Assembly (NCBI GenBank): GCA_021818465.1
Contig: JAKAEA010000001.1
Location: 454,045 to 518,044 of the forward strand
Reading direction: 5' to 3'
DNA: 64,000 bases
Origin: a bacterium
GTDB lineage: Bacteria > Patescibacteriota > Minisyncoccia > Phycocordibacterales > JAKAEA01
The notes under the pieces were generated by a model. The model was not told where the DNA came from, did not search any database, and worked only from the letters and a program-made list of their open reading frames with translations. This document shows, in pieces, positions 1 through 64,000 of the stretch. The position numbers were made by a program, and so were the translations under genes. Within the stretch, counting starts at the first letter, position 1, and each line of letters starts with the position of its first letter.

Positions 1-798
1 GGTAGACGTGGCCGCACCCGCGGTGCCGACATTTCCGTGGATATCGATCTTTCTTTTAGCGAAGCGGTGTTCGGTGTAACACGCAATATCGTTCTTAATC
101 GAACATCTGTGTGTGCTACCTGTGGTGGCAATGGTGCCGAACCAGGAGCAAAACTTGAAACCTGTAAAATTTGTAATGGCAAAGGTAAAATTCACGAAGC
201 CCGCAGCTCATTTATGGGAACTTTTACCACCGTTCGTAACTGCGACACCTGCCACGGTACTGGTAAAATTCCAAGCCAAAAATGTAAGCAATGCCACGGA
301 CTCGGCGTTACTCGCAAGCAGCAAGAAGTTGGCGTTATTGTGCCCCCAGGTATTAATGACGGTGAAATCATCCGTATCACTGGAGGTGGGGAAGCCGTGC
401 CAGGAGGTGCGACCGCTGGTGCTCCTGGCGATCTATACATCCGCGTCCATCTTAAACCGCACCCAACGCTACACCGCGAAAGCAACAATATCATCACCAC
501 CTTATCCATTAAATTATCTACCGCGCTCTCCGGAGGCGAATATGCTTTAGAAACCCTTGATGGCCCACTCACCTTAAAAATTCCTGCAGGCATAGAATTT
601 GGTGAAATTCTGCGCGTCCGTGGTAAGGGTGTACCAATTGGCGCAGCTGCCAACGAGCGTAATCGCGGTGACGCCACAAGCCCCAGCGCCCATGGTCGTC
701 GCGGCGATTTTCTGGTTAAAATTAACATCGAACTTCCTAAAAAACTCTCTAAAAATGCCGCGAAACTTGTAGAAGAACTCAAGAAAGAAGGTATTTAA
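1..798 (+). CDS. dnaJ: Chaperone DnaJ, C-terminal part (5' partial at window edge)
   Basis: Frame is open from nt 1. It carries four CxxCxGxG zinc-finger repeats (CATCGGNG, CKICNGKG, CDTCHGTG, CKQCHGLG) and a DnaJ C-terminal domain. Confidence 0.85.
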   Translation, partial: GRRGRTRGADISVDIDLSFSEAVFGVTRNIVLNRTSVCATCGGNGAEPGAKLETCKICNGKGKIHEARSSFMGTFTTVRNCDTCHGTGKIPSQKCKQCHGLGVTRKQQEVGVIVPPGINDGEIIRITGGGEAVPGGATAGAPGDLYIRVHLKPHPTLHRESNNIITTLSIKLSTALSGGEYALETLDGPLTLKIPAGIEFGEILRVRGKGVPIGAAANERNRGDATSPSAHGRRGDFLVKINIELPKKLSKNAAKLVEELKKEGI

Positions 799-805
799 AT
801 TTAAC

Positions 806-982
806 ATGAAATGGAATAGTGTCACGTGGTATTCTAAAATTGCCGCCCTCATTCTTTTTGTGGGTATTATTCCCATACTTGGCTTTTATGTCGGAATGCA
901 ATACCAAATCACTCGTCATATGCTCATAGAAGCAGCTTTGGCTCAAAAACAACCAACGTTACTCCCACCGTTTAATCCATAG
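806..982 (+). CDS. Small hypothetical membrane protein (58 aa), below the ORF-track size cutoff
   Basis: ATG at 806 to TAG at 980-982, MKWNSVTWYSKIAALILFVGIIPILGFYVG... One clear hydrophobic helix. It sits directly downstream of dnaJ. Confidence 0.3.
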   Translation: MKWNSVTWYSKIAALILFVGIIPILGFYVGMQYQITRHMLIEAALAQKQPTLLPPFNP

Positions 983-1027
983 TTGGAAAAGCAGTAAAAT
1001 TCTGATAGGATAATTCGGCAATAACCC

Positions 1028-1105
1028 GGCCCTTTCGTCTAGCCCGGTCCAGGACGGCGCCCTCTCACGGCGCAAACACGGGTTCAAATCCCGTAGGGGT
1101 CACCA
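1028..1105 (+). tRNA. tRNA-Glu (anticodon CUC), CCA encoded
   Basis: Cloverleaf folds by hand. The 7-bp acceptor stem is GGCCCTT/AGGGGTC, the anticodon loop is CTCTCAC, the T-arm is ACGGGTTCAAATCCCGT, and the gene ends in CCA. It closely resembles bacterial tRNA-Glu. Confidence 0.85.
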
Positions 1106-1192
1106 CTATTGACACAGTCCGTATTAAACTGGTATAGTATTTTAGAAATACGGCACAGTGCTGTTAATTATAGTTCTTCTAGAGGAGTTAAA

Positions 1193-1498
1193 ATGGGACA
1201 TCTTTCTTCGCAATCTGAGACAGAAACCAATCCTTGGAGTCCGGCAAACGGTCTTATTGACGACACTGCCGCTCTGCTCAACTGCCTCGCCCTTCGGTGT
1301 TGTCACTGTCGGCGCGTAATCGCCAAGCGACACATTGTCATGCGAGACCGTCACGCGTTTTGTCCAGACTGCCAACAAAAGGCATGCGTAACCGATGGTA
1401 GATGCCAGGCAAATATTGGTGCCTTTCTGGAACACAACGACCCACGGCGGCCAACGTTCGGTTATGGCGCGAGTGGAGGGGATGGAGAGGCAGATTGA
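1193..1498 (+). CDS. Hypothetical C4 zinc-finger protein (TraR/DksA-like C-x2-C-x17-C-x2-C spacing) in a GC-rich islet
   Basis: A strong RBS (AGAGGAG) lies 6 nt before ATG 1193. The motif is CHCRRVIAKRHIVMRDRHAFCPDC. Local GC is about 55% against about 43% for the window, and the ORF abuts the tRNA-Glu gene. Confidence 0.35.
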   Translation: MGHLSSQSETETNPWSPANGLIDDTAALLNCLALRCCHCRRVIAKRHIVMRDRHAFCPDCQQKACVTDGRCQANIGAFLEHNDPRRPTFGYGASGGDGEAD

Positions 1499-1601
1499 CC
1501 GTTTTTTAAAGCCAACAAGGTCCCGCGATAACATCAACGGACTTTTTTATTATATAAATACCGTATACAATCACATTACATACAACCCAACCGTTGCACA
1601 C

Positions 1602-2225
1602 ATGTACACGTCTCTTAAAAAACAGTTGTCGACACTCGTAATTTTAGCTGTCGCTTTCATTGGTGTTTCTTTTTTGGCACACACATACCATTCAGAGATA
1701 TCAGTAATTATGCATAGTGGCGGCGTGTGGGGAATAATTTTTTTTATTTTTCTCACAGCAATCTTCGTCATATTTGTTATACCACTCGACATTGTTTTTC
1801 TTATACCTATAGGCGCGGTTGTCTATGGACCTATACCAACAGCTCTCATGTCTATAACCGGATGGACACTGGGAGCGGCCGCGGCCTTCGCTATCGCTCG
1901 TTACTTTGGAAAAGGTTTTGTTGGTAAACTACTAGGACTTGATAGAGTTCGCGCTATCGGTGAACGTATTCCAAAACGAAATATGTTTTGGACTGTTTTT
2001 ATACTCCGCATGCTTATATCGGTAGATATTTTGAGCTATGCACTCGGTTTGTTTAGTGATATGTCGTGGGGAATATATGTGTTCGCCACGATGCTTGGGG
2101 TTGCGCCATTCGGCTTCTATTTTGCCTATGCGGGATCGCTGCCGTTATGGTACCAGCTTGGCGCTGTCATAATCGCTATTATTATAGCCACAATAATAGT
2201 AATGAAATACACACAACGAAGATAA
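1602..2225 (+). CDS. TVP38/TMEM64 (DedA-related) family membrane protein
   Basis: Multi-TM protein with the conserved GxxxGxxxG-type VTT core (GWTLGAAAAFAIARYFGKGF...). ATG 1602 was chosen over the longer upstream extension. Confidence 0.7.
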   Translation: MYTSLKKQLSTLVILAVAFIGVSFLAHTYHSEISVIMHSGGVWGIIFFIFLTAIFVIFVIPLDIVFLIPIGAVVYGPIPTALMSITGWTLGAAAAFAIARYFGKGFVGKLLGLDRVRAIGERIPKRNMFWTVFILRMLISVDILSYALGLFSDMSWGIYVFATMLGVAPFGFYFAYAGSLPLWYQLGAVIIAIIIATIIVMKYTQRR

Positions 2226-2273
2226 AAAATTAGTCAAAAAAAATGCATTTGAAAATTATCCACAGCCTATCTC

Positions 2274-2302
2274 TTGCCTAGTGAACGAGCGTTCACTATA
2301 CT
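2274..2302 (+). promoter_or_regulatory. Promoter (TTGCCT-17-TATACT) with an embedded LexA/Cheo-type SOS box TAGTGAACGAGCGTTCACTA (2279-2298)
   Basis: Perfect 8-nt inverted arms around GAAC-N4-GTTC lie inside the promoter spacer, directly upstream of the small ORF and lexA. Confidence 0.6.
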
Positions 2303-2308
2303 GTAAAT

Positions 2309-2530
2309 GTGTCGTTAAAAATATTAGCAATAAAAAATATTATGCAACAAAAAATTATTGAGAATAGAATCGCTGCTATAAACCGTGTCATAGACCACAA
2401 AATCCTACGCGGTCTTGATTACAGTGATGAAGCTCGTCGTCACAAAATGCTCCGCACTCAAATCAGAAAAGTTCGCCGCCAACGACCGCACATGCTAGGA
2501 ACATTTATACGTTTTGCTTCTTTTTTGTAA
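2309..2530 (+). CDS. Small hypothetical protein co-transcribed with lexA (GTG 2309, or ATG 2342 giving 62 aa)
   Basis: Basic 62-73-aa ORF between the LexA box and lexA. Its start sits about 7 nt downstream of the -10, so the transcript would be leaderless. Confidence 0.4.
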   Translation: MSLKILAIKNIMQQKIIENRIAAINRVIDHKILRGLDYSDEARRHKMLRTQIRKVRRQRPHMLGTFIRFASFL

Positions 2531-2540
2531 TTATCACGCC

Positions 2541-3128
2541 ATGAATGCATATACAGAAAAGCTCATTACGTTTTATAGAAGTCACAAACGAATGCCGACG
2601 TACGCTGAACTAGCAACACTCTGGAGTTTTAAATCAAAAAACGCGGTTTTTCGTGTAGTAGGAAAGATGGTTGCGGCTGGTATTGTTGCAAAAGATCATC
2701 TGGGTCGTCTCGTACCTACAAGCACCTTTCAGGAGACTCCTGTACTAGGTTTAGTAAAAGCTGGTTTACCCTCAGCTATTGATGGCGTAGAGACATACGG
2801 CATTGACGAAAGCGAGATGATTAGTTTTGATGAATTTTTAATAAAAGATAGAGCCAAAACATATATTTTAGAAGTTGATGGTGATTCAATGATAGACGCA
2901 CACATTGCCAAAGGCGATTTAGTGATTGTTGAACGTGCTGAAAAAGCCCGTGATGGCGACATTGTTATTGCTGAAGTTGATGGTGAATGGACAATGAAAT
3001 ATTTTCGTGAACAAAAGCATGATACAGGCCCCTGGCTCGAAGCCGCTAACAAAAACTACGCCCCGATTTATCCGGAGCATAGTCTTCGCATTGCCGCAAT
3101 TGTGCGTGGTGTCGTGCGAAAATATTAA
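2541..3128 (+). CDS. lexA: LexA repressor (S24 peptidase)
   Basis: N-terminal winged HTH and C-terminal S24 domain with the catalytic Ser (GDSM) and Lys. ATG at 2541. Confidence 0.85.
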   Translation: MNAYTEKLITFYRSHKRMPTYAELATLWSFKSKNAVFRVVGKMVAAGIVAKDHLGRLVPTSTFQETPVLGLVKAGLPSAIDGVETYGIDESEMISFDEFLIKDRAKTYILEVDGDSMIDAHIAKGDLVIVERAEKARDGDIVIAEVDGEWTMKYFREQKHDTGPWLEAANKNYAPIYPEHSLRIAAIVRGVVRKY

Positions 3129-3568
3129 CGCGTAGCAGAAATTGAAGTTTGAAGTTCAGGAGTTTGTGCTGCTACTGTGATACGACCATTGGCATCTTGT
3201 GATATTTCGTAACCAGTTTTATATATGCCACCCGCAGGATCGTAGGGAGTACCACCCGAAGGATCAATTGGTAACTCCGACAAATACTCTGGAACCAAGC
3301 AGCTACGAATATCAGCCGCACCGTTATTGATGGGTGTTGGAGTAGTTGTTAGAGTGTACGCGCAATTAAAAGCACCATTATTATCAACCATATTTTGATC
3401 AACGGCATCCAAGATAGACACTACTGCCGCCTTACGTTCTGAATCACGAGCTTGCGCAAATTGTTTTGCAGGATTCACTGCTACCAGTACTACTGCAGCC
3501 AAAATGCCGATAATACCAATGACCACCAACAATTCTATTAATGTGAAGCCTTGTTGAGGAGACCTCAT
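3125..3568 (-). CDS. Type IV pilin (prepilin; leader MRSPQQG, then FTLIELLVVIGIIGILAA)
   Basis: Class III signal with G-1, F+1 and E+5. ATG at 3568 (reverse-complement CAT at 3566-3568). Confidence 0.75.
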   Translation of the reverse strand: MRSPQQGFTLIELLVVIGIIGILAAVVLVAVNPAKQFAQARDSERKAAVVSILDAVDQNMVDNNGAFNCAYTLTTTPTPINNGAADIRSCLVPEYLSELPIDPSGGTPYDPAGGIYKTGYEISQDANGRITVAAQTPELQTSISATR

Positions 3569-3727
3569 CCTCTGTACTATACTTTTTTGTATTTGCATAA
3601 AATAATGCATTATTAATAATCTAGAAGTAAACCAATATGGCATTAAAATTCTCGTCAATATTTTTTAAAAATTTGTTAAAATTCTGCACCGCTCACTATT
3701 GATAATCATCTGTCAACATTCTCCGAG

Positions 3728-4042
3728 CTATGGCACGCAACTGGTAGCAACAATTCTTAGAGCACTGTTGCCTACATCTAATGTATAAAAAGGTAAATCT
3801 ACTAAGGAATTGTGTTGTGGTGAATATAAAGGATCGGCTGTTTGAGTTAGTTGTTGCACGGCTTGACACGAAAACATTTCTGTATCTGAAAGAACATAGT
3901 TTTTTGCCTCTAAAAATTGATCACGCAACGCAGCCAACCGCTGGACACGAATAAAAAGTACAATACTAAAAATCGCACCAAGAAACATTACCCCCATAAG
4001 CGCCATGAATCCTTTTTGATAATTTTTAATTTGGTGTCGCAT
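3728..4042 (-). CDS. Pseudopilin-like minor pilin (leader MRHQIKNYQKG, then FMALMGVMFLG; lacks E+5)
   Basis: Prepilin-type N-terminus followed by a hydrophobic helix. Overlaps the next gene by 17 nt. Confidence 0.5.
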   Translation of the reverse strand: MRHQIKNYQKGFMALMGVMFLGAIFSIVLFIRVQRLAALRDQFLEAKNYVLSDTEMFSCQAVQQLTQTADPLYSPQHNSLVDLPFYTLDVGNSALRIVATSCVP

Positions 4043-4424
4043 GATAGTATTCAAAAAATATCGGCGTACGCGAATCGCCATAAGAAAATGAAAAACGTAG
4101 GTGATGTATTGTTGTTGTAGTAGCAATCGCACCGATACCACGTCCTGACGAGGTGCTGTCCACGCTGGTTTGCGGATTCGATATGGTATGCCATACGGCA
4201 GTATCAAGAATATTTTTTGCCGAAAGGTACGTGGGCGATGCGTATACCTCATCACTTATTTTTTCCGCCACAAACAGTGATTCTTCTTGTTCACGCGCAC
4301 GCTGCTCGAAAGCTATATTAGATCGAGATACTAGTAACCAAACACTGGTCACACTAACTAGTAAAATGGAGAATAGACCAATGTATACACTTAATTCCAC
4401 AAATGTAAATCCTCGACAATACAT
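4026..4424 (-). CDS. Pseudopilin (leader MYCRG, then FTFVELSVYIGLF)
   Basis: Prepilin peptidase motif with E+5. Confidence 0.55.
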   Translation of the reverse strand: MYCRGFTFVELSVYIGLFSILLVSVTSVWLLVSRSNIAFEQRAREQEESLFVAEKISDEVYASPTYLSAKNILDTAVWHTISNPQTSVDSTSSGRGIGAIATTTTIHHLRFSFSYGDSRTPIFFEYYHATPN

Positions 4425-4434
4425 AGTTAAAAAA

Positions 4435-5841
4435 TTACTGAGGTGACGTACACAAAAACAGAGCGGGTGAATTACCATTCGTCACGTTATATATAATGTT
4501 ATTTTCATAGTCTAACCCTACAGTAGGTATTGAAGTGACAAGCTGTGGTCTACTAAAAAAATTTTGCGTTGTAGTTGCTGCATCGGTAGTAAGAGAAAAT
4601 ATACCTGCGTTAGTAGCAACGAGTAGGTGATGAGCAATGGCCCGAATATCATTTACTTGAGCGGCAAGCGAACTCGACGCAATAATAGTGGGGGCACGAG
4701 GGTTAGCAACGTTAAGCGCCACTAATTCAGGGTGACTTGGCGTGCTACCTTTACGTCGACCAGCATAGAGTATAGAACCGAGTAAAAATACTCGATTAGT
4801 ATATTCCGCACCAGTAAACGTCACGCTGGCAACTTTTATCGGATGCACAGGATCGTGCACATCAACAACAATAATATTGCTCGTGTTTCCGGAAGCTGCT
4901 AGATATGCATAGCCCCGAGATACAGCTATGTCGTAAATATTGTGATTTAACCACACCGAACCAAGCCAGCGAGGATTAGTAGGTATCGTTACATCAAAAA
5001 TATGAAATTCGCTTCCTGCCGTCCGATGTGTACCGACATATACTCGACCAGCGTAATAACGAACACTCAAACCTGAAGGATACGAGCCGCTAACACCAGG
5101 TAAAGAACGAGTCGCCACAATACTCGGATGTGTTACATCGTGCACATCAATCACCTGTAATTGACTTGTTGAACCAGTTACTGCCAAATACGCATATCCA
5201 TCCGCCACATCTACACTAGTAACTGGCGGCACTGTTACTCGCCCAATAATTGGGTGCGTGGTATTTTTTGGATCAGCAATAAGAAAATTAAATCCGTCAG
5301 TTGACGATGCGCCAAGATAAGCTTTACCTTCAAAAAAATCAAAGTTGGTTATGAATGCATTTGGAGTGGATGTGCCAAGGTAGATAGGAACGGGAGAAGT
5401 AACGCTCAGCGGGAGAGCGACACTATGAGGATTCATGAAACCCCCGCAGTCATTGCCAAGGGCAATGCTTGCCAATTGATCGGTATACAATGCCGCAATA
5501 ATAAGTGGTCGTACAAAATTCGGATAGGTAGAGCTGGCTGTTACTAGTGCTTCTTTCATGCACGGTTCTACGCTTTCTACTATAGATTGTGTGGTAATTT
5601 CTCTTTCAATATCTGTACTATACTGCGGCATATCGTAGGCCATAGTTTTTTCCAAGGCTGCCCGAGCAACATAGAGCATGCGACCATACACCACAAGTCG
5701 TTCCAAACTTTTTTGTTGCAAATCAAGCGTCGGAATGACAATGCTTGTTATTAGACTACATACGACAATTGCGATAACGATCTCAACCAACACCGCGCCA
5801 CGATGGGTAGTGCAATTAGTATTGTAATTCACCATTTTCAT
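4435..5841 (-). CDS. Large prepilin-type protein with a C-terminal LVIVD-repeat (beta-propeller) domain
   Basis: N-terminus ...THRG, then AVLVEIVIAIVV (G-1, E+5). Downstream are repeated ~40-aa units of the form YAYLA..G....L.V.DV.D...P. Confidence 0.65.
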   Translation of the reverse strand: MKMVNYNTNCTTHRGAVLVEIVIAIVVCSLITSIVIPTLDLQQKSLERLVVYGRMLYVARAALEKTMAYDMPQYSTDIEREITTQSIVESVEPCMKEALVTASSTYPNFVRPLIIAALYTDQLASIALGNDCGGFMNPHSVALPLSVTSPVPIYLGTSTPNAFITNFDFFEGKAYLGASSTDGFNFLIADPKNTTHPIIGRVTVPPVTSVDVADGYAYLAVTGSTSQLQVIDVHDVTHPSIVATRSLPGVSGSYPSGLSVRYYAGRVYVGTHRTAGSEFHIFDVTIPTNPRWLGSVWLNHNIYDIAVSRGYAYLAASGNTSNIIVVDVHDPVHPIKVASVTFTGAEYTNRVFLLGSILYAGRRKGSTPSHPELVALNVANPRAPTIIASSSLAAQVNDIRAIAHHLLVATNAGIFSLTTDAATTTQNFFSRPQLVTSIPTVGLDYENNIIYNVTNGNSPALFLCTSPQ

Positions 5842-6109
5842 AGAGAGTGATCGTTTCCGTAAAAGAACCGATAGAAAAATGTAGAGTGCGTGTTGACGTG
5901 CTCATTGTAGGTGACCGATCTCGTATTAACGCATCGAGCGTTGATTCTCGCTGCGCAAATGCAAGCCATTGATTATATTGATGGAGCGATAATCCAATTC
6001 CCATAGCAACAATCATTGTAAACACAACCATCACCACAATGATTTCTATAAGCGTAAATCCTTTTGTGCGAACATTAATGAATAGCGCTGACTGTTTGCG
6101 AGAGGGCAT
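5816..6109 (-). CDS. Pseudopilin (GspH/FimT-like; leader ...RTKG, then FTLIEIIVVMVV)
   Basis: Prepilin motif with E+5. 97 aa. Confidence 0.6.
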   Translation of the reverse strand: MPSRKQSALFINVRTKGFTLIEIIVVMVVFTMIVAMGIGLSLHQYNQWLAFAQRESTLDALIRDRSPTMSTSTRTLHFSIGSFTETITLYENGELQY

Positions 6110-7166
6110 AAATGGGAAGAATCATTGCGAGAGCAATAAAACCTATAGCACACCCAAGGAGTACCATTAACACTGGTTCGAGCAAACTTGACCATTTTTT
6201 TACCAATTCCTCATATTCACCCTGGAAGTATTCGGATAGGAAAGCGAGCGTTTCAGCGAGCGATCCGCTTGCCTCTGCTGCAGAAACAAGCTGAACCATT
6301 GTCTCAGGAAAGAGATGCGCGTGTGTGGCCAAGGCCTGAGAAACCGTAGTGCCTGATTCAACAGTACTACCGATATGATCCAGAGCTTGTGCGTATACAA
6401 CATTATTAGGATGTGATCGACGTAAACCAACCACTAACGGTATACCACTTGAAACTAAAACGGCCATCGTACCAGTAAAAACACTCAATATTTGTCCCTT
6501 AATTAACGTGTTCACAAATGGCATAGTCAACAATAATCTATCTCGCACACGCGTCGTGAATGTACGAGTAAAAGTATATTTACTGATAAAAATTACACTA
6601 AGAAAAACACTAACGAGAAACACTATGCCCCAAAACCAATGCCTGGCTATTGTGTCAGATACAAATATCAATACTCTGGTTGGAAAGGGTAACGTGGTAT
6701 GCATACTTTCTAAAAGTGGCCTAATTTTAGGAAAAATTCCAAACGTCATACCACCAGTTAACACTACCGATAACAACGCAATAGAAATAGGGTAGGTGAG
6801 AGCCGCCATAGTTTTTTTACGAAGTACATCTTTTTTGACTAGTGTTTGACCACAACGCTCCAACGCTTGCCGTATAGTGCCAGATTCTTCACCAGCTTCG
6901 ATAACGGTTATAAGACCGGGAGGTAACACTATTCGTTTTTGTATAGACTGCCAAAGTGGACAACCTGAGGCCAAATCTTCTTTAACCAGATCCAGAAAAA
7001 TCTTTCTGGGATTCGTACGCGGTACACGAGCAGCACAAAGCGAGATACATTCGTCTATTGTCGCGCCAGACTTTAGAAAAAAACCGAGTTGCTTAAAGAC
7101 AATTATTTGATCCCGTAGTCGTAATCTTATTCTTTTTTTTACCAAATTTTTTTTAAACAAAAGCAT
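6075..7166 (-). CDS. pilC: Type IV pilus assembly platform protein PilC / GspF family
   Basis: Two T2SSF repeats, polytopic. Located between pilB and the pilin genes. Confidence 0.85.
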   Translation of the reverse strand: MLLFKKNLVKKRIRLRLRDQIIVFKQLGFFLKSGATIDECISLCAARVPRTNPRKIFLDLVKEDLASGCPLWQSIQKRIVLPPGLITVIEAGEESGTIRQALERCGQTLVKKDVLRKKTMAALTYPISIALLSVVLTGGMTFGIFPKIRPLLESMHTTLPFPTRVLIFVSDTIARHWFWGIVFLVSVFLSVIFISKYTFTRTFTTRVRDRLLLTMPFVNTLIKGQILSVFTGTMAVLVSSGIPLVVGLRRSHPNNVVYAQALDHIGSTVESGTTVSQALATHAHLFPETMVQLVSAAEASGSLAETLAFLSEYFQGEYEELVKKWSSLLEPVLMVLLGCAIGFIALAMILPIYALSQTVSAIH

Positions 7167-7181
7167 AGTATACGTAGCTTT

Positions 7182-8282
7182 TTATAAAGCACTCAATACT
7201 TCGGCCATATCAACGAGTCCATGTTCTGTTTTTGTCATGCCATCTATCATAAGATTTCGCACGCCTGCACGCTCAGTAATTGTTCTCAGACGAGACAATG
7301 ATGGTTCATTCGTAATAGCTTCACGCAACGCATCAGTTACTGTAATTAGTTCGTATATCGCAATGCGCCCTTGAAAACCGGTATATTTGCACGCCAAACA
7401 ACCGCTCAACACGCGACAGTGCTGACATTTTTTACGAACTAATCGCTGAGCAATAATAGTTTCCACGGTTGCCGCAATAAGATACGGGGCAATGCCCATA
7501 TCAAGAAGACGGATGATTACCGAGATCGCATCATTCGTGTGTACTGTAGAAAAAAGCAAGTGACCAGTTAAAGCGGCGTGAATAGCTATATGCGCTGTTT
7601 CGGCATCACGTATTTCACCAACCATAATAACATCAGGATCTTGACGTAAAACAGAACGTAAACCAGAAGCAAAAGTTAAACCATGATCGGCATCAACCTG
7701 AATTTGTCTCGCGCGTGGCAACATGTACTCAACCGGATCTTCAATCGTGACAATTAATCGGTCGGGTGCAATGAGTTTCAATAAACTATACAGCGTTGTT
7801 GTTTTACCGGAACCAGTCGGACCAGTAACCAAAACCATGCCACGCTTACGACTAACAACAGTCGCCAAATATGAAGCGTCAGCCGTGCTGATACCTAACG
7901 ATTCTAGTTGAGAAAAATCTGGTTTATCTTTTAAAATACGCAATACGACTGCTTCACCGTAATATGTTGGCATCACTGAGACACGAATGTCAGCATGATG
8001 ATGAGGCCTAGTTACACGACCATCTTGTGGTAAATGGTGTAAATCCGTCCGTAGCCTAGCCAATATCTTAATTCGACCAATAAGACCAGCATGGAGCGTT
8101 TTCGGTAGACGACGATGCACCGACAACAAACCGTCTATCCTAAAACGAACGAATACATCACTTTCAAATGGATCAATATGAACATCGGATACGCCAACAC
8201 GGTCAGCTTCTTGTAGGATATTTTCCACAAGCACCGGCAGGTCAACGTTTTCTCCGGTTCCTATTGTATCCATTACTACCAA
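7182..8282 (-). CDS. pilB: Type IV pilus assembly / type II secretion ATPase (PilB/GspE family, short form)
   Basis: Walker A GPTGSGKTTT, Asp/His boxes, and a C-terminal tetracysteine (CQHC...CLAC). Confidence 0.85.
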   Translation of the reverse strand: MVVMDTIGTGENVDLPVLVENILQEADRVGVSDVHIDPFESDVFVRFRIDGLLSVHRRLPKTLHAGLIGRIKILARLRTDLHHLPQDGRVTRPHHHADIRVSVMPTYYGEAVVLRILKDKPDFSQLESLGISTADASYLATVVSRKRGMVLVTGPTGSGKTTTLYSLLKLIAPDRLIVTIEDPVEYMLPRARQIQVDADHGLTFASGLRSVLRQDPDVIMVGEIRDAETAHIAIHAALTGHLLFSTVHTNDAISVIIRLLDMGIAPYLIAATVETIIAQRLVRKKCQHCRVLSGCLACKYTGFQGRIAIYELITVTDALREAITNEPSLSRLRTITERAGVRNLMIDGMTKTEHGLVDMAEVLSAL

Positions 8283-8331
8283 TCGTACGGATTGGCGATA
8301 AAATTTCCGTCAAAAAATTCTAAAGAAATAT

Positions 8332-8784
8332 TCAAAATAAAGACTCCACCACACTTTTTATCTCAGCACCATCAGCTTGTCCTTTTAATTCTTTGGATAT
8401 AGCTCCGATGAGAATACCCATTTTTGCTTTGTCGGAAATATTGAGTTCAGTTTTTTTAATTACAGCCACTTTTTCAATTGCCTCACGTGATAATTGAGGC
8501 GGTAAGAGTGTTTGTAAAACACCTAATTCTGCCTGCTCTTGATCAACTAAATCTTGACGGCCACCCTTCGTAAATTGTTCTATAGAATCCTTACGCTGCT
8601 TTACCAGACGTTTGATTACAATCAGCGCTTCGTCATCCTGAAGTTCTTCTTGCGGTTTTCTACCTTTCGTTACAAGCTCGTTGGTAAATGCGGCTGAAAT
8701 AGAGCGCATCACGCCCGTACGAAGGACATCTCGAGCAAGCATTGCTTTTTTAACTTCTTCTTTTATGTTGGTGTGTATAGACAT
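8332..8784 (-). CDS. GatB/YqeY domain protein
   Basis: Full-length similarity to YqeY proteins. ATG at 8784 preferred over the upstream extension. Confidence 0.7.
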   Translation of the reverse strand: MSIHTNIKEEVKKAMLARDVLRTGVMRSISAAFTNELVTKGRKPQEELQDDEALIVIKRLVKQRKDSIEQFTKGGRQDLVDQEQAELGVLQTLLPPQLSREAIEKVAVIKKTELNISDKAKMGILIGAISKELKGQADGAEIKSVVESLF

Positions 8785-8838
8785 ATCAAGAAAGTATAGC
8801 AGAATTTCCAAAATTTTTATATACTATCCTACATTCCT

Positions 8839-9933
8839 ATGGAAATCCTTTTTATTATTCTTGGTATTGTTATTGCCATAATCGTTGGTGCCGTATGGTA
8901 CACTCTACAAAAAAATACTTCTCAAAAAACATCGACCGATACTTCACCCGACACGTTTAAACTTCTTTTAGAACAATTGCATGATTTAGGTCGTCGTATG
9001 GATCAAAACGTCAGTAACCTCCATAAAACAGTCGATGCAAAAATCGGCGAATCGTCACGAATGATGCAACAATCCGTAACTACTCAACTGTCCGAATCGC
9101 AAAAACTCATTCGCGAAATCACTCGTGAGCTTACCGAGGTCAAAGAAACTGGCAAGCAGGTAGTTGGTTTTGCCGATCAGCTGCAAAACCTGCAGGATAT
9201 TCTAAAAAATCCCAAACAGCGGGGTATTCTTGGTGAATATTATCTTGAAACACTGCTTAAAAACGTCTTACCACCAGAAAGCTACCAAATGCAATACGCA
9301 TTTTCTGATGGTACTATTGTCGACGCTGTCGTATTCGTCAAAGACAAAATTATTCCTGTTGATTCAAAATTCTCTCTTGAAAATTACAATCGCATCAGCG
9401 AAACCCGCGATGCTACCGAACGCGAACGCTTAGAAAAAAATTTCGTCAATGATCTAAAAAACCGCATCGTAGAAACCAGCAAATACATTCAACCCAAAGA
9501 GGGAACAATGGATTTTGCTTTTATGTTTATTCCTCACGAAGCTATCTATTATGATTTACTCGTCAACACAATTGGCGCACAAAAAGAAGAGCCAGAAAAT
9601 CTTATTCAACGAGCAGCAGCAAAATATCATGTCATTATTGTCTCACCAACATCGTTTCTGGCATACCTTCAAACGGTGCTGCAAGGTTTGCGTGAATTAC
9701 ACATTAAAGAATCATTTGAAAATGTTGTTAAAAACGTTAGTGAACTTAGTCGGCATCTGAAAAGCTATGAGGAGTATCATGGTAAATTAGGTAACGCCCT
9801 CGCTACCACCGTTAACCACTACAATGCAACCGGCAAAGAATTCAAAAAAATAGATAAAGATATTTTACGTATTACGGGCAACTCCTTGGAAATAGAAACG
9901 GCATCCTTAGAAAAACCCGATACTGAGATGTAG
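8839..9933 (+). CDS. rmuC: DNA recombination protein RmuC
   Basis: N-terminal TM segment, a coiled coil, and a C-terminal RmuC nuclease-like domain (FAFMFIPHEAIYY). Confidence 0.8.
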   Translation: MEILFIILGIVIAIIVGAVWYTLQKNTSQKTSTDTSPDTFKLLLEQLHDLGRRMDQNVSNLHKTVDAKIGESSRMMQQSVTTQLSESQKLIREITRELTEVKETGKQVVGFADQLQNLQDILKNPKQRGILGEYYLETLLKNVLPPESYQMQYAFSDGTIVDAVVFVKDKIIPVDSKFSLENYNRISETRDATERERLEKNFVNDLKNRIVETSKYIQPKEGTMDFAFMFIPHEAIYYDLLVNTIGAQKEEPENLIQRAAAKYHVIIVSPTSFLAYLQTVLQGLRELHIKESFENVVKNVSELSRHLKSYEEYHGKLGNALATTVNHYNATGKEFKKIDKDILRITGNSLEIETASLEKPDTEM

Positions 9934-9959
9934 TCTGTGGATATCCGCTTGTGTAATAG

Positions 9960-10292
9960 ACAGGTTCGATATACTATATCGTATAGAAGAGAAAATGGTG
10001 TGCAGTCTTCACTGGGAAGGCTATATTTTCTCTAGGCATCTCTAAAAGAAATATGTGGCAGGATGTCGCATATTTCTCGATCGGTACGAAAGGGCCGATC
10101 GCAATTCTTAAGCTGTAACGTAACAATTTTTCTAGTGCGATTTCCGTCCCCTTGGGGAGCGGAAAAAGAAATCATTGTATGATTCATACTGTCCTACGGT
10201 GCATACCATCTTGACGTGGGCAGGATACCACACCAAGGGAAACACACAGGACTCATGGGGCGATACCAACAGGTGTCGCCTTATTTAATATT
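9960..10292 (+). ncRNA. Candidate structured non-coding RNA or long leader ending in an intrinsic-terminator-like hairpin (10259-10290)
   Basis: 333 nt with no credible ORF. Several strong hairpins fold by eye: GAGAAAAT...ATTTTCTC enclosing CAGT..ACTG, CGATCGG..CCGATCG, and GGCGATACC-AACA-GGTGTCGCC followed by a T-rich tract. The strand assignment is tentative. Confidence 0.3.
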
Positions 10293-10343
10293 TATACATA
10301 CCACAGTTGCACTTTTTGGACGATTTGATAGAATGCCAAAACT

Positions 10344-10688
10344 ATGCAATTTGCCGTAATCGAGACTGGGGGTAAACAATATAAAGTTGCCGCCGGCGAT
10401 ACTATTAAAATAGAAAAACTCGCTACCGACGCCAAAGAAGGCGATAGTTTAACGTTCGACAAGGTTTTACTCATCGCCGACGAACAGGTCGCAAAAGTGG
10501 GCACACCCACCGTGGCCGGTGCTACAGTTACTGGCACGCTCATTAAAAATGGCCGTCACGCAAAAGTACTCGTTGTTAAATATAGACAAAAAAATCGCAG
10601 CGGTTACAAACGCAACGGTCACCGCCAACCGTACGCTGAAGTAAAAATAGAATCTATTTCAGAATCTGGCACAGCAACTAAAAAATAA
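10344..10688 (+). CDS. rplU: 50S ribosomal protein L21
   Basis: [15 protein letters not shown]... A promoter-like TTGCAC-16-TAGAAT sits only about 9 nt upstream of the ATG. Confidence 0.9.
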
Positions 10689-11306
10689 CTAACCTCGATT
10701 TTGTAAAGCGAATCGAAGTGTATCGCTATCAGAATATTCTAGTTCACTGCCCGTAGAAACACCACGACCCAATCGTGATATTTTTATACCACCCCCGAGC
10801 ATCGGCACCAAAATCTGTGCAAGATAATCAGCAGTGTGATCACCTTCAGGTGTTACATTCATCGCTAAAATAATCTCTCGTAAACCATTCGCAGCACGTT
10901 GGCGAATCGTTTCCAACAGCTCTTTTTGACGAATTCGTTCTTCGGGTTTTTCAGTCAAAATCGGCACACTGCCACCAAGCACGAAATATAGACCCTTATA
11001 TGCGCCACTTTTTTCCACACTTTCTAAATCTACATCACGGCTAACTACCATAAGCAGTGTCCTGTCACGGTGCGGGTCTCGATCGATATCACACAGCTGG
11101 GTATCGATTCGTCCTTCCATCTCAAAAAAACGGTGACAGGCGGTACATTCGGTCACTGTAGTGCGAAGTAAGCCGATAAGTTTGGCGAGGTCATCATTAT
11201 GCTGCTGCGAGCGAGTCAGGAGATAATAGACAAAACGATGTGCCTGACGCGGACCAATACCAGGAAACTTTTTGAACAATTCGGTTAATTTTTCTATGGT
11301 TGTCAT
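10689..11306 (-). CDS. recR: Recombination protein RecR
   Basis: HhH domain, C4 zinc finger (CTACHRF...C) and Toprim domain. Confidence 0.9.
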   Translation of the reverse strand: MTTIEKLTELFKKFPGIGPRQAHRFVYYLLTRSQQHNDDLAKLIGLLRTTVTECTACHRFFEMEGRIDTQLCDIDRDPHRDRTLLMVVSRDVDLESVEKSGAYKGLYFVLGGSVPILTEKPEERIRQKELLETIRQRAANGLREIILAMNVTPEGDHTADYLAQILVPMLGGGIKISRLGRGVSTGSELEYSDSDTLRFALQNRG

Positions 11307-12710
11307 TTAAAAATCATCGTTGGACGGGGGAGTAAAGGAATTGTCCAACGTGACGAAACTCGTTTTTTTATCGTCAAAGTACAGCTCGGCGCGGCCTGTT
11401 GGACCATTACGGTGTTTTTCAATTAAGATTTCGGCAATATTAGGCCGGCCAGAATCTTGTTTTTGTTTATCTTCACGGTGAATGAACATGACCACGTCAG
11501 CGTCCTGCTCAATAGAGCCGGAATCGCGCAAGTCAGAAAGGCGCGGCCGGCCACCACGTTGTTCTACAGCACGCGAGAGTTGAGAAAGGGCGAGTACTGG
11601 CACGTCAAGCTCGCGAGCCAATTGTTTGAGTGAACGGGAGATTTCAGTAATTTGCTGAACGAGATTGTCGTTAGCCCGGGCATTGGTCGGCTGCATCAGC
11701 TGGAGATAATCAACCACAATAAGACCCAGACCGCGCTCAGATTTCAAACGGCGAGCCGTAGCACGCATCTTCAAAATTGTATTTGCCGGCTGATCATCAA
11801 TAAAAATAGGTGCCTTGGAAAGGCGGCCCATACCTTCTTGGAGAGCGCCAAAATCAGCTTCCACGAAACCGTGGCCGGTACGCAATTTCCATGAATCAAC
11901 GCGAGACTCTGCGGCAAGCATTCTATCTACCAACTGCTGTGAACTCATTTCCAAAGAAAAGATACCGACGGGAATTTGGTAGGTAATAGCGGCGTGTCGA
12001 ACAATATCAAGTGCCAATGACGTTTTACCAACAGAAGGACGTGCCGCTAAAATAATGAGGTCGGATTTTTGTAGACCAGAAAGTTTACTATCCAAATCTT
12101 TGAAGCCAGTCGGCACACCGCGCAATTCGTCGCGTGATTGGTGTAGATGATCGAAACGTTCCCACGCCGCGCCAAGCTCATCACCAAGTACCGTAAAACG
12201 GTGTGCCGTCGGCGCATTAGTCACTTCAAAAACGCGTTTCTCAGCAGCATCCAAGAGCACCTCCAAGTCGTCAGACTCGCTGTATCCAAGACGATTGATA
12301 TCTTCAGCACACTCAATAAGATTACGCATCACAAACTTCTTTTCTACAATTTCAGCGTAGTGTTTAATATTTGCCGCTGAAGGCACACCATTGACCAGTT
12401 CACTCAAGTAACTCGCACCGCCAACATGCTCCAACTCATTGCGTTCGCGTAAACGATTAGAAAGCGATAAAAGATCAATCGGTGTGGACACACCAAAAAG
12501 TTCGAGCATTGTTCTAAAAATAATGCGATGCCGTTCTGCATAAAACGCACCAGGTTTTATTTGATCAATGATCTCATAGATTGCATCAGGTCGCAGCATA
12601 ATTGAACCCAGCAGCGCCATTTCTGCTTCGATACTTTGCGGGGGCACGCGCACATAAGGAGATTTTTGACCAATTTTTGGTTTAGATTCCATTGAGAAAT
12701 ATTTTATCAT
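11307..12710 (-). CDS. dnaB: Replicative DNA helicase DnaB
   Basis: N-terminal DnaB domain plus a RecA-like domain with Walker A ARPSVGKTS. Confidence 0.9.
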   Translation of the reverse strand: MIKYFSMESKPKIGQKSPYVRVPPQSIEAEMALLGSIMLRPDAIYEIIDQIKPGAFYAERHRIIFRTMLELFGVSTPIDLLSLSNRLRERNELEHVGGASYLSELVNGVPSAANIKHYAEIVEKKFVMRNLIECAEDINRLGYSESDDLEVLLDAAEKRVFEVTNAPTAHRFTVLGDELGAAWERFDHLHQSRDELRGVPTGFKDLDSKLSGLQKSDLIILAARPSVGKTSLALDIVRHAAITYQIPVGIFSLEMSSQQLVDRMLAAESRVDSWKLRTGHGFVEADFGALQEGMGRLSKAPIFIDDQPANTILKMRATARRLKSERGLGLIVVDYLQLMQPTNARANDNLVQQITEISRSLKQLARELDVPVLALSQLSRAVEQRGGRPRLSDLRDSGSIEQDADVVMFIHREDKQKQDSGRPNIAEILIEKHRNGPTGRAELYFDDKKTSFVTLDNSFTPPSNDDF

Positions 12711-12860
12711 TTCTTTAAAAAAGAAGAGTAGCCCAAAAGGGTGTTTTATTGTGTATATAGTGTGGATTGCTCACTACAAAATAGTTTTTAAAAAATACAA
12801 GAGCCCCTTTTATATATATTGCACAAAAATTTTACCCACCACTATAGGTGATGCCAGTTT

Positions 12861-14249
12861 TTAGTTTTTTTCTACTATTAACGGGCCGTGTGGCGTATCC
12901 TTCACGTCGAACCCTAAATCATGAATTTGACGACGGAGCATATCAGCATCGTTCCAACGCTTCTCATGGCGAGCTTGTTCACGCTCAGCAGCAAGATTTT
13001 TTACTTTTTCAGGTACAGAAACTTTCGTGAGTACTCGATCTAAACCAAGACCAAGAACGGTGTCAAATTTCAAAAGAAGATCTTTTTTAATGTAAGAACC
13101 AAGACCTGCATCAGCGGCCATATCCCACAGAATAGCCAATGCTTGCGGCGTATTTATATCGTCATTTATTGCTTTCAAAAAAAGGTCTTCGTATGGTTTT
13201 TTTGATCCTATACTTAATCCTGCATGAGAAACTTCACTGCTCCATTCATTTACAAAAGCCTGCAGTCGCTTGTAGGCCTGCGCCGCAGCTTCCAAAGCTT
13301 CCCAACTAAAAGTCATAGGTGTGCGATAGTGACCACCGAGAAGCCAGTAGCGATAGACGAGGGGATTAAAACCACGTTCAACTATAGTGTTGAGAGTAAT
13401 TCCTGTGCCTTCGGACTTTGCCATTTTGCCGCTTTCTACATTAATAAACGCATTGTGGAGCCAATAATTAACGAAGGGGTGACCATGTGCGCATTCTGAT
13501 TGAGCAATTTCATTATTATGATGAATGGGCGCAAGATCAGCGCCGCCGGTATGAATATCAAAATGCGCACCAAGGTAGCGTTCACTCATTGCCGAACATT
13601 CTATGTGCCAACCGGGAAATCCTTGACCCCACGGACTTTCATAACCAATTGACGAATTAAATTTCCATACAGCAAAATCTTTTGGGTTTTTCTTATCACT
13701 TTTAACGCCAATGCGTGAGGTATCACCGCCCGTGCCACCCAATTTGCCGTAGTTTGGGTCTTTTGCTGTGTCAAAATATACGCCGTCAGAAATTGTATAG
13801 ACAAAACCCTTATTTTCCAATTTTTGAATCAATGTAATGTCTTCCGTGATATGTCGACTCGCACGTGGCAATTCGTGAGGTGGCAAAATATTGAGGGCAA
13901 TAAGATTCTCTTTGAATGTGTTCGTGTAAAAATCAGTTAACTCCTTCATTGCTTCTAGGGTGATTGGTTTACCTTCACGCTTGAGTCCACGAATAATTTT
14001 ATCCTCACCCTCGTCATTATCACCACCAATACCAACATCGGTAATATTTATAACCTGGCGCACACGATAGGCATTGTATTCAAAAACTCGCCGCACCATA
14101 TCCGAGAGTAAAAACGCCCGCAAATTACCAATGTGAACATAATCATATACTGTCGGCCCACAAGAATAGAGCCCTACGCTTCCGGGAACAATTGGCGTAA
14201 AAAGCTCTTTCTTTTTTGTAAGTGAGTTGGTGAGATATATCATGACCAT
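12861..14249 (-). CDS. cysS: Cysteine--tRNA ligase
   Basis: HIGN motif (GPTVYDYVHIGN), GWHIECSAM zinc site, and KMAKSEG. Confidence 0.85.
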   Translation of the reverse strand: MVMIYLTNSLTKKKELFTPIVPGSVGLYSCGPTVYDYVHIGNLRAFLLSDMVRRVFEYNAYRVRQVINITDVGIGGDNDEGEDKIIRGLKREGKPITLEAMKELTDFYTNTFKENLIALNILPPHELPRASRHITEDITLIQKLENKGFVYTISDGVYFDTAKDPNYGKLGGTGGDTSRIGVKSDKKNPKDFAVWKFNSSIGYESPWGQGFPGWHIECSAMSERYLGAHFDIHTGGADLAPIHHNNEIAQSECAHGHPFVNYWLHNAFINVESGKMAKSEGTGITLNTIVERGFNPLVYRYWLLGGHYRTPMTFSWEALEAAAQAYKRLQAFVNEWSSEVSHAGLSIGSKKPYEDLFLKAINDDINTPQALAILWDMAADAGLGSYIKKDLLLKFDTVLGLGLDRVLTKVSVPEKVKNLAAEREQARHEKRWNDADMLRRQIHDLGFDVKDTPHGPLIVEKN

Positions 14250-14330
14250 ATGTATGATTTCTTAACTATAGCAAAATTTTTTAGGTTATTCATTGACCGC
14301 TGTAGTAGTTTTTGAGATACTGACGCCTAT

Positions 14331-15629
14331 ATGCACATTAATTGGGATGCATGGAAAAATAAATTAGGAACAGTAACTAACCTTAGTATTGGTATTATTA
14401 TTGTTGGCGCGGCATTTATTATAGGCATATACGTTGGAGGGGGGAATTCAGGATCATTTGTACCCACAACACCACCCGCCAATGTCAGTAATGCTACGGT
14501 TGGACAACCTACATCAGCAGATTTCGCACCTTTCTGGCAAGCCTGGAAAATTTTAAAAAATACTTTCGTTCCAGCGCCTAATCATTCCATACCCACCGCC
14601 CAAGATAAGGTTTGGGGCGCAATACAAGGATTAGCGGCAAGTTATGGCGATCCGTATACCACATTCTTTCCACCGCAAGCAGAAAAAAGTTTTCAAACTG
14701 AAATCACCGGTAATTTTGGTGGGATTGGCATGGAAGTTGGTCAAAAGAACGGTACGCTTGTTGTTATAGCCCCTCTCAAAAATTCTCCTGCTGCTGCCGC
14801 GGGCATTGTTGCTGGTGATTTTATTCTTAAAATTAATGGCACATCAACAGCCGATATGACCATTAATCAGGCGGTTGCTATTATTCGTGGACCAGTTGGT
14901 ACACCCATCACCCTCACAGTCATCGGCCCTAAGGATAAAGAACCACGAACACTCACGCTTACGCGCCAGGTCATCAATATACCTGAAATAAACACCGAAA
15001 AACTTCCTGGTGGTATTTTCGACATTCAACTCTACACATTTACTACCGATTCAGCTACACTTTTCCGAAATGCTTTAGTTAAATTTGCCCAATCAGGAGA
15101 CAATAAACTTATTCTTGATCTGCGCGGTAATCCTGGAGGATATCTTGATGCAGCAGTTGATATGGCCAGTTTCTTCTTACCCAGTAACGATATTGTCGTT
15201 CAAGAAGATGCTGGTCATGGCAATAATCATATTTATTACAGCAAAGGTTACGATGTATTTAATCCACAAAAAAATCCTAACTTCAAGATGGCAATACTTG
15301 TTGATGGGGGATCGGCTTCAGCGGCAGAAATCCTTTCGGCGGCACTACAAGAAAATGGTGTAGCAAAACTCGTGGGCACCCAAACTTTCGGCAAAGGTTC
15401 AGTACAAGAACTCATTCCACTTACAAATACCACAGCCCTTAAAATCACCGTGGCTCAATGGCTCACGCCCAATGGTAGTTCAATTTCTAATGTTGGTATC
15501 ACCCCCAATTACGTCATTCCGCTGACACTGGAAAATACCGCTGGCGGTATTGATCCCCAGTTACAAGCAGCTGAAAATATTCTGCTTGGTAAAGCAGCAA
15601 CATCCACACCTATCGGAGTAAAAAACTAG
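14331..15629 (+). CDS. ctpA: C-terminal processing peptidase (S41) with a PDZ domain
   Basis: PDZ domain (GIGMEVG...GDFILKING) and S41 core (DLRGNPGGYL). Confidence 0.8.
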   Translation: MHINWDAWKNKLGTVTNLSIGIIIVGAAFIIGIYVGGGNSGSFVPTTPPANVSNATVGQPTSADFAPFWQAWKILKNTFVPAPNHSIPTAQDKVWGAIQGLAASYGDPYTTFFPPQAEKSFQTEITGNFGGIGMEVGQKNGTLVVIAPLKNSPAAAAGIVAGDFILKINGTSTADMTINQAVAIIRGPVGTPITLTVIGPKDKEPRTLTLTRQVINIPEINTEKLPGGIFDIQLYTFTTDSATLFRNALVKFAQSGDNKLILDLRGNPGGYLDAAVDMASFFLPSNDIVVQEDAGHGNNHIYYSKGYDVFNPQKNPNFKMAILVDGGSASAAEILSAALQENGVAKLVGTQTFGKGSVQELIPLTNTTALKITVAQWLTPNGSSISNVGITPNYVIPLTLENTAGGIDPQLQAAENILLGKAATSTPIGVKN

Positions 15630-15685
15630 ACAAAATGGCCACACTGGTATAGTATCCTTCGGATACTGTAAAAATTGTTATTACT

Positions 15686-16129
15686 ATGAAAATTATTCTA
15701 TTAAAAGACGTTCCTAATGTTGGCCAGCGTTTTGATGTTAAAGATGTCGCTGATGGCTTTGCTCTCAACTTTTTAATTCCTCAAAAAGTTGCTGAAATAG
15801 CTACCGAAAAGGCTATTAAGAAAATTGCTGCGGCTAAACAAGTTGCCGAAGCTGAACGTAAAATCCAAAATGATCTTCTTGCTAAAAATCTTAAAGAATT
15901 GAGTGGTAAAACCATCACCATCATTACAGAAGCCAATGAGCACGGCCATCTCTTTAAAGGTTTCCACCAAAAAGAGATTGCTACCGCTATCACCGAACAA
16001 ACAAAATTACACGTACCACCCGAATCCATCGCGCTTGAAAAACCACTTAAAGAAATTGGCGATCACAAAGTCACCGTTGAGATTGCCGACAAGAAGGCAA
16101 CTCTGACCGTTTCCATCACCAGCAAGTAA
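15686..16129 (+). CDS. rplI: 50S ribosomal protein L9
   Basis: MKIILLKDVPNVGQRFDVKDV... Confidence 0.9.
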   Translation: MKIILLKDVPNVGQRFDVKDVADGFALNFLIPQKVAEIATEKAIKKIAAAKQVAEAERKIQNDLLAKNLKELSGKTITIITEANEHGHLFKGFHQKEIATAITEQTKLHVPPESIALEKPLKEIGDHKVTVEIADKKATLTVSITSK

Positions 16130-16132
16130 AAA

Positions 16133-16161
16133 AAATACCCCTTGTGGGGGTATTTTTTTTA
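16133..16161. terminator. Bidirectional intrinsic terminator between rplI and rpmA
   Basis: AAAAAATACCCC-TTGTG-GGGGTATTTTTTTT: a perfect 7-bp stem flanked by an A-run and a T-run. Confidence 0.6.
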
Positions 16162-16434
16162 CTTAACTACGTCGATTACCTTTTTAGTGATATTTGAACC
16201 ATCAAAACGTTGAAAACGTTTGTCTTTGAATTTAACCTTGCCGTCAGCAAGAGCAAAAAGAGAATAGTCCTTTGCGGTACCAACATTTTTACCAGCACGA
16301 TAGACACTACCGCGTTGACGGACAATAACATTGCCAGTTTTTATACTTTGGCCATCAGTAACTTTTATCCCGAGATATTGCGGGCCGGAATCACTTAGGT
16401 TTTTAGCTGTACCGCCAGCTTTTTTATGGGCCAT
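16159..16434 (-). CDS. rpmA: 50S ribosomal protein L27
   Basis: MAHKKAGGTAKNLSDSGPQYLGIK... Confidence 0.9.
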   Translation of the reverse strand: MAHKKAGGTAKNLSDSGPQYLGIKVTDGQSIKTGNVIVRQRGSVYRAGKNVGTAKDYSLFALADGKVKFKDKRFQRFDGSNITKKVIDVVK

Positions 16435-16532
16435 ATTGATTACAAATTAAATTGTTGTGTAATGCGTTTTTTAGCTGGATTTTAGAATATTTTAATCGAG
16501 AATTTATCCGCACCAGCTATACTTATTTCGCT

Positions 16533-16901
16533 ATGTCGCGAAGTCGCGTAACTATACTAAAAAACCTTCAAAAAGGCAAGCTTATAAGATGGAAAACCTT
16601 AACGATAGTCATTTCTTTTTTGGTACTTATTATCGAAAGTTCTACACTCTACCAACTGGTAAAAAATCATCCACCTGTTACCATTATTAGCGCACCAACA
16701 ACACCTGACAGATCCTCAAAATCCAACGAACCACCGCTCAAGCTTTTTGTTGCTTCGCGACGAGGTACGGCATATTATTATCCATGGTGTAGTGGTGGCG
16801 CAAACATTTCTGATAGCAATAAGATTTGGTTTACAAGCCAGGCTGCCGCCCAAGAGGCAGGATATACACCGTCAAAGTCTTGTACAGATTTATTCAAATG
16901 A
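16533..16901 (+). CDS. Hypothetical exported protein with a C-terminal Cys-flanked ~40-aa motif (YYYPWC...SKSC)
   Basis: N-terminal TM/signal segment. Its stop overlaps the next start (ATGA). The start is uncertain (ATG 16533 versus an upstream GTG). Confidence 0.4.
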   Translation: MSRSRVTILKNLQKGKLIRWKTLTIVISFLVLIIESSTLYQLVKNHPPVTIISAPTTPDRSSKSNEPPLKLFVASRRGTAYYYPWCSGGANISDSNKIWFTSQAAAQEAGYTPSKSCTDLFK

Positions 16902-17950
16902 CCCCCATATCTTCTCGTATCTGGAACCACATCGCTTCAGCACAACGCATTCTTTTGCATTGTCACCCCAACACTGATGGCGACAGTGTTGGTAGCGTTT
17001 TGGCTATGGCTCACGTGCTTATTGGTTTAGGTAAAACAGTTACTGTTATCGCTGGTGACAATGATCCATTGCCTGACTATTTATCTTTTTTACCTGGATA
17101 CCAAACTATTCTTGCTAAAGATTTTTTCCAAATTAATGTAAATGATTTTGATCTTTTCCTCATTTTAGACACGGGCGCACCAATTCAAATCTCCAGAAAA
17201 GGCGATATTTCGTTTCCTCTTGCTATTCCTACTGTAGTTATTGACCACCATGTTTCTAATACAGCCTTTGGCACTGAAAATCTTATCGATACGGAAGCTC
17301 CAGCAACGGCCCAAATTCTCTACTATCTTTTTAAAGAATGGGGTATAGATATTAATCACAACATTGCATTATGTCTTTTTATTGGCATATATACTGATAC
17401 AGGCGGGTTTAAATTCCTACGAACCTCTGAAAAAACGTTCCGGATGGCGGCGGCGTTAGCGAATAAAGTACCAGAATTTACAGAATATATTTTTACTCTA
17501 GAAAACAGTAATTCACCAGGATGGACTGTGTTTATGAAGATTGCATACGCTAATATAAGGGTTTTATATAACGCCGTAGCGATAAGCTCAATTTCATACG
17601 AAGAAATAACTCATAATAATATAAATCGAAATGAATTAAATACCAGTATGTTTGCTGGTATTTTAAAATCTATCAGAGGATGGAATATTGGAATAATGTG
17701 CACTGAAGAAAAGCCGGGGGAGACAAAAATTAGTTTTAGAACCCGAGACGCCGTGCAATACGATGTAACAAAATTAGCGGCTGCTCTTGGCGGCGGCGGC
17801 CATCCGGCCGCCGCCGCTACATACCTCAAAGCACCCTTAGACATTGTTTTTAAACAAATTCAAGAAATACTACCTAGAATTTATCCCACATTGACTCTGA
17901 CCACACAACCCATTTTTGAAAAAACAACATATTTGAAAAAAAGTCAATAA
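16898..17950 (+). CDS. nrnA: DHH/DHHA1 family phosphoesterase (NrnA-like)
   Basis: DHH motifs (HCHPNTDGDS, DHH) and a C-terminal DHHA1 glycine-rich GGGGH motif. Confidence 0.8.
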   Translation: MTPISSRIWNHIASAQRILLHCHPNTDGDSVGSVLAMAHVLIGLGKTVTVIAGDNDPLPDYLSFLPGYQTILAKDFFQINVNDFDLFLILDTGAPIQISRKGDISFPLAIPTVVIDHHVSNTAFGTENLIDTEAPATAQILYYLFKEWGIDINHNIALCLFIGIYTDTGGFKFLRTSEKTFRMAAALANKVPEFTEYIFTLENSNSPGWTVFMKIAYANIRVLYNAVAISSISYEEITHNNINRNELNTSMFAGILKSIRGWNIGIMCTEEKPGETKISFRTRDAVQYDVTKLAAALGGGGHPAAAATYLKAPLDIVFKQIQEILPRIYPTLTLTTQPIFEKTTYLKKSQ

Positions 17951-18034
17951 TCTAGCCTAACTATTTTTACTAAATAAACGCTTTACTTGGCCATTTTTTT
18001 ACTCTTGCCATTAATAAAAATTCATTGTCTTCTA

Positions 18035-18063
18035 TTGACAGGGCAAAACAAGTTTGTTATAAT
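18035..18063 (+). promoter_or_regulatory. Consensus sigma-70 promoter TTGACA-17 nt-TATAAT
   Basis: Exact match to the consensus hexamers with optimal spacing. A GC hairpin plus U-tract (18073-18097) follows immediately. Confidence 0.55.
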
Positions 18064-18104
18064 AGAGCCATTCAGAGCTCGGCTCTGATTTTTATTTCTG
18101 AAAG

Positions 18105-18658
18105 ATGCGTTTCGGTTTGGTCGCCGAAATGCCTCCCAGGTTTATTACCATAAACAGTCACGTATTATACCTTTTACGACTGCTGTAGCCCTACTTCTCT
18201 CGACAACTCTTGCTCCTTCAAATAGCATTCTGGCATATCAAAATCCAATCTCTACGCCTGTTATTGATGCCGCATCAACGACGATTTCATCGACAAGTGA
18301 CACCCTTACTTCTGCAACACCTTTAGCGACAACTTCTTCCAATACCGCCGCTACCGATCCTATTAACGTTCGCGAATACGTTGAACACTACTTTGCCAAA
18401 ACACCGATTCTTATTAAGATCGCCGGCTGTGAGTCGCAGTTTCGTCAATATGATAAAAATGGCAATGTTCTTCGTGGTGCTATCGTGCACCAAGACATTG
18501 GCGTTATGCAAATCAACGAAACGTACCAAGGCGCACTTGCTTCAGCTCTTGGATACAACATCTACACCCTACAAGGCAACGTAGCGTATGCACAATGGCT
18601 ATATAATCAGGAGGGAGCACAACCTTGGTCATCTTCAAGTGCTTGCTGGAATCGCTAA
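18105..18658 (+). CDS. Secreted Rpf/transglycosylase-like domain protein; long frame (18089-18658) has no in-frame ATG/GTG/TTG until 18485 (GTG, too late to cover the signal peptide and domain); probable frameshift relative to ATG 18105/18129 or a non-canonical start
   Basis: The stop-to-stop frame 18089-18658 encodes a signal peptide (KQSRIIPFTTAVALLLSTTLAPSNSILA), an S/T linker, and a C-terminal domain (IAGCESQFRQYDKNG...GVMQIN...LQGNVAYAQW..QPW...C) matching the Rpf/transglycosylase-like fold. The only upstream ATGs (18105, 18129) are in the +1 frame and end after 27 and 19 codons. Confidence 0.5.
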
Positions 18659-18757
18659 AAATTGTAATTATTTGTAGGCTAGTATATCTACAATACTGGA
18701 TAGTCGAAAATTGCTTCACCTATAATGAAGCAATTTTCGTATACGTATCTGCCGTAT

Positions 18758-19576
18758 TTACATATGTTCTAAGTTCGTAGCAACTAAAAGATTTTTGAGT
18801 ACCTGTATAGTTTCTTCGGGCCCTTGTACTGCTACACATAAAGCACCAACAGTGAGTGCGGGCGCATCATTGCCGTCAGGAAAAAGTTCATCACCAACAT
18901 ATACCATTCGTTGCGGTGTTATAGAAAATGTTGTTAAAAGTTTTCGAAGACCATACGCTTTATCAATACCAGCACGAGTAATATCAATAGATGTTGCGCC
19001 GCCAATATGAATAGAGAATCCTGGCAATAAAGGCTTGAGGGCGGCTACCATAGCAGATCGTTTACGATGCTCAGGATCCCACGTTTTTTTTATATCCAAA
19101 GGCGCTTCCATACCATAGGCTGAAAAAGTAATTTGTGTGGAGCGATCTTCAATAATCGGGCCATAGGTCGTCGGTGGTTGCACAAAACCAACAGTAGTAA
19201 ACGCGTGTGCAAAAGCTTCTCTGATCTTTTGTTTTTCTTCGTCAGTAAACGGCTGATCCTGTGTACATTGCCATTTATTAGTATGAGCATCATAGCGACA
19301 CAGCTCACCACCATCAGTCGGCAAAATAGAGAGATTGGCTAACAAAGAAATGGGGCAGGGGAGATTATGTAAAAATTGACTCTGAAACTGCGCAAACGAT
19401 GCGCCAGAAATAACTGCAACTTTCCAATGTTGTAAAATTTTAATCAGTACTGCTGCCATTTCTGGTTGAAGAGGTGATTTACTTGGTGCTAAAGTCCCAT
19501 CCAGATCAAAAGCAATAATATCAATATTTTTAGGTACTATTTGGGCTATATTTTTAAGCGAAATTAGAGCACACAT
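18758..19576 (-). CDS. Eukaryotic-type phosphomannomutase-like HAD-IIB hydrolase
   Basis: FDLDGTL motif, and the C-terminal GGATSIDI..GIDKAYGL....VYVGDELFPDGNDAPAL pattern parallels PMM (GG.ISFDV..GWDK.Y.L....FFGNETSPGGNDFEI). Confidence 0.6.
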   Translation of the reverse strand: MCALISLKNIAQIVPKNIDIIAFDLDGTLAPSKSPLQPEMAAVLIKILQHWKVAVISGASFAQFQSQFLHNLPCPISLLANLSILPTDGGELCRYDAHTNKWQCTQDQPFTDEEKQKIREAFAHAFTTVGFVQPPTTYGPIIEDRSTQITFSAYGMEAPLDIKKTWDPEHRKRSAMVAALKPLLPGFSIHIGGATSIDITRAGIDKAYGLRKLLTTFSITPQRMVYVGDELFPDGNDAPALTVGALCVAVQGPEETIQVLKNLLVATNLEHM

Positions 19577-19682
19577 ATCAACACCTCTACTATACCAAAA
19601 ACACCAAGAAAATCGTATACTTATATTGTTACAAACCGCCCACAAGACCGTAGTATTTGTAGGGCGATTTGGTTTAAAAACC

Positions 19683-20234
19683 ATGCGCCAATTAGATAAT
19701 GAAAAAGAAATTATAGCCCACTGTCAAAATGGCGAAACCGCTTTTTTTGGAGCGTTATATGATCGCTACGTAAGAACCATATATAGTTTTATTTACTATA
19801 AAACATTCCACAAAGAAACAGCGGAAGATCTTACCAGCGAAACTTTTTTCAAGGCCCTAAACCACATCAAAGCCGTTGATCCTAATCGATCATTCCAGTC
19901 ATGGCTTTACAAAATTGCACAAAATTGTGTAATTGATCATTTTCGTCGCGAACGAAAAACAGAAAATGTTGATGATGTGTGGGATATTGCCGACAACACC
20001 AATCTTGAAATTGACGCTAATGTTTCTTTACAAATTAGTGCCTTACGTAAAGAACTTGGCCAACTCTCACATCTACAACGCGATATTATCATTATGCGCG
20101 TATGGCAAGAGTTGTCATATCGAGAAATAGCTGAGATAGTGGGGAAGAGTGAAGCGAGTTGCAAAATGAATTATTCACGAGCAGTTAAACACTTAAAAAA
20201 AGTCGTCCCTATCACCATAGGTATTACTGATTAA
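19683..20234 (+). CDS. ECF-type RNA polymerase sigma factor
   Basis: Sigma-70 region 2 and region 4 HTH (SYREIAEIVGKSEASCK). About 184 aa. Confidence 0.8.
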   Translation: MRQLDNEKEIIAHCQNGETAFFGALYDRYVRTIYSFIYYKTFHKETAEDLTSETFFKALNHIKAVDPNRSFQSWLYKIAQNCVIDHFRRERKTENVDDVWDIADNTNLEIDANVSLQISALRKELGQLSHLQRDIIIMRVWQELSYREIAEIVGKSEASCKMNYSRAVKHLKKVVPITIGITD

Positions 20235-20238
20235 ACCA

Positions 20239-21573
20239 ATGAACTCAATAGAAGAAATTTTAGCCGAACTATACGCTATTGATTCTAGCTTCAAACGCCA
20301 TGAGGTAGATTTGCGATTACTTATTAAGCGCTTACGCCTTACTAAGCCAGATTTTTCTATTGATGACGCATTCGTGCGGCGCTTGCGTTCCGATATTCTC
20401 CATGGTGGCAAACCTAAACCAATTGGCTTTTTAGTTCGCTCTTATTTTATTCAAACAGGTAAAAATCTTTTTCGCTCAAGTGCTTTTGGCACCGCTGTCG
20501 CTCTCGTATTACTTGTACCTTTAGCTTATGCCGCCCAAATTTATCATAAAAATCAGTCCGGATCGTATCAAGTAGATAACGCTTTTGTATCTCTTGGTCA
20601 ACAGCAAGAAATTTCTTATAAACCACAAAACGCTTTTGGCCCTGTCGCGCTGACTACTGTTTCCGCAACAACCGCGGCGACAAACACACCACCTTTGCCA
20701 AGTTCTTCTATTTTTGCCACCATTGCAAGTTCGAGCGCCAGCACAACTGAAATGGCTTCAGTAACAGCCACAGGAACCCCTCCTGCATATATTTTTACTG
20801 GTATAGCACCCTCATTACAAACAACCACGGCAAATGTTATAGAGACTGACACTAGCAGCGATGCTCGTTCTGAACTCCTAGATAACATTCAAAACCTCGG
20901 TTTTGAATTAACAAACATAACGTCTATTGCTAATGCTAATAACAGTGTGGGGGGAATTGAGGTTCAAGAATCTCAACCATTTGGATATATTGTTTCTATG
21001 AATTTAAACAAAATGAGTATTGCAATATCTAAAAATTCAGCAGTGTGGCCAGACGAAACATACCTACCTCTCTCTTCCGACACAAGCGCCACCGACACGA
21101 TCACGGTAGCTTTAAACTTTTTACGATCTCACAATATTGACACATCGAACTACGGACCAGCCACTCTTCTTTCAGAAAATAGTGCTAGCTCTACAGCAAC
21201 TGTTCTCTTGCCACTTATTATTCATAAACAAAATGTGTACAATCCTGATGGAAGTTTGTATGGTATGCTCGTTTCCGTTGACCAAAAATTAGAAAAAGTA
21301 ACGGGAGTAACCGGTATCTCACTTCAAAAATATACGGCGTCACCATATCCAGTTGAAAATAATTTTACAAACATTTTGAACGAACTCAACGCCACTTCAA
21401 CACTCGCAACCAGTACCGCAACTGACACACCACAACTTGAAACACCACTCGCTGGTCTTATTCGCTATACCACCAACAATTACGAATTCTTTGTACCTGG
21501 TCTTATATTCCCCGTTGCTTCCTCTACAAATTCTATTACCATATCACTCTTGAAAGACTCTGCTGGAAAATAA
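20239..21573 (+). CDS. Putative anti-sigma factor / single-pass membrane protein with an S/T-rich extracytoplasmic domain
   Basis: Immediately downstream of the ECF sigma gene (4-nt gap). It has an ~80-aa cytoplasmic N-terminus, one TM segment, and a large exported domain. Confidence 0.45.
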   Translation: MNSIEEILAELYAIDSSFKRHEVDLRLLIKRLRLTKPDFSIDDAFVRRLRSDILHGGKPKPIGFLVRSYFIQTGKNLFRSSAFGTAVALVLLVPLAYAAQIYHKNQSGSYQVDNAFVSLGQQQEISYKPQNAFGPVALTTVSATTAATNTPPLPSSSIFATIASSSASTTEMASVTATGTPPAYIFTGIAPSLQTTTANVIETDTSSDARSELLDNIQNLGFELTNITSIANANNSVGGIEVQESQPFGYIVSMNLNKMSIAISKNSAVWPDETYLPLSSDTSATDTITVALNFLRSHNIDTSNYGPATLLSENSASSTATVLLPLIIHKQNVYNPDGSLYGMLVSVDQKLEKVTGVTGISLQKYTASPYPVENNFTNILNELNATSTLATSTATDTPQLETPLAGLIRYTTNNYEFFVPGLIFPVASSTNSITISLLKDSAGK

Positions 21574-21600
21574 CATAACACTACGGTATACTACAAAAAA

Positions 21601-23058
21601 ATGAAAAAGAACTTAATTGCTATTGCGGCGTGCATCTTTGTGGCTGCAGCTATGGTGGTGTATGCCTTTTATTTTATTCCTCAACCAAACATACAAGCTT
21701 TTCACACCGTTGCAGTACAAAAAATGAACTTACAACATGTTGTGACTGCATACGGTACAGTAACTGCTGCTACGGAAGATAGTTTAGCTTTTCAGAAAAA
21801 CGGTACACTCAGTTCGGTCAATGTCGCCGTTGGTGATCACGTCACCGCAGGAGAAGTGCTTGCGACACTCGATACCGCTTCCGATGCCGCAGCAGTTGCC
21901 GCTGCCCAAGCTACGTTAGCTGAACTCTCGCGCAATCTTACCCCCCAACAACAAGCAGTTGCTAGCTCAACTCTAGAAACCGCACAAAAAAGCGCTATTT
22001 CTGCCGTCGCTGGAGCATATACCACCATCCAAAACGCTATTACAAACGATTCCAACAGTCTCTTTACTAGTCCACAATCAGCGAATCCGACATTCATCGT
22101 ACAAACACAAACATTTAATCAACAACAACAAATTGAAGCAGAACAAGTGAAAACAATTCTCGATCTTCAGGCGTGGAGTGCAGAAATAGCTGCTGGTACC
22201 ACATCAGCCGAAAAACTTTTGAGCGATGCAAAACATTACACGAGTACTATTGCTGCGTTTATTAATACTATTTCTACAGCTATTACTGCATTCGCTCAAA
22301 TAAGTTCTCCGGCACAAACTAACGTAGCTACATATCTCGCCACCATTAATACCGCCAATACTGCCATAGTAAACGCACAAAATGAAATTACTAGCGCTCA
22401 AACAGCGTTGGCTGTTGCTCAATCAAATTACAATCTGCAACAAGCTGGCAATACAGCACAAACCATTGCCGCTCAAGCAGCAAAAGTGCAGCAGGCCCAA
22501 GCGACTCTCGCTGAAGATTCACTTATTGCACCTGTCGATGGCACAGTAACAGAATCGAGTGGCAATATTGGCGAAACCGTAAACGCAAACACGCCATTCA
22601 TCCACATTATTTCTGACACACCGTACCAAGTTGATACATATTTACCAGAGGATTCTATCGGTCTTATTGCCCTCAACCAAGACGCAACAGTGACATTAGA
22701 TGCGTACGGTCCCTCCGTTATGTTTCCTGCAAAAGTAGTAACTATTGATCCTGGTCAAACGCTGATACATGGCGTAGGAATGTATAAAGTTACACTTCAA
22801 TTTCTCCATAATGATTCGCGTATTAAAGATGGCATGACAGCTAACGCTACCATTGTTGTCGGCGAAAACGATGGTGTACTCGCAGTACCCCAAAGCGCCG
22901 TGCTAGCTAATGCTGGATCGCCACTGGTACTTGTGGCCACATCGTCCGTTCTCAAAACCAAAAACGTCACCGTAGGCATTACCGGCGCCAATGGTTGGGT
23001 TGAAATTGATCAAGGCCTTTCAGAAGGCGAGCGAGTAGTAACATTCGGTAATCAATAA
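21601..23058 (+). CDS. HlyD-family periplasmic adaptor (membrane fusion protein) with a long coiled coil
   Basis: N-terminal TM segment, biotinyl/lipoyl-like hairpin, an extended Q/A/T-rich helical hairpin, and a beta-barrel. Confidence 0.7.
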   Translation: MKKNLIAIAACIFVAAAMVVYAFYFIPQPNIQAFHTVAVQKMNLQHVVTAYGTVTAATEDSLAFQKNGTLSSVNVAVGDHVTAGEVLATLDTASDAAAVAAAQATLAELSRNLTPQQQAVASSTLETAQKSAISAVAGAYTTIQNAITNDSNSLFTSPQSANPTFIVQTQTFNQQQQIEAEQVKTILDLQAWSAEIAAGTTSAEKLLSDAKHYTSTIAAFINTISTAITAFAQISSPAQTNVATYLATINTANTAIVNAQNEITSAQTALAVAQSNYNLQQAGNTAQTIAAQAAKVQQAQATLAEDSLIAPVDGTVTESSGNIGETVNANTPFIHIISDTPYQVDTYLPEDSIGLIALNQDATVTLDAYGPSVMFPAKVVTIDPGQTLIHGVGMYKVTLQFLHNDSRIKDGMTANATIVVGENDGVLAVPQSAVLANAGSPLVLVATSSVLKTKNVTVGITGANGWVEIDQGLSEGERVVTFGNQ

Positions 23059-23063
23059 AACAT

Positions 23064-23750
23064 ATGAGCGAAACAACATCAACACACCAAGATCAGGAGC
23101 GCGAAACCGCCCACCACAAACAACCAGTTTTACTCGTTCGTATTCTTAAGAGCTCATGGTTTTATACCGTGCTTTTATGTTTGGCAATTCTCGGCACAGC
23201 TGGCGGATTTCTATATATGCGTATTACCAACTCTCGCGTATATACTGATACAGCAACAATCTCTGCACCGGAAATCGCTCTCGCACCCGATGTTTCAGGT
23301 ACTTTAGAAGCAGTATATGTGCAAGATGGTGATTTTGTTAAAGCTAATACTCCGGTCGCTCGCGTTGGCAACGAAATTATTAAAACGACTGTTGATTCTT
23401 TGGTCATTTCAGAAAATAACGATATTGGCGCGCTCTTTAACCCTGGTCAGTCAGTCGTCACTGTTATCGATCCTTCACAGTTACGCGTACACGCCCAAGT
23501 TGAGGAAGATAAGGGTTTGGATAGAATTAAAGTGGGCGACCGAGTTATTTTTACCGTTGACGCATTCGGTTCAAAAGAATTTGTTGGTGTTGTTTCAAGT
23601 ATTAGTCCAACCGCCACAGCTAGTGACGTTGTATTTAATATTTCTAACTCCCGCCAAGAACAAAATTTTGACGTCAAAATCCGTTTTGACACGAGCGCGT
23701 ATCCGGAATTAAAAAACGGTATGTCAGCACGTGCCTGGATTTATCAATAA
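23064..23750 (+). CDS. Short HlyD-like membrane fusion protein (no helical hairpin)
   Basis: TM segment plus lipoyl-like and beta-barrel domains. Second adaptor of the same module. Confidence 0.6.
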   Translation: MSETTSTHQDQERETAHHKQPVLLVRILKSSWFYTVLLCLAILGTAGGFLYMRITNSRVYTDTATISAPEIALAPDVSGTLEAVYVQDGDFVKANTPVARVGNEIIKTTVDSLVISENNDIGALFNPGQSVVTVIDPSQLRVHAQVEEDKGLDRIKVGDRVIFTVDAFGSKEFVGVVSSISPTATASDVVFNISNSRQEQNFDVKIRFDTSAYPELKNGMSARAWIYQ

Positions 23751-23768
23751 AACAAATGGGCGTCGCGA

Positions 23769-25349
23769 ATGGCTACAGCCACAACAACACTACGAGATAG
23801 GGCAGGGGGCATCACGGCAGCCGGCGGTACTCTGAAGTGGATTATTCTTCTCACGGTTATCATTGGCACATTTCTTGGTCGTCTTGATCAGACCATTGTT
23901 AATCTGGCCCTACCTAAAATCATTAGCGACTTTCATATTACCGTCAGCGCTTCAAGCTGGATTGCTACGGCATATATCATCGCCAACGCTATTTTCGTGC
24001 CAATTTGGGGCAAATTAGGCGATACAACAGGTCGAAAACGCGTGTACCTTTGGGGATTTGGTATTTTTATCGCTGGCTCCATACTTGCCGCTCTTTCTTG
24101 GAACCTTAGTTCTTTAATCGTATTTCGTATCATTCAAGCCGTTGCGAGTTCGGCGGATTATCCAACGGCAATGGCTATTCTTGTTTTTACATTTCCTGAA
24201 AATAGAGAGCGGGCACAAGCCTTGGGTATTTGGTCGGCATCATTTGCTGCCGCTTCAGTTTTTGGGCCGCTTATTGGTGGCCCGCTCATTGACGCATTCG
24301 GTTGGCGTTCGGTTTTTTGGGTAAACGTGCCAGTCGGTATTGTTGGTGTGGTAATGGCTTGGAGTTTTATTCACGAATCACATTCGATACGCCGACGTGT
24401 TGTTAAATTTGATTGGTGGGGAGCAACTATTCTCGGCATAGCTGTAGCCACACTTTCACTTGTCCTTGATCAAGGACAAAGTTGGGGATGGCTTTCGGCC
24501 GCAAGTAACGCGTGCTACGCAGTCACCCTACTAGCGCTTCTTATTTTTATTGCTATTGAATATGATCATCCTGAACCACTCGTTGATTTGAAATTTTTCA
24601 AAAATAATCTTTTTGTGAGTGTGCTACTTAATAACATTATTATTTTTATGGCTCTTATGGGTGGTATTTTCCTTGTTCCTATTTTTGCCCAAACATTTCT
24701 TGGTTACAGTGCCACCCAGGCTGGATATTTGTTTATCCCGATGGCATTCATGTTTGTTATTTCCGCACCACTGGGCGGCTCCCTTGTTGGTAGAGTAGAA
24801 ATGCGATGGGTGATTATGGTAAGCACATTTGTTGGTAGTATTGGAATATTTCTCCTCGCCGGCATTGATCCACGCTCAACAGCGTGGGATATTATTTGGC
24901 CACTTATGATAATGGCATTCGGAATGGGATTTGGTATGGCCCAACGAACCAACGCTATTGCAGTAGCCGTACCACCCGAAGAAATTGGTATGGCTTCTTC
25001 TATTTTAATGCTCGGTCGCAATATTGCTGGCGCTTTTGGTATCTCTGTATTTGCCACACTTCTTAATAATTTTATCAACAGCAATGTGTTAACGTTTGCA
25101 AAATTTAGCCATCTGAATCTTAACAATATTGGCAATCAACTTTCCAACGTCTTGCCAACAACTACTATTGCCACACCCGCCAACGCTCACGCTACTTTTA
25201 TTCAACTCATTATTCTTAAAGCTGAAGTATCTGGCTATGGTGATGTGTTCTTTTGGGCAGCAATTGTTATGTGTACTGGTGCCGTGCTCGCATATTGGAT
25301 TAAAGGTGGCAAACTCGACAAAAATAAAAAAGTTCATGTAGAAGGGTAG
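23769..25349 (+). CDS. MFS transporter, DHA2 (EmrB/QacA) family, 14 TMS
   Basis: DHA2 signature (LDQTIVNLALP..., GKLGDTTGRKR), about 14 hydrophobic segments, 526 aa. Confidence 0.85.
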   Translation: MATATTTLRDRAGGITAAGGTLKWIILLTVIIGTFLGRLDQTIVNLALPKIISDFHITVSASSWIATAYIIANAIFVPIWGKLGDTTGRKRVYLWGFGIFIAGSILAALSWNLSSLIVFRIIQAVASSADYPTAMAILVFTFPENRERAQALGIWSASFAAASVFGPLIGGPLIDAFGWRSVFWVNVPVGIVGVVMAWSFIHESHSIRRRVVKFDWWGATILGIAVATLSLVLDQGQSWGWLSAASNACYAVTLLALLIFIAIEYDHPEPLVDLKFFKNNLFVSVLLNNIIIFMALMGGIFLVPIFAQTFLGYSATQAGYLFIPMAFMFVISAPLGGSLVGRVEMRWVIMVSTFVGSIGIFLLAGIDPRSTAWDIIWPLMIMAFGMGFGMAQRTNAIAVAVPPEEIGMASSILMLGRNIAGAFGISVFATLLNNFINSNVLTFAKFSHLNLNNIGNQLSNVLPTTTIATPANAHATFIQLIILKAEVSGYGDVFFWAAIVMCTGAVLAYWIKGGKLDKNKKVHVEG

Positions 25350-25443
25350 GTGCCTCTTGCTTTTTACATACACACGAGTACTATACCTAATCAGATTCGT
25401 GGTAGCATAATTTTTTCTTGATACGAAAGAAAGGAGTTCTTGT

Positions 25444-25752
25444 ATGTTAAAGTTACAGCGCCATCCGGAACACCGTGGAATTCTTGCTCAGGTTGCAAAC
25501 ATAACCGACCAACCAGAATATGAAGTTCTTGTACATGCCATTTTGTCTGTTGACACAGAAACAACAAACAGAACAGATGCCGAAAAAAAAGCTCTCTTGC
25601 TTTTAGCGCACGTTAAAAGAACAGGTCGATTACCTGACAGCATCGTCGATCATTTTCTCCTACCAATACTGATAGGAGAAATAAAAATTCTTGATACCTA
25701 TGGCAAAGCTATTGATATCAAAAAGAAATTAGCGATGTTAAATCATGCCTGA
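25444..25752 (+). CDS. Hypothetical protein (102 aa)
   Basis: RBS AAAGGAG 7 nt upstream. No recognisable domain. Confidence 0.45.
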   Translation: MLKLQRHPEHRGILAQVANITDQPEYEVLVHAILSVDTETTNRTDAEKKALLLLAHVKRTGRLPDSIVDHFLLPILIGEIKILDTYGKAIDIKKKLAMLNHA

Positions 25753-25772
25753 CACATTTCATGGAGGTATGT

Positions 25773-26084
25773 ATGGCAAATTCAGAAGAAGCAGCCAGAG
25801 AATGGCACGTAACAGAATTTGTAAAAGATGTTGTTCGGCTTATAAAAGGAAATGAGAAAAAGGACGGAACAGCAAGTATTTATCACACTACTGTTCCAGG
25901 CGGTCTACTAACCATCGAGAGGGCATTACAACAAGGTCTTTTAATTATCAAAAGGGATCACGGAACATTTAATGACTATCAGATAACTTTTAAAGGCCTT
26001 ATGCTTTATTGGGAGGAAAGTGGTGAAGTTTTTTTGGTAAGTTGCCCAGTTGCTGACACCATAGCTGATACGCCGCCTTCGTAA
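25773..26084 (+). CDS. Hypothetical protein (103 aa)
   Basis: RBS GGAGG 6 nt before ATG 25773. No recognisable domain. An intrinsic terminator overlaps its 3' end (see 26072..26105). Confidence 0.45.
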   Translation: MANSEEAAREWHVTEFVKDVVRLIKGNEKKDGTASIYHTTVPGGLLTIERALQQGLLIIKRDHGTFNDYQITFKGLMLYWEESGEVFLVSCPVADTIADTPPS

Positions 26085-26105
26085 AACCGTTGGCGGCTTT
26101 TTTTA
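26072..26105 (+). terminator. Intrinsic terminator (GCCGCC...GGCGGC then TTTTTTTAT)
   Basis: GC stem followed by a T8 run at the end of the two-gene unit. Confidence 0.5.
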
Positions 26106-26271
26106 TCTTTTTTTTATCAGACCCATCATTCTCAAAGGGAAAGTTGTCGGCTATACCAACGTCTTTTTTGTGGAAAATTCATTAGCAGCACGACCTGTTT
26201 TTAGATATACTACAGGAAGAAAAAGACTGGTTTCTATATTTTTTTTAAAACCAGACCGTCATAGTTCAGAT

Positions 26272-26300
26272 ATGAGCAGCACTTGCGGGGCTGCTCTTTT
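26272..26300 (+). terminator. Orphan intrinsic terminator GAGCAGC-ACTTGCGGG-GCTGCTC-TTTTT
   Basis: A 7-bp perfect stem plus U-tract, about 190 nt after the previous terminator, with no credible ORF between them. Confidence 0.45.
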
Positions 26301-26427
26301 TAGTTTTATCAATTCTGCCGAAATCTGCCCAAAAACTATCCTTACCTGTAGGGAAGCACCTGACGCAAAAGTATAGATGCGTCGCACAATATATCTTTTA
26401 CGACATTGTCTTATTTTAAAAGGCCTT

Positions 26428-28353
26428 TTAAGAAAGAACTTTTAAAATCTTTTTTATGGAGCCTGTTGCCACACCACACACCGTATCAGCACCACCGTAG
26501 TAAACATATAAAGTATCGTCGCGAATCACTGCCCCGCATGGAAATACAACATTTGCGACTTGGCCTTCTTTCTCATACTTCATATGTGGTTCTAAAACCC
26601 AATCAGTAGTGCGCGCCACCACTTTTGTAGGATTCGTTGCGTCAAGAAGTGCTAAGCCAAGACGGTATTCAGAAGAATCCTCGGCAATACCATGGTACAC
26701 GAACAAATACGCTGACGTACCATCTTCCCTTTTGACGAGCATCGGTGGGGTATTGAGACCAATTTTTTTAGCATCCCACATACCGTGACGCGGTTCTAAC
26801 ATGACCGCATAGTCAGTGACCGGTTTTGGTTGCTCTATAGTAATTGAACTAACACATATAGCGTTATTGATGCGATGGAAAAAAAGTGTGCCATGATGAG
26901 CAGTGTGCATAATACACGCATCTTTATCGTCCACACCCACCGGCGAAATAAGCACTGGTTTTTCCCACGACCACTTCCCTTTTGTATTTTCCAAAAAATC
27001 AGAAACGGGAGCAGATGTCAACGCCACCGCCGGCGCTTGTGTGCCGTTAAACGCGGTGTAGCACATATACACCCTATCACCAATTCGCGTCACCCGCGGA
27101 TCTTCACAACCAGAATTTCCATTAGGAATATTTTTTAATTCAAAAGGTTCACGCGGTTCATATAGTGGCATAGTATCACGCGTTATGATACGCACACCGT
27201 CACGTGTCGTCGCATGACCAATACGTGATGTATTATCAGCAGACATGGCGCGATACAATATATGTGTTGTGCCATCTATTTCAAAAGCTGCTGGATTAAA
27301 TACTGCTTTTTTTTCCCACGCATTGTTGGTAGGTGTCAGAATAGGATTTTTAGAAAAACGAGTCAGCACCGATTCCCCCATCATTGTTGCAAGTAAATCT
27401 GCAAGACGCACTTCAGCAGCAGCACATACCGTGTCAGCAGCACCATAATAAATACGAACCATATCGCCCACCAGAAGCGCGCTCGACGGAAATACCACAT
27501 CGGGCACTGTTCCATACCGCTCGTACACCTCCTCTGGTACCAAGAGTGGCCCACGTGTTCGACCAATAATTTTTCGTGGATTTTTGAGATCAAGAAGAAT
27601 AGCTTCTACGCCAAAAATTTTTTGATGTTGACTGTAATAGTGGCGAATGTGCGAATAAAAGATGAGCCAACCGGCTGGAGTTTTCAGAGGCGTTGAACCA
27701 ATCTCAATACGTTCATCCTCAGCACGTTTAAGATTAAACGACCACTCGTCAATGTGCGTCAACCATTCACGCCAATATGTTTCTGACCACATTTGTTCTG
27801 GTGAATCAAATTGTATAAGAGCGGTTTTTGAGGGCGGTGTATCGGTATGCACGGTAAGAACGGCTGTTAATTTTCCACCGATTTTTTCAGGAAAAAGCGT
27901 CATTGCTTTAGCGTTAAACGGTGTTACGAGATGTCGTTCTTGAATTGTTTTTAAATCCTTACTCAACGCGACAGCTACACGAATACCATCAGCAGAAAAA
28001 GGAAAATGCGACAAAGCTGTATAAAAAATATAATGCGTACCGTTGAGGTACGTTACCCGCGGATCTTCACAACCATACCGTTCCCACATTTCTTGCGGCG
28101 TTATAAACGGCGTTATATCAGAAAAATGTAAGCCATCAGGACTCGCGGCTCGGCCAATTGTTGAGAGAAAAAATTGGCCACGAGCACCTGAAGTTTCAGC
28201 AAGCGGTCGTGGCTCAGCAACCGCCCGAAACACCATATCAACACGCTTCCCTATCGCAACGAGCGAAGGATTAAACGTAGCATACGATCGCCACACATCA
28301 TCTGTAGTGGGACGTACAAGTGGATTTTTCTCATAACGACGAACAACAAACAT
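26428..28353 (-). CDS. Fused tandem GH130-family protein (two complete mannoside-phosphorylase-like domains)
   Basis: Both halves carry GH130 hallmarks (FNPS/FNPAA, GCEDPRVT, YYGAADT). Confidence 0.75.
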   Translation of the reverse strand: MFVVRRYEKNPLVRPTTDDVWRSYATFNPSLVAIGKRVDMVFRAVAEPRPLAETSGARGQFFLSTIGRAASPDGLHFSDITPFITPQEMWERYGCEDPRVTYLNGTHYIFYTALSHFPFSADGIRVAVALSKDLKTIQERHLVTPFNAKAMTLFPEKIGGKLTAVLTVHTDTPPSKTALIQFDSPEQMWSETYWREWLTHIDEWSFNLKRAEDERIEIGSTPLKTPAGWLIFYSHIRHYYSQHQKIFGVEAILLDLKNPRKIIGRTRGPLLVPEEVYERYGTVPDVVFPSSALLVGDMVRIYYGAADTVCAAAEVRLADLLATMMGESVLTRFSKNPILTPTNNAWEKKAVFNPAAFEIDGTTHILYRAMSADNTSRIGHATTRDGVRIITRDTMPLYEPREPFELKNIPNGNSGCEDPRVTRIGDRVYMCYTAFNGTQAPAVALTSAPVSDFLENTKGKWSWEKPVLISPVGVDDKDACIMHTAHHGTLFFHRINNAICVSSITIEQPKPVTDYAVMLEPRHGMWDAKKIGLNTPPMLVKREDGTSAYLFVYHGIAEDSSEYRLGLALLDATNPTKVVARTTDWVLEPHMKYEKEGQVANVVFPCGAVIRDDTLYVYYGGADTVCGVATGSIKKILKVLS

Positions 28354-28358
28354 ATATA

Positions 28359-30281
28359 TTATTTTAAAATAATTGCATGGTCCTGCGTACCGCTCGATTT
28401 TCGACGATGTTTAATTTTTTCTAAAAGTTCTGCGAGTGGTGCTGTGGCTACACACACATGTCGATCTGCGCCACCATAATAAATGGAAATGTTTCCATTG
28501 TGCACAATAGAACCGCATGCATATATAACACCAGGCTTACCACTGTTTTCGTACCACATATCTGGAGCTAAAATTGGATATGCTGAACGAGCAATAACTT
28601 TTTCAGGGTGGTGCGCATCAAGTAATAAAGCACCGAGTTTGTATTTACCTGGTTCAGATTTTTCGTGACCATGATATAACACCAACCAACCAGCTGGAGT
28701 TTTTATGGGAGGCGGACCAGCACCGCGCACTCGAGCATCCCATCGACCTGATATTTCCGGTATAGTAATAGGATCAACGCTATGTATCTGCCGATGCCCC
28801 TTAGCGAGCTCCTCGAGTGTGTGCACATATTCAATGCGTACCGTTGGTGTGACGCTATGCAAAATAGCAAATTTTCCGTCAATTTTTTCAGGAAAAAGTA
28901 CCCAGTTTTTATGGCGCTGACCAGGTGGCGAAATGAGAATCGGCTCAGTCCAACGCCAACGTTTATTGAGAAAATCTTCACGATTAATTGAACTCGCACC
29001 CATGCGAATAGAATTCCAATCATCAAAAGCGGTAAAAGTTAGATATATTTTATCTTCAATTTTTACTAAACGAGGATCTTCTACGCCGCCCCAACTGCCC
29101 CCCGAAGGATAGATTGTGGGACCATATTGTCGCTCTGCAATATCAGCAATTGATCGCAAACGTGGTAAAGCAAAAACCGGCTCCGTAGATCGATCGTCAA
29201 AATTAAATCCGTCGGCACTAGACGCATACCCGAGCACTGAGAGGCCGTGCGCACCGACAGCTCGATACAATACATGCACACGACCGTTGTCATAGATAGC
29301 CGCCGGATTAAACACTGCCTCATTTTCCCATTCATAATGAGGTCGGGCTTGCAATATCGGATTCGCGTGGTGTCTATTTAAAAAACGTCGTTCGGGTGGG
29401 GTGGCAAGTAATGGTACTGATTGCGGCAGCGGAATGGTAGCACGAATAATAGAGTTGTCCGCAGCAATCCAGTAGAGTGTCATCACACGTTCTCCATTTG
29501 GTTTTTCTGCATCCGTAAATGCAACGCCGAGGGGCAGTACCGCTCCTTTCTCGCTATACACAAGACTTTCCCATACCGGCACCGGAGACCGCCAGAGTAT
29601 TTTTTTAGGATTATCCGCAGCAAAAAGTATTGCACCTGCAGCTACACGCGTGAGTATACCCTCTGTACGTGAAGCATCATATATCACCAAAATACCTTCT
29701 GGTACCCGTCGTGTGCCAATAGGTACAAGAGGGCCACTATCAAATGCATTGTGTCGTGATGTGTATAATAAATCTGGCTCTTGTTTCCAATGTCGTAGGT
29801 CGCTAGAAAACAGTGCTGTGGTAAACAATCCGGAACGATATAGCCAATGATGACGTGGTGTTGAGGTAGCAAACACAAAATCAGGTATTGCTGTAGTGGC
29901 TAACACTTCTTTTTCTAAAGGGATTTCGCTTCGTACTAACCACGAATACACATCGTGCGCGGTAGCCACAACCAGCGAACGTGTATCATGTACTTCTTTG
30001 ACATACACAAGAACCCACGAATCACCGTCAACAAAAAAACGAAATTTTGAACAGAAGCGTGGATTTTCTTTAACGCCATTAGAATAGCGAATAGAAACTT
30101 CTTTACCAAGAAGACCAAAATAGCCCGTCACCTCTTCCCAAAGAATAGTGAGGGTCACTCGCACACCGCTTTCGCGGCGAACAAAGAGACCTTGTGTAGC
30201 GTTATACGTTAAGACACCGAGTGGTTGGCAATCCTTAAAACGAGGGAGCGTATGAGAACGAGTAATTTTAGTGCGAACCAT
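28359..30281 (-). CDS. Fused double GH130-family protein (divergent N-terminal half, canonical C-terminal half)
   Basis: C-terminal half has FNPAA, GVEDPRLV and YYGGAD. The N-terminal ~300 aa is propeller-like and more diverged. Paralog of the adjacent gene. Confidence 0.7.
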   Translation of the reverse strand: MVRTKITRSHTLPRFKDCQPLGVLTYNATQGLFVRRESGVRVTLTILWEEVTGYFGLLGKEVSIRYSNGVKENPRFCSKFRFFVDGDSWVLVYVKEVHDTRSLVVATAHDVYSWLVRSEIPLEKEVLATTAIPDFVFATSTPRHHWLYRSGLFTTALFSSDLRHWKQEPDLLYTSRHNAFDSGPLVPIGTRRVPEGILVIYDASRTEGILTRVAAGAILFAADNPKKILWRSPVPVWESLVYSEKGAVLPLGVAFTDAEKPNGERVMTLYWIAADNSIIRATIPLPQSVPLLATPPERRFLNRHHANPILQARPHYEWENEAVFNPAAIYDNGRVHVLYRAVGAHGLSVLGYASSADGFNFDDRSTEPVFALPRLRSIADIAERQYGPTIYPSGGSWGGVEDPRLVKIEDKIYLTFTAFDDWNSIRMGASSINREDFLNKRWRWTEPILISPPGQRHKNWVLFPEKIDGKFAILHSVTPTVRIEYVHTLEELAKGHRQIHSVDPITIPEISGRWDARVRGAGPPPIKTPAGWLVLYHGHEKSEPGKYKLGALLLDAHHPEKVIARSAYPILAPDMWYENSGKPGVIYACGSIVHNGNISIYYGGADRHVCVATAPLAELLEKIKHRRKSSGTQDHAIILK

Positions 30282-30298
30282 TACTCGTAATCTCCTTC

Positions 30299-30646
30299 TT
30301 ATACTCGACCATATTTATCTTCAATTCTTGTAATATCATGTTCGTCAAAAAAACCGAATGAGACTTCAAGCACCTGACAATCCTCCTGCTGTCCAGCAAG
30401 ACGATGGTTCGTTTGACGGGGAATAAAAAATTCATCACCCGGCTTAGCCGTTGTTTCTTTCTCATCAATAGTGACGAGAGGTTCTCCCGAAAGCACTCGC
30501 CAAAATTCACTGCGGCCTTCGTGACGCTGCAAACTAATTGCCTCGCCCGCCTTCACCACAATGATCTTTACCGTACACGGTTCGTTAAACGCAAACTGTC
30601 GAAACGAGCCCCACGGTTTCCTGACGGTCACCGGCTCACGCATCAT
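30299..30646 (-). CDS. Standalone type II mannose-6-phosphate isomerase-like cupin
   Basis: KPWGSFRQF...ISLQRHEGRSEFWRVLSG...GDEFFIP..NHRL matches the PMI/GMP C-terminal cupin. Confidence 0.7.
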   Translation of the reverse strand: MMREPVTVRKPWGSFRQFAFNEPCTVKIIVVKAGEAISLQRHEGRSEFWRVLSGEPLVTIDEKETTAKPGDEFFIPRQTNHRLAGQQEDCQVLEVSFGFFDEHDITRIEDKYGRV

Positions 30647-30782
30647 ATATGCATTATAGTGTATTTACTCTAACAACAATAACCTGTGTCTGTGGATAAT
30701 ACCTATTGATTTTTTATAAAAATAAAAAGCCCCGCTCATACGAACGAGGCAAAAATACAAACATGCTATGTAGGGCTACCAT

Positions 30783-31487
30783 TTATTCACATTTTACAAG
30801 CACACCATCGGCAACTGATTGATTCTCAACGCGAGAACCTATGTCAACAATCGCATTCATGATTTGTTCTGAAACAGTCCGAACATAGTCTCTGTTTAAC
30901 TTGCCAGATTGTCTAGAAAATAACAATGGCTCACCAAAATGTACCTGAACGTTTCCCCGTCTTAAAAAATCTCCGATGGTAGAACGGTGCGGTGGTGTAC
31001 CGCGGATATATACTGGAATTACCGGAGCACCTGATAGCAGTGCGAGTACGGCCGCTCCTTTTTTCGGAAATTTCAGGGCGCAATCAAGATCGGGAGGGCC
31101 TTCTGGAAAGATTCCTACAAGATCTCCTTCTTGCAAAGCACGAATAGCTGGTAAAAGACTAGCCAAACTTTTCACCGAAAGATCTACGGGAATCGCTCCG
31201 TCCAATTTGCAAGACCATTGTATCAAACCGCCAATAAAAGGGCGCTTGAATAAACGTCGAGCAGCAACAAAACGAATCAATCTAGAAGGACTGGCTATCA
31301 AGAGTATTGGAGGGTCAAGATCGCCCGTATGATTAGCGACAATAATTGCCGGGCCAGTTGCAGGAATTCGACATGCCCCCACAATTCGCCAACGATGCCA
31401 GAATCGGAGATATATACTGAATGCTGACAATAACACTGTTTGCAACGACGACAGAGATTTCGTGTGGTGGTTAGATGTAGTACACAT
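30783..31487 (-). CDS. Lysophospholipid acyltransferase (PlsC/LPLAT family)
   Basis: NHxxxxD box (ANHTGDLD) and FPEG box. RBS GGAGG 5 nt before ATG 31487. Confidence 0.7.
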   Translation of the reverse strand: MCTTSNHHTKSLSSLQTVLLSAFSIYLRFWHRWRIVGACRIPATGPAIIVANHTGDLDPPILLIASPSRLIRFVAARRLFKRPFIGGLIQWSCKLDGAIPVDLSVKSLASLLPAIRALQEGDLVGIFPEGPPDLDCALKFPKKGAAVLALLSGAPVIPVYIRGTPPHRSTIGDFLRRGNVQVHFGEPLLFSRQSGKLNRDYVRTVSEQIMNAIVDIGSRVENQSVADGVLVKCE

Positions 31488-31597
31488 CGTAGCCTCCTTT
31501 CTTGTAAAGAACAAAAATAACAGAATAAATATACCTAGTTATTGACAATGTGTCAATAATCTTAAATACTATATTTACTGTAACCTATCATACACAT

Positions 31598-32737
31598 ATG
31601 CGAGAATATGCGAGAAAAACACGTAATTCAAACCGAGATATATATAAAGGTATTTTTCTGTGGTGCGCGTTGCCGTTGCAAATTTTTTTTTATAACCTTT
31701 TTCATAGGCGCCGCTCTCTACACACTACCCCTAAAATTCTCATCATACACACCTGTCTTATAGGTGAATTTGCCGCTTCACTACCAGCGTTAGCAACTTT
31801 TCTGGAAAAAAATCCTGGAGCAATAGTGGACATAATGGTCTCCCCTCCTCTTAAACCGTTGGTTGAAAAAATACATGGTATTAGAAACGTATTCTGTGCT
31901 ACATCGATGTTTAATCGAACCTACGAGCACGATACGCACACGAATCAAAATTTCGATGTATATACAAAAATTATTATTCTTATTATCGGGCCAGAAGCTC
32001 AGGCCCTCTTATCAAAAATAAAAACGAATCGCATAGAACTTCGTTTTCTTGTGCTTATTCGCTATGGTCTTCACCTTGGAATTTGTTTGTTATTTCGGAG
32101 ACGTCCACGACCGTGGTCATATACTACATTTCAACTTTTAGGTCTCACACCTCAAGATTCTCTGACTATTAATTTTCATTCCTTTTTCCATTTTACTCAA
32201 TCGGATGAAGCCCGCATCCAGAGTCTACAACCTCTGCAAACTAATGAAATAAAAGTCATTATTCATACTGGCGGTGGCTGGGCAAAGTGTTGGAACAATG
32301 ATAAATGGATCGAGCTTCTAAAACAGTTGCATCATGTGCACGCTCTACGTTTTATTTTTATTGGTAATAGCAATCACGAAGAGGCTGATTATCAATATAT
32401 TGCCACTCGATTATCATTCCCAGTCTATTCACTCATAGGCAAAACAAACGTCGCTGAATCATTGCTTGTATTACGCATGAGTAATTACTTTATCGGTGTC
32501 GATAGTGGACCGAGGAATCTTGCTCACGTAGTTAACTTACCCAGTATTGTTCTCATGGGACCCGGGCCACACATTTTTACTCCTCCGAATCCTCGCGATA
32601 TTACTATTGATCGTTCCGGCGAACGTGGCCTTTATCAGATGTTTTTTCGTTCTCGCCATCCATTCATTGAAAAAATTAAACCAGCCGATGTTCTTGCCGC
32701 TTTCCGTGCGCGTATTTCTAGTGTACAAAATAATTGA
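31598..32737 (+). CDS. Glycosyltransferase family 9 (heptosyltransferase-like)
   Basis: C-terminal GT9 signature VDSGPRNLAHVVNLPSIVLMGPG. The N-terminal core starts near KILIIHTCLIG. The start is ambiguous (see findings). Confidence 0.65.
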   Translation: MREYARKTRNSNRDIYKGIFLWCALPLQIFFYNLFHRRRSLHTTPKILIIHTCLIGEFAASLPALATFLEKNPGAIVDIMVSPPLKPLVEKIHGIRNVFCATSMFNRTYEHDTHTNQNFDVYTKIIILIIGPEAQALLSKIKTNRIELRFLVLIRYGLHLGICLLFRRRPRPWSYTTFQLLGLTPQDSLTINFHSFFHFTQSDEARIQSLQPLQTNEIKVIIHTGGGWAKCWNNDKWIELLKQLHHVHALRFIFIGNSNHEEADYQYIATRLSFPVYSLIGKTNVAESLLVLRMSNYFIGVDSGPRNLAHVVNLPSIVLMGPGPHIFTPPNPRDITIDRSGERGLYQMFFRSRHPFIEKIKPADVLAAFRARISSVQNN

Positions 32738-33293
32738 GTACAATTTTATACACCCCAAATGCTAGTAGGGCCGCAAGTACCACTATAGTAATAGCTAAAT
32801 TAAAATTGTGAAGTATATTATTTATAGTTATATAAAATCGTCCAAAATAGTATCCAATGACAGTAAATACTGCCGCCTTACCAAGAGCCGCAACACTAAT
32901 AACTTGCAGATACTTCTTCATATCTGTTTTAGTCACCCCAGCAGTAAGTAGTATCGGTAGATTGGTTACATCTACGATTTTTCCCAAAAAAACAGTCGAG
33001 GCAAGATGTTTTTTATAATGTTCCTCTGCAAATTTTAAACGTTCATTTGTTACGCCCACATAATGTCCGTATCGGGGAATAATGGTGTTCCGTCCCAAAC
33101 GACCGATCCAATACAATCCTAAATCACCGATAATATCGCCGAGCACAGCAAAACCATACACAATAAAAACATTCAGAAATCCGAGCGAAGCTAAAAAAGA
33201 AGCAATGACTGTTGTGATTGGCCCTTCAATAATATCAACGGGCAAAAGAATAAAATATTTGTATGTTTCTAATAGATGAATAAATAAACTCAT
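32718..33293 (-). CDS. DedA family membrane protein
   Basis: VTT/DedA core (GDIIGDLGLYWIGR). Translationally coupled to the upstream oxidase (1-nt gap). Confidence 0.7.
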   Translation of the reverse strand: MSLFIHLLETYKYFILLPVDIIEGPITTVIASFLASLGFLNVFIVYGFAVLGDIIGDLGLYWIGRLGRNTIIPRYGHYVGVTNERLKFAEEHYKKHLASTVFLGKIVDVTNLPILLTAGVTKTDMKKYLQVISVAALGKAAVFTVIGYYFGRFYITINNILHNFNLAITIVVLAALLAFGVYKIVLNYFVH

Positions 33294-33294
33294 A

Positions 33295-35049
33295 TCAGAG
33301 TGCTTGGGACGTATCGACGTGCGTGAGCGCCTGTTCCCAAGTAACACCAACTTTTTTGTGTGGATTAAAGATTCCATCAGGATCAAAAACGTGCTTAGTT
33401 TTCTCAAACAGCGCGTACACCTCCGGGCCATACATTTCTTTCAAAAAACCAGAACGAACGAGACCGTCATTGTGTTCGCCTGTGATGGAACCGTGATACT
33501 GGAAAATAAGTTCGTTAACCTTAGGGGCCAATTCAGCAATCATCTGCGTTGATTTCGGATTGTGGAGATCCATAAGCGGAATGATGTGAAAATTACCGTC
33601 GCCAACATGGCCAGCAATGGTGTAGGTCATCGGATATTTGTCCAAGATAGCATAGAGCTTCGGTAAAAATTCTGGCAAATATTTTGGCGCCACCACAAAG
33701 TCATCAATAAACGGTGCGGTACGCAAACCTTTAACATGTTGACGGAGCATATTGAAGCTCTCACGTCGAATGGTCCAGAATTTTTGCACTTCACGCGGCG
33801 ACTGAGTGATACGCGACGGTGCACTAAACTCTTGCTTGGCAAATTCATGCACACTGGCTTGGGCTTTTTGAGCCGCAGCAAGTGCTGCCGCATCATTGTC
33901 AGCAGTAAACTCAGCCATTAAAACAAGTTTGGGCATACCGCCAGTGAGCACCGCCCAAAATTCAGGTAAAAATTGAATTGCCAAATTTATAAGATTCCCC
34001 TTCATTCGGTGAATCATGATTGGAAAAAACTTTACTGCAAGTTTAAAAGTATGATCGTCGTACGATTCCAAACTTTCTGGTTTAAATTGCAAAAGATGGT
34101 TGGTGATATCACCGAGACGATTCATATCTTTTAAGAACAGGACGAGTAAGCGCGAATGCGTACGCGGTCGAATCAAGCGAACCTTAATTTTTGTGACAAA
34201 ACCAAGCGTGCCTTGGGAACCAACGAGTAATTTGGTGATATCAAAAACGCCCCGCTTTGTGTCGAGTACATTCCACAGATAATAGCCAGCAGAATTTTTA
34301 CTCACTGGCGGCTTGGCCTTTTTCAAAAGTACATCGTTTTTTTCCACCAGCTCACTCATTTGTCGATACACTTCCCCTTCCAAGGTTTGAAGTTTTTTCT
34401 TCTCCTCTAACTCGACAAGCGAGAGCGGTTTAAACACGTACTCATTACCATCGCGTAAAACCATATGTAGTTCCAATACATAATCTTCTGTTTTTCCATA
34501 GAGTAAGGTCTTCTCACCACCGGAATTATTTGAAACCATACCACCAATCGTGCACAGTTCTCGTGATGCTGGATACGACGGTAAAATCATATCCCATTTG
34601 AGCGTAGCCTTATCGAAATCACGAAAATACACCCCGGGTTCAGTAATGGCCCAACCAGCAGTCGTCACGTCGCTCGTCACGCCATCATGAGCTCCCTCAG
34701 TGGTCAATTTTCCTAACTCTTCATGGATTTCGCCAATATGATTAAAGTACCGTGTAAAATCAACGGAAATTGATGATGTAAGTGGCCCACCGCTCATATC
34801 CGTTCCTGCCGAGCGCGCCGTGAGGGAGACGTCGACACCGGCTTTCTTTTGGGTCTCGGCCCACCGTACCAACCGCTTCACATCGTCGGTATGTTTAGGA
34901 AACACTACTAATGTTGGTTTTATAATAAAAAGACTAGCATCTTTACTGTGGCTCGTTAAGGTTTTTTCATCGCTGGCAATATCTCCTTCAAAACCTGTAT
35001 CCTTGATAGCTTCAGTAAAGCGAGCGGACATATCGTCGGAAGAGTTCAT
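33295..35049 (-). CDS. FAD-linked oxidase (PCMH-type FAD-binding domain plus C-terminal oxidase domain), 584 aa
   Basis: FAD-binding segment ...VVFPKHTDDVKRLVRWAETQKKAGVDVSLTARSAGTDMSGGPL... Confidence 0.75.
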   Translation of the reverse strand: MNSSDDMSARFTEAIKDTGFEGDIASDEKTLTSHSKDASLFIIKPTLVVFPKHTDDVKRLVRWAETQKKAGVDVSLTARSAGTDMSGGPLTSSISVDFTRYFNHIGEIHEELGKLTTEGAHDGVTSDVTTAGWAITEPGVYFRDFDKATLKWDMILPSYPASRELCTIGGMVSNNSGGEKTLLYGKTEDYVLELHMVLRDGNEYVFKPLSLVELEEKKKLQTLEGEVYRQMSELVEKNDVLLKKAKPPVSKNSAGYYLWNVLDTKRGVFDITKLLVGSQGTLGFVTKIKVRLIRPRTHSRLLVLFLKDMNRLGDITNHLLQFKPESLESYDDHTFKLAVKFFPIMIHRMKGNLINLAIQFLPEFWAVLTGGMPKLVLMAEFTADNDAAALAAAQKAQASVHEFAKQEFSAPSRITQSPREVQKFWTIRRESFNMLRQHVKGLRTAPFIDDFVVAPKYLPEFLPKLYAILDKYPMTYTIAGHVGDGNFHIIPLMDLHNPKSTQMIAELAPKVNELIFQYHGSITGEHNDGLVRSGFLKEMYGPEVYALFEKTKHVFDPDGIFNPHKKVGVTWEQALTHVDTSQAL

Positions 35050-35068
35050 ATGCTAGTATTATAGCACA
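35050..35068. promoter_or_regulatory. 19-nt divergent region with face-to-face -10 boxes (TATTAT on plus; TGnTATAAT on minus), implying two leaderless transcripts
   Basis: Sequence CATATGCTAGTATTATAGCACAATG: the plus-strand -10 ends 7 nt before ATG 35069, and the minus-strand extended -10 ends 8 nt before ATG 35049. Confidence 0.4.
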
Positions 35069-35680
35069 ATGTCTGTTTCGTTTCTTTTTTCGATTTTCAA
35101 CTTTGTGCCGGCAATTAAATATCCTCTTATTATGCTCGGCGCTCTTTTAGTTGGGCCACTTATGACGATGATAAGTGGCATTTTTGTTCGGCTAAATTTT
35201 GTTGACTTGATCCCTGTTTACTTTACTCTCATTGTTGCTGATATCATCGGCGACATCGGTTGGTATTGGATTGGCCGACGCTGGGGGCGACCATTTATTG
35301 CAAAATTCGGACGTTTTTTTTCTATTACCGAACAACACGTGGTAACACTGGAGAAATTTTTTCATCGATACCATGAGCGTATTTTAATCATTTCAAAACT
35401 AACGATGGGTTTCGGTTTTGCTGCAGTAACACTATTTACTGCTGGTTTCAGCCGTGTTCCCTTCTCTCGTTATATTCTCATTAATGCTATTGGTGAATTT
35501 TTCTGGACAGCAATCTGGCTTGCTATAGGTTTTTTCTTTACCGATCTCTTTATACGTTTAAACAATATTTTGAGTCAAATTACCGTTGTCGTCGCTGCAC
35601 TCATTTTTTTCGCTGCACTCATTGGGGTCGGCAACTATCTTCGCCATCGTTTTATTGATCATAATCATAGTATCGCTTAA
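35069..35680 (+). CDS. DedA family membrane protein (tandem paralog 1)
   Basis: GDIGWYWIGRRWGRPFIAKFGRFFSITE... Highly similar to the next gene. Confidence 0.7.
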   Translation: MSVSFLFSIFNFVPAIKYPLIMLGALLVGPLMTMISGIFVRLNFVDLIPVYFTLIVADIIGDIGWYWIGRRWGRPFIAKFGRFFSITEQHVVTLEKFFHRYHERILIISKLTMGFGFAAVTLFTAGFSRVPFSRYILINAIGEFFWTAIWLAIGFFFTDLFIRLNNILSQITVVVAALIFFAALIGVGNYLRHRFIDHNHSIA

Positions 35681-35682
35681 TC

Positions 35683-36282
35683 ATGTCACCTGCTATTCTT
35701 TTTGGTCTTGTACCAATTATTAAATACCCACTGATTATTCTCGGGGCTATGTTTGAGGGACCAATTATTATGATGCTTGCGGGTGTTTTTATACGACTTA
35801 ATTTTATTGATCTTATCCCCGCTTTTTTTGCCCTTATGGTTGGCGATCTTATCGGCGACATCGGCTGGTACTGGATTGGTCGACGCTGGGGACGACCGTT
35901 CATCGCGAAATTCGGACGGTTTTTTTCTATCACTGAAAAACATGTGATAACGTTGGAGAAATTTTTCCACTTATATCATGAAAAAATTCTTATTGTCTCA
36001 AAACTAACGACCGGCTTTGGTTTCGCTCCTTTGGTGTTATTTACTGCCGGACTCTCCAACACTCCCTTCCGCCGATACCTACTTATCAATTCCATTGGAG
36101 AACTATTTTGGACAGGATTATTGGTAAGTATTGGTTTTTTCTTTACAGATTTATATGTACACGTTAACAATCTTCTTGGCCGAGTGGCAATGTTTGCTGG
36201 AATTGTTATTATAGCGATAATAATATTCGGTTTTGGAAAATATATTCGTTCAAAAATTCTTAAAAAATATGAAGGAGACTAA
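35683..36282 (+). CDS. DedA family membrane protein (tandem paralog 2)
   Basis: Near-duplicate of 35069..35680, with collinear identity along the whole length. Confidence 0.7.
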   Translation: MSPAILFGLVPIIKYPLIILGAMFEGPIIMMLAGVFIRLNFIDLIPAFFALMVGDLIGDIGWYWIGRRWGRPFIAKFGRFFSITEKHVITLEKFFHLYHEKILIVSKLTTGFGFAPLVLFTAGLSNTPFRRYLLINSIGELFWTGLLVSIGFFFTDLYVHVNNLLGRVAMFAGIVIIAIIIFGFGKYIRSKILKKYEGD

Positions 36283-37063
36283 TGTACACAGCCCCTCTGT
36301 TTCTATAATCATAGCTGCATATAATGAAGAAAAGTATATTGGCGCCACTATTGAAGCGGTACTAGCATTAGCATATCCAAATTTTAACGTGATTGTTGTT
36401 GATAATAATTCGCACGATGGCACGGCAGCTATTATTAAAAAGTATCCTGCCGTTACGTACATTTTAGAAAAGAAACCGGGAGTACAATTTGCCCGGGAAG
36501 CTGGCCAAGAAGCCACCGAGAGCGACATTATCGCCTTTTTAGACGCTGACTGCTTACCGCCACGTGATTGGTTAACACGTTGTGTTGCGCATTTACACAC
36601 TGGCGCAGTGGCGGTAGCGGGACCATACTATTATTACGATAATGGTAAAATTTTTGGAGCAATAAGTCTTTTTATTCAACAAATATGCTACACTCCAACC
36701 CACTACCTCCTACAGTGGTTGCACATTGGTGGTACTATGGCCTTTGGTAATGTTGTGGTAACAAAAAAAGCTCTGCGCGCTATCGGCGGTATTAACACAG
36801 AAATTGTTTTTTATGGAGACGACACTAATTTTGCCAAGCAACTTACGACTGTTGGCCATATTATTTATGATCCGCACCTCATCGTATATAGTTCCGCTCG
36901 CCGTTTTAAAGAATTAGGTATCCTGCGAACATTGAGTTTATACTGGTGGTTTTTTGTTCGAGAGGCAATCTTGAAAAGTTTTTTTAAGAAATCAGCATCA
37001 GTGAATAAACGTGCCGGCGAGCGCAAGCAGGTAACTCCAACCGCTCCGGACACCTTCAACTAA
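36269..37063 (+). CDS. Glycosyltransferase family 2 (polyprenyl-phosphate sugar synthase-like)
   Basis: VSIIIAAYNEE...VVDNNSHDGT...DAD (DxD motif). RBS AAGGAGA upstream. Overlaps the preceding DedA gene by 14 nt. Confidence 0.75.
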   Translation: MKETNVHSPSVSIIIAAYNEEKYIGATIEAVLALAYPNFNVIVVDNNSHDGTAAIIKKYPAVTYILEKKPGVQFAREAGQEATESDIIAFLDADCLPPRDWLTRCVAHLHTGAVAVAGPYYYYDNGKIFGAISLFIQQICYTPTHYLLQWLHIGGTMAFGNVVVTKKALRAIGGINTEIVFYGDDTNFAKQLTTVGHIIYDPHLIVYSSARRFKELGILRTLSLYWWFFVREAILKSFFKKSASVNKRAGERKQVTPTAPDTFN

Positions 37064-37207
37064 AAGTTGCCACGCGTACTGTAGATTGGCCTGCACTGTG
37101 GGAGATTCTACAATAGTTTGAATATTAATTTTAAAGTAACCAAGAATAACAAGAGCAGCCACAATAAGAAGTACCGCCGTAATGAAACCAGAACGAGCAT
37201 TGAGCAT
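36998..37207 (-). CDS. Possible small membrane protein (69 aa) downstream of gltX
   Basis: Single TM segment (GFITAVLLIVAALVILGYF). Convergently overlaps the GT2 3' end by 66 nt, so the call is uncertain. Confidence 0.25.
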   Translation of the reverse strand: MLNARSGFITAVLLIVAALVILGYFKINIQTIVESPTVQANLQYAWQLLVEGVRSGWSYLLALAGTFIH

Positions 37208-37219
37208 AGCCCTATAGTA

Positions 37220-38566
37220 TCACGAAATTGCGACCAAAGCCGCCTTCAGTCGCTTAATAGTTTCTTCCTTACCCAAAATAGCCGCCAATGTAAAAGGATC
37301 TGGTGATTTTTCCCGACCGGAGAGTGCATAGCGCATTGGCCACAATACCGCTCCCCGACCCTGATGTTCAGCGTAGGGCCACAAAACCATTTTGGCCTTT
37401 TCGGCATCAAAATCAGACGTAAGGGTAGTAACAAAAGAAATTATTTTTTCAAGGTGCGCCCGTGTTGTTTCAGTACTGGTATCTTTCCAAATAATTTTTT
37501 TAGCATCTAGCACAGGTGTTTCAAAAAAATATGAGAATTCACCCGCATCCATCATTGTTTCGACATCGCTTGTCACACTTACTCGCTCACGAATACTAGA
37601 CACAATTTTAGGAGCCAAAGTCTCCACAGCACCTGCAAAGTAGCGCTTGCTCAGCACCTTGACAATGTCTTGTAGGAGTAATTCTGGCGGTTGCGTGCGC
37701 ATATATTCTCGATTAAACCATCGCAATTTTTCTTCATTAAAAATTGCACCGGCTTTTTGAATGTGTGCTATATCAAAAAGATGAATGAGCTCGTCAAGAG
37801 AAAAAATTTCTCGTTCGTTTTGGTTGGGGTTCCAGCCAAGCAACGCAATATAATTAATGAGCGCGGCGCGTAAAAAACCGGCCTGTTTATAGTAGCTAAG
37901 TGCGACGCGCTCGCCATGTTTTCGTTTAGAAAGCTTAGAGCGATCGGCGGCCAAAATAAGGGGTAAATGGGCATAGATAGGTCGCGGTGCGCCAAGTGCT
38001 TCTTGAATAAGAATTTGACGTGGCGTATTGGAAATATGGTCTTCACCACGAATAACGTGCGTGATGCCCATTAAAAAATCGTCAACAACCACACTGAAAT
38101 GGAACAATGGTTCTGTTGGACTGCGAGCAATAATAAAATCACCGAGATCGGTAGTATCCACACTAATATCGCCCCGAATTTCATCATGGAACGTTACTAT
38201 GGTGCCAGGGTTACGCAAACGAATAACCTCTCCCCGATCTCCTTCTTTTTCAACTTTTTCTTTGGAAACATAGGCTGCGCCACTGGCGAGCAACTTTTGC
38301 AGTTCGGTGGCGTGAATGTCTGCTCGTTCAGATTGTCGTGCAAATACATCCCATTCCAAACCAAGCCAGCGCATATTTTCAAGAATATTATCTTCATATT
38401 CTTTTTTGCTGCGAGCCACATCCGTATCTTCAATGCGCAATACAAACTGGCCACCATAATGACGGGCGAATAAAAAATTGAAGAGTGCAGTGCGCACACT
38501 GCCAATGTGAAAGAAACCGGTCGGACTCGGAGCAAAACGAACAGCAACGGGAGAATTATTTTTCAT
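37220..38566 (-). CDS. gltX: Glutamate--tRNA ligase
   Basis: PSPTGFFHIGS (HIGH) and KLSKRK (KMSKS). Confidence 0.9.
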   Translation of the reverse strand: MKNNSPVAVRFAPSPTGFFHIGSVRTALFNFLFARHYGGQFVLRIEDTDVARSKKEYEDNILENMRWLGLEWDVFARQSERADIHATELQKLLASGAAYVSKEKVEKEGDRGEVIRLRNPGTIVTFHDEIRGDISVDTTDLGDFIIARSPTEPLFHFSVVVDDFLMGITHVIRGEDHISNTPRQILIQEALGAPRPIYAHLPLILAADRSKLSKRKHGERVALSYYKQAGFLRAALINYIALLGWNPNQNEREIFSLDELIHLFDIAHIQKAGAIFNEEKLRWFNREYMRTQPPELLLQDIVKVLSKRYFAGAVETLAPKIVSSIRERVSVTSDVETMMDAGEFSYFFETPVLDAKKIIWKDTSTETTRAHLEKIISFVTTLTSDFDAEKAKMVLWPYAEHQGRGAVLWPMRYALSGREKSPDPFTLAAILGKEETIKRLKAALVAIS

Positions 38567-39683
38567 GTTTAAGAGCTAGACCAATAATTTCTCGAGCAAT
38601 AATATCCGCGGCATCAGCGCGAGCAAAACCAAGGGCTGCCTTTTTCATTACATCACGTTCTGCTGGCTGACTCATCAACCGGTCAATTTCTGAAACTAAA
38701 ATTGCGGTTGAGAGATTACTCTCTTCAATAACTACCGCCGCGCCAGAACGAGCGTAGTTATAGGCATTTTGACGCTGATGGTCACCGTTAGAATCCGTAA
38801 TAGGAATGATAATAGCAGGCACCCCCCATGCAGCAATTTCAAAAAGCGTAGAACCAGCTCGAGTAATCACTACATCAGCCGCGCCAGCAGCCATGCGCAA
38901 AGCCAACACCTCAAGTGAGGCAAAGGGTTTGTAACGATCTTTATGGGAACTTCCACTTAAAACAACATTTGCTAAACCGCGCACTTTATTAAAATTAGCA
39001 TCGCCGGTTTGGTGAATAATTTGATATTTTTCCACAAGACGTGGTAGCGCATCCACGAGAAATTCGTTGATACGCTCAGCGCCCTGAGAACCACCTAATA
39101 CAAGAATAACAGGCAGCGCTGGTGCTAATTCCAAAAAATCACGTGCTCCTTCATGCACTGGTCGCAATAATTCTTGGCGAATAGGATTACCAGTGACCGC
39201 TACCTTTTCTGCTGGAAAAAATTTTGCCGCTTCCTGATACGAAACTGCCACACGTATAGCAAACTTCCCTGCCCACCTATTCATACGACCCGGCACACTA
39301 TCAGACTCATGAATCACAACAGGAATTCCAAAAAAACGCGCTGCACACAAAACAGGAAAACTAACGTATCCACCTTTACCAAAAACCACATCAGGAAAAA
39401 TAAAATACAGAGACCACAACGCCGTAACAATTCCCCAGGCTGTGCGAAACACATCAAAAAAATTTGCTATAGAAAAATATCGTCGAAGTTTGCCCGCAGT
39501 ATTGCGAACAAATACAACACGATTATCAAAAAGCACTTGGCGGTCGTATGGTTGCGGCGCCATATAATACAGCTGCACGTCTACCAGTTTCGTTTCAGCC
39601 GCCACTTTACGCAGGGCTTGAGCCACGGCAATAACCGGGTAAAAATGACCGCCTGTTCCACCACCTGTCAATAAAATTTTCAT
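38556..39683 (-). CDS. murG: Undecaprenyldiphospho-muramoylpentapeptide beta-N-acetylglucosaminyltransferase
   Basis: GGTGGHFYP N-terminus, GT28 fold. Confidence 0.9.
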   Translation of the reverse strand: MKILLTGGGTGGHFYPVIAVAQALRKVAAETKLVDVQLYYMAPQPYDRQVLFDNRVVFVRNTAGKLRRYFSIANFFDVFRTAWGIVTALWSLYFIFPDVVFGKGGYVSFPVLCAARFFGIPVVIHESDSVPGRMNRWAGKFAIRVAVSYQEAAKFFPAEKVAVTGNPIRQELLRPVHEGARDFLELAPALPVILVLGGSQGAERINEFLVDALPRLVEKYQIIHQTGDANFNKVRGLANVVLSGSSHKDRYKPFASLEVLALRMAAGAADVVITRAGSTLFEIAAWGVPAIIIPITDSNGDHQRQNAYNYARSGAAVVIEESNLSTAILVSEIDRLMSQPAERDVMKKAALGFARADAADIIAREIIGLALKHEK

Positions 39684-39692
39684 ACGACGATT

Positions 39693-40793
39693 CTACACTT
39701 TTTTTCCGTTTTTAGAAATATTGAGAATAATACCAACTTCGGATAAGGCAAAAAGCATTGCCGTCCCACCCTGACTCACGAATACTAGAGGAATACCAGT
39801 TAAGGGCAAAACTGCTAACATGGAACCAATATTGACAAATGATTGCACAACAATAATTGTAACGAATCCAACGACGAGCGATCCTCCAAATGTTTCCGAC
39901 GTTTGCACAGCGATACGATAGCCGCGTATAGCAAAAAAAATAACGAGACTAATGAGAATGAGCGAACCAATAAAACCAAACTCCTCAGCAGCGACGGCGA
40001 AAATAGAGTCGCCAGCCGGCTCTGGTAAAAAATTAAATTTTTGAATTCCCTGACCAAAACCACGGCCAAACACCTCGCCAGAACCTTCCGCAATGAGGGC
40101 TTGCTGAATCTGATATCCGGAACTAAGCGAATTTTGAGACGGATTTAAAAACGTTAAAAAACGCTGCATCACATACGGTCGAGCAATTGCTAATACACCC
40201 ACAGCAAGTATGGCCACTAAAAAAATAATACCTACATGTCGCCACTTTCCTCCCGCAGTAATAAACATTGCCAACAGTGCGGTAACTAAAACAATTGTCG
40301 TGCCTGTATCCGGTTCTTTAATAAGCAATCCTCCAACGAGCGCCATAATGATAAGTAGCGGAACAAGTCCGTGGCGCACCGTGGTAATTCCTTTTTTAAC
40401 TTTTGCAATCCAGGCGGCAAAATAAATAATGGAGGCAAATTTCAAAAGTTCCGATGGTTGAAAACTCAACGGTCCCAAATTAAGCCAGCGGTGTGAACCA
40501 TTGTACGAGAATCCAATTTTCGGAAGAAATACTGCCACACACGCCAACAAACCAACAATAAAAAGCCACAATGCCCAGTTTCGCCATCGACGATACGACA
40601 TACTGGTAAACGATATGAGAAGTATTGCCCCTCCCACAATACCAACTGCGAATTGTTTAGCAATAACCACAACGTAGCTAATATTTTGTCGCGCCGCTAA
40701 TCCCAATGCGGCCGACATAAAAATGGCAAAACCAACTATAACCAAGAGTACAGTTGCCAGCAAAAAAGTTCTGTCGATGGAACGCAAATGCAT
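39693..40793 (-). CDS. ftsW: SEDS-family peptidoglycan glycosyltransferase FtsW/RodA
   Basis: 10-TMS SEDS protein. Position between mraY and murG supports FtsW. Confidence 0.85.
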   Translation of the reverse strand: MHLRSIDRTFLLATVLLVIVGFAIFMSAALGLAARQNISYVVVIAKQFAVGIVGGAILLISFTSMSYRRWRNWALWLFIVGLLACVAVFLPKIGFSYNGSHRWLNLGPLSFQPSELLKFASIIYFAAWIAKVKKGITTVRHGLVPLLIIMALVGGLLIKEPDTGTTIVLVTALLAMFITAGGKWRHVGIIFLVAILAVGVLAIARPYVMQRFLTFLNPSQNSLSSGYQIQQALIAEGSGEVFGRGFGQGIQKFNFLPEPAGDSIFAVAAEEFGFIGSLILISLVIFFAIRGYRIAVQTSETFGGSLVVGFVTIIVVQSFVNIGSMLAVLPLTGIPLVFVSQGGTAMLFALSEVGIILNISKNGKKV

Positions 40794-40837
40794 TATGTGT
40801 ATTATCGCACTAGTTAACGATTATGCCATCCCCAATT

Positions 40838-41929
40838 TTAGTGGATAGCAGTTGTTTGAATAACTGCCAAAAGCATGCCGAGCATCGCCAACACAACTGC
40901 CAAAATCCAGTAGCGCATTGTCACTTTAGCTGCCGGCCAACCTTTTGCTTCAAAATGATGGTGCAGTGGTGCGACTAAAAATATTTTTTTACCACCGCGC
41001 ATTTTTTTGGAAATTACTTGTATGATAACTGAAGCAACTGTTACCACGAGTAAAAAACCAATAATTGGTAACACGAGAATACCGTAGCCATGCCCTAGAG
41101 AATCTGTCATAAAAGCTACCGTGGTTAAACATAGTGTCAAAGCCATACTGCCTGTTTCAGCCATATAAAAGCGGGCGGGCGGTACGTTAAACCACAAAAA
41201 AGCAAGAATGGCACCTACGAGTACCGAACAAAGTGCGGCAAGATCGTATTGATGTTGGAAAAAAGCAATACCACCATATGCGGTAAAAGCAGCAGCAAAA
41301 ATACCACCTGCCAAACCATCGAGCCCGTCAATAACTCCACCGGCATACACCGCCATCGCCACAATCATAAAAAACACCGGGAAAAATGGTCCGAGCGGCA
41401 AACTCTGACCAAACGGCAAACCGATCGTAGAAATATCAAGCTTCACAAAAAACCATAAGCCGCACAGTAAACCAATAACTGCCACTACCACCAATCGTTT
41501 CTTGAGCGACAAACCGCCCGCTTTGTGATCTTTCGAACCAGATACATCCAAATAATCATCATACAAACCAACGAGCGCACCGAGCAAAAGAACCGCCATA
41601 GGAATAAAAGTTTGACTGCGACTCAAAAAATTAAATCGCTCAGCTAAACTATCTGGGCTTAGGTGTGCAATAAACCAAAAACCAGCAACAGTGACAAAAA
41701 CGCTGGCCCAAATTACTACTCCACCCATTTTGGGCGTACCCACCTCTTTATCTTTATGTAAACTATTAAAAATTGGCGTGTCGTTTCCTTGAAAATCTAC
41801 CTTTCCTGCTTTTTTCTTCCAGAGTTTATGCCGATACAAATACGAGCTAATGAATGGGGTAAGTAAAATGCCAATAATAAATGCCGTAGTACCGGGCAAA
41901 AAAAGCTTCAGTAAATCAGCGTTAATCAT
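40838..41929 (-). CDS. mraY: Phospho-N-acetylmuramoyl-pentapeptide transferase
   Basis: MraY family polytopic protein (GT4 family of PNPT). Confidence 0.9.
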   Translation of the reverse strand: MINADLLKLFLPGTTAFIIGILLTPFISSYLYRHKLWKKKAGKVDFQGNDTPIFNSLHKDKEVGTPKMGGVVIWASVFVTVAGFWFIAHLSPDSLAERFNFLSRSQTFIPMAVLLLGALVGLYDDYLDVSGSKDHKAGGLSLKKRLVVVAVIGLLCGLWFFVKLDISTIGLPFGQSLPLGPFFPVFFMIVAMAVYAGGVIDGLDGLAGGIFAAAFTAYGGIAFFQHQYDLAALCSVLVGAILAFLWFNVPPARFYMAETGSMALTLCLTTVAFMTDSLGHGYGILVLPIIGFLLVVTVASVIIQVISKKMRGGKKIFLVAPLHHHFEAKGWPAAKVTMRYWILAVVLAMLGMLLAVIQTTAIH

Positions 41930-41964
41930 AAAAATCGAACAATGTTTTGGTGATTATACCTTTG

Positions 41965-43047
41965 CTAGCCGCCAGCAGCAACAACAGCGGCGGACGTTGA
42001 TGCAAGAGCGGCCACATCAGCAAAACGACCGCTTTCTGTAGAACCAAGCACTACAATAACGATTGGGTGGCCAGCAATATTAACAATCACAGCAAGATTG
42101 CCACCAGCAATATCAGTATACCCTGTTTTGCTGGCAACAATATTCAATCCCCCCAAAGTCAAAAGGTCAGTGTTTTTGCCAGTATGTACAATGTTGTTTA
42201 ATGACGTTTCCGTAACCGTTGGAAAACGGGTTGCATCAATAATATTTGGATAGCGTGCCGCATCGTATGTTATGAGCTTCGCCACGTCTTCAGCAGAAGC
42301 GTAGGCGCCAGAAGTAGTTGTGCTCAAATCAAGACCGCTCGGATCAAGAAAACGCGCATGTGTAAGTCCAATTTGACTCGCAAGCGTGTTCATTTTACTG
42401 ACAAAAGCAGCTTGATAATTTTTAAGCACAGTCGTTGAAGCCGACCATACTAAAGCAGAAGCATTGGGAATGGGTAGTTCTGCTGTATGTGCCGTGGTGA
42501 TATGTTCTTGCGTTGCAATAGTAGTAGGATTTTCTAAAAGTGCGCCAATATTTTGCGCTATAGAAGTCGCGCCATCATTAGAAGAAACTACTAATGTAAA
42601 TCGTAATAAATCACCAAGACGCCATCGCTCTTGTACATACAAACCACTATCACCTCCCCACCCTTCTAGTAAGGAGAGGCGGGTAATAGCAACGACAGTT
42701 GTAGTGGGAGCGCTATCAAGCGCCGTTGCTGTCGTCATTAACTTTGTGAGCGATGCTAGTGCAAGTGGTTCTGAAGCGTTTTTTGCAAATAATGTCTGCC
42801 CGGTACTCAGGTCGGCAACGTAGGCAGCTTTGCCGACTAAAGTCGTCGTAGCAAAATACGTACTCCAATTTTGACGCACTACCGGAAGTGGTGCGGGAGT
42901 TGATTTTTGAGAAACAATTTTCTTTTCACCAACTGGATGAGTTATTGAAAATGCAATGAGAGCAATAATGATAATGCATACGAGGCCTATACCAAGCCAC
43001 ATAAAGCGTGTACGCCAGGATTGGCGATAATAAGGATAATGCATCAT
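41965..43047 (-). CDS. D-alanyl-D-alanine carboxypeptidase (S11, PBP5-like)
   Basis: N-terminal TM segment, SxxK (SLTKLMT), 360 aa. Confidence 0.8.
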   Translation of the reverse strand: MMHYPYYRQSWRTRFMWLGIGLVCIIIIALIAFSITHPVGEKKIVSQKSTPAPLPVVRQNWSTYFATTTLVGKAAYVADLSTGQTLFAKNASEPLALASLTKLMTTATALDSAPTTTVVAITRLSLLEGWGGDSGLYVQERWRLGDLLRFTLVVSSNDGATSIAQNIGALLENPTTIATQEHITTAHTAELPIPNASALVWSASTTVLKNYQAAFVSKMNTLASQIGLTHARFLDPSGLDLSTTTSGAYASAEDVAKLITYDAARYPNIIDATRFPTVTETSLNNIVHTGKNTDLLTLGGLNIVASKTGYTDIAGGNLAVIVNIAGHPIVIVVLGSTESGRFADVAALASTSAAVVAAGG

Positions 43048-43053
43048 AAAATG

Positions 43054-43644
43054 TTATTGTATGGTTTCGCCTTCAGTCTGTTCTGTTACCGCTTTTTGTT
43101 GTTCTCGTATCTCATCTTGCACTGTAGCGTATTCTGGTAAATCACTGACACGAGCGACGCCGAGATATCCCAAGAGCGCCGTAGTTGGTTGATATATCGC
43201 TCCCCGCTCACCTTTTTTCTCTACTCGTTCCACTAAACCACGAACTAGTAAGTTGCGAATAATATAGGAGCAATTAACACCACGAATATATTCAATATCG
43301 CGACGACCCACCGGTCCGCGATATAAAATAATAGCCAGAGTTTCTAAGCCGGCCTTACCAAGATCTTTGACCAGCTCTTCTTTAACTAAACGTTCAATGA
43401 AAGGACCTGCTACGGCAGCGGTACCTAAAAAAATTTCATCGCCATTAAAAATGAGTTGCACTCCTCTGCCCTGTAAATTTTTCTCCAATTCCACAAGGGC
43501 CGTTTCAATATCTGCCATAGGAGCACCAGCTAATTCTGCCAACCGATCTTTTTTAACAGGCTCACCTTTCCAAAATAAAATAGCTTCCAGAGTAACCACC
43601 AAAGAAAGTTGCGCTTCGTGCATAGTCAAATAATCATACAGCAA
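43054..43644 (-). CDS. scpB: Segregation and condensation protein B
   Basis: Two winged-helix ScpB repeats. Downstream of scpA. Confidence 0.8.
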   Translation of the reverse strand: MLYDYLTMHEAQLSLVVTLEAILFWKGEPVKKDRLAELAGAPMADIETALVELEKNLQGRGVQLIFNGDEIFLGTAAVAGPFIERLVKEELVKDLGKAGLETLAIILYRGPVGRRDIEYIRGVNCSYIIRNLLVRGLVERVEKKGERGAIYQPTTALLGYLGVARVSDLPEYATVQDEIREQQKAVTEQTEGETIQ

Positions 43645-43658
43645 CCCTGTTGTATTTT

Positions 43659-44396
43659 CTAGTAGCGTGGCGTGGCCACGCTTTGTGTTTCCATTTCAAT
43701 ATCACCGAAATCGTTCTCTTGACGCACCGCCAATGCACCACGCTTCACTAATTCCAACATTGCCAAAAAACTGACAATAACATGCACTCTGCGTTCGCGT
43801 CCGTCACCAGGTGCGTGGCCGCTTGAAAACTCGCGAAAACTCATTTTGAGCGTGCCGGCAATACGTTCAGAAAGATTACCAATCATTTCTTCCAGAGAAA
43901 TAACTTTTTTAACAACCGCTGCTGGTAAACGCTCCTTGATCGGCATGGCCGCAAGCACTGCGTGGATAGCGGCAGCGAGCGCCGGCAACGTCATCGAAGC
44001 ATCGGGCGAAAACACCGGAGTAATTGTTCGCGGTGCATTTTTTTCAAAAATAATGTGTTGGCCCCAGCGATTTTTAAGCCCACCTGCCAACTCACGAATA
44101 CGCCGGTACAGCTCCAAACGCCGTTCCAAATCGTGAATATTTTCTTCTTCTTCTGGCGAAAGCGAGAGTGTCGGTAAAAGCGATTTTGACTTAATGAGCA
44201 ACAGTGTCGAAGCAACAAGGATAAACTGCGCGCTTTCCGCCACTGGAAAATGTTCTAGTTGATTAAGGTAGGTAATAAAATCATCAGCCACCGCCGAGAG
44301 CGACACGTCATTAACAAAGAGCTTACGTTTCTCAATGAGTTCCAACAGTACCTCCAACGGCCCTTCAAAATGTTCTGATTTTACCTGCCACGTCAT
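43659..44396 (-). CDS. scpA: Segregation and condensation protein A
   Basis: ScpA family. ATG 44396 chosen (MTWQVKSEHFEGPLEVLL...). Confidence 0.8.
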   Translation of the reverse strand: MTWQVKSEHFEGPLEVLLELIEKRKLFVNDVSLSAVADDFITYLNQLEHFPVAESAQFILVASTLLLIKSKSLLPTLSLSPEEEENIHDLERRLELYRRIRELAGGLKNRWGQHIIFEKNAPRTITPVFSPDASMTLPALAAAIHAVLAAMPIKERLPAAVVKKVISLEEMIGNLSERIAGTLKMSFREFSSGHAPGDGRERRVHVIVSFLAMLELVKRGALAVRQENDFGDIEMETQSVATPRY

Positions 44397-44406
44397 ATAC
44401 GTCTCG

Positions 44407-45738
44407 TTACTTGGACAATAAAATATCGATGCGATTGAGATCGCGCGGAAAAAGCGTCGCTTCTTTAACATTTTCCAACCCTAGCAGTTTGGCGGTTAAT
44501 CGTTCTAAACCAAGACCGATGCCGCCATGTGGTGGCATACCATATTTAAAGGCCTGCAAATAAAAAGAAAACTTTTGAGGATCAAGTCCTTTACGCTCTA
44601 GGGCAGCGACGAGTGTGTCGTAGTCGTGAATACGCTGAGCGCCGGTAGTAATCTCCACACCGCGAAAAAGCAAATCAAACCCTTTGGCATAGCCAGGGTC
44701 AGCATCATCTTCCATGGTATAGAACGGTCGCTTGGCAAGCGGATAGTGGGTGATAAAAATAAAATCCGAGTCAAATTTTTTCGCGGCATACTCACAGAGC
44801 CACCGCTCGTGCTGCGGCTCCAAATCAGGTTCTTCAGTGCAGTCAACGCCATATTCGGCTTTGATAATTTTCTGCGCTTCGCGTAATTTCAGTGTCGGAA
44901 TTTTTTCCGGCACCACAGGAATCTCACTGGCAAGCAACGAAAATTCCGCGGCACACGTCTCACGCAAACGCTTCGCCATACACTGCAAAAAACCATTTTC
45001 CATGTTCATTACATCAGTGTGATCAGTAATGAATCCCATCTCAAAATCCAATGAGGTGTACTCGTTCAGATGACGTGACGTGCTGTGCTTCTCAGCACGA
45101 TACACATTACCTGTACTAAAAACTCGTTCAAACACACCAACCATCACCTGCTTATAGAGTTGCGGACTTGTTCCCAAGTGCGCGGTTGTGCCAAAATATT
45201 CCACGTTAAAAGTGTTAGCACCACCTTCAGCATCTTCGCCAATAAGTTTGGGCGACTGAAATTCAGTAAATCCGTGCCGCATTAAAAATTCGCGAAAGGC
45301 GGTAATGATTGTCGCTTGCACTTTGAAAATAGCTCGCGAGCGGGGCGTGCGTAATGTCAGTGGCAAATAATCAAGATAGGTGTCTAAATTAAGCTCGGCA
45401 CTCTGTTCAAACGGTAATTCTTTAGCTGCAGCACATACTCGCACCTCCAACGCTTCCAACTCAATAGTGCCGTTGACTTCATCTTTGTTGACCATTTTTT
45501 CTGGTCGACTATTGACTATACCCTTCACTTCCAAAACCCATTCCGCTCGGCTTTCTACCGCAACGTTATGAGCCTCAGCGTGATTCGGTAATGCCACTAC
45601 TTGCACCGTACCACTACGGTCGCGTAGGTCAAAAAAAATTAATTTGCCGTGATCGCGTCGCACATTCACCCAGCCAGCAATAGTTACCTCTTTCCCAATG
45701 TGGTTTTTTAACTCATTAATAAGCATTCGTTCGGTCAT
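44407..45738 (-). CDS. aspS: Aspartate--tRNA ligase, archaeal/eukaryotic type (443 aa; likely non-discriminating)
   Basis: Class IIb anticodon-binding OB fold plus catalytic core. QSPQLYKQ motif is characteristic of AspRS rather than AsnRS. Lacks the bacterial GAD insertion. Confidence 0.8.
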   Translation of the reverse strand: MTERMLINELKNHIGKEVTIAGWVNVRRDHGKLIFFDLRDRSGTVQVVALPNHAEAHNVAVESRAEWVLEVKGIVNSRPEKMVNKDEVNGTIELEALEVRVCAAAKELPFEQSAELNLDTYLDYLPLTLRTPRSRAIFKVQATIITAFREFLMRHGFTEFQSPKLIGEDAEGGANTFNVEYFGTTAHLGTSPQLYKQVMVGVFERVFSTGNVYRAEKHSTSRHLNEYTSLDFEMGFITDHTDVMNMENGFLQCMAKRLRETCAAEFSLLASEIPVVPEKIPTLKLREAQKIIKAEYGVDCTEEPDLEPQHERWLCEYAAKKFDSDFIFITHYPLAKRPFYTMEDDADPGYAKGFDLLFRGVEITTGAQRIHDYDTLVAALERKGLDPQKFSFYLQAFKYGMPPHGGIGLGLERLTAKLLGLENVKEATLFPRDLNRIDILLSK

Positions 45739-45898
45739 AGTATTGAAATAATAGCAAATTCATGCTGAAAAGCGAATTTTTTAGTCTCCAACAAGTATGG
45801 TACAGTATGAGTACGGCCAATTTAAAAACATGCACTTCCATCTCGGTCTCAAACACAAACACCTACGTCACGAAAAAGAAGCTCAGGGAGAGCCAAGT

Positions 45899-46180
45899 AT
45901 GCCCACCGAAGCAAATCCGCGATACATCCACTTTCTTGACCGTGTCACGTTTATTGCTGGCGTTGTTGGACCATTCACTGTATTGCCCCAGATTTACCAA
46001 ATTTTTAGCACCCACCAAGCCGCCGGTGTTTCCGTCATCGCGTGGCTATTGATGTTTATTGTTACCTTTCCTTGGATTTTCTATGGTGTCGCGCATCGTG
46101 ACAAAACTATCATCATTAGTTTTATTCTCTGGGAAATCGCCAACGCTCTCGTAGTCGTGGGCGCTATGATGTATCACTAA
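45899..46180 (+). CDS. SemiSWEET-like PQ-loop sugar transporter (93 aa, 3 TMS)
   Basis: PQ motif (VLPQIYQIF) in TM1 with a W/P-containing TM2. RBS GGGAGAG 6 nt before ATG 45899. Confidence 0.6.
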   Translation: MPTEANPRYIHFLDRVTFIAGVVGPFTVLPQIYQIFSTHQAAGVSVIAWLLMFIVTFPWIFYGVAHRDKTIIISFILWEIANALVVVGAMMYH

Positions 46181-46183
46181 AAA

Positions 46184-47281
46184 TTACACATTCACCCCAA
46201 TCGCTTCACGCACCGTTTTCATCTTCGCATCAGCAACAGCACGCGCCTGTTCCCCACCACGAGCAAGAATTTCCCGTACTACATCTGGTTTTTTTTCTAA
46301 TACAGCACGCCGTTCCCGCAATGGCGCGCTAAACGCCGAAATTTTTTCTATTAATAATTCTTTTGACTCTTTGTAACTAATAGTCCCCGTACGATATCGC
46401 TTTGCTAACGCTTCGAGCTCAACAGCGGCAGTAAAAAGTTTATGTAAGGCAAAAATATTATCTTGCTCTGGATCTTTAGGGTCATGCGGACTCTTGGAAT
46501 CGGTCACGATACTCATCACCGCTTTCTTGATCGTTTCCTCATCAGCAAAAAGTGGAATAGTATTGCCATAGCTTTTAGACATTTTGCGACCGTCGATGCC
46601 CGGCACTGTCGCTACGTCCTCTACCATCAAAGCATTCGGTAATGTAAACAGATCACTAAAAGTGCCATTGAACTTTTGAGCTATATCACGAGTGTATTCT
46701 ATATGCTGTTTCTGATCTTGACCCACCGGCACTACCTGAGCATCGTAGAGCAAAATATCCGCGGCCATAAGAACAGGATAATTAAATGTGCCAACGTTTC
46801 CCGTATCTTCCATAAGTTCACCTTCTCCAATAAGCTTTTTTTTAATCTCATACCCCATTTGATCAAAAGATTTCCCTTGTGGAATAGTAAAATTTTCAGG
46901 CGAGGCAATTGATTTTATTTTTTTATCTACTGTTTCTTTATAGGCATGAGCTCGTTGCAGAAATGATACCGTTACCAATGTATCAAAAATCCAAGTCAAC
47001 TCCGTGTGCGCAGAAACGTCAGATTGTTTGAATATAATGGCCTTTTTTGGGTCCAAACCAATAGCAAGATAATCAAGGGCTAGATCAATAATGTATTGTC
47101 GCATTTTCTCTGCATCTTTAATCGTGGTAAGTGCGTGGTAGTCGGCAATCATAAAATAGCAGGTATATTCACCCGAATTCAAAAGATTAACAAACTGCCG
47201 CATAGCGCCAAAGTAGTTACCGATATGAGGGCGACCAGTCGGTTTAACGCCGGAAAGCAAAATTTTTTGCGAAGCAGACAT
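46184..47281 (-). CDS. trpS: Tryptophan--tRNA ligase
   Basis: HIGN (TGRPHIGN) and KMSKS. Confidence 0.9.
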   Translation of the reverse strand: MSASQKILLSGVKPTGRPHIGNYFGAMRQFVNLLNSGEYTCYFMIADYHALTTIKDAEKMRQYIIDLALDYLAIGLDPKKAIIFKQSDVSAHTELTWIFDTLVTVSFLQRAHAYKETVDKKIKSIASPENFTIPQGKSFDQMGYEIKKKLIGEGELMEDTGNVGTFNYPVLMAADILLYDAQVVPVGQDQKQHIEYTRDIAQKFNGTFSDLFTLPNALMVEDVATVPGIDGRKMSKSYGNTIPLFADEETIKKAVMSIVTDSKSPHDPKDPEQDNIFALHKLFTAAVELEALAKRYRTGTISYKESKELLIEKISAFSAPLRERRAVLEKKPDVVREILARGGEQARAVADAKMKTVREAIGVNV

Positions 47282-47426
47282 ATATGTTTATAATAACAGG
47301 AGCTGTAATAAAAAGCAGCGGATATCGTATACATAGTATCAAACGCCATTACAAAGTAAAATTACTAGTATTATTTTTTATACGTATATGAATACTTTAT
47401 ATTCAAAAAAACATACCGGGAGCGTA

Positions 47427-47969
47427 ATGGGGTGGATTGTTATTATTATTTTTATTCTTATAATCGTAGGAGGAATATTGTATTATCTCTCAACACAAAA
47501 TGGCGCAATTCCCCCGGGAGTTTTGAATAACAATGGGAATAGCTCTGCAACATCAACTCCCACACCGACCCAACAAACCGCAACCACCACCGCGCTAGCA
47601 AGCACCACCTCCGCAGGCGTACCAATGATTCCCTATTACACGCTAGCGATAAAAACGAGTCCGACACTTGGTCAATATTTAACCGCCGCGGATGGTATGA
47701 CACTCTATGTATACGCCCATGACTCAAATAATAAAAGTGCATGTACGGGCACCTGCAGCGTGATATGGCCACCATACACCGTTCTTTCAACTAACGCACT
47801 CACCGTGGGCCCTCACCTGGCTGGAAAAATTGGTTTTATAACTCGCGCTAATGGCACAAAACAAGTAACGTATAATGGCGCACCTCTCTACTTTTACGAA
47901 AAGGACATTAAGCCAGGAGAAACTCTAGGTAATGGAATCTTAGGATTGTGGTCAGTGGCCAAGCCGTAA
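47427..47969 (+). CDS. Secreted protein of the COG4315/'secreted repeat' family
   Basis: Signal/TM segment, S/T linker, then GxTLYxYxxDxxxxSxCTGxCxxxWPP repeats. RBS GGGAG before ATG 47427. Confidence 0.6.
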   Translation: MGWIVIIIFILIIVGGILYYLSTQNGAIPPGVLNNNGNSSATSTPTPTQQTATTTALASTTSAGVPMIPYYTLAIKTSPTLGQYLTAADGMTLYVYAHDSNNKSACTGTCSVIWPPYTVLSTNALTVGPHLAGKIGFITRANGTKQVTYNGAPLYFYEKDIKPGETLGNGILGLWSVAKP

Positions 47970-47972
47970 AAC

Positions 47973-49394
47973 TTACTTTTTTTTCTTCCAAACGCTATCC
48001 TGACGAACGAGCAGATTCTGAGCTTGCTCTCGATGCTCCATAAGTTCTTCGGTAACGCGCTCCATACGCATACTTTGAGAGCCTTTAACAAAAATAATAT
48101 CGCCTGGCTGCAATTCTTCGGCAAGGTAGCGGCCAGCTTCACGACTAGTGTCAAATTGCAAAACAGCCGATTCATCCATACCGGCGTTTAAAGCACTTTC
48201 AGCAGCAGCTCGCATTCGTACTCCCACCGCTACCAAAAGCACAGAAACATTGTTGGGAATTTTTTGTTGCGCATCTGTAGGTAATGGCACTGCTTTTGCT
48301 GCAATGGCCGCGACATGTTCCCCCACCTTACGATGTTCAGCCGATGAATAATCGCCAAGCTCAAGCATATCACCCAGTACAGCAATTTTGCGACCAGGAG
48401 CTTGTATCGCTTCAAGGACATGTAAACCTGCAGCCACAGCAATTGGCGAAGCATTATAACTATCATCAATAATAGTCGTTCCCCGCATACCCGGCACGAG
48501 ACGCATTCGCCCTGGAGTCGGCGCATATTCCGCCAACCCTTCCGCCACCTTAAGCGGATTAAACCGTATATCACTATGCTCTTTGCGCTTGATATCTTCC
48601 GTAACTGCCAAAGCCGTAGCAAAAGCAGCAATAACCGGGTACACGTGCTGACGGCCGAGCACATTGGAAATAGCTACTGGTAAACTAGCACCGCCACCAT
48701 ATTCCAAACGAAAACGCATCCCCGTGGGCACCGCGAAATCTGAAAATTCTCTCGGTGCATAGATAATTTCTTCGTTCGATACCCGCACCATAGCACCCGC
48801 AGAAAAACCGTAGGTAATTTTTTTACCAGCTATGGTATTAGCAAGAGCTACAATACGATCATCATCGGCATTAACGACCAACACACCTTCAGGTCGTAGT
48901 GCTGCCACTAATTGACCCTTTTCGCTCACCAGAGCGTCAATTGATGGAAAAAACTCAACATGTACAGGCACATCAGGAATACGTGTCAACGTCACAATAT
49001 CCGGCTTGATCCATTTTGTCACTCGGCCAATATCACCTGGCCGATCGGCACCAATCTCTAACACCAGCCAACGTGGATATTGAAACGTAAACACAGCAAG
49101 CAAAAATCCCTCTACAAAATTAACGAGCCAACGAAAAGGATTGTACCAGCCATTTGGCAAACCGAGTACCGAAAGGGCTACACCAATATCACTATTGAAA
49201 CTTTTCTCGCTCATACGAACATCGGCAGCACCACCGGCAAATATGCCGGCCAGCGCCGTTCCTATAGCATCTTTGGTTGAGGTTTTTCCTACGGAACCAG
49301 TGATAGCCACAATACCTGGTTTGTATTTTTTAAGTACCAACTGCGCTTCCCAAACTATAATTTTTTCAACAATATATTTAAAAATGTGTTTCAT
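47973..49394 (-). CDS. murF: UDP-N-acetylmuramoyl-tripeptide--D-alanyl-D-alanine ligase
   Basis: Mur ligase P-loop ITGSVGKTSTK and Mur ligase C-terminal domain. Confidence 0.85.
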   Translation of the reverse strand: MKHIFKYIVEKIIVWEAQLVLKKYKPGIVAITGSVGKTSTKDAIGTALAGIFAGGAADVRMSEKSFNSDIGVALSVLGLPNGWYNPFRWLVNFVEGFLLAVFTFQYPRWLVLEIGADRPGDIGRVTKWIKPDIVTLTRIPDVPVHVEFFPSIDALVSEKGQLVAALRPEGVLVVNADDDRIVALANTIAGKKITYGFSAGAMVRVSNEEIIYAPREFSDFAVPTGMRFRLEYGGGASLPVAISNVLGRQHVYPVIAAFATALAVTEDIKRKEHSDIRFNPLKVAEGLAEYAPTPGRMRLVPGMRGTTIIDDSYNASPIAVAAGLHVLEAIQAPGRKIAVLGDMLELGDYSSAEHRKVGEHVAAIAAKAVPLPTDAQQKIPNNVSVLLVAVGVRMRAAAESALNAGMDESAVLQFDTSREAGRYLAEELQPGDIIFVKGSQSMRMERVTEELMEHREQAQNLLVRQDSVWKKKK

Positions 49395-49419
49395 ACTATA
49401 TCCATAAAGCTACTAAACC

Positions 49420-51138
49420 CTATCGGTCAGGCGGAACATCGTAATAGCTTATCAGATATTTTACGATATTAACAAATGCCGGTGTTAAGCTTTGCGAAGC
49501 AAACTCGACACCTTGTGGTTTATAGGTATAGAGAAATACAAGAAACCGCGCATGTGAGCCAATAGAAGGGAAAAAGCCGCAAAATGAGTTGAGATATTGA
49601 TTAGGCAAGTAGCCACCGCCTGGTATAGCGATTTGCGCAGTACCATCTTTCGAGGCAACGGAGTAATGTTTGAAATATACTGCACCAACACGATCATTCA
49701 CGAGAGCAACTTGGTACACGTGCGTCAACATCTGAGCAATGGTAACTGCCGTAGATGTCGCAATAACTCTCGGCCCCGGACCATAGGAAATATTTTTAAC
49801 CGTGCCATTCGTATACATAATCTGACTAACAACATGCGGCGTAGGAAGCGTGCCCCCATTAGCTAGTGCACTCCATGCTCGCACAGTAGAAATTGGAGAA
49901 AGTGCAATACCTTGACCAAATGCTGCTGTAGCCAAATCAATATTTTTGGAACTATTTAAGGTACGTAACAGATTGGTTGCCTCATTGGGTAAATCGATAC
50001 CTGTACTTGAAGCAAGACCGAAACGGTCCATGTATTCTTGAAAACGTTGATGCCCGAGTTCTAAAGCTACGGTGGCTGCACCAGTATTGAGCGACTGGTC
50101 GAGAACAGTTTGCATTGTTGTGTATGGCCCCCGACCACGGTGGTCGTAATTCCAAATAGTAGAACCATCGACTTTTAAAAAACCCTTATCGTTGTATGTG
50201 GTTGTTGGGGTAACAAGTCCCGTATCAACACCAGCTGCCATGGTAAGCGCTTTAATGATGGATCCCATCTCATATACATTTTCTACTAGTGGATTTTTAT
50301 ACACCGCTATATTAGAAACCGTGGCATACGTATTGGGATTAAAACTTGGTGTTGCTCCCATAGCATAAATAGCGCCGGTTTCTGGATTAATAATAATGCC
50401 ACCCGTAATACCTGCGTGATATTTATTTTGAACCGCTTGAAGTTGCTGTTCTAAATATTGCTGCACATTTGGATCAATAGTGGTCACAATACTACCCTCT
50501 TGTTGACCACCTGTCGCGGTTTGAATATTAGAAAAAATTTGTGCAAAAAGATTGACGTACATTCCCGCATTACTGCGATTCAGTACGTTATTGTAATATT
50601 TCTCTAAACCATACAAACCAGTAGTTGACGTGCCATCATAACCAACAAAACCCACCACCTGCGAAGCCAGCGAACCTTCAGGATAATACCGCCAACGATC
50701 TTGGTATACACCAACTGCCGAAAGTTTCAGAGCCTTAATGGCATCAGCTTCGTTTTGCGGCACCTGTTTTGCTATTTCTTGATAGACACTGTTTGTATTC
50801 GTCGCATCAGCAAGAAATGTTTGTTCATTCAGAGGTATAATTGCTGCTAATTTTTTATAAAGCGCACTTGGCGACGTCGTGCCAGCGGCAATAACATTAG
50901 GATTAATAGCTACCGTATAGCCACTTTTTAAATCCGCTGCTGGAATAAGAGTGCCAGATTTATCTTGAAAATAAATTGTACCTCGATCATATAAACCACT
51001 TGCCGGCTGTACATACTGCTGATCAGCCCGATCAGAAAAAGCGGCTCCTTGCACAATTTGTACAAAGTAGAGCCGCGCAACTAAAATCAAAGCGAAGCCG
51101 ATAAGTACACCGGAAATGAATCTGATACGGCCACGCAT
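49420..51138 (-). CDS. ftsI: Penicillin-binding protein (FtsI-type class B transpeptidase)
   Basis: N-terminal TM segment, dimerisation domain, transpeptidase SxxK (GSIIK). Position between ftsL and murF. Confidence 0.85.
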   Translation of the reverse strand: MRGRIRFISGVLIGFALILVARLYFVQIVQGAAFSDRADQQYVQPASGLYDRGTIYFQDKSGTLIPAADLKSGYTVAINPNVIAAGTTSPSALYKKLAAIIPLNEQTFLADATNTNSVYQEIAKQVPQNEADAIKALKLSAVGVYQDRWRYYPEGSLASQVVGFVGYDGTSTTGLYGLEKYYNNVLNRSNAGMYVNLFAQIFSNIQTATGGQQEGSIVTTIDPNVQQYLEQQLQAVQNKYHAGITGGIIINPETGAIYAMGATPSFNPNTYATVSNIAVYKNPLVENVYEMGSIIKALTMAAGVDTGLVTPTTTYNDKGFLKVDGSTIWNYDHRGRGPYTTMQTVLDQSLNTGAATVALELGHQRFQEYMDRFGLASSTGIDLPNEATNLLRTLNSSKNIDLATAAFGQGIALSPISTVRAWSALANGGTLPTPHVVSQIMYTNGTVKNISYGPGPRVIATSTAVTIAQMLTHVYQVALVNDRVGAVYFKHYSVASKDGTAQIAIPGGGYLPNQYLNSFCGFFPSIGSHARFLVFLYTYKPQGVEFASQSLTPAFVNIVKYLISYYDVPPDR

Positions 51139-51144
51139 ATTTCT

Positions 51145-51504
51145 TTACGGATATTTTACCGCAAAAGCCGCTCCTGGAATAGGTGCTGCGGAGGCAGAAA
51201 TAAACTGTGGTGACGCCACGTTTTGATATCCGTCTTGATGTGCCAACGCCAGTGAAATTGCACTTTCTTGACTGATATAGGTTGATTGCATTGCATCTAC
51301 ATTGAGCGTCAATTGAGCATTTTGATTTTGTAATCTACCGTACTGTACTACGTTGTATACCGTAGCGTTAATAAGATAGAGGTACGCGAACGCGAGAAAC
51401 AGGAGCGCGCCGACGAGCATAAAGAACAGTCGGCGCGCGGTAAAACGATGTAACCACGATTGCCAAAGCGGAAGTGTTGAATTGTATGTTGCTATGTACT
51501 GCAT
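51145..51504 (-). CDS. ftsL: Cell division protein FtsL-like
   Basis: Small bitopic protein between rsmH and ftsI. Confidence 0.55.
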   Translation of the reverse strand: MQYIATYNSTLPLWQSWLHRFTARRLFFMLVGALLFLAFAYLYLINATVYNVVQYGRLQNQNAQLTLNVDAMQSTYISQESAISLALAHQDGYQNVASPQFISASAAPIPGAAFAVKYP

Positions 51505-51510
51505 GAAAAA

Positions 51511-52449
51511 TTATTTTTTAATAATGATACGTAATTTTGCGGAACGAGCGCGCGGGTTTGTGTTAATTTCTTGCGATGTCGACGTAATTGGTTTTTTAGT
51601 AACAAGGATCGCGCGGTCAGCCTTGTATTCGCGCTGAAAGAAACGCTTCACGACACGATCTTCCAAGCTATGAAAAGAAATGACGGCAATGCGACCACCA
51701 GAGCATAAAACACGCCAACCGTCATCGAGAACCTGCTGCAATGCGCCAAGCTCATCATTGACCGCAATGCGCAGTGCTTGAAATGTCTTTGTGGCGGGAT
51801 GAACACGACGATGATGATAGCTATGCGGTGTTGCTGTCATGATGAGCTCTACTAACTGGCCGACCGTACGAAATGGTGCATGTAGACGAGCGGCAACAAT
51901 TGCTGCAGCAATTTTTTTAGCGTAGCGCTCCTCACCATAACCGTATAAAATCGTTGCGAGCGTCTCTTCGCTCCACGTGTTCAGGATAATTTCGGCGGTC
52001 AGAAGTGGTTGCTCACGCGTTGGATCAGCAAATGTCATCAGTAACGGCTCATCGGGTTTTTGAAAACTAAATCCCCTACCCGATGTCGCCAATTCATCAG
52101 AACTTAGCCCCAAATCCAGTAAGAGTTTATTGATTGCATGAACACCCAGATCATCAAGCACGAGTGCTAATCGGCGAAAATTGCTTTCCACAAAGGAAAT
52201 GTGTGTTTGATCAAACCCTGCGAGTCGTGCTCGGGCACGCTCAAGTGCGCTACGATCAGCATCAAGACACACGAGCTGTACCTGGCCATTCCAACGTTTT
52301 AAAATTTCTACGCTGTGACCACCACCACCTGTTGTGCCATCAACAACTACGTCATTCGCCGCAATGGCTAAGCCATCAATCGTTTCTTGTAAAAGAACTG
52401 GAATATGGATGGTGTCGGTATCGTTCGACATAGTCGCAATTGTCGCCAC
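51511..52449 (-). CDS. rsmH: 16S rRNA (cytosine1402-N4)-methyltransferase
   Basis: RsmH/MraW family, TTGGGGHS SAM motif. Confidence 0.9.
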   Translation of the reverse strand: MATIATMSNDTDTIHIPVLLQETIDGLAIAANDVVVDGTTGGGGHSVEILKRWNGQVQLVCLDADRSALERARARLAGFDQTHISFVESNFRRLALVLDDLGVHAINKLLLDLGLSSDELATSGRGFSFQKPDEPLLMTFADPTREQPLLTAEIILNTWSEETLATILYGYGEERYAKKIAAAIVAARLHAPFRTVGQLVELIMTATPHSYHHRRVHPATKTFQALRIAVNDELGALQQVLDDGWRVLCSGGRIAVISFHSLEDRVVKRFFQREYKADRAILVTKKPITSTSQEINTNPRARSAKLRIIIKK

Positions 52450-52452
52450 ACA

Positions 52453-52887
52453 CTAGAAAGCGCCGATCTCACCAAGCTTTTGTGCCAACTCGTCAGCGCG
52501 ACTACTGATACCTTTCTTGTAATTCGCCCAGCGTGTCTCGTTCCAGATTTCTAAGCGATTACCGACGCCGGCAAACACAATCTTGCCACCAAGCTTGGCG
52601 AATTCCCGCAGATGCTCAGGAATGAGCAATCTACCGGCACCGTCAACCTCCGTATCAGTAGCACCAGAGAGCATCAAACGATTAAAACCGCGGCTGTCAG
52701 CCTGGCCAGTAGAAAGATTGGCAAGCTTTGTAGCAATCGTTTGCCATTCCGCCTGCGAATACAGAGCCAGACACTGATCTAAACCGTAGGTAATAACCAC
52801 CGTCGTACCTAGGTCACGGCGGAATTTCGCGGGCAATGCAACGCGATTTTTATCATCAACAGTATGTTTAAATTCGCCGATTAACAT
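52453..52887 (-). CDS. mraZ: Transcriptional regulator MraZ
   Basis: MLIGEFKHTVDDKNRVALP... Two MraZ repeats. ATG 52887 with GGAGG upstream is preferred to GTG 52905. Confidence 0.85.
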   Translation of the reverse strand: MLIGEFKHTVDDKNRVALPAKFRRDLGTTVVITYGLDQCLALYSQAEWQTIATKLANLSTGQADSRGFNRLMLSGATDTEVDGAGRLLIPEHLREFAKLGGKIVFAGVGNRLEIWNETRWANYKKGISSRADELAQKLGEIGAF

Positions 52888-52900
52888 AGGGTGTGTATCC

Positions 52901-52937
52901 TCCACTTTTTCCCACTATATACCATTTTATACCACTT
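52901..52937 (-). promoter_or_regulatory. MraZ operator-like array: four GTGG(G/T)-type direct repeats at 10-nt periodicity upstream of mraZ
   Basis: Minus strand reads AGTGGTATAAA-ATGGTATATA-GTGGGAAAAA-GTGGAGG immediately 5' of the mraZ RBS. Confidence 0.5.
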
Positions 52938-53098
52938 TTAGCTACTGACAACCATAGTTATCCACACTTACACCAGGATATTTTGATATCTAGAACACGC
53001 CACACACTAATAATAGTGCGCTAGCGTAATTATCATATATGTACCTATAAGCCCAATGAATATGAGTAAATCAACACCGCTAGACTATATATCTATAT

Positions 53099-54700
53099 CT
53101 ATACACTCGCTTCCTTGAGACGCTGCACAACAAAATCACGATCAAGAACACTCAGAAACCAACCTGCTTTAGGGCCACTAGCACGATCAAGAAAAGAAAT
53201 GTAAATTGCCGAGAAAAAATCTTTAGGATGTATACCCATTTCATTTTTTATATCATGAAGCGCTGTGTGCAACTCTAAACCACTAATGGAATCGGCACCG
53301 AACGACATAATTTTTTCTAAAACCTTTTTGAGTGCCGTTTTTTGTTCAGTAGAAAAATTTTTAGCCGCCTGAGGAAGTGTCTGCTGGAGAAAAAATTGAT
53401 ATTCTGGCGGTGCGTAGGTATCAAGCCAGCGACGCGCATAAGTTTCGCGTAATTCAATTTCTTGCACATCTTCAATAGTCAGCGTACTTCCCTTTTCTTT
53501 TTCGACATGGGCCGTTATAGAAATATGCGGCATTTGCACAAGATAGGTAATGTATGAAAATCGCGGCAAAAAATGAGCCGAGAGTAATGGACGATCGCTG
53601 GGACGATGCATCAAAAAAAAGGTGCGCGAAAAATCACTGAGCTGATTTTGGGTGGCACGATCGGCAAAATATTTTTCCGCGTAACTGTCGTACGCGTCAT
53701 AGAGCAGAGGTACTGTGTCACCCTCTGGATTAAAATCGATAACGCGTTGTGGCTCACGTTGTAACAAGAGAAGCCGAACTAATTCCGGTGGAAACACGTC
53801 TGCCACTTCACGCGACGATGAACCACGACCTTTTGAGGACGACATTTTTTTACCACCAATATTGAAAAATTCGTACGGAATATTAAAAGGCGGCTCATGA
53901 TTAAAAACCCGCCGCGAAATTGCCTCGGCCACCTGACGTGAGCCGCCACGTGTAGAATGATCTTTTCCCGCTCCTTCTATGTCTACATCGAGTATTTTAA
54001 ATTTTGCCGCCCACTCAACCTTCCACGGCAATTTCGCTCGTCCGTTAAACGGCGAGACTGTTCCCTGATAACCGCAACCGTTAGTAAAGGCGACATCCTT
54101 ACAGGTATAACTGACTCGTTCACCATCAAAACTCGTAGCCACCGTAGTACTTACCTTGCCGCACTGTTCGCAGACGACATTAATGGGTAACCGGTCAGCC
54201 GAGCGTTCAGAGCCCGACACTTCCCTATTGATTTTTCCTATTTCTTCCGCGTGTTCAAGAGCTAACCGAATAGCTTCATTAAATTTTCCACTCCTATAAA
54301 GATCGCTGACGCGATAAAACTCTGGCGAAAATCCTAGTTCTTTAATAACGCCAATAAATTCGGCGGCATAATATTCGGCAAAATTCACCGCCACACCATC
54401 GGGAGACGGTACGGTATTGAGCGGTTTACCAAGGTATGGCTCATAGGTTTTTCTATCGAGTGTCGCGGGAATATCATCCATCGGATCATGGTCATTAATT
54501 TCAAAGAGATACGTATTGTTGATATTTCGCTCAGACAAAATCTCTGAAAGAAGACCGTGAATAGCTACTCCGCGCAACGACCCAACGTGCACCCGCCCTG
54601 ATGCGGTTTTTTCATCACGAATAATAAGCGGCCGACCGCTTTTTATTTTTTCTTGAAATTTTTGCTCGATATCATGACCGAGTCGATCAGCCCAAAACAT
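53099..54700 (-). CDS. lysK: Lysine--tRNA ligase, class I (archaeal-type LysK)
   Basis: Class I core (ASGRVHVGSLRG, HIGH-like), KMSSSKG, zinc-binding insertion CEQCGK...C..C. 533 aa. Confidence 0.6.
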   Translation of the reverse strand: MFWADRLGHDIEQKFQEKIKSGRPLIIRDEKTASGRVHVGSLRGVAIHGLLSEILSERNINNTYLFEINDHDPMDDIPATLDRKTYEPYLGKPLNTVPSPDGVAVNFAEYYAAEFIGVIKELGFSPEFYRVSDLYRSGKFNEAIRLALEHAEEIGKINREVSGSERSADRLPINVVCEQCGKVSTTVATSFDGERVSYTCKDVAFTNGCGYQGTVSPFNGRAKLPWKVEWAAKFKILDVDIEGAGKDHSTRGGSRQVAEAISRRVFNHEPPFNIPYEFFNIGGKKMSSSKGRGSSSREVADVFPPELVRLLLLQREPQRVIDFNPEGDTVPLLYDAYDSYAEKYFADRATQNQLSDFSRTFFLMHRPSDRPLLSAHFLPRFSYITYLVQMPHISITAHVEKEKGSTLTIEDVQEIELRETYARRWLDTYAPPEYQFFLQQTLPQAAKNFSTEQKTALKKVLEKIMSFGADSISGLELHTALHDIKNEMGIHPKDFFSAIYISFLDRASGPKAGWFLSVLDRDFVVQRLKEASV

Positions 54701-54735
54701 AGCGCTATTGTAACGACAGAAACAGGAAAGAGCAA

Positions 54736-55215
54736 TTAAGAAATCTTAACGATCGTGTACGCAACATCACCAGAGGGTGTTTTTACAGAAATGCTTTCGC
54801 CTTTTTTCTTACCCAATACGGCGGCACCAAGCGGCGAGGAAGCGGAAATCTTTCGAGCGAGCATATCAGCTTCTTCACTGCCCACAACCGTGTAATCGAT
54901 ATTTTCTTTTTTTCCTTCGCGGCGCAATTCAACTTTTGATCCAACAGTTACCACACCACTCTGTTTTCCAGCAGCGTCAGCGTCAACAATCGTAGCACCC
55001 TTAAGTAAGGTATCGAGTTTGCTAATACGATCCTCGAGCATTGCTTGTTCCTCACGAGCTTGATGATACTCGGCATTTTCCGACAAATCACCGAGCTGTT
55101 TAGCATATTCCAATTCTTCAGCAACTTCTTTGCGTTTGGTATTACGTAAATGCTCAAGTTCTTCGGTCAGTTGAACAAATTTTTCCTTTGTTAAATATTC
55201 TTTATTTTCAGCCAT
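54736..55215 (-). CDS. greA: Transcription elongation factor GreA
   Basis: N-terminal coiled coil plus C-terminal FKBP-like domain. Confidence 0.85.
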   Translation of the reverse strand: MAENKEYLTKEKFVQLTEELEHLRNTKRKEVAEELEYAKQLGDLSENAEYHQAREEQAMLEDRISKLDTLLKGATIVDADAAGKQSGVVTVGSKVELRREGKKENIDYTVVGSEEADMLARKISASSPLGAAVLGKKKGESISVKTPSGDVAYTIVKIS

Positions 55216-55284
55216 AATGAGGTTTTAAAGTGGCCGTAAGTATACACAGTGGCCAAACAAAAGTCAATACTATCGGCAGCACAA

Positions 55285-56991
55285 CTACTGCGCTGTTGTA
55301 GAAGCCACAGCAAAATATTCTGGTGTATGTTGATCCATCCAATCAAAAAGTTCCCGAGCCGCATCAAAAGAACCGAGTACATATTTTCTTGGTCGCCGTT
55401 CTAACATCATCACAAAAGCATATTGAGGATTTTGATATGGCCAAAACCCGCCAGTCCAAGAATTAGACATATCATTATGTACACCGAGTTGTGCTGTGCC
55501 AGTTTTAGTAGCGAATTGCACATATCCAACATTAAGCGCATTACCAGTACCAATGGTCGCCGAAAGACGCATACCGTAGTGGATCGCATTATAGTAACTC
55601 TGGGGAAAATTAAGATGCACCGCCGTACTCAATGCGTTTGTATCATGAGCGAGAATAGTCGGCGTTAAAAGTGTGCCGTCGTTAGCAATAGCGGTAATAG
55701 CACGGAGCACTTGCACGGGTGTTACTTGCCAACCAAATTGACCAATAACACTATGGTAGGTATCGCCAATTGACCAAGGATCATTTTTAAAAGCCGTTGC
55801 CTTCCATGCTGGCGATGGCACAATACCAGACGGCCCCTTAAAAAAACCTGGCACAGATGAACCGTAACCAAATAAATGAGCATATTTATCTATATTAGCA
55901 ATACCCATTCCCTTCTGATTTTGATAACCACCACCTACTATATAGAAATATGCGTCTGACGAATAACCAATAGCGTGCGCCAAATCAAGTGCGCCATTAT
56001 TTCGCCAATCATTGAATCTATAAATAATTGATGGATTATAGGGATCAGGAACGGTAATATAGCCATGCGTATCTATAATGGTACTGGCAGCGATAGTGCC
56101 AGTATCAAGAGCACCCATTGCCATAACCGGCTTTACGATTGATCCGGGAGCATATAAACCATTCGTGAGTCGATCCAAAAGCGGCGTGGCTGGATCATTT
56201 AAATACGTACTGATTGCCGCAGTATTAGTGCCGTCAGCCATAATTTGCGGATTGTATGTAGGAAAACTAACGGCGGCCAATACCTCGCCAGTGTGTATAT
56301 TCATAATAATACCCGCGCCACCCGGTGATTGAATTTTGGCGGCAATATCTCCCAAAGCTTTATACATTTCCGCTTGAACACGACTATCGATAGAAAGTGT
56401 AATATTTTGTCCGGGTTGCGGCGGTTGAACTACGTTTCGCGAAACAATAGCACCACGAGCCGTTTCTTCTGCTAACTCACTACCATTTTTGCCAGTCAAC
56501 TCACTATTAAAATATTTTTCAGCCCCCGTAATACCGACATAATCTTGGCGGTAGTAAAATCCACTCGTATCTTGCGTTGGATATTTTACGTACCCAATCA
56601 AAGAACCCAGACCAGTTGAAGTTGCGTATTCACGCAAAGGCACTGCTGGATTATTGGGATTCACATTATTCCAAGCAAGCGGTACTCCGTTACGATCAAA
56701 AATGACACCGCGCGGCGCAAATAAAATAGATGAGTGTAAACTATTGTTTTGAGCGAGCTGTTTAAATTGAGCACCCTGCACCACTTGCAAATTCCACAAC
56801 TGACCCAAAAACGAAATACCGACCAATGCGGCAAACCCACCAACGATCCACGCAACTTTTTTATTAATGGGTTTTTCTAAACGCCCTTCAAATTGGTGAC
56901 GATCGAAGTGCGGCAAATTTGAAGCATCAAGAAAAATTTGATCGGGATCAATATCGTGTATCGGAGGTGGTGGCTGCTTAAAAAAACGCAT
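55285..56991 (-). CDS. mrdA: Penicillin-binding protein 2 (class B, elongasome)
   Basis: SxxK (GSIVKP), KTGTA. Adjacent to mreD/mreC/mreB. Confidence 0.8.
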   Translation of the reverse strand: MRFFKQPPPPIHDIDPDQIFLDASNLPHFDRHQFEGRLEKPINKKVAWIVGGFAALVGISFLGQLWNLQVVQGAQFKQLAQNNSLHSSILFAPRGVIFDRNGVPLAWNNVNPNNPAVPLREYATSTGLGSLIGYVKYPTQDTSGFYYRQDYVGITGAEKYFNSELTGKNGSELAEETARGAIVSRNVVQPPQPGQNITLSIDSRVQAEMYKALGDIAAKIQSPGGAGIIMNIHTGEVLAAVSFPTYNPQIMADGTNTAAISTYLNDPATPLLDRLTNGLYAPGSIVKPVMAMGALDTGTIAASTIIDTHGYITVPDPYNPSIIYRFNDWRNNGALDLAHAIGYSSDAYFYIVGGGYQNQKGMGIANIDKYAHLFGYGSSVPGFFKGPSGIVPSPAWKATAFKNDPWSIGDTYHSVIGQFGWQVTPVQVLRAITAIANDGTLLTPTILAHDTNALSTAVHLNFPQSYYNAIHYGMRLSATIGTGNALNVGYVQFATKTGTAQLGVHNDMSNSWTGGFWPYQNPQYAFVMMLERRPRKYVLGSFDAARELFDWMDQHTPEYFAVASTTAQ

Positions 56992-56993
56992 AG

Positions 56994-57275
56994 TTATAGA
57001 GTGCTACGAAGAAATGGTTTGAGATAGTGTATGACGAGAAACGCAACAAATGTACAGAGCGTTACAGCATATGGAAACTGCATAAACCAAATCGCCGGTC
57101 CATTATAAAGAGAATCAATGATAATGCCAAGAATGACGAGCTCTATGTATCGTCGAAAGAAAAATGCAGCACCCAAGGCAACAATACACGGCAACCACCA
57201 GGGTGCGATGAATGCTAATACGAAAACGACGCAATCTACCCACCAACGCTTATTTTTTAACAGTGGTATGAACAT
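56994..57275 (-). CDS. mreD: Rod shape-determining protein MreD-like
   Basis: Small polytopic membrane protein between mreC and PBP2. Confidence 0.5.
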   Translation of the reverse strand: MFIPLLKNKRWWVDCVVFVLAFIAPWWLPCIVALGAAFFFRRYIELVILGIIIDSLYNGPAIWFMQFPYAVTLCTFVAFLVIHYLKPFLRSTL

Positions 57276-58122
57276 TCGTGGTATCTTTTTTTATAAGCAC
57301 AGACGAAAGATCAAAAATATCTACCGGTGCGGTAAAAAGAATGCGTTCATATGGATCAGCTGGGGCAGCCGTTGCTACTTCTATCCGACCAAGAATATCA
57401 TTGACCGGCATACCAGCAGCTGTAACAATATCGCCAATAGCCACCGGTGAATTACGCGGCAAGCGCACTTCAAGCGTGCCACCGCCCAAACCTTCGGCCG
57501 CCGCTTCCAAAGACGATGAGCCTAATAAAACATTAATCGTTTGACCGGGTGTGGAATACGCAGTAACCGTGGCGGCCGTAGCCGACACAGAACTGACGTA
57601 TCCAATAAGCGTATATGGATCGGCAAACACGAGATCGCCAGTGGCAACACCTTGATCACTACCAGCCGCGACGAGCATCGTGTCATAAGGTGAAAAATCT
57701 GGTTTTGAAAAAACGGCCGCGGTCACAAATGCACTTGGTGACGATGAACCAAATTCCCCCAACAGCGTTTGCAGTTGATACGCTTTGGTAGCGAAATAAT
57801 CTCGCTCAGCTACAACAGCAGCATAGAGCGCAGCGTCTTTTTTAAGAGTAGTATTTTGCGCCTGCAAACTTTCTTTACTTTGAAAAAAAGTACTCAATCC
57901 CTCTACACTCGTACTAAGAGCATTGCGGATTGCCGCAAAAGGTTGGGCAATGGCCTGCACAGGTGTCGCCATAATATGCGGCGCAAAACGAGCGGCTATA
58001 AGCACCAGCAACAAAAAACCCACAATACCGAAGATTCCGTAGCGCATTACAAAACTAGATCGCCGGCCAAAATAACCCGAACTCGGTCGACGAAAATTAG
58101 AGCTTGGCAGACGGAAGCGCAT
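57250..58122 (-). CDS. mreC: Rod shape-determining protein MreC
   Basis: N-terminal TM segment, coiled coil, and C-terminal beta domain. The start is uncertain (58122 versus 58047). Confidence 0.7.
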   Translation of the reverse strand: MRFRLPSSNFRRPSSGYFGRRSSFVMRYGIFGIVGFLLLVLIAARFAPHIMATPVQAIAQPFAAIRNALSTSVEGLSTFFQSKESLQAQNTTLKKDAALYAAVVAERDYFATKAYQLQTLLGEFGSSSPSAFVTAAVFSKPDFSPYDTMLVAAGSDQGVATGDLVFADPYTLIGYVSSVSATAATVTAYSTPGQTINVLLGSSSLEAAAEGLGGGTLEVRLPRNSPVAIGDIVTAAGMPVNDILGRIEVATAAPADPYERILFTAPVDIFDLSSVLIKKDTTNVHTTVKK

Positions 58123-59185
58123 CGTCGTTTTTAATAAGCACATCAGCAAAACGTGGCAAATCTTCCAAAACAACACCGGTGCCACGAGCAACGGCGGTCA
58201 ATGGATCATCGGCAACAATTACAGGAATTTTAAGGTGCTCATGAAGCAAATCAGCTAGACCTCCGAACAGTGCGCCGCCACCGGCGAGGTGCACACCGCG
58301 ATGCATAACATCAGCAATAATTTCCGGCGGTGTAGTTTCTAAAGCTTCCTTAGCCGCTTCAACGAGTGTTGCGACTGATTGACGCGTGGCTTCGCGAATA
58401 TCCGCATCAGTTACTACCACCTCGCGCGGCAAACCAGTTACCAAATCACGACCACGAATCACGGCTTCCGGCGACGGAGCCGACTCAGCGGTGTGAGCAA
58501 CTGATTCTAGTTCGGTCACCGAGCCAATAGCTACTTTAATATATTCCGCAGTCTTTTCGCCGACAAGAATTTTAAATTCATTACGAATGTAATTGATAAT
58601 GTCGTTATTGAGACGATCACCAGCAATTTTAAGATTTTTTGAAACCACAATACCACCAAGCGATATAATAGCGATATCAGTAGTACCGCCACCAATGTCT
58701 ATAATCATATTACCGACTGGTTCTAAAACCGGTAAACGAATACCGATAGCCGCGGCCATTGGTTCTTCTATTATATGCACGTCGCGAGCGCCGGCGGATA
58801 TTGTAGCATCACGAACCGCGCGCGTTTCTACGTTCGTGATACCTGCTGGCACACCAACAACCACACGCGGTCCAAAAAATTTCTTTGTATCATGTTGCGC
58901 TCGATTCAAAAGGTAACGCATCATTTCCTCAGTGACTTCAAAATCAGAAATAACACCGTCAACAATTGGCTTGACGGCAGTAATGTGTTGCGGTGTCCGA
59001 CCAAGCATATTTTTTGCTTGTGTGCCCACAGCCACTACCGTACCTGTTTTTTGATTAACAGCTACCACCGATGGTTCATTCACAACAATACCTTTTCCAC
59101 GCACATATACTAGAGTGTTAGCTGTTCCCAGATCGATACCAATATCGTTGGAAAGCATAGAGCGAATGTTACGACGAAGAGGCAT
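58097..59185 (-). CDS. mreB: Rod shape-determining protein MreB
   Basis: MPLRRNIRSMLSNDIGIDLGTANTLVYV... Actin-like ATPase. Confidence 0.9.
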   Translation of the reverse strand: MPLRRNIRSMLSNDIGIDLGTANTLVYVRGKGIVVNEPSVVAVNQKTGTVVAVGTQAKNMLGRTPQHITAVKPIVDGVISDFEVTEEMMRYLLNRAQHDTKKFFGPRVVVGVPAGITNVETRAVRDATISAGARDVHIIEEPMAAAIGIRLPVLEPVGNMIIDIGGGTTDIAIISLGGIVVSKNLKIAGDRLNNDIINYIRNEFKILVGEKTAEYIKVAIGSVTELESVAHTAESAPSPEAVIRGRDLVTGLPREVVVTDADIREATRQSVATLVEAAKEALETTPPEIIADVMHRGVHLAGGGALFGGLADLLHEHLKIPVIVADDPLTAVARGTGVVLEDLPRFADVLIKNDDALPSAKL

Positions 59186-59240
59186 AATGGTGTGGGTTTA
59201 GTGGCTCAACTGTAAGGCAAAATACTACACTCGTCAACTA

Positions 59241-59266
59241 AAAAATTCCCTGTAGGGAATTTTTTA
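59241..59266. terminator. Bidirectional intrinsic terminator AAAAATTCCC-TGTA-GGGAATTTTT
   Basis: Perfect 10-bp palindromic stem with A/T runs on both sides. Lies between the small basic ORF and mreB. Confidence 0.6.
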
Positions 59267-59315
59267 GAAAAAGTCAATATGGTTCGTCGTACTTCCACAA
59301 TGACCTTATATTCGT

Positions 59316-59411
59316 CTATCGGCGACTGGTACGGCGGCGGGTTGTCGTCTTCTTACTTTTCTTGGAGGCGCTTTTCTTTGAATGTTTCTTTGCGCGTTTC
59401 TTAGTTGCCAT
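59316..59411 (-). CDS. Hypothetical 31-aa polybasic protein MATKKRAKKHSKKSASKKSKKTTTRRRTSRR
   Basis: ATG to TAG ORF downstream of proS and followed 50 nt later by a strong terminator. 18 of 31 residues are K/R, with no acidic or hydrophobic residues. No clear SD. Confidence 0.3.
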   Translation of the reverse strand: MATKKRAKKHSKKSASKKSKKTTTRRRTSRR

Positions 59412-59510
59412 ATATTCCAACGAGATTAAAGATTAAAGACTCTCGGAGGGACGAGCTCCTGTGGCCTGTATGTATTGTAAAAAAATACACTGCCTTCTGT
59501 AAAGAAAAAA

Positions 59511-60767
59511 TTAGAATAAAGTGTGGATTTCTTTTTCGTCAATCATTTTTTTCTCGCCGCCGCTACGTGTACTGACTTCAATTTTTTTCTGAGCCAATGT
59601 TTTTGCACTCACAACGATACGAAGTGGAATACCAATGAGATCAGCGTCAGCAAATTTTTCTCCTGCTTGTACATCACGATCGTCATAGAGCACAGCAATG
59701 TCACGCTGACGCAAATTTTCATAGAGGGTATCAGTCGCTTCACGCACCATCACCGCATCCGTACCTTTTCCCGTAAGAGCCACAAGATGAGCAGCAAAGG
59801 GCGCGACTGATTTCGGCCAGACAATACCTCGCTCATCCGAAAGTGTTTCCACAATAGTACCTAGCACTCGCCCCGGTCCGATACCATAACTACCCATCAC
59901 TACCGGCTGGGCTACGCCACGTTCATCAAGATACTGCAAACCGAACACGTCCGAAAATTTTGTACCTAGGTTAAAAATATTACCAACTTCTACAGCCGTT
60001 TCTGTACGCAAATCTCGTGAACCACACTGTGGGCAGGTATGCATACACTCATCAATAATTTCATCATTCACGGCACTATGACATGTATCGCATACATATA
60101 TAGTATCCTCACCCGCAGCACATAGTGTTTGAAATTCGTGTGAATATTTTGAAAAAGTGCCACCGGAAGCGTAGGTTATATATGTTCGTTCACCCAAACC
60201 GACACGATTAAAAACACGTGTGTATGCCTGCTTGGCTCGCTCGTAAAATTTTTCGTGTTCGGCATTGTCGCGCGAAAATGAATATAAATCTTTCATGACA
60301 AACTCACGACCACGCATAATACCACTCTTAGCTCGTGTCTCATTGCGAAACTTTGTTTGAAATTGATATACCGCGCGTGGCAAGTCGCGGTAGGAGTGTA
60401 TGTATTCCACCATCAACGACGTGAGCGGCTCTTCGTGCGTAAATCCCAAACCGAGTTCTGTGCCACTTTTAAGCATTGTTTTAAACCACACATCCACCAC
60501 ATCATCTGACCAGCGACCCGACTTCTGCCACACAGCTTTGTCTTGAAGCGCCGAGAGAGCCACTTCTTGCCCGCCAATAGCATTCATTTCTTCACGAATA
60601 ATACTGATGATTTTTTCCATTACTCGTAACCCTAGTGGCAACAACGAATACACACCAGCCATCTCTTTATGAATGTAGCCGGCACGAATCAATAGTTGCG
60701 CATTACGTGCAACCTCGTCGGTCGGAGCTTCGCGGCGTGTCGTGGTAAAAAGTTCAGATTGGCGCAT
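59511..60767 (-). CDS. proS: Proline--tRNA ligase (bacterial-like N-terminus, no INS editing domain, Cys4 zinc-ribbon insertion)
   Basis: Class II motifs and anticodon-binding domain. CDTCH...CPQCGS insertion. Confidence 0.85.
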   Translation of the reverse strand: MRQSELFTTTRREAPTDEVARNAQLLIRAGYIHKEMAGVYSLLPLGLRVMEKIISIIREEMNAIGGQEVALSALQDKAVWQKSGRWSDDVVDVWFKTMLKSGTELGLGFTHEEPLTSLMVEYIHSYRDLPRAVYQFQTKFRNETRAKSGIMRGREFVMKDLYSFSRDNAEHEKFYERAKQAYTRVFNRVGLGERTYITYASGGTFSKYSHEFQTLCAAGEDTIYVCDTCHSAVNDEIIDECMHTCPQCGSRDLRTETAVEVGNIFNLGTKFSDVFGLQYLDERGVAQPVVMGSYGIGPGRVLGTIVETLSDERGIVWPKSVAPFAAHLVALTGKGTDAVMVREATDTLYENLRQRDIAVLYDDRDVQAGEKFADADLIGIPLRIVVSAKTLAQKKIEVSTRSGGEKKMIDEKEIHTLF

Positions 60768-60801
60768 AGATTATAGTGTAGCAAACGTGAATATTTTTTT
60801 A

Positions 60802-61908
60802 TTACACCAGCTTCAGAATATCGTGGTACGTTACAAATAACATAAGTAAAATAAGTATCGCAAAACCAACCGTGTTCACCGTGTTTGCTACCGCTGGACG
60901 AATTGGTGAACCTTTTATTTTTTCAATAATAACAAACAGGATGCGACCGCCATCAAGAGCAGGAAATGGAATAAGATTAATGAGTGCTAAATTAATAGAA
61001 ATAAGAGCTGTAAAAGAGATAACATACACCGCACCGAGAGCGGTAGCTTGGCCGACGAGACCAGCAATACCTACTGGCCCAGCAACGTCAGAAAGATTGG
61101 CATGGCCCACAAAAATTTGACCGAAAAATTGACTTAACCCTACAGCAGTTTCCGTGATAAGCGACCACGTGAGCGTTGCTCCATGCCCTAATGCCGCGAA
61201 GAAACCGAGCCGCAACAAACCAATACGCTCCAATGACACTCCGATAGCGGCACGATTAATACTTTTATCAAACACTGGTTGCAGTGTGACATTGCCCAGT
61301 GTTTGTCCGCGACGATACGACACCGTGATAGATTCGCCAGGATGATCGGCGGTAAATTTTTGAATGTCGCTAATAGTTATACCACTTTGTGTTGCGCCGG
61401 CTGAAATTCCAACAATCTGATCCCCTGTCTGCAAACCAGCTTTCGCTGCCGGCGATCCAGCATCAACTGAAACAATAGTTGTTTGAATATTTGAAAGATG
61501 AGCAGACGGATCATAGTCGGTCGGCACCGGTAAACCAACCATAAAACCAGTCGCCACCAACAACCACGCAAACAATAAATTAAAAACAATTCCCGCTGCG
61601 AGAACAGCGATTTGAATGTACGCTGGTTTGACAACAAAGCTCCGTGCCTGGTCGGGCGTTCCTACCGCACCTTCCTCTCCACTTTCGCCAAAAATTTTAA
61701 CGAAACCGCCAAAGGGCAACGCATTCAACGAGTATGTGGTTTCGCCACCCGGCAAACGCCAGTGCGCCAATCGTGGTGGAAAGCCTAAACCAAATTCATC
61801 CACGCGAATACCAGACCATTTTGCCACTAAAAAATGACCGAGCTCGTGCACCAACACCAAAGCCGCTAAAATAATAATGAAAACAATAATGGTTACAAAA
61901 ATACTCAT
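60802..61908 (-). CDS. rseP: Site-2 protease RseP (M50) with a PDZ domain
   Basis: HELGHFLVAKW (HExxH) in TM1, PDZ domain, C-terminal LDGG. Confidence 0.85.
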   Translation of the reverse strand: MSIFVTIIVFIIILAALVLVHELGHFLVAKWSGIRVDEFGLGFPPRLAHWRLPGGETTYSLNALPFGGFVKIFGESGEEGAVGTPDQARSFVVKPAYIQIAVLAAGIVFNLLFAWLLVATGFMVGLPVPTDYDPSAHLSNIQTTIVSVDAGSPAAKAGLQTGDQIVGISAGATQSGITISDIQKFTADHPGESITVSYRRGQTLGNVTLQPVFDKSINRAAIGVSLERIGLLRLGFFAALGHGATLTWSLITETAVGLSQFFGQIFVGHANLSDVAGPVGIAGLVGQATALGAVYVISFTALISINLALINLIPFPALDGGRILFVIIEKIKGSPIRPAVANTVNTVGFAILILLMLFVTYHDILKLV

Positions 61909-61929
61909 ACGTTCGCAGAAAAAATTTAT

Positions 61930-62481
61930 TTATGTTTGTATGTCTCGTTCTTTCTTTTCAAATTGCGCCTCTATCATTTTACCAGCCTCTTGAATAATTT
62001 TTTCCATTTCATTCTTAAATCGGAATTTATCATCTTCCCCCATTCCTCCTGCTTTTTCGCGATTTTGAATATCTGTCCATGTTTCATCACGTACTTTGCG
62101 TAACGACACACGAGCTTGCTCAAGTCGTTCTTTGGCAATTTTTATAACTTGCTGACGGCGCTCGCTCGTTAATTCAGGAAACGTCACACGCACACCGCGC
62201 TCATCAACCGCCACCCCCACACCCAAGTTAGCCGCGCCAATCGCTTTTTCCACCGCTTTAATTTGTCCACTATCCCACACCGTAACACGTAGCATTCGAG
62301 GGCCCTCTACAGCAATACTTGCCAGTTGCTGTAAGGGTGTTTTTGCTCCATACACATCAGCACTGACACCATCAAGCAACGCCGGAGTCGCACGGCCAGT
62401 ACGCACTTGCGCTAACTCTTTTGTAAGCCACTCTTCAACATCACGCACTTTCTTTTTAAGTCCATTGAAATCGTAGTTCAT
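61930..62481 (-). CDS. frr: Ribosome recycling factor
   Basis: Full-length RRF similarity. Confidence 0.9.
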   Translation of the reverse strand: MNYDFNGLKKKVRDVEEWLTKELAQVRTGRATPALLDGVSADVYGAKTPLQQLASIAVEGPRMLRVTVWDSGQIKAVEKAIGAANLGVGVAVDERGVRVTFPELTSERRQQVIKIAKERLEQARVSLRKVRDETWTDIQNREKAGGMGEDDKFRFKNEMEKIIQEAGKMIEAQFEKKERDIQT

Positions 62482-62491
62482 AGTACGTTCA

Positions 62492-63196
62492 TTATAACAG
62501 AGGCGGGATAGAGAGCGCCAGGTGTTCTAAAATAAGTTTTAACGAAGCAGCGCGATCCATAAGATACCCGCGGGCATGCAGTAATTCTTGCAACGCTACA
62601 TACTTTTGAGAACCAGGTGTTTGGTGAGCATACCGAATAAGACTATCAATAAAAACGAGAGCCTCCTTTTTATCTTTTTTTTCCAAAAGCGGCTCGATAT
62701 GTTTTAAACGTTCAGCTGGCGTTGCTGCCCAAAAAACTTCCGCAGAAACAGAAGCACGCTCTTCAATACCACTAGTCATCTGCACGACGTGCAATCGCGA
62801 AAGCACGGTTGGCAACAAGAGCCAGCGTGACGGTAGTATGAGAAAAAAAAGAGTAGACGCTGTAGGTTCTTCGAGAGTTTTGAGTAAAGCATTTTGGGCT
62901 TCAACAGTAATTGCTGTTGTTTCAATAAGAAAAATTTTATACGGTGAGGCACTCAATGCTTTTGTTGCTTGTGCTTCACCCACACGGCGCGCGTCATCAA
63001 TGGTCAACACCTCGGTATGTATGTGCAAAAAATCAGGATTGTTGTGCACGTCAACACCAAGCTTGTGTGCAATGCGATTTTTGAGCTCGGTACCAACTGA
63101 AATTTTTCCTTCAATAAGATACGCGTGATGCAACCGAGAGCCGGAAAAAATGGTATCTAATTCTTGCAGATATTGGTTCTGATTTTGTATCACCAC
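62492..63196 (-). CDS. holB: DNA polymerase III delta' subunit-like (short; no intact Walker A)
   Basis: HAYLIEG, NALLKTLEEP, and the sensor motif LPTVLSRL. Confidence 0.55.
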   Translation of the reverse strand: MVIQNQNQYLQELDTIFSGSRLHHAYLIEGKISVGTELKNRIAHKLGVDVHNNPDFLHIHTEVLTIDDARRVGEAQATKALSASPYKIFLIETTAITVEAQNALLKTLEEPTASTLFFLILPSRWLLLPTVLSRLHVVQMTSGIEERASVSAEVFWAATPAERLKHIEPLLEKKDKKEALVFIDSLIRYAHQTPGSQKYVALQELLHARGYLMDRAASLKLILEHLALSIPPLL

Positions 63197-63237
63197 ACTA
63201 TAATATACAAAAGTACACCCTCAGACAAAGACCGTCT

Positions 63238-64000
63238 CTATCGTTTGGCAATAATACTCTTTTTATAGACGTCTAGATGTTCAAGCGCTAAACCAGTACC
63301 CTTTGCTACACAAAAAAGCGCTTCATCGGCAAGCACTGCCTTGACGCCAGTGCGTCGAAAAACCAGCTCCGGTAAATGTCGTAATTGCGATGAACCGCCG
63401 GTCATAATAATGCCATTGTCTATAATATCTGATGCCAATTCTGGTGGTGTTTCTTGCAAAACTGTTTTAATAGCCCCTATCATTTCTACTAATTCTTTAT
63501 CTATTGCTTTTACTATCTCATTTGTTTTGATCTCAACAGAACGTGGCAAACCTGTAACAAAATCGCGACCTTTAACCGTCATTGTTAATTCTTCTTCTAT
63601 AGGAATAGCTGAACCGATATGCACTTTCACGTCTTCAGCAGTTTTATCACCAATAGCGAGATTAAAATTTTTCTTAAGATAATCAACGATAGCCGTATCT
63701 ATTTTTGTACCAGCCACTTTAACTGACGTACACGCAACAATACCGCCCAGAGAGATAACGGCCACATCGGTGGTACCACCACCAATATCTACAATCATTT
63801 GGCCCATTGGCTCCTGAATGGGAATACCGGCACCAATAGCTGCAAGAATAGGTTCCTTAACAACGTACGCATTTTTTGCTCCAGCTTTAATTGCCGCTTC
63901 CACGACCGCTCGTCGCTCGGTAGAGGTAATACCCGCAGGTACACTCACTAAAACATCTGGCCGCACAAATCCCCAACGTCCTAAGGTTTTACCAATAAAG
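63238..64000 (-). CDS. Second MreB/Mbl-like actin homolog (5' partial, runs off the window)
   Basis: Paralog of mreB at 58097..59185 (DIGGGTTDVAVISLGGIV...). The frame is open to nt 64000. Confidence 0.8.
   Translation of the reverse strand, partial: FIGKTLGRWGFVRPDVLVSVPAGITSTERRAVVEAAIKAGAKNAYVVKEPILAAIGAGIPIQEPMGQMIVDIGGGTTDVAVISLGGIVACTSVKVAGTKIDTAIVDYLKKNFNLAIGDKTAEDVKVHIGSAIPIEEELTMTVKGRDFVTGLPRSVEIKTNEIVKAIDKELVEMIGAIKTVLQETPPELASDIIDNGIIMTGGSSQLRHLPELVFRRTGVKAVLADEALFCVAKGTGLALEHLDVYKKSIIAKR

Follow-up and report, generated by a model that had tools for sequence, protein, structure and literature searches.

Organization of the locus

The window, by which we mean the whole 64-kb stretch of DNA that was analysed, carries near its start a promoter, a small gene and lexA, in that order and on the same strand (Table 1). 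The -35 and -10 hexamers form a TTGCCT-17-TATACT promoter, and the spacer between them is occupied by a palindrome with a GAAC-N4-GTTC core at positions 2283-2294. Two of the start codons require comment. The internal ATG of the small open reading frame is at 2342 (not 2343), which gives a protein of 62 residues, and an identical 62-residue protein has been called in the NCBI assembly GCA_027341405.1 (contig DAIEME010000001.1). The mechanical list of open reading frames had a TTG at 2514 as the start of lexA; homologues and gene callers place it at the ATG at 2541.

We interpret this arrangement as the autoregulated lexA operon of a Paceibacteria-like member of the Patescibacteria (CPR), in which the small gene is real, and we would put the probability of that reading at roughly 70%. 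The figure excludes the function of the small protein.

Table 1. Features of the promoter, small gene and lexA, with positions numbered from the first nucleotide of the window.
Feature	Position	Strand	Basis or remark
-35 hexamer, TTGCCT	2274..2279	+	Sequence reading and promoter scan (TTGCCT-17-TATACT)
Putative LexA operator (SOS box), TAGTGAAC-GAGC-GTTCACTA	2279..2298	none	Palindrome, matrix score, conservation
-10 hexamer, TATACT	2297..2302	+	Sequence reading and promoter scan
GTG at predicted transcription start	2309..2311	+	6 nt past the -10; in frame, not conserved
Predicted A/T-rich 5' leader, no Shine-Dalgarno	2309..2341	+	Sequence reading
Small gene, 62 aa from ATG	2342..2530	+	Gene calls, homologues, conservation, AF2
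Intercistronic gap, 10 nt	2531..2540	+	No Shine-Dalgarno, no terminator found
lexA, 195 aa, ATG start	2541..3128	+	Pfam, TIGR00498, 3k2z alignment, orthologues
LexA predicted cleavage site, A74-G75	2760-2765	+	Alignment to T. maritima LexA
LexA predicted catalytic S116	2886-2888	+	Alignment to T. maritima LexA
LexA predicted catalytic K153	2997-2999	+	Alignment to T. maritima LexA

The operator and promoter

The 20 bp of the palindrome comprise perfect 8-bp arms around a core GTGAAC-N4-GTTCAC. The number of bare 12-mers of the form GAAC-N4-GTTC is by itself unremarkable: the window contains three, against 0.74 expected, and at least three were present in four of 100 shuffled sequences. The other two copies, at 24101 and 38102, are both intragenic. 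Scored with a matrix derived from 64 orthologous sites, the operator reaches 28.8 bits; the next site in the window scores 2.7 and the best site among 100 shuffles 21.5. The 64 kb hold no second copy of the 20-bp site at three or fewer mismatches.

We regard conservation across loci as the decisive sequence evidence that the putative operator is more than a product of chance. Our comparison set consisted of 80 lexA loci, each from a different GTDB species. An exact GAAC-N4-GTTC is found 5' of lexA in 64 of them, flanked in every case by a -35 resembling TTGAC and a -10 resembling TATACT, and at that position most of the remaining 16 have either a box with one mismatch or the variant GTAC-N4-GTAC. 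The -35 of the relatives reads TTGAC[ATG] or TTGC.. and keeps an equal distance from the operator, while TATACT follows 2-3 nt past the box in 46 of the 64 loci. GAAC-N4-GTTC has also been published as the motif that LexA recognizes in Firmicutes and Actinobacteria (PMC4951493). The initial annotation placed a LexA-type operator in the spacer of the promoter; the elements are as it read them, and the 64 orthologous lexA promoters that share the box support the assignment.

The palindrome could also pair as an 8-bp stem, 54 nt past the stop codon of the upstream VTT/DedA-type gene, and so might be an RNA hairpin, the terminator of that gene or the site of some other regulator. We find this scarcely credible. 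There is no T-run 3' of the palindrome, a terminator scan was negative there, and the arms are kept without compensatory changes although the upstream genes vary among loci. Over the 64 lexA promoters the arms GTGAAC/GTTCAC are essentially invariant and the two central bases of the spacer are variable, a combination that is typical of a site recognized by a protein and not of an RNA hairpin. In addition, the palindrome always accompanies lexA and matches the LexA motif (PMC4951493). The terminator scan and the pattern of arm conservation led us to reject a terminator or RNA hairpin as the identity of the palindrome.

The initial annotation looked to further GAAC-N4-GTTC boxes as the means of defining a regulon, an expectation that the window disappoints, with no second site of the full type in its 64 kb. 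A matrix scan of the same 64 kb likewise returned no further LexA boxes, and motifs for recA, uvrA and uvrB are absent from the window. A single additional TGAAC-N4-GTTCA was found in 487 kb of flanking DNA.

LexA

The 195-residue product of the second gene appears, from its sequence, to be a divergent but convincing LexA. Residues 67-186 match Peptidase_S24 (Pfam PF00717; 6.3e-23, 81 bits against a cut-off of 23.3 bits), and the LexA model TIGR00498 aligns over residues 15-194 with 88.2 bits, a score below the NCBIfam equivalog cut-off of 110.95. A model of the UmuD subfamily scores similarly to TIGR00498 but covers the S24 domain only. The structure of T. maritima LexA (3k2z) could be aligned to residues 18-194 (E 1e-13), and the residues that correspond to its cleavage site and catalytic dyad, Ala74, Gly75, Ser116 and Lys153, are each at least 85% conserved among 61 orthologues. 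Pfam LexA_DNA_bind gave no match at E<=0.1; the TIGR00498 and 3k2z alignments both reach into the N-terminal part, where a winged-helix DNA-binding region would be expected.

The lexA genes of Firmicutes and Actinobacteria, such as those of B. subtilis and M. tuberculosis, offer the closest points of comparison. They share with the present locus a GAAC-N4-GTTC repeat that overlaps the lexA promoter, and their product is likewise an S24 repressor with an Ala-Gly cleavage site and a Ser/Lys dyad. The extended arms differ, being GTGAAC/GTTCAC here and CGAAC/GTTCG in those phyla. Here, moreover, the whole of the -35/-10 spacer is taken up by the operator, lexA is placed second in a bicistron, and the host is represented by a Patescibacteria MAG.

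Conservation of the gene order

The distance between box and lexA varies among the 80 loci. In 26 the box lies directly 5' of lexA, as a rule between -27 and -67, and in 38 it is more than 200 nt 5' of the gene (-211 to -428). All of the distal-box loci except L042, together with the window and two metagenome contigs, make up a set of 40 small-gene loci, and in each of these an open reading frame for 61-73 residues, with a shared core motif, lies between the box and lexA. Most of the small genes end less than 50 nt before lexA, with extremes of 3 and 83 nt, and two overlap it. A second open reading frame is inserted in L039, where the gap to lexA is 167 nt.

In L042 the same slot holds a different small open reading frame, the product of which is hydrophobic.

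Starting from the small protein, we found a Peptidase_S24 gene to be next in every context that was read, with variable genes on either flank. The initial annotation had promoter, small gene and lexA as a single transcription unit; such a unit is predicted here too, and its order is conserved across the small-gene loci.

The small gene and its protein family

A search with the window protein as single sequence retrieved only three relatives. The family was recovered by a profile search seeded with the open reading frames gathered from the lexA loci, which returned 356 clusters at 90% identity, all of them unnamed or labelled 'hypothetical protein'. An exhaustive HMM search produced 349 clusters at 50% identity, and the best 150 of these 349 are all stand-alone proteins of 42-108 residues. 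The sequences come from Patescibacteria/CPR MAGs labelled Paceibacterota, Nomurabacteria, Parcubacteria and similar.

The family consensus is M-S-x-x-Q-x5-E-x-E-I-x2-L-N-x2-I-D-x-K-I-L-R-G-x2-Y-x2-E-A-R-R-H-K-x-L-L, within which Asn14, Ile17, Ile21, Gly24, Tyr27 and His34 are invariant in an alignment of 34 sequences. Comparison of the window with L004 gives 15 synonymous and 11 non-synonymous changes in the small gene, and comparison of L024 with L033 gives 19 and six, respectively. This excess of synonymous changes, well above the expectation for neutral drift, shows that the gene is under purifying selection.

The initial annotation turned to homology for the identity of the small protein, and here the outcome was mixed. 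There is a conserved family of about 350 clusters but no named relative, Pfam, NCBIfam, PHROGs and PDB sequences being without a match. The best PDB hit to the family profile, the influenza HA2 coiled coil (E 0.37), is due to chance. Kinship with YnzC/DUF896, which is encoded in a B. subtilis SOS operon, or with DUF465 was considered and rejected: none of 34 family members matches at E<=10 and the PDB profile search was unsupportive.

AlphaFold models the window protein as a two-helix hairpin, with helices at residues 2-23 and 28-47 (pLDDT 84), and a canonical member of the family in the same way, with helices at 3-27 and 32-57 (pLDDT 87). The C-terminal tail is of low confidence in the models; its sequence is basic and then aromatic or hydrophobic. 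Structure searches with the models yielded generic hairpins only. The proteins are strongly basic, with a pI of 10-11.8 and a net charge of +4 to +13, the window member having a pI of about 11.8. No transmembrane segment is predicted anywhere in the family (the maximum Kyte-Doolittle mean over 19 residues is <=0.71), and neither a signal peptide nor a LysM domain was found. The description of a small basic product predicted to be co-regulated with LexA is upheld by the conservation of the family and by the retention of both the operator-bearing promoter and the linkage to lexA.

Might the open reading frame serve only to couple or tune the translation of lexA, as a leader that is translated into a functionless peptide? 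The short gaps and overlaps with lexA, the lack of a Shine-Dalgarno sequence before lexA and the displacement of an ancestrally leaderless lexA (see below) are compatible with such a device. Six residues that are invariant and several more that nearly are, over some 350 clusters, a stable length, the synonymous excess and the confidently predicted fold are not what a functionless peptide would be expected to display, and we judge this explanation very improbable.

The start of translation

According to the initial annotation, the GTG at 2309 coincides with the start of transcription, so that the message would be leaderless and would encode a protein of 73 residues. The GTG does open a 73-codon frame (2309..2530), and its spacing from the -10 is one that recurs in this promoter family: where the small gene is missing, the ATG of lexA lies 6-8 nt past the -10 in 24 of 26 loci. 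Moreover, the window genome looks rich in leaderless genes without a Shine-Dalgarno sequence. A motif of the latter kind accompanies only three of the 44 large open reading frames in the window, and a -10-like hexamer is found 5-9 nt upstream of 14 of 54 ORF starts, compared with 6.3% of other ATGs.

Despite this, initiation at the GTG has only a slight chance of being correct. An in-frame start 6-8 nt past the -10 is present in one of the 40 small-gene loci, that of the window genome alone; the remaining 39 have a conserved ATG behind an A/T-rich leader of 17-98 nt. Gene callers use the ATG, and all of the database homologues begin at or near it. Where the window has the GTG, no start codon is seen in L004, L001 or L002, which are its closest relatives; in L002 a stop codon in frame separates the promoter from the ATG of the small gene. 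The 11 residues that would be added are unconserved and overshoot the N-terminus of the family by seven. Leaderless initiation also usually prefers AUG. We therefore depart from the initial annotation on this point and place the start at the conserved ATG, behind a predicted leader (2309..2341) in which Rfam has no family match; the GTG could conceivably act as an additional start in this one genome.

The idea of a leaderless message does hold for the promoter family, in that the spacing of the lexA ATG from the -10 predicts a leaderless lexA mRNA in the relatives that lack the small gene. The simplest history suggested by the sequences is that leaderless lexA is ancestral and that the small gene was gained later, in one clade, between the promoter and the lexA start.

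Proposed mechanism

We propose that the promoter is of the sigma-70 type and that a LexA dimer bound to the operator in its spacer would occlude RNA polymerase. The transcript would encode the 62-residue protein first, from the ATG at 2342, which follows some 33 nt of leader lacking a Shine-Dalgarno sequence, and then lexA, 10 nt past the stop codon. Following DNA damage, RecA would be activated and LexA would cleave itself at Ala74-Gly75 with the participation of Ser116 and Lys153. The promoter would then open, the small protein and LexA would be produced, and the fresh LexA would shut the promoter again. Since an autoregulated promoter would never be fully off, and since lexA lies directly behind the small gene without a Shine-Dalgarno sequence of its own, the small protein is expected always to be made together with LexA.

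Possible functions of the small protein

We tentatively favour a role for the small protein in the action of LexA, either as a co-repressor or by modulating the cleavage or the turn-off of LexA, over a role as a checkpoint effector. The expected constant co-production of the two proteins is in keeping with this, and there are hints of it in LexA itself. In the small-gene clade the repressor has its own conserved Glu65, Asp113, His121 and Trp165 near the cleavage and active sites, His121 replacing a glycine that is 91% conserved elsewhere, and its median pI is lower, at 7.4 as opposed to 9.1. These residues and the shift in pI may be a matter of plain phylogeny. Charge co-variation between the small protein and LexA gave no signal (rho -0.09).

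Small proteins are known to target repressors of the LexA type, examples being gp7 of phage GIL01 (PMC4551915) and DdrR of Acinetobacter, which acts with UmuDAb (PMC7273328). As here, each is genetically tied to an S24 repressor, and together they provide a precedent for co-repression or for inhibition of cleavage. They differ from the present case in that the gene for gp7 belongs to a phage and that for DdrR is transcribed divergently, and neither has detectable similarity to our protein in sequence or fold; comparison with gp7 and with solved structures was negative at both levels. A more specific version of the LexA-partner reading has the hairpin protein, made in a fixed ratio with LexA, docking on the clade-specific acidic and aromatic residues Glu65, Asp113, His121 and Trp165 and thereby tuning DNA binding or self-cleavage. 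We consider it possible but rather unlikely in that detail. If it were true, the SOS switch of a large clade of Patescibacteria would be a two-protein repressor, the chromosomal counterpart of phage gp7.

The alternative of an SOS checkpoint effector draws on the neighbourhood of lexA in other bacteria. YneA, SosA, ChiZ and DivS are SOS division inhibitors of Gram-positive bacteria encoded adjacent to lexA, and Pseudomonas has a lexA-sulA operon. The genes for the former are divergent from lexA and sulA is downstream of it, and the products either span the membrane or bind FtsZ. Our small gene resembles them in being small, lineage-specific, next to lexA and under predicted LexA control. It is distinguished from them by being co-directional with lexA and upstream of it in the same transcript, and by a basic product that is predicted to be soluble and lacks any transmembrane segment, signal peptide or LysM domain of the sort seen in YneA, ChiZ and SosA. 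The division inhibitor or mutagenesis accessory that the initial annotation gave as examples of an SOS effector are guesses, and among known SOS effectors none was found to resemble the protein.

Such an effector might block division or replication after induction, possibly at the membrane by way of its basic and aromatic tail. The tail motif [KR][SN]FF[SN][KR][FL]F occurs at a fixed offset in 139 of 252 members, compared with 1.9 in shuffled tails. The tail of MinD, KGFLKRLF, is similar to it. It closely resembles the helix by which B. subtilis Noc binds the membrane, K2-H-S4-F5-S-R7-F8-F9 (PMC4331003). In both cases the likeness is confined to a short motif, which here is C-terminal, is weak in the window protein and is possibly packed intramolecularly: AF2 extends helix 2 through the motif, at low confidence, so that it may pack on helix 1. 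The tail of the window protein, HMLGTFIRFASFL, fits the motif poorly. The hydrophobic small open reading frame that occupies the slot in L042 would suit a checkpoint role. An inhibitor that is toxic sits uneasily with the continuous basal synthesis implied by co-transcription with an autoregulated lexA. On balance we place a checkpoint effector close behind the LexA-partner reading, each of the two being somewhat unlikely to be correct.

The charge of the family and its simple helical hairpin would also be in keeping with a general nucleic-acid-binding stress protein, acting on the nucleoid, RNA or the ribosome, which merely shares the transcript of lexA. A general role of this kind leaves unexplained the strict linkage to lexA in every context that was read, and the family resembles no known nucleoid or ribosomal protein. 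We regard it as quite unlikely, and retain the LexA-partner reading as the one tentatively preferred.

Significance

Autoregulation of lexA through a GAAC-N4-GTTC box is textbook knowledge and on its own adds little. What appears to be undescribed is the bicistron of the small gene and lexA, with its unnamed protein family. Sanchez-Osuna, Barbe and Erill reportedly described a LexA motif and regulon of Patescibacteria, by comparative genomics and EMSA, in Environ Microbiol in 2017. A literature search, the scope of which did not extend to that 2017 study of the Patescibacteria SOS response (19:3465, PMID 28618189), returned no paper that ties LexA to Parcubacteria or Paceibacteria.

We are left with a conserved family, about 350 clusters strong at 50% identity, and the sole property known of it is its place between an SOS promoter and lexA. 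Its hosts form a major group of uncultured bacteria with reduced genomes, and the loci present a clear evolutionary series from a leaderless lexA to the bicistron of small gene and lexA. Should the small protein prove to be a partner of LexA, or else the missing checkpoint effector, it would offer a first handle on damage signalling in Patescibacteria, in the form of a compact and testable module that consists of a 62-residue protein, LexA and a 20-bp operator.

Start sites and the position of the small gene

Among the relatives that lack the small gene, in which the LexA box lies directly upstream of lexA, an in-frame lexA ATG occurs 6-8 nt past the -10 hexamer in 24 of 26 cases, which predicts leaderless lexA transcripts in those relatives. 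The promoters concerned are those of L041, L043-L047, L049, L052-L055, L058-L065, L067, L069, L072, L076, L079 and L080 (L-numbers denote the 80 lexA loci, one per GTDB species). The small gene (2342-2530, plus strand) looks like an insertion that separates a leaderless promoter from lexA.

Shine-Dalgarno (SD) motifs are scarce in this genome, and leaderless genes look common in it, because -10-like hexamers lie near ORF starts. In the window a TAnnnT hexamer ends 5-9 nt upstream of 14 of 54 ORF starts, compared with 6.3% of other ATGs, and Shine-Dalgarno sequences are nearly absent, with similar motifs preceding only three of 44 large ORFs.

About ten of the 40 leaders that run from the promoter to the conserved ATG of the small gene carry a short GTCG, often AGGTCGAT, 7-13 nt past the -10 hexamer. 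Its recurrence may simply reflect shared descent.

Three single genomes differ in the slot before lexA. In L042 it is filled by a different ORF, one that contains a hydrophobic stretch (1350-1560); L068 lacks an ORF there and has instead a 180-nt leader that includes a long inverted repeat (2820-3000); and L039 has an additional 52-aa ORF downstream of the small gene (2835-2995).

Neighbouring genes

A minus-strand run of pilin-like genes (3125-8282) is convergent with lexA and overlaps its stop by 4 nt; the run resembles a gene cluster for a type IV pilus. Elsewhere on the minus strand the actin-fold motif DIGGGTTD occurs in two ORFs, near 58699 and 63789, which may be MreB/FtsA-like paralogues.

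Features in the window and in related leaders
Feature	Position	Strand	Basis
N-terminal methylation motif	within 3125-8282	minus	Pfam N_methyl
Several ORFs with pilin-like hydrophobic N-termini	within 3125-8282	minus	
PilC-like membrane protein	within 3125-8282	minus	
ATPase with GPTGSGKTT	7823	minus	sequence motif
GTCG leader motif	window 2311-2314; leaders of L006, L007, L011, L013-L016, L039, L066		
Example starts, -10-like hexamer/SD-poor context	21601, 35069	plus	
Example starts, -10-like hexamer/SD-poor context	35049, 54700, 47281	minus	

Operator and LexA variation

In L051, L056, L057, L062, L070, L073, L074 and L083, all MAGs labelled Actinomycetes or Thermoleophilia, the usual GTGAAC-N4-GTTCAC is replaced by GCGTAC-N4-GTACGC (GTAC-N4-GTAC). 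This sequence sits where the usual one does, flanked by TTGACA and TATACT about 55-65 nt before lexA, and is an apparent operator variant inside this LexA family.

LexA of the small-gene clade (window gene 2541-3128) has conserved residues of its own, namely Glu65, Asp113, His121, Ala123 and Trp165. Position 121, in the SMxDxGI motif, is glycine in 91% of the other proteins, and the median pI is 7.4 in the clade against 9.1 in the others. These clade-specific properties may represent co-adaptation or plain phylogeny.

What the first reader, a model, noticed from the sequence alone, without database searches (positions are those of the whole stretch)
4435..5841. Prepilin fused to an LVIVD-repeat beta-propeller inside the type IV pilus operon
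The 468-aa protein has a class III prepilin leader (G-1, E+5), so it should be processed and incorporated like a minor pilin. Its body is about six LVIVD-type repeats, which predict a beta-propeller. It is flanked by three small pseudopilins plus pilC, pilB and the major pilin. A propeller displayed on a pilus is a plausible tip adhesin, for example for host-cell attachment by an episymbiont.
Basis: partly seen in the sequence, partly recalled or inferred. Interest (0 to 1): 0.6.

Follow-up and report, generated by a model that had tools for sequence, protein, structure and literature searches.

The report
Pilus subunit carrying a beta-propeller
In this tiny candidate-phyla-radiation (CPR) bacterium, one small building block of the type IV pilus has a seven-bladed propeller domain fused to it, probably shown at the pilus tip to grip something; this design is already known in outline, so it is a well-supported but incremental find.

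Summary
ORF 4435-5841 (-) encodes a 468-aa protein with a prepilin-type N-terminus. G15 and E20 are invariant in 25 homologues, and about 90% of 74 related genes have Glu at +5. It passes the Pfam LVIVD threshold. A confident AlphaFold2 model (pLDDT 89.5) shows a 57-residue pilin helix, a four-stranded pilin head and a seven-bladed beta-propeller, not about six blades.

The gene sits in a tightly overlapping operon: pilB, pilC, H-like pilin, this gene, a third pilin, a pilin-like gene lacking Glu5 (K-like), major pilin. That order recurs in 66-67 of 68 loci with enough flank, from CPR/Patescibacteria genome assemblies. The pilin module most resembles GspI/PilV/ComGE.

My best reading is a core "I-type" minor pilin carrying a grafted propeller on the tip/priming complex. 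The most conserved parts are loops of blades 2-4. From propeller topology, not the model's coordinates, I place them on the top face, which suggests ligand binding. The ligand is unknown. The domain is acidic, which argues against DNA.

This is not a new kind. N_methyl+LVIVD architectures are listed among "modular pilins" (Raynaud 2021), and a propeller-bearing minor pilin (PilX2) mediates host binding in Saccharibacteria TM7x. I rate it a new member of a known kind, of moderate interest.

The parts
7182..8273 (-). pilB-like extension ATPase, 363 aa, core only and ComGA-like in length
   Evidence: Pfam T2SSE 369.7 bits. NCBIfam GspE, PilB and ComGA hits cover only the C-terminal core of the longer models. 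The gene call is in L001.
6075..7166 (-). pilC-like platform protein, 363 aa
   Evidence: Pfam T2SSF 138 bits with two stretches. GspF, HofC and PilC hits in NCBIfam.
5816..6109 (-). Minor pilin 1, H-like, 97 aa, KGFTLIE. Overlaps pilC by 35 nt and the target gene by 26 nt.
   Evidence: N_methyl 28.9 bits. Family members hit GspH in 34/43 and ComGD in 31/43. Glu5 is present in 63/67.
5797..5841 (-). Leader peptide of the target (residues 1-15, ending HRG). The predicted prepilin-peptidase cleavage site is after G15.
   Evidence: G15 is invariant. The leader is unstructured and low-confidence in the model.
5635..5796 (-). Alpha-1 helix of the pilin module (residues 16-69), with E20 (= +5) and P37 (= +22)
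   Evidence: Helix 13-69 in the AF2 model. E20 is invariant. A profile of the family N-termini matches pilin alpha-1 in the PDB, weakly, E 1.2e-3.
5437..5634 (-). Small pilin head (residues 70-135): four beta-strands, with the conserved Cys pair C94...C132 (PC...GxDCxG)
   Evidence: Strands 74-77, 82-90, 95-104 and 113-120. The Cys columns are conserved in about 70-90% of sequences. Pilin modules of the family hit ComGE in 23/42, PilV in 12/42, XpsI in 5 and GspI in 4.
5356..5436 (-). Linker (residues 136-162)
   Evidence: Lower pLDDT and low conservation, 0.31.
4438..5355 (-). Seven-bladed LVIVD beta-propeller (residues 163-468). The most conserved stretch is residues 246-297 (blades 2-3 loops and strands).
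4026..4478 (-). Minor pilin 3, in the J position, 150 aa, RGFTFVE
   Evidence: N_methyl 20.8 bits, just below the cut-off. Glu5 is present in 73/75 family members. Weak, mixed hits to ComGE, ComGF, GspH and GspJ.
3728..4081 (-). Minor pilin 4, K-like, 117 aa, KGFMALMG, with no Glu5
   Evidence: Glu5 is present in only 1/68 family members. There is no Pfam or NCBIfam hit apart from 2 weak GspK hits among 42. A low-confidence AF2 model shows a long N-terminal helix, 4-81. 142 homologues were found, all unannotated.
3125..3643 (-). Major pilin, QGFTLIELLVVIGIIGILAAV
   Evidence: N_methyl 38.3 bits; GspG and PilA hits. It is the last gene of the operon in related loci.

Best explanation
The gene encodes a modular minor pilin. 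It is the GspI/PilV/ComGE-type ('I') member of a four-protein core minor-pilin set (H, I, J and a Glu5-less K). Its C-terminus carries a fused seven-bladed LVIVD beta-propeller.

The set belongs to a compact seven-gene type IV filament operon: a short PilB-like ATPase, PilC, four minor pilins and a major pilin. This operon is conserved across many Patescibacteria/CPR lineages.

Proposed steps:
1. A prepilin peptidase encoded elsewhere cuts after G15 (inferred).
2. The hydrophobic alpha-1 helix with Glu5 docks the protein into the minor-pilin complex that primes filament assembly (inferred by analogy with GspHIJK/PilHIJK).
3. Filaments grow from tip to base, so the complex and the roughly 33-kDa propeller end up at the pilus tip.
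4. The strongly conserved loops of blades 2-4, inferred to lie on the top face, bind a ligand. The most likely ligand is a conserved surface component of a partner or host cell, so the protein acts as the pilus adhesin.

Shown here: the motif, the predicted fold, the synteny, the family conservation and the I-type resemblance. Inferred: cleavage, tip location and ligand.
For: Class III signal features:
- G15 and E20 are invariant in 25 homologues.
- 72 of 81 homologous ORFs match G-x4-E followed by a hydrophobic run; five of the nine that do not are cut off at a contig end, and for at least three of the other four a looser search finds a comparable motif (+1 or +5 variants, or a motif split off by a frameshift).
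- +5 is Glu in 67/74.

Operon and synteny:
- Genes from pilC to minor pilin 4 overlap by 26-56 nt.
- pilB and pilC lie directly upstream on the same strand in 66 of 68 loci with enough flank. One of the two exceptions, L009, does have them.
- The gene order is the same in loci as low as 25-30% identity.

Minor-pilin typing by per-member NCBIfam scans:
- Upstream pilin: GspH 34/43, ComGD 31/43.
- Pilin module of this family: ComGE 23/42, PilV 12/42 (best 1e-9), XpsI 5, GspI 4.
- Fourth pilin: lacks Glu5 in 67/68.

Established knowledge: HIJK corresponds to ComGD/E/F/G. These proteins form a tip-located complex capped by a Glu5-less subunit, and assembly starts from it (PMC10191384).

Precedents:
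- Modular pilins PilB and PilC of S. sanguinis (PMC8179133).
- TM7x PilX2, a minor pilin with a heptabladed propeller needed for efficient host binding (PMC11623550).

Conservation peaks in the D-A and B-C loops of blades 2-4, at 0.5-0.62 against 0.31-0.42 in the pilin head, linker and blades 1, 6 and 7.
Against: - The curated pilin HMMs (PF07963, TIGR02532) do not hit this protein.
- All I-type hits are below the curated cut-offs and are driven largely by alpha-1.
- Residue +1 is Ala here and varies in the family (F, S, Q, L and others). This is atypical for N-methylated pilins.
- No prepilin peptidase, PilT or PilMNO was found among the ORFs of at least 150 aa that I scanned in the 64-kb window. 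Not every ORF was scanned.
- Tip location, complex formation and the ligand were not tested. No multimer model could be run.
- Assigning the conserved loops to the 'top face' is deduced from strand order, not from coordinates.
- High conservation of those loops across lineages that presumably have different hosts is unusual for a host-specific adhesin. It could instead reflect an interface with the pilin head or with partner pilins.
Confidence: 0.62

Rival explanations
1. DNA receptor of a competence (Com-like) pilus. The filament is used to capture extracellular DNA, which CPR bacteria with reduced biosynthesis need, and the propeller is the DNA-binding tip module. This would be analogous to the grafted module of Thermus ComZ.
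For: - The machinery is Com-like in being minimal: a 363-aa ATPase matching the whole ComGA model (244 bits), one major plus four minor pilins, and no PilT or PilMNO in the operon.
- The pilin module most often matches ComGE, and the upstream pilin often matches ComGD.
- The conserved loop cluster fits a universal ligand.
Against: - The propeller domains are acidic throughout the family: median pI 4.57, median net charge -13, and none of 69 is net positive.
- All Com hits are below the curated cut-offs, and GspE, PilB and GspH models score as well or better.
- In TM7x, mutants of the pilus with the propeller-bearing minor pilin showed no competence defect (PMC11623550).
- No comEA or comEC gene was seen among the ORFs I scanned in the window.
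Confidence: 0.13
2. Assembly or stability factor rather than adhesin. The propeller is a bulky cap that primes or stabilises the minor-pilin complex, or blocks retraction, as proposed for the PilY1 C-terminal propeller. On this reading the conserved loops are an intramolecular or inter-pilin interface.
For: - The gene is strictly co-inherited with pilB/pilC and the other three minor pilins.
- Conservation of blades 2-4 is as high as that of alpha-1N. This is typical of an interface inside a machine.
- pTM of 0.85 suggests a fixed arrangement of the head and the propeller.
- PilY1 primes T4aP together with minor pilins (cited in PMC11623550 and PMC10191384).
Against: - In TM7x, the propeller-bearing PilX2 was not needed for filament extrusion but was needed for host binding.
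- Many T4 filaments assemble with plain I-type pilins, so the propeller is not needed for priming as such.
- In some lineages the K-like pilin is the enlarged one, at 874-1408 aa. This looks like effector grafting rather than a structural need.
Confidence: 0.15
3. Not a pilus subunit. It is a surface or membrane-anchored LVIVD protein with an ordinary signal-anchor helix that merely lies next to pilus genes, or an enzyme (propeller hydrolase or lyase) tethered to the membrane.
For: - The N_methyl HMMs fail on this protein.
- LVIVD propellers occur widely in non-pilin surface proteins, including giant 3000-6000-aa proteins.
- Virginiamycin B lyase and other enzymes appear among the propeller neighbours.
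Against: - G(-1) and E(+5) are invariant at a fixed spacing before the hydrophobic helix. An ordinary signal anchor has no reason to keep them.
- Distant family members have the canonical GF[TS]xxE.
- Reading frames overlap with the flanking pilin genes.
- Synteny is conserved in 66-67 of 68 loci.
- The model shows a 57-residue helix plus a pilin-like head.
Confidence: 0.05

Closest known systems
Modular type IV pilins (S. sanguinis PilB with a vWA module and PilC with a lectin module; the InterPro census of Raynaud et al. 2021, PMC8179133)
   Same: A small N-terminal pilin module carries a bulky functional module grafted at the C-terminus through a short linker, and the protein is expected to sit at the tip. 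The census already lists about 30 proteins with IPR012902 (N_methyl) followed by 1-13 copies of IPR013211. IPR013211 is the LVIVD repeat (PMC10210494). The list includes an 860-aa Candidatus Falkowbacteria protein, and the motif is described as of unknown function.
   Different: This protein escapes the N_methyl signature, so such a census would miss it. It has a single propeller. The I-type identity of its pilin module, the conserved seven-gene operon and the conserved loops of blades 2-4 were not described there. No member of this architecture has been studied experimentally.
PilX2 of Nanosynbacter lyticus TM7x (Saccharibacteria T4P-2; PMC11623550)
   Same: [quoted passage not shown] Its deletion halves host binding without abolishing filaments, and it was proposed as the tip adhesin.
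   Different: - The PilX2 propeller is described as RCC1-type, whereas this one is LVIVD-type. No RCC1 family was hit.
- PilX2 was reported to lack a predicted PilD signal peptide, whereas this family keeps G(-1)/E(+5).
- The TM7x pilins lie in a locus separate from pilB2/pilC2 and pilMNO. Here everything is in one compact operon without pilMNO.
- I could not compare the two sequences directly.
PilY1/PilC tip adhesin of type IVa pili
   Same: A seven-bladed-type propeller is associated with the HIJK (FimU-PilVWX) minor-pilin complex at the pilus tip, with roles in adhesion and priming (PMC8179133 discussion; PMC10191384).
   Different: PilY1 is not a pilin and joins the complex non-covalently. 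Here the propeller is covalently fused to the I-type pilin. No match to any PilY1/PilC propeller family appeared in the Pfam scan at E up to 1.
GspI / PilV / ComGE core minor pilins
   Same: - The pilin module is small.
- The gene lies between an H-like pilin and a J/K-like pair.
- Glu5 is present.
- Family members give weak hits to ComGE, PilV, XpsI and GspI.
   Different: All scores are below the curated cut-offs. Known I-type pilins are about 100-130 aa with no extra domain.

Membership tests
Type IV pilin / class III signal peptide (PF07963 N_methyl, TIGR02532) | Short basic leader ending in Gly(-1), followed by about 20 hydrophobic residues with Glu at +5 | tested here: met
   The sequence is ...THRG|AVLVEIVIAIVVCSLITSIVIP. 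G15 and E20 are invariant in 25 homologues. Glu5 is present in 67/74 related genes.
Type IV pilin / class III signal peptide (PF07963 N_methyl, TIGR02532) | Match to the curated HMM above its threshold | tested here: not met
   There is no PF07963 or TIGR02532 hit for this protein at E up to 1. Only 5 of 42 family N-termini hit TIGR02532 at E up to 0.01.
Type IV pilin / class III signal peptide (PF07963 N_methyl, TIGR02532) | Lollipop fold: an extended alpha-1 helix of about 50 residues with a beta-sheet head packed on its C-terminal half | tested here: met
   The AF2 model shows helix 13-69 and four strands at 74-120, with pLDDT 84-93 in this region.
Type IV pilin / class III signal peptide (PF07963 N_methyl, TIGR02532) | Cleavage and N-methylation by a prepilin peptidase, and incorporation into the filament | not testable with these tools
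   No peptidase gene was found among the ORFs scanned in the window. The rest of the genome was not available. Biochemistry is needed.
LVIVD repeat beta-propeller (PF08309 / IPR013211) | HMM match above the gathering score | tested here: met
   25.4 bits against a 20.2 cut-off, with 2 stretches. PF08309 is precomputed on most homologues.
LVIVD repeat beta-propeller (PF08309 / IPR013211) | Beta-propeller fold built from four-stranded blades | tested here: met
Core minor pilin, I type (GspI / PilV / ComGE) | Sequence membership in the equivalog models | tested here: inconclusive
   ComGE scores 24.4 bits against a cut-off of 49 for this protein. Among family modules, ComGE hits 23/42, PilV 12/42 (best 1e-9), XpsI 5 and GspI 4. 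All are sub-threshold.
Core minor pilin, I type (GspI / PilV / ComGE) | Encoded within a four-gene H-I-J-K set whose last member lacks Glu5 | tested here: met
   The order is H-like (GspH 34/43), this gene, a third Glu5 pilin, then a pilin-like gene with Glu5 in 1/68.
Core minor pilin, I type (GspI / PilV / ComGE) | Forms a complex with the J and K subunits at the filament tip | not testable with these tools
   No multimer prediction was available.
PilY1/PilC tip adhesin | C-terminal PilY1/PilC-type propeller domain, with no pilin N-terminus | tested here: not met
   The Pfam scan at E up to 1 returned only LVIVD and a weak Beta_propel hit. The protein has a pilin N-terminus.
Modular pilin (sensu Raynaud et al. 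2021) | N-terminal pilin module plus a C-terminal domain not specific to pilus biology, joined by a linker | tested here: met
   The pilin module is residues 16-135, the linker is 136-162 and the LVIVD propeller is 163-468. The same architecture class is in their Dataset S1.

The most novel reading that the evidence does not exclude
The propeller may not be a host-specific adhesin. It could be a conserved functional head shared by a large part of the CPR radiation: either a receptor for a universal envelope component, or a tip-mounted enzyme. The conserved polar residues in the loops of blades 2-4 (G252, G276, E278, H280, D283) would then form a binding or catalytic site. On this reading the family would be a covalently fused counterpart of the PilY1-on-minor-pilins arrangement, and a general key to how Parcubacteria-type CPR cells engage partners.
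Probability: 0.12. Interest if true: 0.65.

Novelty: new member of a known kind. Interest (0 to 1): 0.38.

Why it matters
Almost nothing is known about how the huge Parcubacteria-type part of the CPR attaches to or senses partner cells. Pili are among the few surface machines these organisms keep.

This work gives a concrete, testable candidate:
- a conserved seven-gene operon;
- its I-type minor pilin carries an acidic seven-bladed propeller;
- a sharply conserved set of loops points to a possible binding site.

It also shows that signature-based censuses of modular pilins miss members whose N-terminus has drifted from the N_methyl model.

The advance is incremental. The design principle (modular pilins) and a CPR example with experimental support (TM7x PilX2) are already published.

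Tried and rejected
- The afdb50 fold library was unavailable, so no whole-architecture structural neighbours with names or organisms were obtained.
- phmmer of the protein against PDB sequences gave nothing meaningful.
- Profiles of the four minor-pilin families against PDB sequences matched only the shared alpha-1 of major pilins. They could not assign H, I, J or K types.
- A single-sequence homology search for the K-like gene found only itself. The profile search found 142 unannotated relatives. The resulting AF2 model was poor (pLDDT 72, pTM 0.39), so I did not run a fold search on it, and its GspK likeness rests on position and the lack of Glu5.
- The promoter and terminator scan of the operon gave counts at chance level.
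- The cluster look-up gave no organism names. The genome is known only as GCA_027341405.1, contig DAIEME010000001.1, so its lineage within the CPR is not fixed.
- I considered and down-weighted a DNA-receptor role because the propeller is acidic throughout the family.
- I considered PilY1 homology, but no PilY1 family hit was found.
- I could not map conservation onto the three-dimensional model because coordinates are not exposed. The 'top face' assignment is deduced from strand order.
Full report
**1. Observation**

The ORF list shows a 468-aa reading frame at exactly 4435..5841 on the minus strand. Its N-terminus is MKMVNYNTNCTTHRG|AVLVEIVIAIVVCSLITSIVIP. This has a basic leader ending in Gly, Glu five residues later, about twenty hydrophobic residues, and a Pro at +22.

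Pfam finds the LVIVD repeat above its gathering score (25.4 against 20.2 bits) plus a weak Beta_propel hit. It does not find N_methyl. NCBIfam gives only sub-threshold hits to ComGE over residues 14-81 and to the LVIVD-containing choice-of-anchor B domain.

The neighbours on the same strand are:
- a T2SSE ATPase (7182-8273);
- a T2SSF platform protein (6075-7166);
- a 97-aa N_methyl pilin (5816-6109);
- a 150-aa pilin (4026-4478);
- a 117-aa pilin-like gene without any family hit (3728-4081);
- a major pilin (3125-3643).

From pilC to the fourth pilin, every gene overlaps the next by 26-56 nt.

**2. Is the N-terminus really a prepilin signal?**

Forty-one homologues were found. In an alignment of 25 of them, at 22-62% identity to the query, the only invariant residues in the N-terminal third, apart from the start Met, are G15 and E20. 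The more distant members carry the canonical GF[ST]xxE.

A scan of one genome per species found 78 loci. All but three are labelled as CPR/Patescibacteria or unclassified 'bacterium' assemblies. They include Kaiser-, Lipton-, Giovannoni-, Jorgensen-, Taylor-, Zambryski-, Vogel-, Sung-, Adler-, Nomura-, Brenner- and Colwell-bacteria, Minisyncoccia, and many assemblies labelled Saccharibacteria.
- Of 81 homologous ORFs, 72 have G-x4-E followed by a hydrophobic run. Five of the nine that do not are cut off at a contig end, and for at least three of the other four a looser search finds a comparable motif (+1 or +5 variants, or a motif split off by a frameshift).
- With a looser parser, +5 is Glu in 67 of 74 and Asp in 2. 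Residue +1 varies: F 29, S 12, Q 11, L 6 and others.

**3. Fold**

An AlphaFold2 model built from the 25-sequence alignment is confident, with pLDDT 89.5 and pTM 0.85. It contains:
- a helix at 13-69;
- four strands at 74-120, forming a small pilin head bracketed by the conserved Cys pair C94/C132;
- a linker;
- 27 strands forming seven four-stranded blades at 163-465.

So the propeller is real, generic in fold, and has seven blades rather than six. Only four repeats match a strict LVIVD-type pattern.

**4. Context and place in the machine**

The same gene order recurs in relatives down to about 25-30% identity: ATPase, platform, small GFTLIE pilin, LVIVD pilin, GFTLIE pilin, a pilin-like gene reading GF/Y-x-AL without Glu5, then a GFTLIEILVVIGIIAILA major pilin.

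Of 68 loci with at least 3.3 kb upstream, 66 have pilB and pilC homologues directly upstream on the same strand. One of the two exceptions is a parsing artefact.

Glu5 frequencies for the four minor pilins, in gene order, are 63/67, 67/74, 73/75 and 1/68.

Scanning each family member against NCBIfam gives a differential picture, although all pilins share alpha-1:
- the first pilin matches GspH (34/43) and ComGD (31/43);
- the pilin module of the LVIVD family matches ComGE (23/42), PilV (12/42, best 1e-9), XpsI (5) and GspI (4);
- the third is ambiguous, with ComGE, ComGF, GspH and a few GspJ hits;
- the fourth matches almost nothing, only two weak GspK hits.

A published review equates PilH/I/J/K with PulH/I/J/K and ComGD/E/F/G. 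It states that these proteins form a tip-located complex capped by a subunit lacking Glu5, from which assembly starts (PMC10191384). The operon therefore reads E-F-H-I-J-K-G, and the finding is the I-type subunit with a propeller grafted on. All I-type scores are below the curated cut-offs, so I treat membership as inconclusive and rest the claim on position plus resemblance.

**5. What the propeller might do**

Conservation over 69 full-length family members is highest in blades 2-4, with a majority-residue fraction of 0.5-0.62. It is 0.31-0.42 in the pilin head, the linker and blades 1, 6 and 7.

The peak is residues 246-297, with the pattern L..V.GS.P.G....Y.....Y.GT..TAG.EFHI.DV..P..P...GS.E. 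By strand order these are mainly the D-A and B-C loops, which form the 'top' face in propellers and are the usual ligand site. This is a deduction, because I had no access to the model's coordinates.

The propeller domain is acidic in every member: median pI 4.57, median net charge -13. That argues against a general DNA-binding role.

The strong conservation across lineages that presumably have different partners fits a conserved ligand or an interface inside the tip complex better than a strain-specific receptor.

**6. Machinery**

The ATPase is only 363 aa. It aligns to the C-terminal core of the GspE and PilB models and to the whole ComGA model. I found no pilT, pilMNO or prepilin peptidase among the ORFs of at least 150 aa that I scanned between 16.8 and 64 kb, nor near the operon. 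Not every ORF was scanned.

The system is thus Com-like in its economy. It cannot be filed as a Com pilus, because all Com equivalog scores are below their cut-offs.

**7. Comparison with what is known**

The principle is published. 'Modular pilins' carry grafted modules and are thought to be tip-exposed, as shown for S. sanguinis PilB and PilC (PMC8179133).

The InterPro census in that paper lists about 30 proteins with N_methyl followed by 1-13 copies of IPR013211. It mentions an 860-residue Falkowbacteria protein with 12 copies of this 'motif of unknown function'. IPR013211 is the LVIVD repeat (PMC10210494).

In Saccharibacteria TM7x, the minor pilin PilX2 carries a heptabladed propeller described as RCC1-type. 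Its deletion reduced host binding from 10.6% to 4.6% of host cells, while the thin pili remained (PMC11623550). A full-text search for 'LVIVD' together with 'pilin' found no study of this family.

What appears to be new here:
- the I-type identity of the carrier pilin;
- the conserved compact operon;
- the conserved loop cluster;
- the fact that this subfamily escapes the N_methyl signature.

**8. Family size**

Against 1.84 billion representatives, 208 proteins score E ≤ 1e-30. Of the 140 newly returned proteins among the best 150 hits, 70 are shorter than 800 aa, and 51 of these carry the pilin motif. The other 70 are 800-6013 aa proteins with many LVIVD stretches, and 15 of these also begin with a pilin N-terminus. 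Pilin-LVIVD fusions therefore come in one-propeller and multi-propeller sizes.

**9. Verdict**

The adhesin role is a reasonable inference with a direct precedent, but it is untested. I rate this a new member of a known kind, of moderate interest.

Noticed in passing
L003:10042-14019, L053:3930-7874, L059:8299-12243, L070:6017-8641, L082:8366-12592: In some lineages the Glu5-less, K-like fourth pilin is 874-1408 aa instead of about 130 aa. This is a second, independent way of grafting bulk onto the same tip complex. No domain was assigned.
   Followed up: no
Proteins P0167-P0305 from the representative search: The propeller also matches giant 3000-6000-aa proteins with 10-21 LVIVD stretches. 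15 of 70 hits of at least 800 aa begin with a GxxxxE pilin N-terminus, for example P0206 (1295 aa), P0229 (957 aa) and P0276 (1998 aa). These are multi-propeller pilins.
   Followed up: partly
window 3728-4081 (-): The K-like pilin family (142 relatives, all 'hypothetical', no Pfam domain) has its own nearly invariant residues: G24, R53, C72, Y86 and a second Cys. It is an unannotated conserved family. The AF2 model was confident only for the long N-terminal helix.
   Followed up: partly
window 7182-8273 (-): The pilus ATPase is only 363 aa. It lacks the N-terminal domains of GspE and PilB, and it matches the full length of the ComGA model at a sub-threshold score.
   Followed up: partly
window 2514-3128 (+): A LexA-like S24 peptidase gene converges on the major pilin gene and overlaps its stop codon by 4 nt. 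This arrangement is not conserved in the more distant loci L002 and L003.
   Followed up: no
window 26428-30281 (-): Two tandem genes of about 640 aa each carry a GH130 (mannoside phosphorylase) domain in the C-terminal half and an unassigned N-terminal half of about 300 aa.
   Followed up: no
window 58097-59185 (-) and 63238-63966 (-): Two MreB paralogues lie within 6 kb, together with MreC and two PBP2-type transpeptidases, in a genome of only about 0.54 Mb.
   Followed up: no
window 20239-21573 (+): A 444-aa ORF with no Pfam match lies directly upstream of a HlyD-like membrane-fusion protein gene, with an MFS transporter gene further downstream.
   Followed up: no
L003:1051-4650 and L004:294-3893: In one distant lineage, two large CLIPPER-domain (PF01345) proteins lie immediately upstream of pilB in the same orientation.
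   Followed up: no

Follow-up and report, generated by a model that had tools for sequence, protein, structure and literature searches.

The locus occupies positions 18035 to 18658 on the plus strand of the window, the 64-kb stretch of patescibacterial DNA that was analyzed. It consists of a promoter, a stem-loop followed by a U-rich run, a leader, and a frame encoding a putative muralytic enzyme. The gene order S41 peptidase, L9, L27, small ORF, DHH phosphoesterase, enzyme gene and sigma-70-family factor is shared between the window and the contigs of its relatives (loci L001, L002/L003, L004-L006, L007 and L008; one of the homologous proteins, P0006, is found on 11 contigs). The sigma-70-family (ECF-like) factor gene and an S/T-rich ORF of 444 residues behind it, which has a single hydrophobic segment, together occupy 19626-21573. 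Both adjoin the enzyme gene in all the syntenic loci, and the two may be a sigma/anti-sigma pair. Downstream of the enzyme gene's stop codon, a 14-bp perfect inverted repeat, CGAAAATTGCTTCA / TGAAGCAATTTTCG, with a 7-nt loop lies at 18705-18739 between the enzyme gene and a convergent HAD-family gene. It is probably a shared 3' hairpin or a bidirectional terminator. The sole RNA gene detected in the 64-kb window is a tRNA-Glu (anticodon CTC) at 1028-1105.

The promoter matches the sigma-70 consensus at 12 of 12 positions. A -35 hexamer, TTGACA (18035-18040), is separated by a 17-nt spacer from the -10 hexamer of an extended -10 element, TGtTATAAT (18055-18063; TG at 18055-18056, hexamer at 18058-18063), and no other such site is found within 17500-19200. 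Transcription of the enzyme gene would start at about 18070. Eight nucleotides past the -10 box is a stem-loop, TCAGAGC-tcg-GCTCTGA (18072-18088), with a stem of seven pairs, four of them GC, and a U-rich run, TTTTTATTT (18089-18098), that follows directly. A GC-rich stem with a U-run immediately after it has the shape of an intrinsic terminator. A preliminary description of this DNA had reported a textbook TTGACA-17-TATAAT promoter and a GC hairpin plus U-tract downstream of it. Both are present, and the promoter has the extended -10 in addition.

After the TGA at 18086-18088 the frame stays open for 189 codons (18089-18658) and closes with a TAA at 18656-18658. The first in-frame ATG, GTG or TTG is the GTG at 18485, which is 132 codons into the frame, 107 codons past an ATT codon at 18164, and beyond the codon for the putative catalytic glutamate. 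Two ATGs further upstream, at 18105 and 18129, belong to a different frame that closes after 27 codons. The 570-nt frame that reaches 18485 with no canonical start codon, and the two ATGs that are out of frame with it, are thus exactly as they had been described. When all stop-to-stop frames of 90 codons or more in the 64-kb window are compared, the enzyme gene is the only real-looking gene with a start gap of this kind. The gap is therefore a feature of the enzyme gene and not a general property of the sequence.

An alternative genetic code would close the gap. TGA is recoded in some Patescibacteria lineages, and if the TGA at 18086-18088 were read as sense, translation could start at the TTG at 18035, which would then be in frame. 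Code 11, however, leaves the long ORFs of the window intact, and TGA is the stop codon of 7 of the 62. In addition, the TTG at 18035 belongs to the -35 hexamer and lies upstream of the presumed transcript start, and the leaders of orthologues carry TAA or TAG stops. Recoding of this TGA is exceedingly improbable.

The product read from the ATT at 18164 has 164 residues and three parts, a hydrophobic N-terminal segment, a linker and a CES...GVMQIN...PW..C domain, which are the parts that the preliminary description had listed. The first 24 residues, (M)IPFTTAVALLLSTTLAPSNSILA (18164-18235), form a hydrophobic leader, a putative signal peptide recognized by hydropathy. It has the core AVALLLSTTL, a hydropathy window mean of 2.2, and a small-x-small motif, I-L-A, before YQ, as a Sec signal peptide would have. 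Cleavage is probable before YQ, after I-L-A. A positively charged n-region is absent; no K or R is found between the start and the core either in the window protein or in its ATG-type homologues (MIELTTG...). Export is for this reason a less safe prediction than the hydrophobicity alone would make it. The first six residues (18164-18181 in the window) show a family-wide pattern, (M or I)-[IL]-x-[LF]-T-[TA], in which the Thr codons vary synonymously and Lys and Arg do not occur. Sec signal peptides do not usually look like this, and the pattern may belong to another kind of targeting or anchoring signal.

Residues 25-66 (18236-18361) form a low-complexity linker rich in S, T and A. AlphaFold assigned it a pLDDT below 50, and its indels are multiples of three. 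Residues 67-164 (18362-18655) form a muralytic domain of 98 residues with a lysozyme-like fold and a pLDDT above 90. The putative catalytic residue, Glu90 (codon 18431-18433), lies within a Cys-Glu-Ser motif. In 29 aligned sequences Cys89, E90, S91, G113, M115, Q116, I117 and N118 are invariant, and Cys161 is nearly so.

The domain had been labelled Rpf-type. The lysozyme fold and the layout of Cys-Glu-Ser plus a C-terminal Cys stand, but the label itself fits only loosely: the Rpf profile (PF06737) matched none of the 29 members even at E ≤1, and the nearest relatives are SLT domains and EtgA. The Pfam SLT profile (PF01464) gave the window protein 13.3 bits (E 0.063), below the cut-off of 21.3. 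Sub-threshold SLT matches were found in 17 of the 29 members, the best with an E of 1.8e-4. EtgA was the sole PDB profile match (E 0.38), and the family motifs align to its ES...DIGIMQIN. The best structural neighbours are also lytic transglycosylases and EtgA, and Foldseek matches were of the same kind and weak. NCBIfam has no family for the protein.

Like the SLT/GH23 lytic transglycosylases, especially small, specialized ones such as EtgA, the family has the Glu-Ser and then the G-x-M-Q motif in the right order. It differs from them in a domain of only about 98 residues, an invariant Cys before the Glu and a near-invariant C-terminal Cys. It also differs in its occurrence in Patescibacteria, with the domain alone on an S/T linker and below the Pfam SLT threshold. 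The Rpf proteins of Actinobacteria share the small size and the layout of Cys-Glu-Ser and C-terminal Cys, but the central motif here is the SLT-like GVMQIN, and the resemblance is weaker than to lytic transglycosylases. On profile and fold comparison, the domain is a divergent, unnamed member of the lysozyme/lytic-transglycosylase superfamily without a Pfam family of its own. Enzymatic activity and export of the product are both predicted.

A search with the conceptual protein recovered 28 unannotated relatives, one of them labelled Patescibacteria group. Species-representative genomes of Parcubacteria, Paceibacteria and related groups provided 80 further loci, and a metagenome scan for close relatives gave two, one of which was already in the set. 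By profile search the family comprises 2,236 representative clusters at E ≤1e-10. Six loci from different assemblies, the window and L001, L002, L004, L007 and L008, form the window clade. All six have the promoter, the hairpin, a leader motif AGGTTTA, and an ATT heading the hydrophobic segment.

The gene is under selection as a coding sequence. Measured against L007 and L001, the C-terminal domain has a dN/dS of 0.04-0.05, the linker one of 0.19-0.28 and the N-terminal hydrophobic segment one of 0.12-0.30. These values mean that the N-terminal segment is translated and that the gene is under purifying selection, which excludes a pseudogene. Indels are not multiples of three upstream of the ATT; downstream of it they are. 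The preliminary description had pointed to orthologous loci as a check, and had allowed that they might reveal a pseudogene with accumulated stops. Syntenic orthologues from independent assemblies share the same start-less arrangement, and with dN/dS at 0.04-0.3 they have accumulated no stops.

It had also been predicted that gene callers would miss this gene, and the public annotations of the homologues are indeed N-terminally truncated or wrongly extended. Four called proteins (P0001, P0004, P0006 and P0007, from loci L001-L006) illustrate this. P0004, P0007 and P0006 start at an internal GTG, ATG or TTG, and P0001 at a TTG in the leader. Some of these calls, from an internal GTG or ATG, are only 99 residues long. 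One begins at a TTG inside the hydrophobic core, and another, called from a TTG beside the U-run, includes 33 codons of the leader.

The start of the gene was approached by anchoring each of 86 family loci at the codon that heads the N-terminal hydrophobic segment. The anchor codon is ATG in 51 loci, ATT in 33 and ATA in two (L030 and L047). The presumed initiation codon of the window, ATT (AUU) at 18164-18166, aligns codon for codon with the ATG of the 51 homologues. Read from the anchor, the N-termini are M-I-E-L-T-T or I-L-Q-L-T-T and, in the window, I-I-P-F-T-T. At least 17 ATG-type loci have a stop 1-2 codons upstream, which pins their N-terminus at the anchor.

The ATT is conserved at the level of its nucleotides. 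It is found at the anchor in 30 of 30 distinct ATT-type loci, whereas the Ile codons elsewhere in these genes are 36% ATT, 44% ATC and 19% ATA. The context is also constant, with T at -1 in 29 of the 30 and T at +5 in all 30. When a position-weight matrix of this context was run over the whole window, 18164 was the top-scoring site and no second such gene was found. No in-frame canonical codon lies between the upstream stop and the ATT in 23 of the 33 ATT loci. In 10 of the 33 one is present somewhere upstream, and about a dozen ATT-type loci have a TTG or ATG 3-10 codons downstream. Some family members with nearby canonical codons may use another start.

The positional equivalence of ATG, ATT and ATA, together with the excess of ATT over internal Ile codons, makes AUU at 18164 the best reading as a start. 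It is probably the initiation codon of the enzyme gene, this being the simplest reading of the comparative data. In a neighbour-joining tree of the domain of about 100 residues, which is poorly resolved, ATG types are interspersed among the ATT-type loci, which make up at least six groups, and the number of independent switches between ATG and ATT is uncertain.

The segment between the 5' hairpin and the ATT contains a second, lineage-specific hairpin, GATGCGTTTCGG / CCGAAATGCCTC (18104-18135), which carries the two out-of-frame ATGs. Only the window, L007 and L001 have this insertion, and among them it varies by indels whose lengths are not divisible by three; L002, L008 and L004 lack it. It bears directly on the proposal that a single-base assembly error or a real frameshift cut the gene off from the ATG at 18105 or 18129, leaving a mis-assembly or a recent pseudogene. 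One base inserted near the CCC run at 18135-18137 would indeed join ATG 18129 to the enzyme frame. However, no conservation of the ATGs is seen: they are missing from the segment in L007, and L002, L008 and L004 do not have the segment at all. Nor are the indels of this segment between close relatives multiples of three. The start-less arrangement recurs in independent assemblies, and a pseudogene is contradicted by dN/dS of 0.04-0.3 and the lack of internal stops. Such an error or frameshift has very little probability.

In-frame stops are found 1-7 codons upstream of the ATT in eight loci (L002, L045, L075, L008, L068, L069, L004 and L048). L002 has a TAA two codons before the ATT, L008 a TAG four codons before and L004 a TAA six codons before. 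In L002, moreover, ATG, GTG and TTG are absent in all frames between the hairpin and the signal peptide. The stops and the start-free leader of L002 make an upstream start, with or without frameshifting, impossible in several orthologues. Programmed ribosomal frameshifting or bypassing from an upstream ORF is suggested by the 27-codon frame from ATG 18105, which overlaps the start of the enzyme frame. It would require an upstream start that L002 does not have in any frame, and across the clade there is no conserved slippery site or upstream ORF, the upstream ATGs being lineage-specific. This mechanism is slightly less credible again than an assembly error. The preliminary description had offered four causes for the missing start. 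The comparative data favor the non-canonical initiator, ATT 18164, and on their basis an assembly error, a genuine frameshift and programmed frameshifting are rejected.

The main residual alternative to AUU 18164 is initiation at a neighbouring non-canonical codon, either the ATA at 18167 or a near-cognate codon a few positions upstream that would add a K/R n-region (...HKQSR-I-I-P). An ATA directly follows the ATT in the window clade, ATA is the anchor codon of L030 and L047, and many ATT-type loci read K-K-R-L in frame just upstream, which resembles an n-region. The second codon, however, is TTA, TTT or CTT in most ATT-type loci, so that ATA is not conserved where ATT is found in 30 of 30. 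Stops 1-3 codons upstream in L002, L045, L075, L008, L068 and L069 exclude an upstream start in those loci. The ATG-type proteins begin exactly at the anchor, without K or R, and a K-rich reading is expected of an A-rich leader in any frame. A start at a neighbouring codon is therefore unlikely, and AUU 18164 remains the preferred initiation codon.

The motif AGGTTTA (18138-18144) is invariant in all six loci of the window clade. It lies 18-19 nt upstream of the start in these loci, and 19 nt in the window. In L002, L004 and L008 it is cut off from the ATT by in-frame stops or a 1-nt indel, which shows that it is non-coding. Several explanations of the motif were tried and rejected. Its spacing of 19 nt from the start rules out a normal Shine-Dalgarno sequence, and it is not the -35 element of an ECF-type promoter, since the matching CGT is not conserved. 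A hairpin that would bring the SD-like AGG beside the start was dropped as well; the GTTTAT/ATAAAC stem between AGGTTTA and the ATT is weak and not conserved. No conserved pairing partner of AGGTTTA was found, and in a consensus fold of the window-clade leader the 5' hairpin alone was supported.

The distance from the -10 box to the start is 71-188 nt in ATT types versus mostly 51-62 nt in ATG types. The other ATT clades have a different motif, ATTAC, about 21-22 nt upstream, and GGCTT-ATT-TTAC at the start. Mini-ORFs beginning at the upstream ATTAC motif were ruled out by inconsistent frame and length. In ten loci of these ATT/ATA clades (L028, at 2439-2512, and L027, L086, L030, L063, L049, L048, L013, L047 and L045) an extra stem-loop is found 60 nt upstream of the ATT or ATA. 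Compensatory changes occur in all five of its predicted pairs, and it is followed by a conserved ATTAC...TAA...GGCTT-ATT-TTAC block. This stem-loop may be an undescribed cis-regulatory RNA. When the leader, the entire window and 20 loci related to it were searched against Rfam, tRNAs were the only known RNA family returned.

There is no Shine-Dalgarno sequence at the normal distance before ATT 18164. Most of the 56 long ORFs of the window have matches of at most 4 nt upstream of their starts, and in a genome that is SD-poor overall this lack is not exceptional. Several genes have a -10-like box (e.g. TACAAT) about 6 nt before the ATG, as in the minus-strand gene whose frame ends at 54745, and they look leaderless. 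At 35047-35071 two divergent genes start 19 nt apart, with a minus-strand ATG at 35049-35047 and a plus-strand ATG at 35069-35071. Their overlapping -10-like boxes, TATAAT (minus) and TATTAT (plus), lie 6-8 nt from each ATG. The pair probably gives rise to leaderless mRNAs that share one tiny intergenic region.

The promoter and the 5' hairpin of the enzyme gene recur throughout the family. The -35 element stays TTGACA-like, and the shape TTGAC(A/T), 17 nt, TGnTAnnnT is found repeatedly, and 54 of the 55 loci with a good promoter have the TG in front of the -10 box. A hairpin with a T-run begins 5-9 nt past the -10 box in most loci where a simple finder detects one. Between clades the stems are wholly different in sequence and their complementarity is retained, that is, they show compensatory change. 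Because the T-run directly adjoins the ATG in ATG-type loci, a transcript that covers the coding region has to include the hairpin, which therefore cannot be an efficient terminator for this promoter. Its most likely roles are a stabilizer of the 5' end, an attenuator, or an A/U-rich landing site that replaces the Shine-Dalgarno sequence. ATG-type loci such as L015, L074, L020, L026 and L016 have a two-tier hairpin as their entire 5' leader, about 50 nt upstream of the ATG. Its outer stem covaries, its inner palindrome GTAAGCA-yCAT-GCTTAC is conserved, and a U-run follows, then directly the ATG.

Stem-loops at the 5' terminus stabilize bacterial mRNAs such as E. coli ompA and B. subtilis aprE. 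The hairpin of the window is likewise stable and preserved through compensatory changes, and only a few nucleotides separate it from the presumed transcript 5' end. It differs from the ompA and aprE stem-loops in that a U-run always follows, so it also resembles an intrinsic terminator or attenuator.

Taken together, these data suggest that the locus is in all likelihood an intact, conserved gene with an AUU start, encoding a small exported peptidoglycan-cleaving enzyme of a family found in Patescibacteria of the Parcubacteria/Paceibacteria type. Expression would begin at a near-perfect sigma-70-type promoter with an extended -10, with the mRNA starting near 18070. About 17 nucleotides at the 5' end of this mRNA would fold into the GC-rich hairpin, followed by the U-run and then by an SD-less, A/U-rich leader of about 75 nt. 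AUU 18164 would be read as initiator Met. The predicted product is a 164-residue precursor in which a 24-residue hydrophobic leader and the S/T-rich linker precede a 98-residue catalytic domain with Cys-Glu-Ser, GVMQIN and the Cys89-Cys161 pair. A weak AUU behind a maximal promoter would limit how much is made of an enzyme that might lyse its own cell, and by analogy this amount could depend on start-codon proofreading by IF3. The AUU or the hairpin may have a regulatory meaning.

A more speculative and rather doubtful proposal is that the promoter, the hairpin with its U-run, the SD-less leader (with AGGTTTA or ATTAC) and the AUU form a conserved module of translational control, or else that ribosomes here accept AUU far better than those of model bacteria. 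If the former were true, production of a muralytic enzyme would be coupled to the initiation machinery, through IF3 or growth state, across Parcubacteria and Paceibacteria. If the latter were true, proteins of the phylum would be systematically mis-annotated.

The ATT start has practical consequences, in that it makes about a third of the sampled family members invisible to standard gene callers or truncated by them. The alignment provides a correction rule: an ATT heading a hydrophobic leader, with T at -1 and T at +5. Enzymes that cut the cell wall are candidates for self-remodelling and for the attack on host cells in ultrasmall episymbionts. To pair a consensus promoter with so weak a start codon is an uncommon way of setting up expression, and the repeated alternation of ATG and ATT within one family is a natural system in which selection on start-codon strength can be followed in an SD-poor phylum. 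No report on AUU starts or on this enzyme family in Patescibacteria was found in the literature.

In E. coli, infC and pcnB are proven to start at AUU, which supports only about 1-2% of AUG initiation there (10.1101/063800). Under cold, nutrient limitation and ppGpp AUU is a poor competitor (PMC5499595); as a start it is weak and sensitive to IF3 and to physiological state (10.1101/063800, PMC5499595). The secreted protein EbpA of Enterococcus faecalis also starts at AUU; the annotated downstream ATG was wrong and cut off the N-terminus, and the AUU attenuates expression (PMC4447247). The enzyme gene resembles infC, pcnB and ebpA in having a near-cognate AUU in the place of AUG and no canonical alternative. 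With ebpA it shares, in addition, a predicted exported product and a downstream canonical start that would remove the N-terminal leader (PMC4447247). It differs from all three in the lack of a Shine-Dalgarno sequence at the normal distance, in the consensus-strength promoter and 5' hairpin, and in being known from sequence alone. The AUU start proposed here is thus a further case of a known phenomenon. What sets it apart from infC, pcnB and ebpA is that, throughout a protein family of an uncultivated phylum, ATT and ATG take each other's place.

Follow-up and report, generated by a model that had tools for sequence, protein, structure and literature searches.

A conserved patescibacterial gene module with a probable role in connecting chains of beta-1,2-linked mannose to mannose phosphates and fructose-6-phosphate

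The genes of a PMI-like cupin and of two GH130 proteins, B and A, together with an unlinked gene of a HAD phosphohexomutase, belong to a module conserved across Patescibacteria, through which this bacterium, a member of the CPR with a tiny genome, most likely connects chains of beta-1,2-linked mannose to mannose phosphates and fructose-6-phosphate. We favour the reading that this module is cytoplasmic, is centred on alpha-mannose-1-phosphate (Man-1-P) and has as its net role the ATP-free breakdown or salvage of beta-1,2-mannosides, and we put the probability of this reading at roughly 45%. Under this scheme, the C-terminal domain of A (A-C) would release Man-1-P by reversible phosphorolysis of beta-1,2-linked mannosides, the PMM-type HAD mutase would interconvert Man-1-P and Man-6-P, and the type II PMI cupin Man-6-P and Fru-6-P. 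Two further domains, A-N and B-C, would act on the same beta-1,2-mannoside as A-C without being canonical phosphorylases, A-N probably by hydrolysis and B-C either as a phosphorylase of low activity or as a transferase that depends on sugar nucleotides, while B-N would be a dead scaffold domain. In related bacteria Man-1-P may be diverted into nucleotide sugar, either by a small nucleotidyltransferase or by a classical GDP-mannose pyrophosphorylase. The net flow would thus run, free of ATP, from beta-1,2-mannoside to hexose phosphates and activated mannose, along the lines suggested for the Thermoanaerobacter cluster Teth514_1785-1796. From family membership, conserved residues, synteny and gene fusions, all of which were observed, we infer the substrates, the way in which the flow runs and how the domains share the work.

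The cupin, B and A genes form one operon

The window, i.e. the whole analysed stretch of 64,000 nucleotides, carries all four genes on the minus strand: the PMI-like cupin (30299-30646, 115 aa), the GH130 protein B (28359-30281, 640 aa), the double-GH130 protein A (26428-28353, 641 aa) and a HAD-IIB phosphohexomutase of the eukaryotic-PMM/PgmH type (18758-19576, 272 aa). NCBI gene calls on contig DAIEME010000001.1 are identical for these four ORFs; an ORF check and Pfam scores above cut-off also bore out the positions and families assigned to them in an earlier note on this DNA. As only 17 nt separate cupin from B and 5 nt B from A, these three genes form one operon, of which the cupin gene is the first. 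Between it and the upstream acyltransferase gene lies a terminator-like hairpin on the minus strand (30729..30750, a consensus match), with a 9-bp stem containing 6 GC pairs and followed by TTTTTATTTT, and this sequence suggests that cupin-B-A may be transcribed apart from the PlsC-like gene. The HAD gene stands outside the operon, 6.9 kb away, and no nucleotidyltransferase homologue was found within the 64 kb window, two observations that weigh against the proposed route. Neither signal peptides nor transmembrane segments were detected in the module proteins.

Only one of the GH130 domains looks like a true phosphorylase

The earlier note had described both GH130 proteins as fusions of two GH130 domains. 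This holds for A, which matches Pfam Glyco_hydro_130 in two stretches (293 bits), but not for B, which does so in a single stretch covering residues 303-623 (155 bits), so that A alone is a true double GH130 protein. The N-terminal domain of B (B-N, aa 1-296, 29394..30281, minus strand), a degenerate GH130-like beta-propeller, has no Pfam match; relationship to the family emerged from phmmer (Uhgb_MS, E 1.4e-5) and from HHalign with the A-C family (98.4% probability, E 4e-15, 242 columns). It reads CSKFRF where the catalytic GCEDPR should stand, and the Asp as well as the Lys/Arg/His positions are all lost. The AF2 model of B-N is all-beta, with pLDDT of about 85-95. The domain was found in only 12 of 53 related loci, many B orthologues being one-domain proteins of about 365 aa. 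B-N is thus a remote, degenerate and probably non-catalytic GH130 homologue.

The catalytic Asp is retained in the other three domains, and in each of them the Glu-Asp and Lys residues that determine beta-1,2 specificity (PMC4599007, PMC7660257) are invariant. The linkage positions hold Glu/Lys and not the Tyr/Arg of beta-1,4 or Man-GlcNAc enzymes, the determinants being of the beta-1,2 rather than the beta-1,4 type. The domains differ in the residues that bind phosphate. The literature regards the phosphate-binding Arg (R168 of UhgbMP, R202 of Uhgb_MS) as common to all GH130 phosphorylases (PMC12814180, PMC7660257), and the phosphate Arg/His pair is invariant in A-C only. The earlier note had asked whether the GH130 halves keep the catalytic Asp and the phosphate-site residues, and the answer is divided accordingly; its assumption that all of them are phosphorylases is not borne out, as the Arg never occurs in A-N and occurs in just 3 of 112 B-family sequences. 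Absence of the phosphorylase Arg from two of the three catalytic domains is not explained by simple phosphorolysis and counts against the proposed route.

A-C (A aa 327-641, 26428..27375, minus strand) carries a complete beta-1,2-mannoside phosphorylase signature. It aligns over the whole domain with the beta-1,2-mannobiose phosphorylase 7FIP (E 2e-44), and R368, E417, D418, K477, R494, K530, H554 and D623 are each invariant (115/115), these residues following the "GPs-beta-1,2" pattern D/R/H/R/E/K/D (PMC7660257, Table 2). By these residues, A-C would be the sole true phosphorylase among the four domains. Its score against NF052550 (381 bits) lies under the equivalog cut-off of 450 for beta-1,2-mannobiose phosphorylase, a point against the proposed route that makes any exact specificity putative; all NCBIfam equivalog cut-offs for mannoside enzymes were missed.

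In A-N (A aa 1-326, 27376..28353, minus strand; sequence matches to 9FJ8, E 1e-34, and TM1225, E 1e-25), R43, E96, D97, K149 and D307 are invariant in the family alignment. At the switch position, 106 of the 115 sequences have Thr (T170) and none has Arg; D171 and E217 are invariant (115/115), and YSH stands where YHG is expected. With the catalytic Asp kept, the phosphate pair replaced and invariant acidic residues close by, A-N looks hydrolase-like and is probably hydrolytic. Its AF2 pLDDT is about 93, and the scores for full-length A (pLDDT 92.7, pTM 0.89) indicate that the two domains would form a fixed assembly. B-C (B aa 297-640, 28359..29393, minus strand) has a beta-1,2-type active site without the switch Arg, the position being occupied by Ser, Gly or Asn.

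The cupin and the HAD protein as partner enzymes

The cupin matches PF01050 MannoseP_isomer with 69.6 bits (cut-off 23.6) and Cupin_2 with 50 bits, and it aligns to TIGR01479 GMP_PMI at positions 359-467, in the C-terminal PMI domain. The S-x-Q-x-H-x-x-R motif of type I/II PMIs (PMC9602691) is present as S38, Q40, H42 and R45. In all 45 syntenic CPR homologues Q40, H42, R45, E47 and H81 are invariant, and a type II C-terminal tail, fdE.Di.R.eDkYgR, is common to them; in place of the second His of HxH the protein has Gly, and this position varies across the family. We thus regard the cupin as a putative stand-alone type II PMI-like protein.

The HAD protein, with its DxDxT motif in the form FDLDGTL, scores above cut-off against both PF03332 PMM (39 bits, cut-off 22.4) and Hydrolase_3 (41.7 bits), while its 49 bits against the Cof subfamily TIGR00099 do not reach the cut-off of 137. 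Among PDB entries it matches L. lactis alpha-phosphoglucomutase 4BND (E 2e-33), then PMMs (1e-17 to 1e-9) and the Cof-type 1RLM (1e-4). By sequence comparison, the protein is grouped with PMM/alpha-PGM mutases and not with Cof phosphatases, the grouping that the earlier note had named as refuting its reading. Its score against an alpha-phosphoglucomutase (119 bits) exceeds the best one against a solved PMM (67 bits), which does not favour the proposed route, and operon context in other genomes argues for mannose as its sugar.

The module recurs in CPR genomes

Metagenomic CPR data contain more than 100 full-length homologues of the double-GH130 protein at about 50% identity. A keeps this level across CPR classes, and clustering at 50% yields only about 12 groups. 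The GH130-GH130 architecture, which the earlier note called unusual, is indeed rare in curated CAZy (4 entries among 1592 in 2018; PMC7660257), but it is common in CPR. In 65 of 66 related loci, the gene directly upstream of A is B. Rosetta-stone fusions also occur, of the BC-AN-AC type in P0014, P0015, P0020 and P0043 and of the BC-AC type in P0134, P0138, P0140, P0143 and P0155.

Unbiased clustering of neighbours in the 31 loci with enough flanking DNA recovered the cupin in 25, a PMM-type HAD in 19 (orthologues of 37-70% identity, within the GH130 operon), another HAD in 6 and a small nucleotidyltransferase in 15, almost all of them on one strand. The nucleotidyltransferase gene, which in relatives overlaps the HAD gene by 4 nt, opens about half of the operons; its product is a weak relative of RfaE domain II/TagD (69 bits, cut-off 181). 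One locus (L040) has, instead of the cupin, a bifunctional Man-1-P guanylyltransferase/PMI (TIGR01479, 468 bits, cut-off 373) immediately upstream of B-A, and GAPDH and RpiB on the downstream side. A functional link between the four gene products follows from their genes forming one same-strand operon in dozens of independent CPR contigs, and the Man-1-P-centred connection between GH130, PMI and PMM drawn earlier is upheld by this synteny and by L040. The route was also said to be dispersed, which is true of this genome; the unlinked HAD is a peculiarity of it, as elsewhere the gene is mostly inside the operon. The 31-locus clustering showed no conserved transporter, binding protein or secreted glycanase around the module. 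As beta-1,2-mannans are, moreover, rare in nature, the proposed route lacks an evident external source of substrate, which counts against it.

Alternative explanations

A possible, though doubtful, alternative is an endogenous reserve cycle, a sort of "bacterial mannogen", in which the module would both make and remobilise an intracellular beta-1,2-mannan. Supply would lead from Fru-6-P through Man-6-P (cupin) and Man-1-P (HAD) to NDP-mannose (nucleotidyltransferase or GMP); B-C, which shares the absence of the switch Arg with the strict transferases MTP1/2 of Leishmania GT108, would prime or elongate chains from NDP-mannose, A-C would elongate or degrade them by reversible phosphorolysis and A-N would trim them hydrolytically. 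Every gene of the extended operon receives a role in this way, including the nucleotidyltransferase or GMP of about half of the loci, and its frequency speaks against a purely catabolic route, which needs none. B-C has three phosphate contacts instead of four, a configuration tied to transferases with weak or no phosphorylase activity, and GDP-Man is accepted by all tested beta-1,2 GH130 phosphorylases (PMC12814180). The lack of conserved import or secreted enzymes nearby and the unusually strong conservation of A, which fits a fixed endogenous substrate, point the same way. However, we found no report of a bacterial beta-1,2-mannan in the literature searched, GH130 transferase activity is possibly physiologically irrelevant according to the authors of PMC12814180, and another residue could compensate for the missing B-C Arg. 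The resemblance of the small nucleotidyltransferase to RfaE domain II/TagD is weak, and the window has no such gene.

The literal first reading, that the four GH130 domains are all phosphorylases which draw on host beta-mannans or N-glycan cores (beta-1,4 Man-GlcNAc, beta-1,4-mannobiose) and feed glycolysis through PMM and PMI, seems improbable. It is true that all characterised bacterial GH130 phosphorylases are catabolic, that the proteins are cytoplasmic, that the PMI and PMM partners were confirmed and that GAPDH and RpiB adjoin the module in L040. Nevertheless, the catalytic Asp is missing from one of the four domains and the phosphate Arg from two more, every intact domain is of the Glu/Lys type, and no uptake system is conserved. 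The proposed host scavenging is therefore not directly supported, and the picture in which all the domains are phosphorylases that scavenge host mannan receives, as a whole, partial support only, a mannogen-like cycle being possible as well.

There is likewise little probability that a sugar other than mannose is involved, the HAD being a general alpha-phosphoglucomutase unrelated to the module here and GH130 acting on another beta-glycoside. An alpha-PGM as its best solved relative, its unlinked position and the missed equivalog cut-offs would fit, but orthologous HAD genes elsewhere share operons with PMI-type, GMP/PMI and GH130 genes, and Man-1-P is the sole phosphate sugar used by every characterised GH130 phosphorylase tested (PMC7660257). 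Very improbable, finally, is envelope glycoconjugate biosynthesis, with the module supplying activated mannose and GH130 domains adding beta-mannosyl to a lipid- or protein-linked surface glycan: it would suit the operon neighbours in the window (PlsC-type acyltransferase, GT9, GT2, DedA/VTT proteins, FAD-linked oxidase) and the nucleotidyltransferase or GMP of many operons, but these envelope-type neighbours are not conserved elsewhere, GT9 and the acyltransferase having been seen only in the window's own contig and the recurrent neighbours in other loci being housekeeping genes, the GH130 proteins are soluble without a membrane anchor, and the terminator-like hairpin stands between the operon and the acyltransferase gene.

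Comparison with known systems

Like L. lactis PgmH (4BND, aligned over its full length) and eukaryotic PMM1/PMM2, the CPR HAD is a HAD-IIB protein with a PMM-family cap and DxDxT. The cupin shares S-x-Q-x-H-x-x-R and a DDI-R-x-D-YGR-like C-terminal tail with the type II PMI domain of GMP/PMI (AlgA/ManC; TIGR01479), but has no GMP domain and does not conserve the second His of HxH; stand-alone, single-domain type II MPIs are known from picocyanobacteria and cyanophages (PMC9602691).

Both A-N and the Bacteroides GH130_3 beta-1,2-mannosidases BT3780 and BACOVA_03624 (PMC4599007) have kept the acid Asp with the Glu next to it, as well as the beta-1,2 Lys, and in both the basic phosphate binders are lost, with invariant carboxylates near those positions. 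The Bacteroides enzymes have signal peptides, are secreted or periplasmic and use E227 and E268 as bases, whereas A-N is cytoplasmic with D171/E217 as candidates, and it scores 156 bits against NF058598, far under the cut-off of 550.

The likeness to the Leishmania mannogen cycle (GT108 MTP1-7; PMC12814180, cited in PMC4264767) is one of logic and not of membership. There, paralogous five-bladed propellers, Arg-containing phosphorylases and Arg-less transferases, act on beta-1,2-mannan, with cycling among hexose phosphates, GDP-Man and an intracellular polymer (PMC12814180). These are GT108 proteins of a eukaryote with His at the transferase switch position, while CPR have GH130, with Ser, Gly or Asn there in B-C, and no known counterpart of the polymer.

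In Thermoanaerobacter sp. X-514, the GH130_6 enzymes Teth514_1788, a beta-1,2-oligomannan phosphorylase, and Teth514_1789, a beta-1,2-mannobiose phosphorylase (PMC4264767), are single-domain and both have the Arg/His pair, in contrast to the tandem or degenerate CPR domains, two types of which are without Arg. The cluster Teth514_1785-1796 includes an ABC importer, GH5 and GT4, all absent from the CPR module, which has PMI and PMM genes instead. The adjacency of these two GH130 beta-1,2 phosphorylases to a Man-1-P guanylyltransferase (PMC4264767) provides a precedent for the CPR module.

Gene layout in the window

The four ORFs considered here lie where the earlier note had placed them, are identical to the NCBI gene calls (contig of assembly GCA_027341405.1, 540 kb) and are all encoded on the minus strand: gene A (26428-28353, 641 aa), gene B (28359-30281, 640 aa), a cupin gene resembling type II phosphomannose isomerase, PMI (30299-30646, 115 aa), and a phosphomannomutase (PMM)-type HAD gene (18758-19576, 272 aa). 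Pfam and NCBIfam also bore out the families proposed for them, namely GH130 for A and B, MannoseP_isomer and Cupin_2 for the cupin, and PMM and Hydrolase_3 for the HAD protein. As only 17 nt separate cupin from B and 5 nt separate B from A, and a terminator-like hairpin lies upstream of cupin-B-A, we consider these three genes to form one operon. The description of the whole route as dispersed is right for this window, where the HAD gene lies 6.9 kb off on the same strand, but not for most related loci of Patescibacteria (CPR bacteria), in which the usual order is NT-HAD-cupin-B-A (NT being a small nucleotidyltransferase gene that overlaps the HAD gene by 4 nt).

Proteins A and B differ in domain composition

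Both proteins had been described as double GH130 proteins. This applies to A, in which Pfam recognizes two full GH130 domains (A-N, aa 1-326; A-C, aa 327-641), and not to B, in which a single Pfam domain covers residues 303-623; the PF04041 scores were 293 bits over two stretches for A and 155 bits over one stretch for B, at a cut-off of 26. The GH130 fold, a five-bladed beta-propeller, was found, and the AF2 model of A (pLDDT 92.7, pTM 0.89) indicates a fixed mutual arrangement of its two predicted domains. A Kyte-Doolittle scan (not SignalP) revealed neither a hydrophobic N-terminus nor a transmembrane segment in the GH130 proteins, and on this basis they lack a signal peptide, as expected of cytoplasmic GH130 phosphorylases.

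The first 296 residues of B (B-N) are a remote GH130 homologue, matching Uhgb_MS at E 1.4e-5 in phmmer and the A-C family with 98.4% probability (E 4e-15) in HHalign. CSKFRF stands in place of the catalytic GCEDPR there, with none of the Lys, Arg and His positions kept; B-N is a predicted dead domain. It occurs in only 12 of 53 related loci, and many B orthologues comprise one domain only, at a length of about 365 aa. Profile comparison by HHalign placed the second domain of B (B-C, aa 297-640) and A-C closest to each other (E 3e-98), with A-N farther away (1e-63 and 2e-58). For this reason, and because B-N is far more diverged and often missing, we rejected the reading of B and A as recent tandem duplicates of a double-domain gene.

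The three active-type GH130 domains differ at the phosphate site

We counted active-site residues in 115 A-family and 112 B-family sequences, using positions published for UhgbMP (D104; the phosphate pair R168/H231; R59, Y103, R150 and D304 at the +1 subsite; PMC7660257), Uhgb_MS (R47, E136, K184, R202, R242; PMC12814180) and BT3780 (K199, E227, E268; PMC4599007). They were mapped through alignments to Teth514_1788 and Teth514_1789, anchored by the constant 18-residue spacing from the Lys/Arg position to the phosphate-binding Arg equivalent to UhgbMP R168, called here the switch Arg.

Much of the site is common to A-N, A-C and B-C. Invariant in all three are the +1 subsite Arg (R43, R368 and R340, respectively), the Glu-Asp pair of beta-1,2 Glu and catalytic Asp (E96-D97, E417-D418, E401-D402) and the beta-1,2 Lys (K149, K477, K458), while the C-terminal Asp is invariant as D307 and D623 and present as D606 in 111 of 112 B-C sequences. 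The catalytic Asp, whose retention had been set as a check, is thus kept in these three domains and lost in B-N. Since linkage beta-1,2 is marked by a Glu, not a Tyr, together with a Lys (PMC4599007, PMC7660257), and both are found in A-N, A-C and B-C (Glu beside the catalytic Asp, Lys at UhgbMP R150/BT3780 K199), a beta-1,2 linkage is predicted for all three.

The phosphate site, the other check, held up for A-C and not for A-N or B-C. In A-C, the switch Arg (R494), the second basic residue (K530) and the phosphate His (H554) are each present in 115 of 115 sequences, so that by published residue rules A-C is a putative beta-1,2 mannoside phosphorylase. The switch position of A-N is T170 in 106 of 115 sequences and never Arg, its second basic position is variable (His in 75, Gln in 31, Arg in 9), and S234-H235 stands at the phosphate His (YSH for YHG). 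A-N thus appears unfit for phosphorolysis and recalls GH130 hydrolases, in which basic residues are swapped for acidic ones: its invariant carboxylates D171 and E217 lie at a distance of one and two residues from where the basic residues were lost (none were noted in A-C or B-C). In the GH130_3 beta-1,2-mannosidase BT3780 the bases are E227/E268. The putative hydrolase assignment of A-N, like the readings of A-C and B-C, is drawn from sequence positions, and unlike GH130_3 beta-1,2-mannosidases, which have a signal peptide, A-N has none by Kyte-Doolittle analysis. As for B-C, the switch position 476 is occupied by Ser in 70, Gly in 21, Asn in 15 and Arg in 3 of 112 sequences, with R519 and H537 each present in 109 of 112. 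Three of the four phosphate contacts are therefore kept, a configuration associated with low or no phosphorylase activity and, possibly, with behaviour as a transferase (PMC12814180).

Neither protein reached the cut-off of 450 bits for NF052550, the beta-1,2-mannobiose phosphorylase equivalog (381 bits for A, 224 bits for B); by these scores A and B are relatives, not orthologues.

The cupin and HAD proteins are predicted mannose-phosphate enzymes

The cupin scored 69.6 bits against Pfam PF01050 (cut-off 23.6) and carries the PMI motif S-x-Q-x-H-x-x-R, as defined in PMC9602691, in the form of S38, Q40, H42 and R45. None of Q40, H42, R45, E47 and H81 varies among the syntenic homologues (45 of 45), which also have the type II C-terminal tail in common. 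By these features the cupin is a predicted type II phosphomannose isomerase.

The HAD protein matched PF03332 with 39 bits (cut-off 22.4) and has its DxDxT motif as FDLDGTL. Clustering of this protein with Cof-type phosphatases had been named as a finding that would refute the proposed route, and this turned out not to be so: its best solved relative is the alpha-phosphoglucomutase of L. lactis (4BND, E 2e-33, full length), followed by PMMs at 1e-17 to 1e-9 and Cof-type proteins only at 1e-4, and the Cof model TIGR00099 gave 49 bits, far below its cut-off of 137. The closest solved protein is thus a glucose-specific mutase; the operon context elsewhere, with PMI, GMP_PMI (TIGR01479, mannose-1-phosphate guanylyltransferase/PMI) and GH130, favours mannose phosphates as the substrate. 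The 272-aa form is the NCBI call, with DxDxT at residues 23-27, as in PMMs. With an ATG at 19684 as its start, the ORF would be 308 aa long (18758-19684, minus strand) and would overlap a divergent sigma-factor ORF.

The module recurs across CPR bacteria

Homologous loci were gathered by an encoding-contig search and by scanning metagenomes with an alignment. Upwards of 100 full-length homologues of A were found, at 49-79% identity, and the full-length family collapses to about a dozen representatives at 50% clustering, i.e., it is strongly conserved. A protein with two GH130 domains is therefore not as unusual as had been thought, even though CAZy had only four GH130-GH130 proteins in 2018. 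Named Patescibacteria among the sources are Parcubacteria, Paceibacterota, Nomura-, Zambryski- and Taylorbacteria.

Among 82 non-redundant loci, a B-type gene precedes A in 65 of the 66 with room for one, and in 56 of these 65 it lies at most 150 nt from A on the same strand. Natural fusions are of the type BC-AN-AC (P0014, P0015, P0020, P0043; 970-1110 aa) or BC-AC (P0134, P0138, P0140, P0143, P0155; about 700 aa), and their domain order is always the gene order. When all neighbouring ORFs were clustered, with no neighbour assumed beforehand, in the 31 loci offering 5 kb or more upstream and 3 kb or more downstream, the recurrent ones were the cupin (25 loci), the PMM-type HAD (19), a 143-aa cytidylyltransferase-fold NT (15) and a different Hydrolase_3 HAD in the slot of the PMM-type one (6); the remaining recurrent neighbours were all housekeeping genes, and no transporter, binding protein or secreted glycanase recurred near the module. 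In locus L040, the cupin slot upstream of B-A is taken by a 459-aa bifunctional GMP_PMI (L040:5824-7200; 468 bits, cut-off 373), and GAPDH and RpiB follow A (L040:10640-12133).

The 143-aa NT is the first gene of the operon in roughly half of the CPR loci (e.g., L004:7237-7668), with homologues in L016, L022, L030, L033, L035, L036, L039, L043, L044, L060, L077 and others. Its best model is RfaE domain II (heptose-1-phosphate adenylyltransferase; 69 bits, below cut-off), followed by TagD. The trio of cupin isomerase, HAD and NT follows the same logic as the ADP-heptose pathway (GmhA, GmhB, HldC), and because of this parallel a heptose or an unusual NDP-mannose is conceivable. Loci devoid of the PMM-type HAD have between NT and cupin a Hydrolase_3 HAD, roughly 255 aa long, that carries FDVDGVLVPRG and GDNYND motifs (L022:5336-6136, L033:7183-7947, L035:7661-8437, L036:6713-7513, L039:7658-8407, L031:1613-2419). 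It represents a non-orthologous replacement or, possibly, a phosphatase and not a mutase. Neither an NT homologue nor this alternative HAD was detected in the 64 kb window (tblastn, E<=1).

Other genes around the operon

Upstream of the operon lie genes for a PlsC-like acyltransferase (30783-31514), a GT9 heptosyltransferase-like protein (31550-32737), which is odd for an organism without LPS, and a 584-aa FAD_binding_4/FAD-oxidase_C protein (33295-35049). This envelope- or lipid-type gene run (30783-37063) also has three DedA/VTT-domain proteins and a GT2. We rejected PlsC, GT9, GT2 and DedA as system members, since they show no synteny with the GH130 module in other loci.

Two small ORFs on the plus strand (25444-25752, 102 aa; 25761-26084, 107 aa), both NCBI gene calls with no Pfam match, are oriented convergently towards the 3' end of gene A. 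The plus-strand stretch 19626-25349 encodes an ECF-type sigma factor, whose gene and the HAD gene point away from each other and overlap in their upstream regions, then a 444-aa Ser/Thr/Ala-rich protein with no Pfam match, two YknX/HlyD-like periplasmic adaptor proteins and a 14-TM-type MFS protein; this set has the appearance of an efflux module rather than a sugar importer. Elsewhere the window carries housekeeping genes typical of CPR bacteria (type IV pilus, mur/fts genes, aminoacyl-tRNA synthetases). Rfam and tRNA scans of the window gave nothing relevant and a single tRNA-Glu, and as promoter-like sites were rarer than in shuffled sequence, we claim no promoter.

Possible roles of the module

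The alpha form of mannose-1-phosphate (Man-1-P) is the shared intermediate that explains the presence of PMI, PMM, GMP or NT, and GH130 together. The reading we prefer, at a probability of roughly 0.45, is that the module serves Man-1-P-centred salvage or breakdown: A-C would carry out phosphorolysis of a beta-1,2-mannoside, and the cupin and HAD proteins would connect Man-1-P to Fru-6-P. A catabolic module of this kind would be an ATP-free entry point for hexose and predicts that a beta-1,2-mannoside is taken from hosts or the environment.

Three of our observations, the NT heading many operons, the Arg-less B-C and the absence of uptake genes, are better explained by the main alternative, a less probable scenario in which many Patescibacteria make and remobilise an intracellular beta-1,2-mannan reserve, a counterpart of Leishmania mannogen. 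Its GH130 domains alone would comprise a transferase-like B-C (lacking the phosphate Arg), a phosphorylase A-C and a hydrolase-like A-N, fed by PMI, the PMM-type mutase and either the small cytidylyltransferase-fold or the classical Man-1-P nucleotidyltransferase. In the literature searched, however, no such polymer has been reported from bacteria, and this would be the first bacterial mannogen-like reserve, an unrecognised carbon and phosphate buffer in minimal cells. The residue counts for the GH130 domains are at odds with the earlier suggestion that every domain is a phosphorylase and that the substrate is host mannan or N-glycan cores.

Comparison with described systems

CPR bacteria are thought to have very few sugar-handling enzymes, and one of these few, the 640-aa tandem GH130 protein, belongs to the more conserved of their proteins outside housekeeping, its gene standing in a recurrent operon alongside those for mannose-phosphate enzymes. 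All components come from known families; what is new is the presence of the operon across CPR bacteria, the pairing of a hydrolase-like with a phosphorylase-type GH130 domain in a fixed tandem, the paralogue that lacks the Arg and has an optional dead domain, and the link to a small NT. Full-text searches of the literature on GH130 and mannoside phosphorylases of Patescibacteria, CPR and Parcubacteria found no description of the module; "two enzymes of family GH130" are merely listed for a Microgenomates genome (PMC7143001). With naturally co-evolving GH130 domains that have or lack the phosphate Arg, in fixed fusion order, the family is a ready system in which to study the differences between phosphorylase, hydrolase and transferase chemistry.

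The closest described system to the CPR module is the Thermoanaerobacter cluster, in which two beta-1,2 phosphorylases, differing in the chain length they prefer, supply a guanylyltransferase with Man-1-P (PMC4264767). It is this precedent, combined with Man-1-P as the common intermediate and the predicted beta-1,2 linkage, that leads us to favour salvage or breakdown.
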